A DNA stretch of 20,000 nt, from positions 985,424 to 1,005,423 of the forward strand of contig ML992512.1 of the NCBI GenBank assembly GCA_010093995.1, written 5' to 3'. Under the pieces are notes generated by a model. It was given only the letters and a program-made list of their open reading frames with translations, made no database searches and was not told the origin of the DNA. Within the stretch, counting starts at the first letter, position 1; each line of letters begins with the position of its first letter. Made by a program: the position numbers and the translations under genes. The stretch is from Elsinoe ampelina (taxonomy: Eukaryota). Positions 1 to 20,000 of this stretch are shown one piece after another.

Positions 1-1145
1 TCGGAGGTCCCCTCATTGGTGGAGCTTTCGCCGCTGGCGACGGCAGCAACTGGCCTTGGATATTTTGGATCAATCTCCCTTTCATAGCAATCGGGGGCGG
101 CCTGATGATTGCCTTCTTGCAGCTCAACAACCTTCCTGGATCGCTGGCTGCCAAGCTTCGCCGGGTCGACTACATGGGCATGGTCCTTTTCATTGGCTCT
201 ACCACTGGGTTATTGATCCCTTTGACCTGGGGCGGTGTCATGTACTCGTGGTCGTCCTGGCGCACGCTGGTGCCTCTACTGGTATCTGCTGCTGGTCTGG
301 TAGCCTTTGTCGTGTGGGAGGAGCGTTTCGCGGTAGAGCCACTTATCCCCTTCCGTATCACCAAGAGCTGGACAGCCGCGGCCACCTATATCACTACCTT
401 CCTCCACGGTATGGTCCTCTGGTGTCTTCTCTACTACGGGCCCCTCTACTTTGAAGCAGTCAAGGGCTACAGTCCTCTCATCTCCGGTATTGCCCTCTTC
501 CCATCGACCTTCACTGTCGCCCCAGCAAGCGTAGTAGTCGGCATCCTTGTCACCAAGACTGGTAAATACCGATGGTCACTTTACATTGGCTGGACTCTCG
601 CCACGCTTGGCTTTGGCCTTCAGTACCTCATGACGCACACCATTCCTACTGTCGGATGGGTATTCTTCCTCATCATCACCGGCCTCGGCACGGGTCTGCT
701 CTTCCCCGGTCTCGCTTTCAGCGTTCAAGCAGGTGCCGCAGAGGAGGATGCTGCCTCGGCCGTCGCTCTCTTCACCTTCATGCGCACTTTCGGTCAAGCA
801 ATCGGTGTCGCGGTGGGTGGTGTCGTCTTCCAGAACGCCATCAGGAAGCAGATTGCTTCTCGACCTCTCATCGCCATGAACGCTGCGCAATGGGCGGCCG
901 ACTCCAGTGCGCTGGTGCAAACAATCCATGGCATGCCTGAGGGACAGATCAAGATGGATCTGATCGAGAGCTATGCCGATGCGCTCAAGGTGGTCTGGGC
1001 TGTCTGCTGCGGCTTTGCTGGTCTGGCTCTTCTGCTTACCTTCTTGATCAAGGAATTCAGCTTGGATCGCCAACTGGGAAGCAAGGAGCAATTTGTGGAT
1101 AGCAGGAGAACTAGCTCCGAGGAGGCTGGTGCTGAGAAGGCGTGA
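1..1145 (+). CDS. MFS drug:H+ antiporter (DHA2/14-TM type), 5'-partial
   Basis: The frame of ORF 105..1145 is open back to base 3 and reads GGPLIGGAF...WPWIFWINLP (DHA2 motif), then VDYMG, many hydrophobic helices, and the C-terminal R.FGQAIGVAVGGVVFQN. Stop TGA at 1143-1145. Confidence 0.93.
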   Translation, partial: GGPLIGGAFAAGDGSNWPWIFWINLPFIAIGGGLMIAFLQLNNLPGSLAAKLRRVDYMGMVLFIGSTTGLLIPLTWGGVMYSWSSWRTLVPLLVSAAGLVAFVVWEERFAVEPLIPFRITKSWTAAATYITTFLHGMVLWCLLYYGPLYFEAVKGYSPLISGIALFPSTFTVAPASVVVGILVTKTGKYRWSLYIGWTLATLGFGLQYLMTHTIPTVGWVFFLIITGLGTGLLFPGLAFSVQAGAAEEDAASAVALFTFMRTFGQAIGVAVGGVVFQNAIRKQIASRPLIAMNAAQWAADSSALVQTIHGMPEGQIKMDLIESYADALKVVWAVCCGFAGLALLLTFLIKEFSLDRQLGSKEQFVDSRRTSSEEAGAEKA

Positions 1146-1357
1146 GAGCAGGATGGGTGTCGAGAAGTCTGTATCATGATACTTTATGATAAACGAAAGA
1201 GCGTGGAGTTTGGCAATGTTTTCGATATAGACAAGGGTCAGGATGATAGATCATAATTAGACGAGTAGCTGTAATCTAATTCCACTTATTTCTAGAAAGA
1301 TCTTCATGTCCTCGTTCAACTGCAATAGTCGATTTGTGTTCACATTACTGGTCATGT

Positions 1358-2188
1358 CTACGTTACTATGAGTTCTGCGGAAGCGTCATCGACTAATTGC
1401 AGTCCGTGACCATGCTCGTTCATCACTCGAACGGCCTCCTGCGTTAGCTGGTAACTCCAGTAATAATTGGAGAAGTCGTTCGCGCTCTTGACGTGGGTCG
1501 AACTGGAATCGGGTGCCGCTGCTCGCGTGTTTCGCACGACTTGTGCTACCCTCTCCGACCTCAGCTCATTGAAGACCTGAAGTCGAGCATGCACCTCGTC
1601 AGACTTGGCACCTTTCAGGACAACTCGCAGTGCTTCGGCATCCTCCAGTGCTTGACATGCTCCCTGTCCTTGGTCTACAGTCTGTCAGTTCTCGTGATCG
1701 TTCGACGCTGATGACCACGCTCACGTGGTCCCATCGCATGACCTGCGTCACCGATGAGAGCAAAGTTGTCCTTCACCAGGGAGTCGAGTGGATCTCGATC
1801 CCTCAGCTGCCTGCCATCCGCCATTGCGAGAGCCTTGAGGACGCTTGGGTGGAAGTCCTTGAACGTCTCGAGAATCTCCTCGACTGAAGCTTTCTCATCC
1901 CACTGCATACGTCGTTCGCTACTATCTGGAAAGATACCGACAAAGTACCTTCTCAGCCTCGACGTAACGAGCTTTGTGCTTGTCAAAGCCAGCGCGAGCG
2001 AAGCTCGACCTGAGTAATCTACTGGCATTGACCGAGAACGTTACGGCAGCGCCGACTTTTTTGTGCACAGTAGATGCTCCAAGAACAACCACATCATGGT
2101 CCTCTCTGAGCAGCAATGCTGTAGCTATGCCTGCAATACCGGCACCGCACACGATCACTCTAAGTCGGGATGTGATAGCTTCTACCAT
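1358..2188 (-). pseudogene. FAD-dependent monooxygenase (salicylate hydroxylase-like), internally deleted
   Basis: The pieces 2188-1949 (VIVCGAGIAG Rossmann motif), 1902-1725 (LIGDAGHAMGP) and 1674-1358 (HQGQGACQALEDA) join through GT-AG gaps at 1948-1903 and 1724-1675 into only ~245 aa. The central part with the DG motif is absent, and the conserved acidic residue after beta-strand 2 is Gly (VVVLGAS). Confidence 0.8.
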
Positions 2189-2540
2189 GTTTGACAGCAG
2201 CCTAGCGAGAGGCCCTGGGGGAAGAAAAGAATCGCATGTTGCTGGACTATTGAAGTACCGCCCTGTCCGAACGTCGCAGGTAAGAGTGCGGGTAGACTGA
2301 CAGTTCACATCACATGAGTTGCGGAAGTCGTGCATCGGTTGTGCAAGTGTATACTTCTGGTTCTCGAAATGTTATCTGTCCCGTCACTGCGATGCAAATG
2401 ATTAAAATCTCCACTGTATTTTGCTCATCCCTCCGGCGCCAAAGCTGGTATCAAGTGAATGTCGTGGCCCATTTCCCGCGAGCAAAAATTAACGTCATCT
2501 CTGGCATGAAATTATTTACAATGGTCATAATCGTGCTAAT

Positions 2541-3822
2541 CTAGACATAGATGTAGCACAGAGGTCGTTTGGTCGTCGACATGACGTCTCCGATGGTGAC
2601 AGTCTTCGCGAGGACACCGAGATCGATCGCATCGGTCAAGGCCGTGTCGCGGCTGGGAGGACTGTTGAAGAGTGTGAGGGTTCCGGCAAGTGCTCTCTCA
2701 CGGGTAGCAAGGTCCTGATTCTGCCAGATCCACCAAAGGCGATCGATTTGACCATGATGGAGGAAGAAGTATGGGTCGCCAGGGGAGGCAAAGAGATCTC
2801 CCCCTGGATCGCCACCAACAAGGAAGTGACCAGCAGTATGCACACCGATAAATCCGTTGGGGAAGTCACCTTGCATGGTGTTCTGGAAGGACAAGATGTC
2901 CTGGTTGTTATTGATAAGAGTGGTCGAGTTTTGATCGTAGAGGTTCGAGGTCGAAGCCGCCGAGCTGATGTCACGGCGGATGCAGCGAGGATTGTATCCA
3001 AGTCCATCAGGAGACGGGTTGGCGGGAGCGTATGGAAGGACAGGCGAGAGAGGCCCAAGGTTGACCTGGTAGTCCTTGAACGGACCGGAGGTGATGCAGT
3101 CACCACCGTTTCCAGGTGGAAGAGTCAGGGGAGGCGTAGCTGCGGCAAAGATCACGGCAGGAGGGTGCTCACGGTAAGCACCATCGCCGCTCATTGAGGT
3201 GTCGGAGCCATCGAAGACTGGTGCTGCGCGAGGGTTGGACGCTAGCTTTCCCCAGTTGAGGTATGGTTGATATCCGGTGTAGCCGCACTCATTTCGCAAA
3301 GCTTGCTCGTAGGCCCATGTGAAATATCTGTGCCATGACAAGAAGTTTCCAGTGCCGTGGATGGACAAGGTCTGTTGAATGTGCTTCAACATGTTAGTCT
3401 TGATGATTTGGGATGAGATACTGAGGTCCACATACAATAGCGACAAAATCATCGTATCGGTTCTTCGCTCCTGGGGCGGCGGAACCGACTTGAGAAGGTT
3501 TCGATTGCAAACACTGGACAGCAGAGATGTAGGCCTTCTTCTCCTTTGCGCTAAGTGTGTTCCTACTGAGGTCAGTATCGTTCACGGAGGCATCATGAGT
3601 GAGGGCTTACCATTCTCTCCGCTGAGCGGCTGTGAGTATGTTGCATGTTCCTGGTGCTCCCGAGGTAAATTGAGAGACAGCAAGCTTGATCAGCCCCAAA
3701 GCTGCAAGCTTGTCTGTACCGGCGGTGCTGTCTGGTGTCCATGCTGGCGCAGGTGCACGCTTGACAGGGCCAGCACTAACGACCGTAGCCGCAGCAGCGG
3801 ACAGAAGCCAAAGAAGATGCAT
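2541..3822 (-). CDS. Secreted tyrosinase / catechol-oxidase-like di-copper protein (~393 aa)
   Basis: Exons 3822-3611, 3562-3436 and 3383-2541; intron donors GTAAGC and GTATGT with branch sites. Signal peptide, RREW, RYDDFV, CuA His residues (HIQQTLSIH...FLSWHR) and CuB (HTAGH...DPYFFLHHGQIDRLW). Confidence 0.93.
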
Positions 3823-5318
3823 AATGTAATGCCCACGTGGATGACTGCCTGAAAGAAGAGTCGAAGATCAGCGATTATCCACTACTGTGCAGTATACACG
3901 TGGTGCACGTTGGAGTAATGGGCTGCATGAAACCGTCATGGGAACCTGCATATATAGATACAAATAGAGGTCTCATTAGAGCCATTGGATAGCGCAATAT
4001 GATCAACGCGCAGTACCCACCGGAATCCTGACTATGCAGCCACAAGGGTGACAGAACATGTCTAGCTCACCTGTCATGCCAGGAAAACCAAGTGCCGAAC
4101 GAGTGGGAGGCGGCGCGGGCTTGCGGGAAATGTCCAGGCTCGTCCCGTTATGGAAAAAGACTTTTGGGGCCCTGCAATTTAAGTTGACCTACGCCCGGGA
4201 TTGCCCCACTGCGGCGTGGTGAAGATGCAGGGCAAGCCCCAGAGGGGGGGCTGACTTTCCAGAAGGCTTCTCTAGACCAAGTTGGGGCGAGACTGGATCT
4301 CCTTGACGACGAGTCGAAGGATTCATGCAGCTGACGGTGAGCAGCTTCGAAGAGATGTGCTTGAGACACCCAATTCCCGCAGCGTAACAGCTTGGATGAA
4401 ATGATAGTCTCAGACGACACAAGCGAGGCGTCCGGAAATGAAGCCTTTAGGGCTCGCTGGGCACCTGATCCACGATAAAGTGAAGATTGATCTCCCTGCC
4501 AATGACGATCAATGGAGCCACGTGCGAGGGCCTGAGAAACATCACGCCGCACGCGAGGTGCGACGACGGCATAGAATTGCCGTTGGTTTTTGCTTTTGTG
4601 TCGACCGCGATAGGGCACGGCCGGGAACCGGTCACAGGCAGCGTGGCTGTCCGTTGGAGAGAAAAAGAACAGACGCCCCCCTGCATGGACGAAGCTAAGT
4701 AGACGACACTATTGCCTTCTAGGCGGGATAGGAAACCGCACGGAAGTCATCGTATCCGAAGTCATGGCTCTCGCACGTAGTCCTGGAGAGGGAAGAGCTA
4801 CGCAGCTATTGGAACAAAAGACGAAGGAGGCAAAGACATAGAGGTTACCGTTGGGTGGCACTCTGTGCTGATCAGAGCCGAAACAGACGTTTGCGCTCTG
4901 GTGGCAGGATTCAAGCTCGGCGCCGCTGATATACCTGGTCCTTTCCATATCCTGGTGTACCCGTCATGCATATCCTCGGTTGTTTAGGCAGATTTGCAGA
5001 GGTCCTGAATATGGACAACGGCTGATCAGCATGTCGCGTTGGTGGACTCGCAATCGACTTGTGTGCCCTGGGTCGGTGAAGACTCCTCTGACAATCTCAG
5101 CATCCCTGCCGCCGGCAAGAGGGGGCCGTGTGATTTCTTCGGCTCGCATCAGGCACTAACTCGGACGGGATCGTGCAAGTGTGCATCCCATGGTGAGCTA
5201 TTGGAATGGTACGGGCTCTTCCTGTAACAGATGTGCAATTATACATGCATACACATAAAGATCCCTGATCGCCGGTCAAGATCTGTCCGCGCACCTTTGC
5301 TGCATCGTTGCGTACATC

Positions 5319-6705
5319 ATGCCGGCACTTTTGCTTGCTCGTGCAGGTGACCTGACACGGCGTGCCAATGTCAAGGGTTCTCCAGCATACCTCGCCGAAA
5401 ACAACGCGCCTGCTATCCTTACACTTGTTGGCGTCTTTGGAGGACTGTCTCTCGTGACGGTATGTCTTCGGATCTATGTCCGGCAATTCATGCTGGAAGG
5501 CGTGACTGCCGATGACATTGTTATGTTTGTCGCAATGGTCAGTCATTCATCCTGCATTCCATAGAATGCTTCTGACTCTATCAGCTCATGGGTATCGCCT
5601 TGTTCGGATGCTTCTGTGGTCAAGCCAATCATGGACTGGGTCGCCATGAAGAGTTCTTGACTTTGGACGATCAACAAGGCTTTCAGCGCATCCAGTTCTG
5701 GTCTTCCTTGCTGGTCACCTCAGCCATCACCTTGGTCAAGGTCTCGATATCGCTGCTTCTCATCAAGCTGGTGAACAATAAGCACCTTATCCGCTTCCTT
5801 TACGTCTTCATCGGTGAGTTCATGTTTGCGACACATGTAAGGTCTTGCGACTGACATTCAAGGTTTGATCTGCGCATACACGATCGCCTCCGATCTCACC
5901 ATCATCCTCGCCTGTCGACCAGTGGACGCCGCTTGGGACTTTTCGAAAATGCCGACTGCGAAATGCTTCTCGACCAAGACGTTCAGTGCTCTCGGCATTG
6001 CCAATTCGGTCGTCACTATCTTTACCGATGTCCTGCTTGCGCTCCTTCCGGTGCCCATCGTGTGGAAATTGCAGACCAACTTGCGAACAAAGGTCGCTCT
6101 GATTGGTGTGCTGGCCTTGGGTCTCGTCGCAGTAGCTGCCGGTGCTGTCAAGGTCAACGCTCAACTGACTTTCTTGTCTATCGCGGATCGTTTCTAGTAA
6201 GTCGTCCACTGTCCTATGGCCGCAACAGCCGTGCTGACAGTCACCCAGCAAGAACGAATTCCCAGTCTGGGCTGCGCTGGAGCTATACATTGCCATCATT
6301 GCGGCGACACTGCCGACACTGCGTCCTTTGATGGCCGCATTCTTCAATGGTGTACGAAGCACAATTGGTTCGTCGAGCGGACGTACGAAGAAGACAACGC
6401 AGCAAAATACAGGAGGTCGATCGAGACAGAGAGGATACCATTCTCGAGCAATGTCGACCACTTGCAGCCGCAACGAGATGGTCAGAGATGAGGCAGGTAG
6501 CCAGGAAGGGCTTGTACTCACTCCGGTGAGCGGGAAGCACACTCCTGCTCTCACAAGGTCGACAGGCACTGGTGAGATGGACGAGAAGAGCAAGGATAAC
6601 AACGTTATTGTTCGGACTACGCATATCCATACGACAAAAGGATCGAGCTCCGACAGCTCTCCTAATGCGTCGTCATTCGGGGAGTTTGAATTTCAGAAAA
6701 GATGA
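5319..6705 (+). CDS. PTH11-like (fungal rhodopsin-domain) integral membrane protein, no CFEM domain
   Basis: Exons 5319-5537, 5585-5813, 5863-6196 and 6249-6705 splice in frame. Motifs LRIYVR...ADD, GLGRH, KVSISLL, CRPVDAAWD, TDVLLALLP..IVWKLQ and W..LE....IAATLPTLRPL. Confidence 0.9.
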
Positions 6706-7283
6706 TTGTATCAACGACTGTATTATAGAGCGTCCCAGCCGCAATGACGGGTAGGCGACATTGTAATGATTACTTCTTTCCCACGATCGAGCCCTTCTCT
6801 GGCTGCACACCCAAGAACGCTTTCCCACGGCGAGCGGGGTACATTAGGCATGGCGCAATCGCTGGCGTGACCTCAGATCCCGTGAAAAACCGTCGTTGTT
6901 CTGGAAGGAAAGCTAATTATGAAGGAAAATTGATGAGAAAGAAGCTCGTTTTCAGCTGCGAGAGCGGCACCAAGACTTTGTTTAGGCTGCCTTGGGAAGG
7001 TGACAGGGTCCGGGATAGAGATCTACTGCTTGGCCTTTACCTTTGCTCCTCTCCGGACTTTCTCTTTGGATGGGACTATGCACAGTACCTTGACAAAATG
7101 CTTAGCATGCTTGGACCTTTCTATTTTGTCGTGTGCGTTCAGGGCGGACATGAACTAGGTCCATGGCCAAAGATAAGTGGCCGCTGCCAAAAAAGAGTGG
7201 CGAGCGGCAGAGGAATGCTATATTAATCAAGCAGCGCTGGTCGCTGATGTGTGGCTCATCACAGGTATCTCACCAAGGTCATC

Positions 7284-8816
7284 ATGAAGGTCAACTCATT
7301 CACTTCGGTCGCTGCATTGGCATCCACGGCGCAAGCCGTTTTGCCACCTCTTCGTTCAGAGTGGTTCCAGAATACCATCACCACGAATGGGTGAGTTGTC
7401 TCTAGCGGTCACTGATCCAACTTCTCACGCAATCGCAGTCTAATGGAGAATCTGGCCAACCTAGACCGGATTGCGACGGAGAATGGTGGCAATCGAGCCT
7501 TTGGACTACCCGGCTACGACGCATCTCGCGACTTTGTCTTCGACCGTGTGTCCAAGTCGAAGAGGTTCACAGCTTCGAAACAAGACTTCCCTGCTTTGTA
7601 CAACAATGTCGACTCGATCACATTTCGTGTAGCCAACACCAGCTACTATGTCTTCGGTCCGACGTACTCGCCATCAACTTCTCCAGAGGGACTGACCAGG
7701 CAGCTCGTCCTTGGGCCTTCTGGTGATGCAGGTTGCAGCGTAGAGGGCTACGCAAACATCGACGTCAAGGATAAAATGGTCTTGGTACAGAGAGGGACAT
7801 GCCCGACTGGAGGGACCATCGCCGGAAGGATCAGGCCTGCCGCTGCTGCCGGCGCTGCCATTGTTATCCTATACAACAATGTACCCACCAAGGTCACTGG
7901 AGGTACCCTTTCAGCACCGGACCCAAAAGCTTTTGTTCCCAGTGGCTTCATCAATCAAGATGACGGCGAGGCTCTGCGGACAAGATTACTTGCTGGCGAA
8001 GTCATCGAGCCGTACTTTCAACACACTCAGACAGTCGAGACCAAGATCACTCAGAACGTCTTTGCTGAATCCAACGGCGGTGACCCCAACAATGTCATCA
8101 TGCTTGGTGCCCATCTCGACAGTGTGAAGGCTGGTGCTGGTATCAACGATGATGGATCTGGGAGCTCTCTCCTGCTGGAACTCTTTGACGGTCTTCAGCG
8201 TTTCAATTTCCGTAATAAGATCAGGCTTGCATGGTGGGGAGCTGAAGAAAATGGTCTAGTCGGTTCCCGATACTACACAACGCAGATCAACAACACAGCA
8301 GATGCCGACAACCTTCTTCTCTACCTGAACTTTGACATGGTCAGCAGAGGCTACTTTGGAGTGTTTGACGGAGATGGAAATACCCACGGCTTGGCTGGTG
8401 CTCCCGGCTCGGATGTTATCGAGAAGCTGTTCGTCGATCACTTGACAAGCAAGGGTATCAATGTCACCGCCGCCATCTTCACCGGTGGTAGCGATTATGC
8501 CTCATTCATGTCGACCCTTAACAAGCCTGTCGGCGGTCTACACACCGGCACTGGCGTTGCCCAGGACGACTGCTATCACCAACAATGTGATGTTTATGGC
8601 AATGCAAACCCCAATACACTCACCATCAACGCCAAAGCTGCGGCCCATGTTCTGTCCGTACTGGCCCAGCGAGGTCAAGACATCATCCCTAAGAAGACCG
8701 GCAATTTGACCATGACGGTGGGCAAGCGATCAGTGGAAAGCTTGGATCTCGACGACTTCCCATGGACTGTGCTTGACAGCGAACGCCATCTCGGCACTTG
8801 CGGCCACGATGTTTAG
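7284..8816 (+). CDS. Secreted M28 aminopeptidase with PA domain (aminopeptidase Y / LAP2-like, ~494 aa)
   Basis: Exon 1 7284-7390 (signal peptide MKVNSFTSVAALASTAQA), intron 7391-7438, exon 2 7439-8816. Zn-ligand motifs GAHLDSV, GINDDGSG, WGAEENGLVGS, LNFDM and CYH; PA insert LVQRGTC. Confidence 0.93.
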
Positions 8817-9279
8817 GTGGGCATGTTAGGCATATATGGGTTTCTGTAGAGTAGTAGAGGGGTGTAGAGGCTGTAGCACGTAGTGGACGAAGTGACGAAG
8901 TGAACGATGATAGCACTGCCAGCATAGGCGAATCAAGGCACTCATGATATGTGTGAGGTCGATCTCCGTGTCAGTCTTGTCGTCGAGTGAAAATACTGAG
9001 GACAACACGGAGACACCTCCCCGCCCTTGGCACACCGAACCGAGTTTCTCCACGACCTGAAACCCACCTGTTCTCCTTCGTCCTTCACAGCACCAACCAC
9101 AAACATTTTCGTCTGTCATGGTCTCTCAAATGATACTCCGAGTGGCGCAAGGGATGCTGGTCGTTGCTACCAGCACGTCTGACCATCTTGGCAGGGCGGA
9201 GTACCAGCGCTGGCAGGTATAAGTAATATCTGCTGCTGTACCATCAGTAAGATGTTCATCTTCCGCAGATCCTCTCACC

Positions 9280-10274
9280 ATGATCTTCTCCCGGCTGACC
9301 ACACTGACCACTCTTGTGGCCTGCTTCGCTGCGGTCACCCAGGCATCACCTGTTTCGTCTCTCGAGAGACGCGCCGACACATCCTGCACAGCTGCTGCCG
9401 ATGGCTTTGCTTCACTGAATGGAGGCACCACTGGAGGAGCGGGTGGAATTGTAGTCATTGTCACCACCCAAGCAGATCTCGTCAAGTTCGCCAAGGCATC
9501 TGGCAAGCATGTCATCAAGGTCAAGGGCAGGATCAGCATCACTCCAAAGGGTACCGAGGTCGAAGTGACCAACGACAAGACCATCATCGGCATCGGTGCC
9601 TCAGGAGAGATCTATCAAGGCGGTTTCAAGCTCAATGGTGCCGAGAACGTCATCTTCCGCAACCTCAAGATTGGGAACACGTATGTTGAAGGGGACGAGG
9701 AGGGCAAGACTCAGGACTGGGACGGCATTCAGATGGACACCGCGAGCAATGTCTGGATTGATCACGTCTTGTTCGAGAAGGGCGGCGATGGGCTGATCGA
9801 TAGTCGGAAGGACACAAACTTCTTGACCGTTTCCAATTCTGTTCTGCAAAACCACAACAAGGCCTTTGGTATTGGCTGGACCGAGAATGTGATTGCCCAG
9901 ATCACCATCCATCACAACTATTTTTTGAACACCAATCAGCGTAATCCTTCGCGGACAATGTCAAGTACGCTCACCTCTATAACAACTATGTCGTCGGCGC
10001 AAAGTCGTATGGTCATTATGCTCGCGGCAAGACTGATATGCGTATGGAGAACGTCTATTTTGAAAATTCCAAGAACCCCATCACCGCCGACTCCACGGCG
10101 AAGCTGGCGATATCTGGCAATGTCTACAAGAGCACCACCGGGACTACCGCGAAAGACCAGGGCACCGTCTTCAACGCTTCTAGTTTCTACAAGTACACTT
10201 TGACTCCGAGCAACAATGTCCCGAGCGTTGTCAAGGCAGAGTCTGGACCCAAGGCAAGCATTTGCACTTCATAA
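9280..10274 (+). pseudogene. PL1 pectate lyase with a 1-nt frameshift (pseudogene or sequence error)
   Basis: Signal peptide, GFASLNGGTTGG, KTIIG, NVIFRNL and VWIDH. After QRNP the sequence CCT TC GCG GAC (9946-9956) lacks one base, and the lyase continues in another frame (ADNVKYAHLYNNY...ENVYF) to the stop at 10274. Confidence 0.85.
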
Positions 10275-10833
10275 GTGGTCTCCATTTTGGAACTTGTCTT
10301 GAGCGGATGCTTGCTCGAATAAATCATACTTTCATGTACATAGTTTCTCGGCAAATGTCAGTTCCTGACACTTGGGCCCTCTGCCAAACATCCATGTGCG
10401 GACTACGTAGCACTGTCATTGAGCGCCATTGGGCACGTGTAGCCACAGGACCCTTGCTTGCGGAACAGCACGATCTTGCTGTCATACTCCAGGAAGCAGA
10501 ATTTCGTTGATGGCGAGTCGTACCATCTTGCTCGGATTGGGCGCTCTGTCAAGGACAATGTCGGATGTTTGAGATCAGACTGGAAGAAGACACTTGCTCT
10601 CATTGCACACACACCTACCCAAAGGGATTCGACGTGCAGGCGGAACCGAAACCTCAATGCCAGCCGGTGGCTTGATAGAAGCCTGAAGGATGTTTGGTAG
10701 ACGACATCCAAACAGTTTGCAAGAGAAATCAATCGGCACAAAGGTATTGAAATGACTTTCTGGCTGGATATTCAAGGCACTGGCGGGCCCATGACTTCTA
10801 ACATTCAAGTGCTCAATAATAGTCAATTCTACA

Positions 10834-12329
10834 CTACTCCTCCATTGGGGAATCTCCTCGTCCTATCCAGGTGTTCTCGTTCAGCAAGCCAGCCAGACCG
10901 GCCTGGTCGCCATGATCAAGGTACCCACATATGCGACCCTCGGGATCTCTCTTACGGCGCAGCTCCATCAGACGGCGCGCTTTCTCGTCCGTCCAGTATC
11001 TTGTCTGTCGGATCTGAAAGTCGGAATCTCCAAGGTATGCGCCATCGCATTTTGGTGCAATCCTTTTCATGACACTTTCCGTCCAGGTTTGACACCGATC
11101 GTCGTCCTTTTCATGCTCCCAGATGGTATAGATGGCGAAGTAGTGGTCCGACTGCATGCTCAGTGCCATATCGGGCATGTCACGACGGCTACACGGGGCC
11201 ATGCCGTACCACAGTGCGAATGCCTTGTCTGTGGGCAATGTTGTGAAGGCAGGCTCGAGGACATCTACCGGATCTTCGTCATTGGCGACATATCCATTGT
11301 CGGCACAGTACCGATGACCTTGTGGGTTGGCGCCAGCTTGGTCTCGATATTCTTTGGCGAGGCTGGTCTCTTGATCGACTGCCTCAACGAGAGGATCTGC
11401 TGGTCTCGAGCTGTTGGCTGGTGTAAGAGCCGCGAGACACTCTTCCTCAGAGTTCTTGAACGTTACGAAGAGCGCCACAATACACTTCTGGTCAATACCA
11501 GGCGGCGTATTGCCCACTGCTACAATCTCCGTGTCTGGATCAAAGTCGGGCGTAATGTCGACTACCCACCGCATGACCTCTCGGTATCTGGAAATGGGGT
11601 ATACAAAAGCAGAAGATCTCATGGCTGGCACCTTTGGTCGGACCTCGAGGTGGTAGCGGACGACTATGGCTGGGAAACCTATCCACGTTAGAGACACTTC
11701 CACAAGGATATGTTTGAGGATATTACCAGGTCCAGCGCCTTTTGCTGCCCAAAGCAAATCGCTGTTGTTCTCGGCATCGACTCGTGTCAATTCACCGTCG
11801 GCATTGACAACATCGAGCGCTCGGATCTTCTCGCAAGCCCATCCCCAATTCTAAGCCATGTCAGGATCTAATCAACGTTGGCTAGCGACGAACGTACTCT
11901 GCAATTCCAGCCCATGCCTCCTTGCAGGAGGAATCCTCCAAGCCCAACATCTGGACAGTGACCGCCAGCAAACATCAATCCTCGTTGCGACAGGTAGTCG
12001 TTCAACATACTGCCAGTCGTGCTGGGCGAGACTGTAGCAATACCCTTTTCGGAATCTAGTGATATGTGTTTCATGTTGCCGAGATCGATGAGGACTGCAT
12101 TATCCCTTACACTCCATGCAGCCCACGAATGGCCTCCGGAGCGTACAGAGACTCTGTGTCCTTTGGACTTGGCCAGTCGTACTGCTTCGACGACATGATC
12201 AGGTGTTTCCGCTTTGACCACAGCCACGGGATAACGTTTGGGACGTCGGTGATTGAACACTCTCCCTACCCTGGCTTCTTCGTAGACTGCCTCCTCGACT
12301 TCTGATCTCCAAATGATAGGTAAAGACAT
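10834..12329 (-). CDS. FAD-linked oxidase (FAD_binding_4; 6-hydroxy-D-nicotine oxidase/BBE-like, ~466 aa)
   Basis: Exons 12329-11898, 11850-11727 and 11678-10834. Motifs VRSGGHSW (covalent-FAD His), GGHCPDVGLGGFLLQGGMG, DLLWAAKGAGPGF, and the C-terminal R.KRDP. Confidence 0.92.
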
Positions 12330-12699
12330 TTCGTCGACTGTCTGCCTGGACGACCATCACACTCGTCTGATCTGCTTTTCATATCGTCTTGGAAAAAGGC
12401 TCTCTCGATTGTCAGATCTCCTCCACCCCGGGACTGACTCGCAAGCTCAACGGTTCGTGGGGTCCCCGCAGATCTCCTCCACTTTGTCTAACTTTCCTGT
12501 GAGACATCGGTTAGCATCAGCCACAGGCGATTGTCGCGTGACTGAGAAGGCTCGATGTTTGGAGAGCACTCCACATGGCTCTTTCTATATGACCATGCCG
12601 CACGCCCTTTGATCGACCAACATCGAGTCATCCCATTCCACATATCTTCTATCATCTCTAGTCTTCATTGATCAAGATCTTTTTCCTCTCTGCGTCGCC
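12330..12699. promoter_or_regulatory. Bidirectional promoter with an exact 14-bp direct repeat and CreA-consensus sites
   Basis: CAGATCTCCTCCAC occurs at 12413-12426 and 12469-12482. SYGGRG matches lie on the minus strand at 12421, 12464, 12477 and 12569. Confidence 0.5.
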
Positions 12700-14424
12700 A
12701 TGACTGGTGTTACCAAACAGAGAGCCTCAGAAGAGGTGACCCAAGTCAACACGCTTGGTCACCTACGCCTTCGCCATGAGCTTACCAATGAGATCATCCT
12801 CATTCCTACACCATCCAATGATCCCAATGATCCTCTCAACTGGTAAACAAGCTCTTGTCGATAGTGAAGTCAGCTTACTCTAGCAGGTCGAAGCGGCACC
12901 GCGTTTACATTGCGTTACTGGTCTCTCTGGCAATGTTTTTCTGCAACTTTCTTGCCGCCGGACCGTCTGTTGCCATCGTCAACATTGTTATCGATTACTT
13001 CGGCACGCCGCCAATGACCCCCGGGTTTCCGGCCGCTATCGCAAAGACCGCGTACCTCTTCACTACTACTGCACTGCTGCAAGGCATGGGGAATCTCATC
13101 TGGATGCCATTCATCATCAAATATGGCCGTCGACCCATGTATATCATATCATTCACCGGTTACGCCGTGTGTGCCCTTTGGTCTGGATTGTCCAAGAGTT
13201 ACGAGAGCGAGCTGGCGTCTAGGATCATTTTGGGATTCTTTGCAGGATCAGCTGAATGCATTGCACCTCTCACCATCTCCGACATCTTTTTCTTACATGA
13301 GCGTGGATTCTACATGGGGTAAGTCTTTACGGTATTACACAACATGCACGGGTGCTTTCATGCAGAGAATGTACAAATCGCTAACACCGAAAAGGATGTA
13401 CACAGTGGCACTTTCACTTGGCGTCTCTGGAGGTGTTATCATCTCTGGTTTGATCACAATCAATCTGAGCTGGCGGTACATCTATTACGTGGCCGCGGCT
13501 CTCATTGGTGCTTTGACCATTCTTGTCTTTTTCACCCTTCCAGAGACGGACTTCAAACGCGATCCGACCACGAGGACTATCCGTAACATCGAGTCAAAGG
13601 AGGTCGAAATAACAGAGCATGTAGAGGGACTGCCTGATACCAACCCCAGGCAATCTTTTGTGCAGCGTCTGCGCGTATTCCATGGACCCTTCACCAATGA
13701 GTCACTTTGGCGCATCTTCTACCGACCTATCGTCTTACTGGCGCTCCCACCTGTCCTGTGGGCAACCCTGATTATGTCTGTCACAATTGGATTTTTGGTC
13801 GCTATCTCGTCCAATTTTGCGTCCGCTTTCGCGCAAGTGTATGGGTTTAAGCCGTATCAATCCGGTCTCTGCTTCATCTCAGGATTCATCGGCACTCTGT
13901 TCGGTATCTTCGGCGGTGGTCAAGTCTCGGACTGGGTGGCCGATTACTTTACTCGCCGCAACGGAGGGATTCGCGAGCCGGAAATGCGTCTGCCAGCCAT
14001 GACACTGGGCTTGATCTGCACCCCTGTAGGTCTGGTGCTGTACGGTGTGGGCATTGAGAAACAGCTTCACTGGATTGTCGCAACCCTCGGTCTTGGGTTT
14101 CTCAGCTTTGCTATTGCGCAAACAACGAACGTCTCCCTGGTCTACATTATCGACTCGTACAGACCGATCGCTGGTGAAACTGTCGTTACTCAATTGGCTT
14201 TCAAGTCTGCATTCGGATTCCTTCTTTCCTTCTACACGAACCCCTGGATCGAAAAGGCTGGGTATGCCAATGCCTTTGGTGCCATGGCCGGAATTGCAGG
14301 GGGGGTGATCTTGCTTTGGGTACCCTTCTATATCTGGGGAAGGCAAATCCGTGTGGCAACACTCAAATGGAGGGTCATGACAAACCTGGCAGGATGGGAT
14401 GAGGATAGAGAGGTCGGCGAGTAG
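12700..14424 (+). CDS. MFS transporter (DHA1/HOL1-like, ~534 aa)
   Basis: Exons 12700-12842, 12887-13318 and 13395-14424. Motifs LIPTPSNDPNDPLNW, KYGRRP, ISDIFFLHERG, LPET and GIREPEMRL. Confidence 0.92.
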
Positions 14425-15078
14425 GGGAGGCTTGCGGGCCCTTGATATATCATCTAGCCAACGCGACGAACAGGGATACACGGAGTTCAATGGACCAACA
14501 GCCCAGTACTTGCTACAGATATTGGATTCAGCGCTTTACTTGCTCGTGAAAACCTCTTTCATGTAGATCGTTGGTGATGTATGATAAAGCAAGCAGCCGG
14601 ACGCTCTCATCACACCTGAACGAGGGGATCGCGTGAGCGCATGCTCGACGAGGCTTAACGTGAGAGGACCATTGTAACCCTGGGGTGTCGCACGCATCTG
14701 CACGAAATGTGGTCCCGGTCAATGCCACGCGGTTCTCATGGGAGGCGTTTTTAGACTTCTGCATGCCTTGCGAGCGTTTGTTGAACCATGTTTTGACATC
14801 GGGCCCACATGTTCACCCCGCGTCCCAAACAATCAATTTCCATCTCCCTCTTCCTCTCCAACGACCACGACTTCGGATTGCATACTCTGTGGGCACCAAC
14901 AATCCGCTCTCCACCCACAAGCACACTTCTTGACCTCATCTTCGCGATTCTTGGGGGACCACATGCCCGGGCGGGCTCTCCACCTGTGGAGGTAAGATGG
15001 GATTGAACATCCGGGTCCGCGAGCAAGGAGAAGAGCAGGAAGAACAAGGACAACTGAGATTGTAGCAAGCTGGAAATC

Positions 15079-15900
15079 ATGGAAGCATTGGATAACGCCG
15101 TCGCCATCAACAGTCGGGACACCGATCTTCAGGCCGTCAACTTGCAGTCGTTGACAGGCAAAATCGCAGTCATCAGCGGGTCAAGCTCTGGCATTGGCAA
15201 AGCGATTGCCATCGAACTTGCCAGTCGCGGCGCGTCTACAGTCATCAACTATCCGTTCGAAACCCTCAAGGATGAAGCGGCGGCGGTATTACCTCGTCTA
15301 GCGGTCCCTGGGATAGCTGTCTGCGCCGACATATCAACCATTGACGGTCCAAGAATCCTGATCGAGGCGGCCGTGAAAGCGTTTGGGAAAGTCGACATTA
15401 TCGTCAACAACGCAGCGATTGCTGTCAACAAACCTTTCGAAGAACAAACCCTTGCCGACTGGGATCTACTTGTCAACCTCAATGGGCGGGGGACATTCCT
15501 GCTCACCCAACACGCACTTCCTCATATGCCTCGCCCCGGTGGTCGAATAGTCAACATATGCAGCGCTTCGTCTCGTGGGCCGCCGCCATGGCAGACTATC
15601 TACGCCGGGACAAAGGGTATGGTCGACAGCTTCACCAAAGTGTGGGCCAAAGAGCTTGCGGAGAAGTACGGCTGCACAGTCAACAGTGTGAGTCCGGGAC
15701 CGACCAGGACAGAGGGGTTTGCAAATGCGGGCGAAGAGGTCATGAAGTTTCTACAACCCACCATTGACGCCACACCGGCAGCGAGACGGATGGGGGAAAC
15801 TACGGAAATAGCGTATGCGGTGGCTATGCTGTGCGAGGAGCGAGCGAGGTGGCTCAATGGACTGCATCTGCATGCTAATGGAGGTCTTCTCATTGATTGA
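15079..15900 (+). CDS. Classical short-chain dehydrogenase/reductase
   Basis: Intronless 273 aa ORF with SGSSSGIG, VNNAA, catalytic YAGTK, VNSVSPGPT and a C-terminal NGG. Confidence 0.93.
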   Translation: MEALDNAVAINSRDTDLQAVNLQSLTGKIAVISGSSSGIGKAIAIELASRGASTVINYPFETLKDEAAAVLPRLAVPGIAVCADISTIDGPRILIEAAVKAFGKVDIIVNNAAIAVNKPFEEQTLADWDLLVNLNGRGTFLLTQHALPHMPRPGGRIVNICSASSRGPPPWQTIYAGTKGMVDSFTKVWAKELAEKYGCTVNSVSPGPTRTEGFANAGEEVMKFLQPTIDATPAARRMGETTEIAYAVAMLCEERARWLNGLHLHANGGLLID

Positions 15901-16251
15901 TAGACAAAATAAAGAATCGTATGCCTTGCATCTTGTGTCTTATCGTCACGCTGATGCTGTAGGGAATGTTACCTGAACTGCTGAGGTGGGCCGCGGAGGA
16001 CCACTAAGGGCCAGCTGGGCCGATCATACTGTACTGCTGCATTGCTACCAAGATATGTCATTTGCCGGATATGAATGTTCGTGTATCGTCCGATCCACTG
16101 TGCCCAACAACCCCGACACTCCCACTCGGCTCTGACCCTCTTCCTGTTCCATCTCCACATACTTAGCGACCAGGGCTTGCCACAGATATCGACCGGGTCC
16201 CTAACCACAACCCAATCTCACCATCGCTCGCGCTTGTTCTTGAGCTTTACC

Positions 16252-16549
16252 ATGTTGCATCTCGTGCTTCTCTCTCTGGCCGTGCTGGCCTTCGCTCTTG
16301 CGGTCAGTTGCATGATGAGCAGAGCAAGTCTTGACTGACCATTCGTAGTATGTGTACCGTATCCTGGCGTCACCACTCCGACGACTGCCCGGCCCCTGGT
16401 ACTCTCACTTCACCCATCTCTGGCTGAAGTGCCATGTCGTCAAAGGCAGACGCCTTCACTATATCCGCGGTCTACACAAGCACTACGGGCCGATTGTCCG
16501 TGTCTCGCCTACCGGGATCGATGTGTCCTCAGGGTTAGGGTTAGGGTGA
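16252..16549 (+). pseudogene. Cytochrome P450, N-terminal fragment only
   Basis: Exon 1 16252-16302 (membrane anchor), intron 16303-16348, then exon 2 with SPLRRLPGP...LHKHYGPIVRVSP. After ~77 codons the frame runs into telomeric repeats (SGLGLG*). No I-helix, EXXR or heme-Cys region is present in the window. Confidence 0.88.
16529..16546 (+). repeat. Interstitial telomeric tract TCAGGG(TTAGGG)2
   Basis: Read directly from the sequence. It coincides with the P450 breakpoint and with a compositional boundary. Confidence 0.8.
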
Positions 16550-16582
16550 AAAGTACATTCAGTGTGTAGCTACCCTGACATA

Positions 16583-17659
16583 CATGTCCAAATCGGTGGC
16601 AAACAGCAATCACGCAACGAAAACAAATCCTATCTAAACCAAATTTTTACTATATTAAATGTACCTCTTTTCTTATAGAACGTAGCAAAAATTATCTAAA
16701 TCTAATATTAATTGACTAAGATATTAGCGTTTCTAGTTAATACTATATCCTACCTAATTCTATACTCTTATATAAACTAGGTTCGTAGATAAGTAGCCTA
16801 TAAGCTAGTTCTACGTATAGTAAGATAAGGAATATTAAATTTCCTTAAACGCCGCTACTAATTTATACTTTAATAGTCTCTCTTAGCTAAGAATAAAAAG
16901 GTAAAAGCTATACTTTAAAAGGATATATTTATACTATTTCTTAGTCTCTACTATAGTAAGAGTTAAGTCCGGTGTAGCTCTAGTCTTTTCCCTTACTAGG
17001 GAGACTACTATAATATTATAGAAAGTTATTCCTATTAGTATATTAACTTTAATATCTATCTAGTAGTTAGAATCTTCTTCTCTTTTTAGTTTAAGTATAG
17101 TAGTTATTTAGGCAACGAAATTTATTACTTTAGCTAGTACTCTATAGATAAGATTATACTTAACTCTTATCTATTAAGAATAAGTACTATAGATATCTTT
17201 ATAGCTAAAAGTATATATTTTACTATAGTACTAGTAAAGCTCTTACTAGCGCTCTACTAGTAAGAGAAGTTAAATCGAGAGTGCTAACGTAATATTCTAA
17301 TTAGTAAGGAGTAGGTCTTAGCTTATTCGAAGTATAGAGAGCTAATAGAAGTCTAAATAGATACTATTTTTTTATTTTATAGTCTCTTACTCTTTTAATA
17401 GGTTTTAATATATCTTTATTAATCTTATGTTATATATAGCTTAGATCTAGGTCTAGTAGTGTTATTTAGCCTATTTAGCGTCTAATAGATCTATCGAGAG
17501 GTCTATAAAGAGGAGAAAGAAGATTCTAAAGGTTAAGATATTCTCTAGTATACCTATATAAATATAAAAGGTTTAAATTGCTTACGGCGCGCTATTAGTC
17601 GTTTCGACCTTATTCTAGGCTAGAATAGGGCCTACTCTAGCTATAGTATCTGGACACTA
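16583..17659. mobile_element. RIP-degraded repeat, probably a TA-targeting DNA transposon remnant
   Basis: Very AT-rich (sampled 60-mers 18-33% GC) and TpA-saturated. CpA/TpG are nearly absent internally while CpG survives, and there are no ORFs. Imperfect inverted ends CA-TGTCCAAAT ... ATCTGGACACTA are each flanked by TA. No transposase could be read. Confidence 0.65.
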
Positions 17660-18856
17660 TATGTCTTAGGAGGAAGGGTACATTCCAATGGTTTTACTAG
17701 AGCAGGGTTAGGGTATTTTCCTAGATTCTAATGGGATTCCTAACCTCCATTCTTTAGGACTTCCTAAGATTTTTTCCCTCTGAATTTTTCAGAGATTACT
17801 TATATCACCTAGGTCCTCCATGATACTCAGTATCATCTAGAATCATCGAGTATTACTCCCAGAATCTGGGTCATGGTATGCTGGGACTGTCCTGAAAATC
17901 TTTTGAAGTTCCTGAGAAAATATGGGGTAGGGGTCTTGGCAGCTTTGCTCCTGACAGTCAGGAACTCCAGAACATCCCCACAAATTCAGAGAGGCCCAGG
18001 CAGACCAGTAGACAGATATAGAATACATATTGAAGCAGAATGAATTTCCTAGCAAACAGGAGGTCCAAGAATCATAGATGACTCCATGGTACTCAGATTG
18101 TATGTATGGATATCGCTCCTAGAGTTATCAGGGAAATCCTAGAGCCTATGATCCTCGATTGAATAATAGACAACCAGGATCTTCAGTAGAAATACCTACC
18201 TCCCCTCCTGTCTTTGTCTTTTCTAACTACCTCTCAGCATTCCCCCATCATTTTCCGGGGTCCAGGGTTCTCAGGACAGCCAGATTGATATTCAATAGCT
18301 TTTCATGATACCAGATTCAGATCTGGTAAGTAGATCATATCGGCAGGAGTCAGAATGGAATTCTTGAGGGCTCATGGTTCCGCTGGAGTACAGAGCCATA
18401 ATCATGAGTCCATCCACCCAAAGGTTTGGGCTATTGTTCCTATTGTATTACCTATTGTTATATTGCTCCAGGCAACAATAAACTTTCATAAGGAATTGTC
18501 AGCAAGCATTCCTGGTTTGGCCCCTGGCAGCCAGGCGTTGGTTAGTACATCCTGAGTCTCCAGGGATTGTGACCTGGGCCTTTCACATGCTATATTCACA
18601 TGCTCCTTTGTTATTATATCACCCTTTGTTTCATATGCCCAGCCACCTAGCATGACTCACAGATCTCATATATCTCTTTCATTCCCTCCAGCTTTCTTCC
18701 TTCCTCTTCTCATCACCTTCATCACAGTAAGTTTGCCCCATCACAGCCAGATCCTCATCCAGTCCCTTCAAGAGAGTCAAAGCAGCCAGAGATGCCACCA
18801 CAGAGATCAAACAGCTTCCAATCAGCTCCAGAAAGAACCAGCTTTACAGCTCACCT

Positions 18857-18895
18857 ACAGCCTTCACAGCCTTCATAGCTTTCACAGAGCTTTTC
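18857..18895 (+). repeat. Degenerate 9-bp tandem repeat (ACAGCCTTC)
   Basis: ACAGCCTTC ACAGCCTTC ATAGCTTTC ACAGAGCTTTTC, with further CAGCY copies scattered over about 18780-18980. Confidence 0.65.
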
Positions 18896-19163
18896 ACTAG
18901 CAAGAGATGGATATACCTGGCAGCCCTTTACACCAACAAGCCCAGCAGCCTTCACAGCAATACATACAGCTCCATTCAGCCTATAGATCTTATCTCTGCT
19001 GCTTTGACTCTACTGAGAGGCCTTGAATGAGGACCTTTGGTGAATGTGAGCCTTCCTGAGAACCCTGACTGACCATGACTTCCAGTTCTGACCTCCTGGC
19101 CCTCCTGCAATTTTGCCTTCCTTCCTGAACAACTTCCTGAGCCCAGCGCTCCCAGCAACCATC

Positions 19164-20000
19164 ATGGCTCCCAGGGCCTCGCATACTAGGACTCCTGTGA
19201 CCTTCCTGGCTACCACTAGAGACAGGGTTGCCAACCTGAATACCCTGAGTAAGCCCTGAGCCCCTGATACACATCCTGATTTCACTGACACTTCCAGGCT
19301 ATGCCCAGGTTCCTATGACCCTTCCCTTTGCCCAGCAGGTCCAGGCCAACCTCCAGGGACTCAATGTGGCCCAGCGCAATTCCCTGGACGCCCAGGTCAA
19401 ACCCCTGGTCAACGCTGATCTCCAGGTCTTCGCCAGGACCGGTCCTGAGTTCCAGCTCAACCAGCCCATCAACCTGAGGACTCCTGGAACGACCATGAAC
19501 CTTTCTGGATCCAACACCAACTACCTGGTTTCTCTGCTCGTCCATGGCGCTTCTGGGCATACTGTCCACCCAGCTGGTCAGGAGTGCACTTCCTGTGCTC
19601 AGGGGAACGGCAAATACAACTCCTGTGTCACCATGACCACTCCTGACGGCACTGTGCTCCTGAGGGGCTCCTGTACCAACTGTGGCTTCCAGAACAATCA
19701 CCATGGCTGCAGCTTGTCCAGTACGTGTTCCTGAGTTTCCTGATCGATCCTGACTGACATGAGTCCCAGACTACCAGAGAGCTTCCAGACGCCCCTCTAC
19801 TGACCCCACCCCTGTGCGTCCTAGGGCTTCTGGACCCATGAGACGCCTCAGAGGTCTCCTGACCGACGATGAGGCTACCAGGGGCTTCCTGATTGAGCTT
19901 CCTGACGACTCTGACCCTTCTGAGAACCAGCGCGCCCTGGACAATTTCCTGGCTCTCCTGGACGATATCAAGGCTCAGGTGACCACCCTGAGGGACAGGG
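19164..20000 (+). CDS. Three-exon gene for a six-cysteine putative zinc-binding protein (DUF3716-like), 3'-partial
   Basis: ATG at 19164 in a good context (ACCATCATGG). Exons 19164-19248, 19298-19720 and 19770->20000; two 49-nt introns (donors GTAAGC and GTACGT, CTGAC branch, CCAG acceptor) keep one open frame. Motif C-x2-C-x9-C-x15-C-x2-C-x8-C at 19585-19710. The DUF3716 label is from memory of the motif, not from a search. Confidence 0.8.

What the first reader, a model, noticed from the sequence alone, without database searches (positions are those of the whole stretch)
16500..16560. Cytochrome P450 cut off precisely at a telomeric repeat
Seen: the P450 reads normally to ...VRVSPTGIDVS and then runs straight into TCAGGG TTAGGG TTAGGG TGA, with the G-rich strand pointing away from the gene-rich DNA as at a real right-hand chromosome end. 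About 85% of the gene is missing and composition changes at once. Known: TTAGGG is the filamentous-ascomycete telomere unit, and short internal telomere relics mark rearrangement breakpoints in Pyricularia. Inference: either a break was healed by telomerase and later extended with foreign DNA, or an element whose terminus is a telomeric repeat inserted into the gene.
Basis: partly seen in the sequence, partly recalled or inferred. Interest (0 to 1): 0.8.

Follow-up and report, generated by a model that had tools for sequence, protein, structure and literature searches.

The report
P450 cut at a former telomere
A fungal cytochrome P450 gene stops after its first sixth and runs into three telomere repeats and then the mutated tail of a telomere-seeking jumping gene, which marks a place where a chromosome once broke and was re-capped; this kind of event is known, but here it is seen in a new group of fungi.

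Summary
A P450 gene (ATG 16252) reads normally to codon 78 and then meets GGGTTAGGGTTAGGGT (16532-16547), G-strand pointing away from the genes. Orthologues in two Elsinoe species run straight across this point. Contigs assembled separately from the probable source sample cross the junction without a mismatch.

The AT-rich DNA behind the tract is not anonymous foreign DNA. On the minus strand it is the last ~1.1 kb of a non-LTR retrotransposon killed by RIP (the fungal repeat-induced point mutation process). It comprises the C-terminal restriction-enzyme-like endonuclease domain, the natural stop codon and a ~185-nt 3' UTR, and its 3' end abuts (CCCTAA)~3. phmmer gives E = 9e-23 to reverse-transcriptase proteins. 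Their full-length relatives are 37% identical to a Pyricularia oryzae reverse transcriptase that is probably MoTeR1.

Three relatives from metagenomes also end in a short telomere-like tract. This is the geometry of MoTeR "relics", which tag former chromosome ends.

Best reading (0.68): a terminal deletion cut the P450, the end gained telomere repeats, a telomere-targeted retrotransposon sat on them, and RIP and another repeat followed. Direct insertion into an intact gene is not excluded, because no whole genome was available. It is a new member of a known kind.

The parts
15058..15900 (+). Short-chain dehydrogenase gene, the upstream neighbour of the P450 (context and synteny anchor).
   Evidence: Pfam adh_short_C2 1.2e-47. 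Window 15088-15861 is 83% identical to residues 1-258 of the E. fawcettii model P0001, which carries the P450 directly behind it.
16252..16302 (+). P450 stub, exon 1 (17 codons from the ATG). The predicted intron is 16303-16348 (GTCAGT...TAG).
   Evidence: Read from the sequence. The exon and intron are my prediction and are not confirmed by RNA.
16349..16531 (+). P450 stub, exon 2 (61 codons), ending ..VRVSPTGIDVS-S. The gene is cut here at about codon 78.
   Evidence: 75% identical to P0001 residues 259-319, E 7.7e-25. Orthologues continue ..DVSSPE[LI]HKQ...
16532..16547 (+). Interstitial telomere tract GGGTTAGGGTTAGGGT (2.7-2.8 units; A16531 may belong to it), with the G-strand running 5'->3' away from the genes.
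   Evidence: The telomere unit of E. fawcettii is (TTAGGG)n (PMC12941528, passage).
16548..16732 (-). 3' untranslated region (~185 nt) of the retrotransposon relic. Its last base abuts the telomere tract.
   Evidence: It lies between the natural stop codon (16733-16735) and the tract. Relatives have 3' UTRs of 133, ~182 and ~345 nt before their tracts.
16733..17650 (-). RIP-inactivated C-terminal part of the retrotransposon ORF. The homologous part is 16736-17437. The stop at 16733-16735 coincides with the homologues' natural stop. There is no frameshift across ~245 codons.
   Evidence: phmmer found 9 hits at E<=1e-3, best 9.2e-23. tblastn placed 7 of 10 reverse-transcriptase proteins only at 16736-17437 on the minus strand. 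Alignment A1. 35 of 38 columns invariant in the homologues are identical or reachable by undoing C>T/G>A changes, against a null mean of 6.3 and maximum of 17 in 5000 draws.
17015..17236 (-). Restriction-enzyme-like (REL) endonuclease motif set, decayed by RIP: C-X2-C-X7-H-X3-C-X9-(K)H(D) -X20- E -X9- R-T-D -X12- D.
   Evidence: The RIP-tolerant motif scan hit only this frame, 1 of 6. Nulls: 1 of 600, 3 of 3000 and 1 of 3000. Residue-by-residue correspondence to the homologues is in A1.
17653..19164 (.). Multi-copy repeat of unknown class that replaces the 5' part of the retrotransposon. It is not RIP-mutated in this copy and holds a second 11-nt telomere-like tract (AGGGTTAGGGT, 17704-17714) in the same orientation.
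   Evidence: The single-copy contigs end at 17679. Summed contig depth is 550-9850 against 225-231. There are many C>T/G>A variant contigs, and loose ends at 17649-17653. GGGTTAGGG at 17705-17713. No Pfam hit in six frames. No similarity to 16548-17652.
19165..20000 (+). Expressed, spliced DUF3716 gene that runs off the window. Introns are 19250-19298 and 19721-19769.
   Evidence: Pfam DUF3716 2.9e-12. Atlas neighbours are ascomycete DUF3716 proteins. X3/X4 contigs skip 19721-19769 (GT..AG) and splice at 19249.

Best explanation
This is a relic of a former chromosome end. A terminal deletion removed everything distal to codon ~78 of a cytochrome P450 gene. The broken end acquired TTAGGG repeats, most simply by telomerase priming on ...TCA. 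A telomere-targeted non-LTR retrotransposon of the MoTeR/FoTeR type (reverse transcriptase plus a C-terminal REL endonuclease) came to sit on those repeats. Its 3' end lies toward the centromere and its 5' end toward the chromosome tip. It arrived either by target-primed reverse transcription into the telomere or by copying from another element-bearing end.

Only ~2.8 repeats were left between gene and element. Repeat-induced point mutation then destroyed the element. Its 5' part, including the reverse transcriptase, was lost and replaced at 17653 by another multi-copy repeat.

Shown: the truncation, the tract and its polarity, the identity, strand and RIP decay of the element, the read-level reality of the junction, and the telomere-tract habit of the family.

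Inferred: that the locus was terminal, that telomerase made the tract, and the order of events.
For: (1) The P450 stops at 16531 while two Elsinoe orthologues and an Aspergillus homologue run on (..VS-S-..).

(2) The tract is far above chance and its G-strand points outward.

(3) The minus-strand translation of 16548-17650, with stops read as X, hits 9 proteins (best E 9.2e-23), always at their C-terminal ~245 residues. 4 of the 9 carry RVT_1 upstream; the other 5 are short fragments.

(4) The alignment runs to the homologues' natural stop and contains the CCHC...KHD...E...RTD...D endonuclease motifs. 35 of 38 invariant columns are identical or RIP-compatible, null maximum 17. In-frame stops sit opposite W, R and Q.

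(5) The full-length relative P0125 is 37% identical over 100% of its RT+REL region to a P. oryzae reverse transcriptase (P0173, E 4.9e-113). P0173's E-to-RAD spacer of 48 residues fits the hallmark that PMC12857005 gives for MoTeR1. P0125 is also 40% identical to a F. oxysporum TR4 protein.

(6) Family habit: of 5 metagenome loci, the 3 read to their 3' ends (L001, L002, L003) all have a short C-rich telomere-like tract right after the 3' UTR. L001 has C(CCCTAA)3 followed by a 5'-truncated peptidase gene. L003 has a second, 5'-truncated copy behind the tract.

(7) In the same genome, another contig runs from a copy truncated at the equivalent of 16812 into TAGAGTTAGAGTTAGAGTAAAAAGTATATT. This matches 16530-16559 at 24 of 30 positions, and all 6 differences are C>T or G>A. 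It is a tandem arrangement of truncated copy, tract, then next copy.

(8) Published geometry: MoTeRs always have their 5' ends nearest the chromosome end, and internal relics are 3' termini attached to a short telomere tract that tag once-telomeric sequence (PMC7367193, passages). FoTeR 3' ends are followed by 3-7 TAACCC (PMC12857005, section 19).

(9) RIP indices: GC 0.29 and composite index 1.52 for 16550-17640, against -0.75 for the left flank.
Against: The P450 3' part was shown absent only from this 20-kb window, not from the genome, because none is held.

The window ends 3.4 kb beyond the junction, inside repeats. It is therefore unknown whether a telomere or the rest of the gene lies beyond.

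The tract has the same length (xAGGG + 2 units + T) at a second locus of this genome and almost the same length in L001. That could mean the ~3 repeats travel with the element rather than being a remnant of a healed telomere.

The link to MoTeR1 is transitive. The relic itself gives no significant BLASTP match to P0173, and 3 of 10 reverse-transcriptase queries (P0125, P0127, P0173) gave no tblastn hit at E<=0.01.

No outgroup-rooted tree was built. That P0173 is MoTeR1 is inferred from its species, name and motif, not read from a record.

The exact pattern CCCTAACCCTAA occurs in only 1 of the 5 metagenome loci. The tracts of L002 and L003 are degenerate or variant and were read by eye.

The read support comes from what may be the source sample.
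Confidence: 0.68

Rival explanations
1. Direct insertion without a chromosome break. The retrotransposon carries, or templates, its own ~3 telomere-like repeats as a 3' tail. It inserted into an intact P450 gene, and the rest of the gene lies beyond the element's 5' side, outside the window.
For: The tract length is the same at a second locus in this genome and near-identical in L001. In both the window and L001 the tract abuts a truncated gene. The genome could not be searched for the P450 3' part.
Against: The published relatives are described as telomere-embedded or consistently localised at chromosome ends. For MoTeRs this rests on PMC7367193 (passages). For FoTeRs it rests on the abstract and section 19 of PMC12857005. 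The P450 sequence at the break (..GTGTCCTCA) is not telomere-like. No P450 remnant lies in the 3.4 kb to the right. A tandem 'truncated copy, tract, copy' arrangement is what telomeric arrays look like.
Confidence: 0.14
2. Repair by copying rather than by telomerase plus transposition. The broken end in the P450 invaded an existing 'tract + element' junction at another chromosome end, by break-induced replication or microhomology (..TCA/GGG). It copied the tract and element together, so the three repeats were never a functional telomere at this site.
For: The tract length is identical at two loci of the same genome. PMC7367193 explains identical interstitial tracts in MoTeR arrays by break-induced replication or D-loop extension rather than by repeated transposition (passage). 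Subtelomeric repeats follow the relic.
Against: Homology at the junction is at most 1-4 nt. The outcome cannot be told from the main explanation with the present data, and it still implies a terminal break in the P450.
Confidence: 0.13
3. Assembly artefact: two unrelated sequences were joined through a short telomere-like repeat.
For: The region to the right is repetitive, and the short-read contigs break at 17679.
Against: Two Logan contigs (13.9 and 53.3 kb) cross 16528/16548 and continue 1.1 kb further with 0 differences. The 19-nt tract is shorter than the 31-letter words on which those contigs and their index are built (the 31-letter contig construction is partly my inference). Flank and relic are therefore linked within single words.
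Confidence: 0.03

Closest known systems
MoTeR1/MoTeR2 and internal 'MoTeR relics' of Pyricularia (Magnaporthe) oryzae
   Same: It is a non-LTR retrotransposon with reverse transcriptase plus a C-terminal REL endonuclease. The 3' end is joined to TTAGGG/CCCTAA repeats and the 5' end faces the chromosome tip. Relics are a 3' terminus plus a short telomere tract next to unique DNA. Tandem arrays of 5'-truncated copies are separated by short tracts (PMC7367193 passages). A full-length relative is 37% identical to a P. oryzae reverse transcriptase that is probably MoTeR1.
   Different: The fungal class differs: the best hits are Elsinoe for the host genes and Aureobasidium for the element. The E-to-R(T/A)D spacer is 8-12 residues, not ~48-49. 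The copy is heavily RIP-mutated. No variant 5' repeats can be seen because the 5' end is missing.
FoTeRs of Fusarium oxysporum
   Same: The 3' end is followed by about 3-7 telomere units, with asymmetric junctions. The REL motif layout is C-X2-C..H-X3-C-X9-RH(D/N)-X20-E..R-x-D-X12-(D/E). Decayed copies show RIP, and N-terminal C2H2-like fingers are visible in the full-length relative P0125 (PMC12857005 sections 16 and 19; by eye).
   Different: There is only a weak direct match, E 0.01, to a F. oxysporum TR4 protein that may be a FoTeR ORF (not verified). Tandem repeats sit in the 3' UTR of relative L003, whereas FoTeR tandem repeats lie mostly 5'.
De novo telomere addition (chromosome healing) at terminal deletions
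   Same: Unique coding sequence ends abruptly in G-strand-outward telomere repeats, with a 1-nt possible seed (A16531). Orthologues are continuous across the site.
   Different: The tract is only ~2.8 units and is now internal to at least 3.4 kb of further DNA, so it is not a working telomere. Telomerase action is inferred.
Drosophila HeT-A/TART healing of broken ends, and endonuclease-deficient Penelope-like terminal elements (Athena/Coprina) (recalled, no call)
   Same: These are retroelements attached by their 3' ends to chromosome termini, 5'-truncated and stacked head to tail.
   Different: Those elements either lack an endonuclease or replace telomerase. Here a REL endonuclease domain is present and canonical TTAGGG repeats separate the copies.

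Membership tests
MoTeR/FoTeR-type telomere-targeted non-LTR retrotransposons (REL-endonuclease, CRE/SLACS-related clade) | C-terminal restriction-enzyme-like endonuclease motif set: CCHC, RH(D/N), E, (R/K)xD, (D/E). | tested here: met
   The RIP-tolerant scan hit 1 of 6 frames, the minus strand at 17153-17236. Nulls were 1 of 600, 3 of 3000 and 1 of 3000. Alignment A1 puts the relic residues opposite C, C, H, C, KHD, E, RTD and D of the homologues, each identical or reachable by undoing C>T/G>A. The strict published regex fits only 5 of 12 family proteins tested. Close relatives such as P0122 miss it by one residue of spacer, as read by eye.
MoTeR/FoTeR-type telomere-targeted non-LTR retrotransposons (REL-endonuclease, CRE/SLACS-related clade) | Reverse-transcriptase domain upstream of the endonuclease. 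| tested here: inconclusive
   It is absent from the window: tblastn hits lie only at 16736-17437 and the element is cut at about 17652. It is present (Pfam RVT_1) in 4 of the 9 phmmer hits; the other 5 are short fragments.
MoTeR/FoTeR-type telomere-targeted non-LTR retrotransposons (REL-endonuclease, CRE/SLACS-related clade) | 3' end joined to telomere repeats, with the element's sense strand followed by CCCTAA-type repeats (5' end toward the chromosome tip). | tested here: met
   In the window the order on the minus strand is ORF stop 16733-16735, UTR to 16548, then CCCTAACCCTAACCCT. The same layout is seen in L001, L002 and L003, the 3 of 5 loci read to their 3' ends. L004 was not read and L005 is uninformative.
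MoTeR/FoTeR-type telomere-targeted non-LTR retrotransposons (REL-endonuclease, CRE/SLACS-related clade) | Sequence kinship with MoTeR1 or FoTeR reverse transcriptases, and placement in their clade. | tested here: inconclusive
   The link is transitive. The relic matches P0121, P0124 and P0125 at E 9e-23 to 2e-9. P0125 matches the P. oryzae reverse transcriptase P0173 at 37% identity, 100% coverage, E 4.9e-113. The direct relic-to-P0173 BLASTP is not significant. No rooted tree with outgroups was made.
MoTeR/FoTeR-type telomere-targeted non-LTR retrotransposons (REL-endonuclease, CRE/SLACS-related clade) | Intact copies confined to telomeres. | not testable with these tools
   No genome is held for the window. 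The run search and the read-laying run had both been used.
Healed terminal deletion (de novo telomere addition) | Unique sequence passes abruptly into G-strand-outward telomere repeats at a point where orthologues are continuous. | tested here: met
Healed terminal deletion (de novo telomere addition) | The distal part of the broken gene is absent from the genome. | not testable with these tools
   It is absent from the window, but the genome is not held. No full-length protein closer than 75% to the stub was found in the protein collection, which returned 2 hits from 12 candidates in a word-limited search.
RIP-mutated repeat | High TpA/ApT, low (CpA+TpG)/(ApC+GpT), C>T/G>A differences from relatives, and other copies in the genome. 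| tested here: met
   TpA/ApT is 1.76, the substrate index 0.25 and the composite index 1.52 for 16550-17640. 21 of the 24 non-identical invariant columns are explained by C>T/G>A. The other copies differ mostly by C>T/G>A.
Functional cytochrome P450 (PF00067) | Full-length fold, including the C-terminal haem-binding cysteine region. | tested here: not met
   Only residues equivalent to 259-319 of P0001 are present. Residues 320-723 have no meaningful match in the window.

The most novel reading that the evidence does not exclude
The element family itself caps broken, non-telomeric ends. Its 3' end brings or templates a fixed ~3-unit CCCTAA tail. Under this reading the retrotransposon, rather than a full telomerase-built telomere, healed the break in the P450 and the break in the peptidase gene of L001. 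That would be a fungal counterpart of HeT-A/TART healing of terminal deficiencies, operating alongside telomerase.
Probability: 0.1. Interest if true: 0.7.

Novelty: new member of a known kind. Interest (0 to 1): 0.5.

Why it matters
It pins down one concrete chromosome-end rearrangement that destroyed a gene in an Elsinoe-like scab fungus.

It also extends MoTeR/FoTeR-type telomeric retrotransposons to Dothideomycetes. The host genes are Elsinoe-like, and relatives of the element occur in Aureobasidium and in many metagenome contigs. No paper in the searched library holds both 'MoTeR1' and 'Dothideomycetes'.

Relics of this kind are useful markers. Each one tags a place that was once a chromosome tip. 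A census in a full assembly would map past terminal deletions, subtelomere turnover and gene loss in these pathogens.

The method may be reusable. Reading a RIP-ruined block with stops as X and searching it with phmmer recovered a clear identity from 29%-GC DNA where Pfam saw nothing.

Tried and rejected
- **Whole genome.** None is held, so the P450 3' part, the distance to a contig end and a census of copies could not be obtained.
- **Earlier findings.** Two look-ups returned nothing.
- **Is the AT-rich block a RIPed copy of the repeat to its right?** No. The transition-collapsed local alignment scored 119 and 94, inside the shuffle range of 92-133.
- **Pfam on the AT-rich block.** All six frames, with stops read as X, gave only a spurious SNX FERM match (E 0.016).
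- **Pfam on 17653-19164.** All six frames gave nothing.
- **Metagenome scan for the junction 21-mer.** 0 matches.
- **Direct BLASTP of the relic against the P. oryzae reverse transcriptase.** Not significant.
- **An early misreading.** I first took 'RATPD...ETK' (about 16940-16983) to be the PD-ExK core. The alignment superseded this and places the R-T-D motif at 17062-17054.
- **Is 17653-20000 the missing 5' part of the same retroelement?** Rejected. There is no reverse-transcriptase match there, it is not RIP-mutated, and it carries a plus-strand spliced gene.
- **Is the DUF3716 region a REP9/IS3EU-like DNA transposon, as in Zymoseptoria?** (PMC8232023, sections read.) No transposase or terminal inverted repeat lies in the window, so this is left open.
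- **Penelope-like terminal elements.** Set aside because an endonuclease domain is present.
- **L005.** A GC-rich contig with a weak match (E 3e-4). It looks unrelated and was dropped. L004 has the same match coordinates as L003 and was not read.
- **X3/X4 coverage.** Stretches without cover are not used as evidence.
- **The joint 16752>17653.** Only 20 letters lie on its shorter side and 'between: not known', so it is treated as weak.
- **Starnes et al. 2012 (PMC3374306).** Not held. What I say of it is recalled or taken from later papers.
- **Supplements.** Those of PMC12857005 and PMC7367193 (element lists, accession numbers) were not opened. They may hold the accession that would settle whether P0173 is MoTeR1.
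Full report
**Observation.** At 16500-16560 the plus strand reads ...GATGTGTCC TCAGGG TTAGGG TTAGGG TGAAAAG.
- The 12-mer TTAGGGTTAGGG, allowing one mismatch, occurs twice (overlapping, 16529-16546). Dinucleotide shuffles expect 0.04 matches, and 0 of 200 shuffles reached 2.
- Tandem Repeats Finder reports 2.8 units at 16531-16547.
- The left 16.5 kb is ordinary gene-dense fungal DNA: MFS transporters, tyrosinase, M28 peptidase, pectate lyase and a short-chain dehydrogenase.
- GC drops from 0.55 (16001-16500) to 0.33 and then 0.26.

**The gene.**
- An ATG at 16252, a predicted 46-nt intron and a second exon give 78 codons.
- Exon 2 (16349-16531) is 75% identical to residues 259-319 of an Elsinoe fawcettii gene model (P0001). 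That model fuses the neighbouring dehydrogenase and a P450.
- The dehydrogenase at 15088-15861 is 83% identical to the first 258 residues of the same model, so gene order is conserved.
- Residues 320-723 of P0001 have no meaningful match anywhere in the window.
- The E. australis orthologue (P0003, 76% identical to P0001 over that part) and an Aspergillus homologue (P0002) also run straight across the break. They read ..DVS-S-PE.. and ..SVS-S-LP...
- TCA at 16529-16531 is therefore most likely still P450. The added sequence starts at G16532, with A16531 a possible one-base seed.

**Is the junction real?**
- Six runs hold part of 14000-20000. Two of them (X1, X2, one sample, flagged as a possible source of the window) hold 98-99% of the sampled words.
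- Their Logan contigs of 13.9 kb and 53.3 kb cover 13000-17679 with no difference. They cross the junction and go 1.1 kb beyond it.
- The 19-nt tract is shorter than the 31-letter words used. A false join through the repeat is therefore very unlikely.
- This is a second assembler on what may be the same reads, not an independent isolate.

**What lies behind the tract.**
- Positions 16550-17640 have GC 0.29, TpA/ApT 1.76, (CpA+TpG)/(ApC+GpT) 0.25 and a composite RIP index of 1.52. The left flank scores -0.75.
- Pfam saw nothing real in any of the six frames read with X at stops.
- MoTeR and FoTeR elements have their 3' ends on telomere repeats and their 5' ends toward the chromosome tip (PMC7367193 passages; PMC12857005 section 19). 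I therefore tested the minus strand for their endonuclease motif while allowing every T to have been C and every A to have been G.
- The pattern was C-X1-3-C-X6-8-H-X3-4-C-X9-10-R-H-[DN]. It was found in one frame only, on the minus strand at 17153-17236, and in none of the other five frames.
- Null results: 1 of 600 frames in mononucleotide shuffles, 3 of 3000 codon shuffles, and 1 of 3000 frames in dinucleotide shuffles.

**Sequence search on the same frame.**
- phmmer of that frame (367 residues, stops as X) against 1.84 billion representatives gave 9 proteins at E<=1e-3 and 4 at E<=1e-10. The best was 9.2e-23.
- In every case the match is to the C-terminal ~245 residues, for example 681-924 of 929 and 869-1111 of 1112.
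- 4 of the 9 have a Pfam RVT_1 domain upstream. The other 5 are fragments of 149-388 residues.
- Those that carry names are reverse-transcriptase proteins of Aureobasidium vineae and Cordyceps fumosorosea.
- tblastn of ten family proteins against the window hits only 16736-17437 on the minus strand. That was 7 of 10 queries, with E from 1e-17 to 0.01. P0125, P0127 and P0173 gave no hit at E<=0.01.

**The alignment.**
- In alignment A1 the relic follows the homologues without a frameshift to their natural C-terminus..GYSIN-stop against ..GYGIN-stop. The stop is at 16733-16735.
- It carries the whole endonuclease motif set: C-X2-C-X7-H-X3-C-X9-KHD-X20-E-X9-RTD-X12-D.
- At the 38 columns invariant in the seven homologues, the relic is identical at 14 and differs only by C>T/G>A-type changes at 21. 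That makes 35 of 38, against a null mean of 6.3 and a maximum of 17 in 5000 draws.
- Its in-frame stops lie opposite W, R and Q.
- The AT-rich block is therefore the RIP-killed last ~300 codons plus a ~185-nt 3' UTR of a non-LTR retrotransposon. It lies on the minus strand with its 3' end touching the telomere tract.

**Which family.**
- The full-length relative P0125 (1112 residues) was searched over its RT+REL region. It finds 595 proteins.
- These include Aureobasidium melanogenum (58% identity) and a Pyricularia oryzae 'reverse transcriptase' of 1070 residues (P0173; 37% identity over 100% of the region, E 4.9e-113).
- They also include a Fusarium oxysporum f. sp. cubense TR4 protein (40% over 67%), and proteins of Cladobotryum, Filobasidium, Kwoniella, Tilletia and Wallemia.
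- P0173 has C-X2-C-X7-H-X3-C-X9-RHD-X20-E-X48-RAD-X12-D. The long E-to-RAD spacer is what PMC12857005 (section 16) gives as the distinguishing mark of MoTeR1, so P0173 is probably MoTeR1. This is an inference.
- The strict published regex fits only 5 of the 12 family proteins tested. Close relatives such as P0122 miss it by one residue of spacer, as read by eye.
- The relic itself shows no significant pairwise BLASTP match to P0173, so the link is transitive. I built no rooted tree.

**Family habit at the 3' end.** Alignment A2 retrieved five metagenome loci.
- L001 (92% identical to P0122) has the ORF stop, a 133-nt UTR and then C(CCCTAA)3. Directly behind lies unique genic DNA encoding a CPAF-like PDZ/S41 peptidase that appears to lack its 5' end.
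- L002 has a ~182-nt UTR, then TAACCCTATCCAAACCCTAACCCTAC, then AT-rich DNA.
- L003 has a UTR with tandem repeats, then CCCAAACCCAATCCCAAACCCTAA, then a second 5'-truncated copy of the same UTR.
- L004 has the same match coordinates as L003 and was not read. L005 is a weak, GC-rich match and was dropped.
- All 3 loci that could be read to the 3' end therefore show a short C-rich telomere-like tract. The exact pattern CCCTAACCCTAA occurs in only 1 of the 5 loci.

**Other copies in the same genome.**
- Two 112-nt contigs match 16635-16740 with 7 differences each.
- One contig matches up to 16812 and then continues TAGAGTTAGAGTTAGAGTAAAAAGTATATT. This equals 16530-16559 at 24 of 30 positions, and all six differences are C>T or G>A.
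- That is a 5'-truncated copy, a RIP-mutated three-unit tract, and the start (the 3' end) of the next copy. It is the array structure described for telomeric MoTeRs.
- It also shows that the tract has the same length at two loci. This is the main observation that does not follow simply from 'remnant of a healed telomere'. It keeps alive both the copying rival and the tail-carrying rival.

**Right of the relic.**
- From 17650-17653 the single-copy contigs stop. Many variant contigs, mostly differing by C>T or G>A, pile up to summed depths of 550-9850, against 225-231 for the flank.
- Contigs identical to the window have depths of 553-710 in X1. That suggests roughly three identical copies, but it is a rough figure, because summed contig depth is not a copy number.
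- This repeat is not RIP-mutated here. It is unrelated to the relic and has no Pfam match in 17653-19164.
- It contains a second telomere-like 11-mer at 17704-17714 in the same orientation.
- From 19165 a DUF3716 gene runs off the window.
- Contigs of X3/X4 are 100% identical to the window. They cover only genic stretches and skip 49-50-nt GT..AG intervals, so they behave like RNA. They show that this gene is spliced and expressed.

**Interpretation.**
- The geometry is unique gene, then short G-strand-outward tract, then the 3' end of a MoTeR-type element whose 5' side points away. In Pyricularia this is called a relic and is read as a tag of formerly telomeric sequence (PMC7367193).
- The simplest history is this: a terminal deletion into the P450; telomere repeats added on ..TCA; acquisition of the element by transposition or by copying from another end; RIP; then loss or replacement of the element's 5' part.
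- That paper also reports that interstitial tracts of three or more units are fragile and that stable ones have up to two. This fits a surviving tract of ~2.8 units.
- I put 0.68 on this history, 0.14 on direct insertion into an intact gene, 0.13 on capture by copying without a functional telomere at this site, and 0.03 on artefact.

**Novelty.**
- The kind is known (MoTeR, FoTeR, Cnl1).
- The member is new as far as I could see. No paper in the searched library holds both 'MoTeR1' and 'Dothideomycetes'.
- The 12 listed papers out of 1,004 from a broader query did not contain MoTeR1.
- Starnes et al. 2012 is not held, and I recall, without a call, that it mentions relatives in other fungi.

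Noticed in passing
window 15916-16499: Contigs of runs X3 and X4 are 100% identical to the window and behave like RNA. They skip 16289-16338 (+/-2) with ends CT..AC, which is a GT..AG intron on the minus strand (GTCAGT...CTGAC...AG). The transcript seen over the P450 stub is therefore antisense. Both contigs stop at 16499, 30 nt before the tract (one study only; a weak hint of a transcript end).
   Followed up: partly
window 17653-19164: A high-copy repeat of unknown class begins at 17650-17653, where several contigs have different left flanks. Summed contig depth is highest at 17680-17913 and generally lower further right. One contig joins 18245 back to 17653 with TA between. A second telomere-like tract, AGGGTTAGGGT, sits 51 nt inside at 17704-17714, in the same orientation as the first. 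It could be another telomere-attached or non-autonomous element, but no test was possible.
   Followed up: partly
window 19165-20000: A DUF3716 gene on the plus strand, spliced and expressed. Contigs identical to the window have about 2.4 times the flank's depth. In Zymoseptoria tritici two DUF3716 genes are cargo of the 7.9-kb IS3EU-like transposon REP9 (PMC8232023, sections read). No transposase or terminal inverted repeat lies inside the window.
   Followed up: partly
L001 1084-1954: A metagenome relative of the element ends in C(CCCTAA)3 at 1220-1238. It is followed at once by a CPAF-like PDZ/S41 peptidase gene that seems to lack its first ~50 codons. This is a second case of a gene cut at a three-unit tract plus this element family.
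   Followed up: partly
L003 5100-5665: This relative has ~10-nt tandem repeats in its 3' UTR and a variant tract (CCCAAACCCAATCCCAAACCCTAA), followed by a second 5'-truncated copy. It is a tandem array with variant telomere-like repeats.
   Followed up: no
window 17705 (loose end in run X1): One contig leaves the window at 17705 into 24 letters that look like a library adaptor. I recall a loxP-type arm, but no call supports that. I treated it as a library artefact, not biology.
   Followed up: no
window 15058-16531 against P0001: The E. fawcettii model P0001 (723 aa) fuses the dehydrogenase and the P450 into one protein. In the window the two are separated by ~350 nt, and the P450 has its own ATG and hydrophobic N-terminus. 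The fusion is therefore probably an annotation merge. The E. australis model P0003 (438 aa) likewise seems to have a wrong N-terminus.
   Followed up: no
window 16548-16620: The first ~70 nt of the element's 3' UTR next to the tract are much less AT-rich than the rest of the relic. RIP seems to fade toward the junction with single-copy DNA.
   Followed up: no

Follow-up and report, generated by a model that had tools for sequence, protein, structure and literature searches.

The Y' elements of yeast and the TLH/RecQ cassettes of fungi are multi-copy, gene-carrying, telomere-adjacent blocks with short telomere tracts on their inner side, which spread by recombination among chromosome ends. The MoTeR elements of Magnaporthe are telomeric retrotransposons that lie at chromosome ends, are bounded by telomere repeats and carry a reverse transcriptase and no spliced genes. 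Starships are large cargo-carrying elements with a DUF3435 captain at the 5' end, and the 'Terminons' of rotifers are gene-carrying. RecQ genes are found in the subtelomeres of Zymoseptoria tritici, according to the accessible part of PMC4522978. The accessible parts of PMC4522978 and PMC13159263 describe telomere-linked retroelements in two Dothideomycetes, whose 3' ends carry one to three TTAGGG units and point away from the telomere, and one of which replaced the distal part of a subtelomeric gene cluster. These are endonuclease-lacking Penelope-like elements (PLEs) of the Coprina type, known as a subtelomeric family in Z. tritici and as Coprina-1_Alen in Ascochyta lentis, with truncated and tandem copies. 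A hammerhead ribozyme motif in flanking repeats is reported for PLEs, though it is not shown to be universal. A different kind of element, REP9 or Styx of Z. tritici, is a 7.9-kb class II element in which the first two genes encode DUF3716 proteins and the last of four encodes an rve-type integrase (PMC8232023, PMC10853768). Styx has inverted ends of 36-43 bp and 6-bp duplications and is related to IS3EU; in the accessible text of these papers it is the sole published link between DUF3716 and a transposon, namely a DNA transposon. That text does not mention telomere-like ends, and the available part of the Styx paper does not mention CpG loss. Among the matches listed in the literature search, as far as titles and the starts of abstracts tell, no transposon with telomere-repeat ends is described in fungal genomes, and no paper was found that joins Elsinoe with transposable elements, telomere and RIP.

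The locus described here occupies the right-hand part of a 20,000-nucleotide stretch of Elsinoe ampelina DNA (the window), where a host gene is cut short by a telomere-type tract. A host gene to the left encodes a short-chain dehydrogenase (15079-15900, + strand; Pfam adh_short_C2, E 1.2e-47); its protein has an exact NCBI record and, with 209 of 241 residues identical (87%), matches P0043, a named E. fawcettii protein, over the N-terminal half of the latter. As in that relative, it is the upstream neighbour of a cytochrome P450 gene, of which a 5' fragment is left (16252-16531, + strand), read from the sequence as exon 1 (16252-16302), an intron (16303-16348) and exon 2 (16349-16531). The frame at 16349-16531 is 75% identical (46/61 residues) to residues 259-319 of P0043, up to ...RVSPTGIDVSS, and 14 of 16 residues of the fragment agree with P0045. 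In the E. fawcettii and E. australis relatives, the P450 is conserved and intact and goes on with PE(L/I)HKQVH... after ...DVSS, whereas in the window it ends after codon 78, at base 16531, and telomere repeats follow. The gene-truncating telomeric terminus proposed in the initial annotation is therefore borne out. Syntenic single-copy host DNA in relatives, which would have contradicted the same annotation, is not what was found, since both named relatives continue the P450 at the point where the block starts. A protein search at E <= 1e-30 returned, among the best 120 of 644 matches, no annotated remainder of the P450 in the E. ampelina genome, no match on the contig of the window itself, whose proteins are in the collection, and a single row above 65% identity, from E. 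australis. The genes on the host side of the junction encode transporters, a tyrosinase, a pectate lyase, an FAD oxidase, the dehydrogenase and the P450. Accessory-type genes such as these often lie near chromosome ends, and their presence on the left gives weak support to a terminal position of the locus.

The telomere-type tract GGGTTAGGGTTAGGGT (16532-16547, + strand) consists of 2.7 perfect units, with GGGTTAGGGTTAGGG at 16532-16546 and the run extending to T16547. Its G-strand reads away from the P450, which is the orientation of telomere repeats at the right-hand end of a chromosome. Such a tract is expected by chance 0.03 times per window, and at least two matches at up to two mismatches were obtained in 0 of 200 shuffles. 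The true junction lies within 16529-16532 and is placed no more closely because CA at 16530-16531 may belong to either side. The junction is real: in each of the short-read runs X1 and X2, one contig spans 14000-17679 with no differences at single-copy depth (230 and 225, respectively), and a misjoin is therefore not indicated. Both runs come from one sample, the sole sample found and probably the source of the assembly, and the contigs are therefore not independent of it. The tract is followed by the rest of the stub (16548-16589, + strand), which is made up of a 27-nt spacer (16548-16574) and a 15-nt sequence, X' (16575-16589). X' is a diverged copy of the sequence with which the multi-copy block further right begins; its resemblance to 17650-17665, judged by eye, involves two indels and two transitions.

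A second copy of the tip exists in this genome in RIPped form. It has the same CAGGGTTAGGGTTAGGGTGAAAAG... start, with 30 of 30 positions identical or differing by C>T or G>A, and carries the same 2.7 units and spacer, but its left flank is different and it joins directly to base 17649. The loose end before 17649 matches the spacer: over the first 21 positions, it shows either identity or C>T/G>A changes. One RIPped tip copy with another left flank was found, and the tip therefore belongs to a repeat. In the read contigs, 16532-17649 is unique in its exact form and the exact repeat starts at 17650, so the young copies have either a different tip or none. Thus, the prediction that copies begin at the same TTAGGG-bearing base in unrelated flanks held once, for the RIPped copy, but not for the exact multi-copy unit. 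No telomere units were found at the junctions of the stub with the following AT-rich repeat or of that repeat with the block, and no other copy of the block or of the tip, including an inverted tip copy, is present inside the window. A joint of 16752 to 17653 was left unused because one of its sides is just 20 letters long, in DNA that is AT-rich. A bacterial promoter and terminator scan of the junction, a method that is inapplicable to a fungus, gave nothing.

The stub is separated from the block by R, a RIPped AT-rich repeat of 1.06 kb (16590-17649) that is unrelated to the DNA on its right. R has a GC content of 0.283, a TpA/ApT index of 1.77 (host 0.55) and a (CpA+TpG)/(ApC+GpT) index of 0.17 (host 1.30). 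Its CpG is undepleted, with 22 observed against 21.2 expected (o/e 1.04). The part at 16635-16812 matches three other contigs at 90-95%, and within 16665-16753 six of the eight listed differences are C>T or G>A. The RIP indices and the copy differences agree with the nested RIPped insert of the initial annotation. The possibility that R is itself a RIPped copy of the block was rejected, as the two share no purine/pyrimidine-space 26-mers save a local palindrome; alignment of R with 17649-20000 in that space scored 40 and 34, against 38 +/- 4 for shuffles.

The block to the right of R, called X-E (17650-20000, + strand), is distinguished by its depth and composition: it is CpG-poor, C-rich and multi-copy and has no RIP signature. 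Only 30 CpG were observed where 140.5 were expected (o/e 0.21), and in the non-coding part 8 against 75.4 (o/e 0.11), while host DNA has an o/e of 0.87, with a range of 0.72-1.04 over 32 one-kb windows; the extreme CpG loss that had been noticed is therefore confirmed. The (CpA+TpG)/(ApC+GpT) index is 1.59, and C outnumbers G by 684 to 483. The suspected repeat nature of the block was verified by exact contigs above single-copy depth, at 553-711 in X1 and 560-793 in X2, which corresponds to about 2.4-3.5 identical copies. The most highly repeated piece, X core (17650-17820, + strand), forms the left boundary of the exact repeat; its first ~160 bp are present in about 25-40 copies, with a summed depth of 8477 and 9870 against 230 and 225. 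At least three different left flanks meet the block at 17649-17653, and both single-copy contigs stop at 17679, which is 17650 plus 29 letters. The boundary at 17650 assumes words of 31 letters, a length suggested by the overlaps of ~30 letters between neighbouring contigs. Inwards from the tip side, the summed depth runs through 8477, 1079, 3286, 1436, 2000, 755, 2144 and 759 to 553, an overall fall that is not monotonic. A head-to-tail joint, 18245-TA-17653, is present elsewhere in the read contigs. X core holds a second CAGGGTTAGGGT (17703-17714), which comes to lie ~100 nt inside the block once R is removed; the 'structured terminal region' described earlier amounts to this second copy and a few short repeats. 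Other copies of X-E differ by C>T or G>A, mostly in TpG/CpA context, so that an escape from RIP applies to the window copy and not to all copies. Loose ends resembling loxP at 17705 and 17810 were set aside, and we take them to be the adaptor of a Cre-lox mate-pair library and not biology. The contig probably ends at base 20000, inside the block.

The motif TCCTGA occurs 17 times on the + strand of X-E and three times on the - strand, between 17890 and 19905, and is densest in the two introns described below (4 in 98 nt). In 1000 dinucleotide-preserving shuffles, it was found 1.61 +/- 1.24 times, and the most frequent hexamer of all the shuffles reached a count of 14; the host DNA has five copies in 16.5 kb.

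X-E carries a DUF3716 gene (19164-19999, + strand; Pfam PF12511, E 2.9e-12) of three exons, 19164-19248, 19298-19720 and 19770-19999. The spliced product is identical, letter for letter, to the 246-aa database protein P0001. The gene is open at the window end, where base 20000 is a G and therefore no stop codon can follow. Of the 'intact spliced Cys6 gene' in the initial annotation, the splicing stands, with two introns and the identity to P0001, but the gene belongs to DUF3716 and is cut by the window end. A Zn2Cys6 transcription factor was rejected, since DUF3716 is the sole Pfam family above the cut-off; the conserved cysteines are C125, C128, C138, C154, C157 and C166. A diverged paralogue differs in six codons, five of them synonymous and one non-synonymous, and by this codon comparison the gene is under selection. 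The closest protein relatives, all of them standalone, do not exceed 45% identity; DUF3716 was detected in 15 of the 20 scanned and a mobility domain in 0 of 20. The nearest ones are known from environmental contigs only, with an NCBI source in 0 of the 17 members listed from the 10 nearest clusters, and they too sit in almost CpG-free DNA. The ESM Atlas returned DUF3716 clusters only, from Ascomycota. A metagenome scan with a six-sequence alignment gave 132 pattern matches and two confirmed loci, both short; 12 pattern matches in viral contigs yielded 0 confirmed, and a word-index search among proteins of near length, with exon 2 as the query, returned nine candidates, none of which scored. 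One metagenome contig, L002, contains a decayed DUF3716 gene whose intron has the same position; 0.8 kb away ends an opposite-strand Ty3-type pol with RVT_1, RNase H and rve domains. The DUF3716 core domain is predicted with high confidence to adopt a fold for which no solved structure was matched. A search with the whole model matched only the C-terminal helix (Z <= 3.9), and with the domain alone Foldseek found no match at E <= 0.001 and VIA-align 0 of 48,161 chains at Z >= 2, which does not imply a new fold.

No transposase, reverse transcriptase, captain or helicase was detected in the window; these domain searches agree with the earlier statement that no mobilising gene is visible. None of the 21 open reading frames (ORFs) of at least 50 aa on both strands of 17813-19999 had a match at E <= 0.1, and a Pfam search of five ORFs of the block matched in the DUF3716 exon only. 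A PLE-type reverse transcriptase (DKN, RT1-7, thumb) is likewise missing from the ORFs of at least 50 aa in 17813-19999; the element may extend past 20000. Rfam reported 0 families at E <= 1 for 16000-20000, hammerhead included, and a tRNA scan gave nothing.

These data are best explained, in a reading that we hold tentatively and at somewhat below even probability, by a break in the P450 that was sealed by the tip of a telomere-repeat-tipped element, beyond which lies a subtelomere-type stack of repeats. The chromosome would have broken after P450 codon 78, with loss of the distal part of the gene. The broken end would then have been joined to the element tip, either by priming from the telomeric G-strand end, as in endonuclease-lacking Coprina-type PLEs, or by copying from another chromosome end with the same tip. 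On the minus strand, the tip would read ...spacer-(CCCTAA)2.7-3', and it would be kept as the 58-nt stub (16532-16589). Distal to the stub would follow the old RIPped R and then the young, roughly three-copy, CpG-poor X-E, whose putatively functional DUF3716 gene has introns and points in the direction of the presumed chromosome end, and the assembly contig would stop inside X-E. The site presumably was or still is a chromosome end, and the tip and X-E may form one family. The fall in depth from the tip side fits 5'-truncated copies of an element with its 3' end on the left. Against this reading stand the lack of a reverse transcriptase or other mobility domain in 16529-20000, with 2.3 kb next to the tip free of a reverse transcriptase as compared with a 3' region of ~0.4 kb in Coprina-1_Alen (accessible part of PMC13159263). 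The empty Rfam hammerhead search, the lack of telomere units at both borders of R, the start of the exact unit at 17650, the non-monotonic depth gradient and the DNA-transposon nature of the published DUF3716 link also count against it, and the read evidence is confined to a single sample, probably that of the assembly.

The main rival is a nest of internal transposons, a reading that is unlikely on balance and still deserves serious weight. The P450 would have been hit by a Styx/REP9-type DNA transposon (IS3EU-like) whose end by chance contains telomere-like subterminal repeats, R would later have inserted into this transposon, and the rest of the P450 would lie beyond the unassembled right end or have decayed. 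The first gene of the block, on the inward strand, encodes DUF3716, as do the first two genes of Styx before its terminal rve-type integrase in the accessible descriptions. Furthermore, the block is multi-copy with a sharp left boundary and several flanks, and the recurrence of CAGGGTTAGGGT ~100 nt inside it, without R, resembles subterminal binding-site repeats. Contigs commonly break at transposons, which would suit an end inside the block. However, there is no transposase in the window and no P450 remainder among the best 120 of 644 matches, a perfect 2.7-unit telomere tract is an unusual transposon tip, the sharp repeat boundary is at 17650 and not at the tip, and the standalone protein relatives, at 45% identity or less, show no mobility domain in the 20 scanned. 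Subtelomere capture without transposition is a less probable explanation. In this case, a broken end, with or without telomerase-added units, would have invaded an interstitial TTAGGG tract of another subtelomere and copied outwards by break-induced replication, which would make the block a Y'-like cassette. The donor-type arrangement exists, in the RIPped copy with other DNA left of the tract and X on its right; about three identical copies of more than 2.3 kb without RIP signature fit recent exchange among chromosome ends; and X has a head-to-tail joint and a copy number near a plausible number of chromosome ends. Nevertheless, 16532-17649 is unique in exact form and hence has no recent donor with the same sequence, R is heavily RIPped and X-E is not, so that the block does not stem from a single recent copying event, and no helicase gene was seen in the window.

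The remaining explanations are weaker still. X-E could be the 3' part of a minus-strand LTR retrotransposon, with X as all or part of the LTR and DUF3716 as an accessory gene in antisense orientation, whose introns survive since they lie on the other strand; this seems improbable. The neighbourhood of DUF3716 and pol on L002, the much greater abundance of X than of the inner part, as for solo LTRs, and a pyrimidine-rich run (18196-18245) where a reverse-complement polypurine tract could be would fit; no pol, gag or integrase remnant is found in 2.35 kb, however, the boundaries at 17650 and 18245 are not TG...CA, and the L002 adjacency is a single case that may be due to chance in repeat-rich DNA. 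It is very improbable that a Starship, or some other large cargo element acquired by horizontal transfer, has its left end in the block. Its CpG composition is foreign to the host and the closest relatives of its gene come from environmental contigs, but a DUF3435 tyrosine recombinase is neither the first gene nor present in the 3.5 kb next to the end, and many partial and RIPped copies in this genome point to long residence. No donor was identified, and nothing was seen in support of the horizontal acquisition that had been put forward. A chimeric join of P450 and repeat during assembly has hardly any probability left: the block lies at a probable contig end and repeats attract misjoins, but in both runs, from one sample, a de Bruijn contig of single-copy depth reads through 16529-17679 without a difference.

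If the terminal reading is true, this locus has caught in the act the loss of a gene of secondary-metabolism type to a break that was capped by a telomere-associated repeat. The same process has been proposed to erase effector and toxin clusters in A. lentis. Beyond Styx, the locus also links the large, uncharacterised DUF3716 family with repeat and transposon DNA in a second and a third setting. Two different mutational or selective regimes seem to have acted on repeats in one genome, to judge from the TCCTGA motif and from the loss of CpG beside a RIPped repeat in which CpG is retained. It can further be speculated, as a rather unlikely extension, that this is a new kind of telomere-tipped Dothideomycetes element whose (CCCTAA)n tip, as in endonuclease-lacking PLEs, fastens it to chromosome ends that are broken or lack a cap, and which, unlike those PLEs, carries an opposite-strand, selected, intron-bearing DUF3716 zinc-domain gene in almost CpG-free DNA with strand-specific TCCTGA. 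Such an element, in healing breaks and building subtelomeres, would be a fungal counterpart of the rotifer 'Terminons'. Under the ordinary reading, the locus amounts to a nest of transposons where a contig ends, and its interest is purely local.

Compared with the known systems, the locus differs from Starships in that the DUF3435 captain is absent from its first 3.5 kb, and from MoTeR in that no reverse transcriptase is in view and its gene has two introns. Unlike the Y' and TLH blocks, it shows no helicase in the window, carries DUF3716 as its gene and has a terminal location that is presumed. It shares with Styx/REP9 a multi-copy element with partly RIPped copies and one or more DUF3716 genes first at the left end. 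DUF3716 as the first gene of the block is a feature of Styx and not of IS3EU in general; the Styx proteins are only distantly related to that of the window, and the rve integrase, which is absent from the 3.5 kb in view, would as the last of four genes fall beyond the window. The locus departs from the Coprina type in lacking a reverse transcriptase within 2.3 kb of the tip, in its opposite-strand, intron-bearing DUF3716 gene, in young copies whose start lies 1.1 kb away from the tip and shows no telomere units, and in a terminal position that is presumed. It resembles the Coprina type in its 2.7 TTAGGG units, the centromere-facing orientation of the tip, the truncated gene, the depth gradient and the head-to-tail joint, and, as in PLEs, the telomeric repeats at its tip border chromosome-proximal DNA with the G-strand outward.

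Ordinary, gene-dense fungal DNA (GC 0.53, CpG observed/expected 0.87) makes up the left 16.5 kb of the window, with Pfam matches to transporters, a tyrosinase, an M28 peptidase, a pectate lyase, an FAD oxidase, and a short-chain dehydrogenase. The short-chain dehydrogenase gene (15079-15900) shares 87% identity with the N-terminal half of P0043, a 723-aa Elsinoe fawcettii record annotated as a dehydrogenase-P450 fusion. The P450 gene fragment that follows starts with an ATG at 16252 and has one intron, with exon 2 beginning at 16349; it matches residues 259-319 of the same record at 75% identity. The host is accordingly an Elsinoe-like Dothideomycete, and this dehydrogenase-P450 neighbourhood is common to the window and its E. 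fawcettii relative. In the window (15079-16531), the two are separate genes, 350 nt apart and each with its own start codon, so the fusion in P0043 is probably a gene-model error.

P450 homology to P0043 and to the E. australis P450 P0045 runs up to ...RVSPTGIDVSS, whose last base is 16531. Both proteins go on with PE(L/I)HKQVH and about 400 more residues, whereas the window reads GGGTTAGGGTTAGGGT (16532-16547) in place of P450 sequence. Since the CA at 16530-16531 is compatible with both sides, the exact junction can be placed no more finely than 16529-16532. By chance, an exact telomere-type 15-mer would be expected 0.03 times per window, and the G-strand of this tract points away from the P450 gene, the orientation found at a right-hand chromosome end. 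Among the best 120 of 644 matches (E <= 1e-30) in a protein collection that includes the proteins of this genome, no annotated remainder of the P450 from this genome was found. The region 14000-17679 is covered by one contig in each of two public read runs (X1 and X2), with 0 differences and depths of 230 and 225. The P450-telomere join is therefore not an assembly error, although reads and assembly are not independent, since both runs come from one sample and one study, probably of the assembled strain. The telomere-tipped block truncating a gene, as observed in the initial annotation, is thus real. A degenerate telomere-like motif, CCCTAACCACAACCC, lies at 16199-16213 in the opposite orientation with 2 mismatches (about 0.03 such matches expected per window). 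This motif, some 40 nt ahead of the P450 start codon and 330 nt away from the junction, could be a promoter element or a chance match.

Beyond the junction, the DNA is composite. In a 58-nt stub (16532-16589), the telomere units are followed by a spacer of 27 nt and then by 15 nt resembling the first bases of X, the multi-copy piece that begins at 17650. Next comes R (16590-17649), an AT-rich repeat with a classical RIP signature (TpA/ApT 1.77, (CpA+TpG)/(ApC+GpT) 0.17) and undepleted CpG (22 observed versus 21.2 expected). The block X-E (17650-20000) is C-rich (GC 0.50), lacks the RIP signature, and holds 30 CpG against 140.5 expected. It is unexplained why a diverged version of the first 15 nt of X stands ahead of R, while X begins again at its first base beyond R. 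That R might be a RIPped form of X-E was ruled out: the two share no 26-mers in purine/pyrimidine space except a local palindrome, and their alignment scores fall within those of shuffles.

Read contigs define the repeat. Both single-copy contigs end at 17679, beyond which window-identical contigs have depths of 553-711 (X1) and 560-793 (X2), or about 2.4-3.5 copies. Contig overlaps of about 30 letters suggest 31-letter words, which, with the contig end at 17679, place the start of the exact repeat at 17650. At least three different left flanks meet the block at 17649-17653 in the run contigs. Summed depth over 17618-17818 is 8477 and 9870, about 37-44 times single-copy (about 27-37 times by single positions); it drops unevenly rightward and reaches 553 from 19226 on. 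The X part is ten times as abundant as the E part, which is unexplained. Where copies of the block differ, nearly every variant letter is a C>T or G>A change, for the most part in a TpG/CpA context; therefore, RIP has hit some copies. One X2 contig (depth 393) joins 18245 via TA to 17653, a head-to-tail arrangement of a unit of about 593 bp elsewhere in the genome. Both ends of this unit (17653-18245) are far more abundant than its middle. In the highest-depth piece, contigs end at 17705 and 17810 in a loxP-like string, which we take to be the adaptor of a Cre-lox mate-pair library rather than genomic sequence.

Two loose ends bear on the tip. Behind 16812, a contig follows R-like sequence and then a 30-letter string corresponding to 16530-16559 (30/30 with C>T and G>A allowed). 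Before 17649, a contig carries the spacer in RIPped form, matching at its first 21 positions when C>T and G>A are again allowed, and joined straight to X. A second tip copy therefore exists; its telomere units are equally numerous, its left flank differs, and its tip adjoins X without an intervening R. Copies starting at the same TTAGGG-bearing tip in another flank, a check proposed in the initial annotation, were accordingly found, but as one RIPped copy only. The idea of a repeated telomere-tipped block holds in that the block is repeated and its tip recurs; it is not supported in that the exact repeat starts at 17650 and this exact tip is absent from the identical, young copies.

The block carries a three-exon gene starting at 19164, whose spliced product is identical to P0001, a 246-aa protein from NCBI. 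Its Pfam domain is DUF3716 (E 2.9e-12), not the Zn2Cys6 domain implied by the earlier designation as a Cys6 gene. The final residue of P0001 is encoded by the window's last complete codon. Since base 20000 is G, a stop codon cannot come next, and the simplest account of the record is a gene left 3'-partial by a contig end or a gap. The 1,005,423-bp contig, or the sequence before a gap, probably ends at base 20000, inside the repeat. P0001 matched 42 proteins at E <= 0.001 among 1.84 billion representatives, the closest being 45% identical, and the 10 nearest clusters hold environmental records only among the 17 members listed. Of 20 matches scanned, 15 have DUF3716 alone and five are repetitive proteins with chance matches; a mobility domain occurs in none of them. 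The same sample holds a diverged paralogue, on a 145-nt contig at depth 200, with 7 base differences spread over 6 codons, of which 5 are synonymous and one gives T142R; therefore, the domain is under purifying selection. The second intron matches in place and phase, read by eye, that of a decayed relative on the metagenome contig L002. The DUF3716 core (19435-19719, residues 75-169) has six near-invariant cysteines and a predicted fold with pLDDT 94 and pTM 0.85. Paralogue codons, shared intron, and modelled fold are evidence that the gene is functional and old. No similar solved structure was found by Foldseek at E <= 0.001 or by VIA-align at Z >= 2 (0 of 48,161 chains), although this does not prove the fold to be new.

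Metagenome loci coding DUF3716 relatives, L001 (1-2033) and L002 (1-4528), are also nearly CpG-free (observed/expected 0.02 and 0.13), so CpG loss travels with this DUF3716 branch. On L002, a CpG-poor Ty3-type pol lies 0.8 kb from the DUF3716 gene and on the opposite strand; the DUF3716 gene itself contains two in-frame stops of the C>T/G>A kind. Because R kept its CpGs, the loss in the window does not come from the local RIP regime; it may be inherited from a long life as CpG-methylated repeat DNA, or from another host. Dnmt5 is reported from the Dothideomycete L. maculans (PMC12543289). In 17890-19905, the + strand has 17 copies of the hexamer TCCTGA and the - strand has 3, against 1.61 +/- 1.24 in dinucleotide shuffles, where the highest count of any hexamer was at most 14 in 1000 shuffles. 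Its sites fall in the leader and all three reading frames and are densest in the two introns (4 in 98 nt). The 0.52-kb gene remnant of L002 carries 4 on its sense strand, and the rest of L002 shows no asymmetry; L001 has none. This density is without explanation.

No mobility gene was found in the window (Pfam, including ORFs of at least 50 aa on both strands of 17813-19999) and no RNA family in 16000-20000 (Rfam, E <= 1), so the class of the block rests on indirect evidence. Our tentative preference, held at somewhat below even confidence, is that a break in the P450 gene was sealed by a telomere-repeat-tipped, subtelomere-type repeat. A terminal, telomere-linked origin is favoured by the perfect, correctly oriented telomere units, the recurrence of the tip as a unit, the lack of an annotated P450 remainder in a genome whose proteins are in the collection, and the depth gradient with the head-to-tail joint. 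Against it count the lack of a reverse transcriptase within 2.3 kb and the start of the young repeat at 17650 without telomere units. That sharp boundary with several flanks would instead suit an ordinary internal nest of DNA transposons, as would the Styx/REP9 DNA transposon, which has DUF3716 genes at its left end according to PMC8232023 and PMC10853768; we consider such a nest rather unlikely. Capture of a subtelomere by recombination is less probable still, an LTR element with an antisense gene is very unlikely, a Starship or foreign block is highly improbable, and an artefact is scarcely credible.

A break sealed by a telomere-tipped repeat also gains from published Dothideomycete precedents. 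As described in PMC4522978 and PMC13159263, these carry 1-3 TTAGGG units at the centromere-facing 3' end, and one telomere-linked element replaced part of a gene cluster. The block is best placed, provisionally, among the telomere-associated repeat elements, as a new variant form.

Follow-up and report, generated by a model that had tools for sequence, protein, structure and literature searches.

A CpG-depleted multicopy repeat abuts DNA with CpA-type RIP at a probable rebuilt chromosome end of Elsinoe ampelina

Introduction

The closest described analogue of the locus reported here is Styx/ZtREP9, an IS3EU-type class II transposon of Zymoseptoria whose first two genes are DUF3716 genes and which, in the sections of the source papers that deal with it, is described as multicopy, transcribed and largely escaping repeat-induced point mutation (RIP) (PMC8232023; PMC10853768). 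Those sections give Styx a length of 7.9 kb and describe TIRs of 43 bp and a TSD of 6 bp, together with an RVE-integrase gene; it is reported in Zymoseptoria only. A further precedent concerns the mutational signature itself. In Tuber melanosporum, transitions at CpA and at CpG have each left their signature in TE copies, and the relevant part of the same study notes that CpG signatures in basidiomycetes accompany Masc2-like Dnmt1 genes and ascribes CpG-specific loss to an enzyme of the Dnmt1 class that is not RID (Amselem et al. 2015, PMC4352252). A single genome whose repeats bear two C>T signatures, each tied to its own dinucleotide, is described there for Tuber, and the present locus shows the same.

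At chromosome ends, the Y' elements of yeast and the MoTeR arrays of Magnaporthe are subtelomeric repeats split by short internal telomere tracts. CpG-depleted repeats are also said to have been described by Sharpton et al. in 2009 in Coccidioides and Uncinocarpus (Onygenales).

Here we analyse a stretch of 20,000 nucleotides from E. ampelina (hereafter the window), for which a preliminary description made from the letters alone had proposed a single-copy foreign insert. The main present outcome is a correction of that first reading: the window holds a contrast between two repeats, and no single-copy foreign insert. If an active, expressed repeat has been purged of CpG throughout its lineage, this would offer a handle on a second, CpG-specific process, of mutation or of selection, in a plant-pathogen group in which CpA-type RIP alone is otherwise recognised. 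A repeat family that stays expressed and unmutated beside RIPped DNA would be marked out as well; chromosome rearrangement is driven by families of this sort, of which Styx in Zymoseptoria is one.

Results

Two opposite dinucleotide signatures adjoin

The segment 16630-17650 has a GC content of 27.8% and has lost CpA (o/e 0.06, 3 sites) and TpG (0.13) and gained TpA (1.55), with CpT at 1.9, which is the pattern of RIP of the CpA type. The indices that signal RIP, a TpA/ApT far higher than 0.89 and a (CpA+TpG)/(ApC+GpT) far lower than 1.03, are 1.81 and 0.11 here. CpG stands at o/e 0.96 (19 sites), a value relative to the C and G that remain, and its absolute density is 1.86 per 100 bp compared with 6.07 in host DNA, i.e. 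about one third. The earlier observation that this segment has lost CpA/TpG but keeps CpG holds: RIP as it acts here is specific to CpA, and CpG stays at its expected level.

The adjoining DNA shows the reverse. In 17662-19163 there are 8 CpG (o/e 0.11), compared with a mean of 75.0 (sd 6.6, minimum 55) in 2000 mononucleotide shuffles of the same stretch, and the 600 bases of 18541-19140 contain 0, where base composition predicts about 30 (base counts behind the expectation: C 202 and G 98 in 18541-19163). CpG partly returns in 19164-20000, in the coding exons (22 CpG, o/e 0.33), and 17662-20000 as a whole holds 30 CpG (o/e 0.21). Host DNA at 1-16629 has a CpG o/e of 0.87, its lowest windows being 0.75 (1500 bp) and 0.53 (300 bp). 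The preliminary description had noted the two adjoining signatures, about eight CpG in the first of these stretches and zero in the second, the partial return in the exons and the CpG-rich host genes to the left, and all of its numbers hold.

The symmetrised dinucleotide signature of the block lies 0.175 away from that of the host, whereas 2.3-kb windows of host DNA lie at most 0.069 away. The CpG deficit is not accompanied by a compensating excess of TpG/CpA (symmetrised CA/TG 1.27 in the block vs 1.22 in the host). CC/GG and AG/CT are in excess (1.19 vs 0.90 and 1.35 vs 1.03 in the host), and among trinucleotides only CTG and CAG are raised, with GTG and TTG lowered. The passage from one signature to the other is short: (CpA+TpG)/(ApC+GpT) is 0.09 at 17500-17649 and then 0.64, 1.22 and 1.54 in three successive 100-bp steps, in agreement with the RIP-like tail noticed earlier at the left edge of the block. 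The possibility that the RIPped segment is a RIPped copy of the block was rejected, as the longest purine/pyrimidine matches between the two were 20-21, whereas matches in shuffled controls reached up to 26; a transition-tolerant alignment of the pair was too permissive for interpretation.

The window is probably a rebuilt chromosome end

A cytochrome P450 gene is interrupted by TTAGGG repeats near the right-hand end of the window, which is probably a rebuilt chromosome end (Table 1). The 61-aa fragment of this gene matches the 723-aa 'Cytochrome P450-like protein 92' of Elsinoe fawcettii, a protein with Pfam PF00067 and SDR domains, at 75% identity over 100% of its length, and an Aspergillus P450 of 489 aa at 57% identity; a Pfam search with the 61 residues alone gave no match. 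The P450 reading frame continues directly into GGGTTAGGG... and then meets a stop. The tract 16532-16547 is oriented as at a right-hand chromosome end, and GGGTTAGGG occurs three times in the window, at 16532, 16538 and 17705, all on the + strand, with 0.10 occurrences expected and three reached in 0 of 200 shuffles. One contig of the DNA run X1 leaves the window sequence exactly after 17705. The repeat DNA is thus adjoined by telomere repeats in end-ward orientation, as expected of a subtelomeric repeat.

The RIPped segment had been thought to be nested in the CpG-poor block; it sits between the telomere tract and the block's edge near 17650, an edge placed by contigs that diverge from the window before 17649-17653. 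At its other side the block extends past the end of the window, which is probably the end of the contig too, and one X1 contig (record 7) reaches 359 bases further.

Table 1. Features at the right-hand end of the window, in order of position
Feature	Position	Strand	Remark
Cytochrome P450 N-terminal exon fragment	16349..16531	+	truncated by telomere repeat downstream
Interstitial telomere repeat, 2.8 units TTAGGG	16532..16547	+	TRF: period 6, 100% match
AT-rich repeat, CpA-type RIP	16548..17649	.	first ~80 bases little mutated here
CpG-depleted, CTG/CAG-rich block	17650..20000	+	inner portion of a multicopy family; runs past the window end
Telomere-like GGGTTAGGG	17705..17713	+	56 bases inside the block's left edge
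Spliced transcript piece, no convincing ORF	18070..18377	+	GT..AG intron 18186-18237
DUF3716 gene exon 1	19164..19248	+	start codon per database gene model
DUF3716 gene exon 2	19298..19720	+	DUF3716 domain at about 19573-19716
DUF3716 gene exon 3	19770..20000	+	frame open to base 20000

The CpG-poor block is multicopy and its siblings carry CpA-type changes

The block is a multicopy, transcribed repeat and not single-copy foreign DNA. Run X1, the best of the DNA runs, gave 220 contig pieces on 16300-20000 at 80-99% identity, 29 of them at 99% or more, 39 at 95-99%, 99 at 90-95% and 53 below 90%; examples of diverged pieces differ at 39 of 240, 23 of 128 and 25 of 141 letters. Contigs exact to the block had depths of 651.5, 678.8, 710.5 and 552.8 compared with 230.5 for the host contig, or 2.4-3.1x, although depth in Logan contigs gives no clean measure of copy number.

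Among 90 changed places in X1, 46 were C>T and 27 G>A, with 3 T>C, 3 A>G and 11 transversions. Sequence context was taken from the 40 places listed out of 148 that differ: among the 39 transitions listed, C>T stood before A in 18 of 24 cases and G>A after T in 12 of 15, and inside the block the places listed were C>T at CpA in 8 of 9 and G>A at TpG in 9 of 9. Sibling copies of the block's family therefore vary by C>T and G>A at CpA and TpG, as under CpA-type RIP. That T>C or A>G occurs at only 6 places suggests that the CpG loss predates the copies, and it appears to be older than the copies now present and a trait of the family. The only place of this type among those listed, 18017, is TpA in the window and CpA elsewhere and involves no CpG. 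Two 30-base loose ends of a transcript of the diverged paralogue contain 0 CpG and carry CCTGA again.

To the left of the block's edge, 16548-16795 is at about 3x host depth (summed), and the X1 alleles there are more heavily mutated than the window copy, with additional C>T and G>A changes in other X1 copies of 16566-16753. The remainder, 16796-17539, is at single depth in X1; RIPped copies of it possibly fall below 80% identity.

The block carries a spliced DUF3716 gene

Splicing of the DUF3716 gene was read from GT..AG joints in X3, X4 and X6, which are presumed RNA runs; these leave parts of the block uncovered, and such gaps were not counted as evidence. The joint 19248>19298 (GT..AG) is present in X3 and X6, and 19720>19770 (GT..AG) in X3, X4 and X6. 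The translation of the joined exons is identical to the database gene model P0001. Pfam PF12511 (DUF3716) matches residues 87-134 of the ORF from 19315 (E 2e-12, 47.2 bits vs a cutoff of 22). A paralogue, P0002, lies on another contig of about 2 Mb, is 22 residues longer at its end and scores 45.1 bits for DUF3716, above the family cutoff. P0002 is a mosaic, in that 29 of its 30 amino-acid differences from P0001 fall within the first 114 residues.

A word-based search of 5.8 billion protein clusters found no protein above about 40% identity besides P0001 and P0002. An exhaustive HMMER search returned 39 proteins at E <= 0.001, all remote except P0001; the remote relatives reach no more than 43% identity over the domain, and the look-alike clusters come from ascomycetes. 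Across 39 sequences, two DUF3716 cysteines, C168 and C187, never vary, and four others, C155, C158, C184 and C196, show conservation of at least 90%. Among metagenome contigs, 171 stretches fit a pattern based on P0002 and none codes for a relative, and an exact 42-base pattern of the gene gave 0 matches. The AlphaFold2 model of the protein has a mean pLDDT of 78.1, with residues 51-200 mostly above 90. Foldseek found no match to this predicted fold in the PDB at E <= 0.001 (best 1.4), and VIA-align found none with Z >= 5 among 48,161 chains (best 3.6, mostly to the C-terminal helix); searches with a predicted model would indicate neither novelty of the fold nor unrelatedness to known folds.

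Upstream of the gene, the joint 18185>18238 was seen in a single X3 contig, whose shorter side of the joint spans 116 letters. Translation of the joined 18070-18377 met stops in every frame and yielded no long ORF with support, and the piece could be an upstream non-coding exon or a separate non-coding RNA. The ORFs 18652-18900(+) and 18990-19274(-) had no match in Pfam.

CpG is avoided within the coding sequence

The coding sequence contains 20 CpG, compared with 50.3 +/- 5.3 (minimum 33, n=2000) for the same protein in host codon usage, and CpG is avoided in each of the three codon contexts of the DUF3716 gene. NCG codons are used at 2 of 77 positions, Arg is written as AGR in 15 of 20 cases (34 of 99 in host genes), and C stands ahead of a G-starting codon in 13 of 70 cases compared with 94 of 175 otherwise. 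The synonymous product of NCG decay, NCA, is likewise rare (1 of 77), and A-ending codons are avoided as well (12 of 245 third positions). The CpG level of the coding sequence looks like an equilibrium between CpG loss and codon or protein constraint. The earlier proposal of long-term CpG loss with purifying selection is supported in so far as the loss is old and goes together with purifying selection on a gene that is intact, spliced and transcribed.

Discussion

Two abutting repeats and the cause of the CpG loss

The reading that we favour, with moderate confidence, is that two repeats of differing history abut, the one on the right having undergone an old, family-wide loss of CpG and its siblings CpA-type RIP. 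At a Dothideomycete chromosome-arm end, a P450 gene would have been broken and capped with TTAGGG, with repeat DNA now lying beyond the cap. The first repeat (16548-17649) has been struck by the RIP of this genome, in which C is deaminated only if A follows. The second, from 17650 to the window end, is the inner part of a multicopy family with an intron-containing, transcribed DUF3716 gene, and its near absence of CpG would be an old trait of the whole family that predates the genome's present copies. The copy in the window would be a young or unRIPped member whose siblings have ordinary CpA-to-TpA RIP. The two signatures would then be neighbours only through the meeting of two repeats that differ in history: RIP here would spare CpG, and the remover of CpG would have acted on the element's lineage long before.

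That remover would most likely have been long-term CpG hypermutability in the lineage of the element, with methylated CpG being deaminated in this or an earlier ascomycete host. The CpG deficit (o/e 0.11, 0 and 0.33) is of the kind that methylation-driven decay leaves; the matching excess of TpG/CpA and of NCA codons is not seen. If the balance with other forces is old, it could conceal a TpG/CpA excess. The lack of this excess, the rise of CTG and CAG only and the NCA codons at 1 of 77 agree with selection against CpG, or with a foreign composition, no less well than with old decay. The RIPped neighbour, with CpG at expectation, argues against a general CpG decay on repeats here, unless that repeat is young.

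Other explanations

Selection rather than mutation could exclude CpG from the family, e.g. by evading CpG-directed methylation or silencing while transcribed. We regard this as unlikely, although it would account for the avoidance of CpG in three codon contexts, the shift of Arg to AGR, the scarcity of A-ending codons and the absent TpG/CpA excess, in an element that is transcribed and whose window copy is unRIPped. On this view the joint avoidance of CpG and of A-ending codons would mean effective selection at the synonymous sites of the gene. However, the depletion is deepest in non-coding DNA, where selection would need to act on every site, and from one copy selection and old decay are inseparable. 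We know of no CpG-reading defence in Pezizomycotina; a literature search on related terms found no such defence system, and nothing was found joining DNMT5 and CpG in Dothideomycetes. That a system of CpG-specific cytosine methylation or silencing within this lineage of fungi acts on this one family, whose DNA would have been purged of CpG in coding and non-coding parts, or that CpG is avoided adaptively to stay expressed, has a slim chance of being right. The literature found to pair repeat-induced point mutation with CpG depletion concerns basidiomycetes.

It is also improbable that a CpG-poor mobile element arrived horizontally from a CpG-methylating ascomycete lineage and was then amplified and subjected to CpA-type RIP. 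Such an arrival would fit a family trait older than the copies, a signature unlike that of the host, a RIPped neighbour without CpG-specific decay, and a gene whose relatives are all remote and whose look-alike clusters are ascomycete; the part of the Styx literature that treats the matter describes DDD/E transposons as widely subject to horizontal transfer (PMC10853768). Yet neither a donor nor a close foreign relative was found in the protein and metagenome-contig searches, and two deeply diverged 5' halves (29 differences in 114 residues) coexist, as would be expected if the family has resided here for long or has arrived more than once.

A burst of CpG-directed RIP on the block, in a former host or through a second pathway here, seems very doubtful. 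CpG-directed RIP has been reported for some Eurotiales, and a burst would explain the near erasure of non-coding CpG (0 vs ~30 expected in 18541-19140). The Tuber melanosporum TE copies with CpA and CpG signatures, as presented in the part of that study that treats them, point the same way (PMC4352252). But a burst of this kind wrecks genes, and the DUF3716 gene is intact, spliced and transcribed; NCA codons are rare and TpG/CpA is not above the host level, the RIP alleles listed in the block are nearly all of the CpA type, and the RIPped neighbour has retained its expected CpG.

Single-copy foreign DNA, with CpG decayed by methylation and RIP escaped since it was never duplicated, is scarcely credible: a window copy almost without RIP past about 17850, its dinucleotide distance from the host (0.175 vs a maximum of 0.069) and the lack of a close protein relative besides the two copies would suit it, but the 220 pieces, the 2.4-3.1x depth, the CpA-type RIP alleles in siblings and the second annotated gene copy on another contig refute it, provided that the X1 pieces come from the same genome. 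The preliminary description, which held the block to be probably unduplicated at the time of RIP, had itself named a multicopy block with standard RIP alleles as the finding that would speak against it, and this is what the block proved to be.

Comparison with known systems

On the preferred reading of two abutting repeats, the block may, by analogy with Styx, be that end of a DNA transposon which bears the first gene; a repeat of subtelomeres, comparable to the Y' element of yeast, would fit equally well. Its left edge, at 17650, and the start of its DUF3716 gene are about 1.5 kb apart, so that the gene is near one end of a multicopy unit, an arrangement like that of Styx. As far as Styx is described in the sections cited above, the likeness extends to a multicopy, transcribed Dothideomycete element with DUF3716 first genes of unknown function, to many near-identical copies with others that bear C>T and G>A changes of RIP type, and to a tie with chromosomal rearrangement. 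Compared with the whole of Styx, only 2.35 kb of the repeat family lies within the window, and in these 2.35 kb there is no transposase, TIR pair or TSD. The restriction of Styx to Zymoseptoria in those reports is a further difference; for the block's gene the word-based search found no relatives above about 40% identity besides its two copies, and the word 'CpG' is absent from the main text on Styx in PMC10853768.

The Tuber signatures, in the portion of the study that presents them, were read from differences between copies, whereas here the copies differ in CpA-type changes and the CpG loss appears to be common to all; the present host is, moreover, a Dothideomycete.

With the Y' and MoTeR arrays the locus shares short end-ward TTAGGG tracts between a truncated unique gene and repeat units, units common to several loci, and an assembly that breaks within the repeat. 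Unlike them, the block has no helicase or reverse-transcriptase gene visible within the window, and its second telomere-like tract is just 9 bases long and lies 56 bases into the repeat. The CpG-depleted repeats of Coccidioides and Uncinocarpus reportedly resemble the block in a strong CpG-specific depletion limited to repeats of a Pezizomycotina genome. There, repeats are said to be generally affected, in a CpG-biased, RIP-like manner, whereas here the adjacent repeat has pure CpA-type RIP with CpG at expectation.

A short motif is also enriched in the block. TCCTGA occurs in 17650-20000 17 times in forward and 3 times in reverse orientation, compared with 5.0 expected under a second-order Markov model. 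A tandem-repeat origin of the CCTGA-rich composition was rejected, as TRF gave short arrays only (a 9-mer in 3.4 copies at 18857 and a 21-mer in 2 copies at 19936). The strand-biased TCCTGA could be a functional site of the element.

Opposite mutational signatures in adjoining DNA

The preliminary description set CpA-type RIP at 16630-17650 against CpG loss at 17662-19163, and every number in this contrast was confirmed: the opposite signatures are real and strong. Within the RIPped segment, o/e was 0.06 for CpA, 0.13 for TpG, 1.55 for TpA and 1.9 for CpT, with CpG at expectation (o/e 0.96, 19 sites), which is textbook CpA-type RIP. By comparison, 17662-19163 contained exactly 8 CpG (o/e 0.11; 75.0 +/- 6.6 in 2000 shuffles, minimum 55), and 18541-19140 contained none against ~30 expected. 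The partial return of CpG in the coding part also held (19164-20000: 22 CpG, o/e 0.33), as did slight RIP leakage into the left end of the CpG-poor block, where RIP indices relaxed over the first 100-200 bases. The RIPped segment, described as nested in the block, instead lies between a telomere-repeat cap and the block. Since this RIPped neighbour has CpG at expectation, a general CpG-decay process acting on the repeats of this genome is not evident.

Ordinary fungal genes make up the 16.5-kb host part of the window, which has a GC content of 52.7% and a CpG o/e of 0.87. Its lowest CpG o/e was 0.75 in 1500-bp windows and 0.53 in 300-bp windows, none near the value of the block. The dinucleotide signature distance between block and host was 0.175, compared with a maximum of 0.069 for 2.3-kb host windows.

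Features of the window discussed in the text
Feature	Position	Remarks
Host genes		MFS transporters, tyrosinase, M28 peptidase, pectate lyase, short-chain dehydrogenase
P450 N-terminal fragment	16349-16531	61-residue reading frame; matches the N-terminal portion of a P450-like protein of Elsinoe fawcettii at 75% identity
RIPped segment	16630-17650	GC 27.8%
Upstream intron	18186-18237	removed in X3 (run guessed to be RNA)
DUF3716 gene, exons	19164-19248, 19298-19720, 19770-20000	joined translation identical to the database model P0001
DUF3716 domain	exon 2	PF12511, E 2e-12

The block is multicopy, and its siblings carry RIP alleles

X1, a run guessed to be DNA and possibly derived from the assembly's own sample, contains 97% of the words sampled from the block; its contigs were aligned to 16300-20000 at >=80% likeness. 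This gave 220 contig pieces, 29 at >=99%, 39 at 95-99%, 99 at 90-95% and 53 below 90%. The contig that spans 16300-17679, with host genes and the RIPped segment, had a depth of 230.5; exact block contigs had depths of 651.5, 678.8, 710.5 and 552.8. Contig depth of this kind measures copy number only imperfectly; the evidence of the diverged pieces (39/240, 23/128 and 25/141 letters differing) does not depend on it. The left edge of the block, ~17650, was set by contigs departing from the window before 17649-17653, two in X1 with AT-rich flanks and one in X3 with a GC-rich flank.

With the window as reference, sibling copies showed C>T at 46 places, G>A at 27, T>C and A>G at 3 each, and transversions at 11. 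Among the 39 transitions listed, C>T was followed by A in 18/24 and G>A preceded by T in 12/15, and inside the block in 8/9 and 9/9, respectively, context counts that rest on 40 of 148 differing places. The block had been read as unduplicated, single-copy foreign DNA that escaped RIP through being unique. Diverged copies and standard CpA-type RIP alleles among the siblings refute that reading, being the very outcome that the preliminary description had named as its refutation.

CpG poverty probably older than the copies

Loss of ~100 CpGs after the copies split would leave C or G in siblings at many TpG/CpA sites of the window. At most 6 places had T>C or A>G in siblings, and the one listed, 18017, is TpA in the window and CpA in most copies, so that here it is the window copy that underwent a RIP-type change. 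The transcript of the diverged paralogue is represented in X3 by two loose ends of 30 bases, which agree with the protein P0002 (the paralogue of P0001); they had 0 CpG and contained CCTGA. Because of these few places and these CpG-free ends, CpG poverty appears to be a family trait, older than the copies.

The coding sequence contained 20 CpG, compared with 50.3 +/- 5.3 (minimum 33 in 2000 trials) for the same protein in host codon usage. NCG codons made up 2/77, arginine was encoded by AGR in 15/20 (34/99 in host genes), and codons ended in C in 13/70 before a G-starting codon and in 94/175 otherwise. The by-products of decay, NCA codons and a TpG/CpA excess, were looked for in coding and block composition and were missing: NCA codons were 1/77 and A-ending codons 12/245, and symmetrised CA/TG was 1.27 in the block versus 1.22 in the host, the gain lying instead in CC/GG and AG/CT. 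Only CTG and CAG were raised in the block; GTG and TTG were lowered. Such figures agree with a long-standing equilibrium: fast loss of CpG, or selection against it, opposed by codon preference and protein constraint, which preserve some CpGs. Old methylation-driven decay, selection against CpG and imported composition fit a single copy alike. The pattern is not that of a recent burst, for instance of CpG-directed RIP, which would also have broken the gene.

A second-order Markov model predicts 5.0 occurrences of the word TCCTGA in the block, where 17 forward and 3 reverse were counted; TCCTGA/TTCCTGA was strongly over-represented on the + strand only (17650-20000), upstream of the gene as well as in its exons and both its introns. 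The only account offered is the C-rich, CpG-free composition. Nine CCTGA cluster in 19055-19275, and in the RIP-affected left ~200 bases of the block TTCCTGA appears as TTCCTAA or TTCCTAG.

The DUF3716 gene and related repeats

Splicing of both introns of the DUF3716 gene, at GT..AG, was seen in X3, X4 and/or X6 contigs, from runs guessed to be RNA. In the searched collections the protein had no close relatives besides P0002, which lies on another contig of ~2 Mb. The DUF3716 cysteine pattern was conserved in 39 remote relatives; look-alike clusters were ascomycete, and one relative came from Neophaeotheca triangularis. The predicted structure has a confident core (pLDDT >90, residues 51-200) that matched no solved fold. 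P0001 and P0002 differ at 30 residues, 29 in the first 114, many requiring two base changes, and a single one in the remaining 132. This mosaic fits exchange between repeat copies and suggests a recent exchange of the 3' half. The P0002 model starts 30 residues further upstream. In the window copy this extension is interrupted at 19068-19166, relative to P0002, by a frame shift and by a TGA, which would leave the internal ATG (19164) as the start of the window gene.

The closest described system is Styx/REP9 of Zymoseptoria, presented in PMC8232023 and PMC10853768 as a 7.9-kb IS3EU-type DNA transposon whose first two genes are DUF3716, multicopy, transcribed and mostly RIP-escaping, with older copies carrying C>T and G>A. 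Its hallmarks (TIRs, TSD, integrase gene) would fall beyond the window, and the block is a candidate member of the class. The setting of the block is matched just as well by a subtelomeric repeat. Yeast Y' elements and MoTeR arrays are such repeats, with short internal telomere tracts between. Tuber melanosporum repeats, according to PMC4352252, carry two dinucleotide signatures in one genome, and CpG signatures go with Masc2-like Dnmt1 genes; there the CpG signature was read among copies, whereas CpG loss in the block is common to all copies. RIP-escaping DUF3716-bearing repeats and CpG-depleted fungal repeats are already known, and the block family is a variant of both. The remaining interest of this repeat family is that it is transcribed, at present unRIPped and almost without CpG, in a host whose RIP is purely CpA-directed.

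A broken P450 gene and the chromosome end

The P450 frame reads directly into GGGTTAGGGTTAGGGT at 16532, and 2.8 units of TTAGGG, oriented end-ward, truncate the gene after roughly 85 residues (16349-16547). GGGTTAGGG occurs 3 times in the window (16532, 16538, 17705; expected 0.10), all on the + strand. The frame running into telomere repeats and this excess point to a chromosome arm that broke inside the P450 gene and was healed by telomere-repeat addition, with repeat DNA added later beyond the cap. The gene model of the E. fawcettii protein also spans the neighbouring dehydrogenase. Since 16335-16499 has contig coverage in X3, X4 and X6, there would be transcription either of the P450 stump or of an intact allele carried by other strains.

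The left ~250 bases of the RIPped repeat (16548-16795), which may be a telomere-associated element, were multicopy in X1, at ~3 times host depth. In the other X1 copies this stretch follows directly on telomere-repeat letters and carries more RIP than in the window copy; there, the first ~80 bases are almost free of it.

The contig is 1,005,423 bases long, and the P0001 model terminates precisely on the window's final base, from which we infer that the assembly breaks off within the block. At the left edge of the block (17650-17713), the telomere-like 9-base GGGTTAGGG lies 56 bases in from the edge. Summed depth peaked far above all other bins at 17664-17787 (11,653 versus 230 for host), so this terminal piece would greatly outnumber the remainder of the block. 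One X1 contig matches the window to 17705 and continues for 24 further letters, the last 13 of which may be one arm of a loxP site; if so, engineered construct or vector DNA would be present in the sequenced strain or sample, beside a copy of the block's terminal piece.
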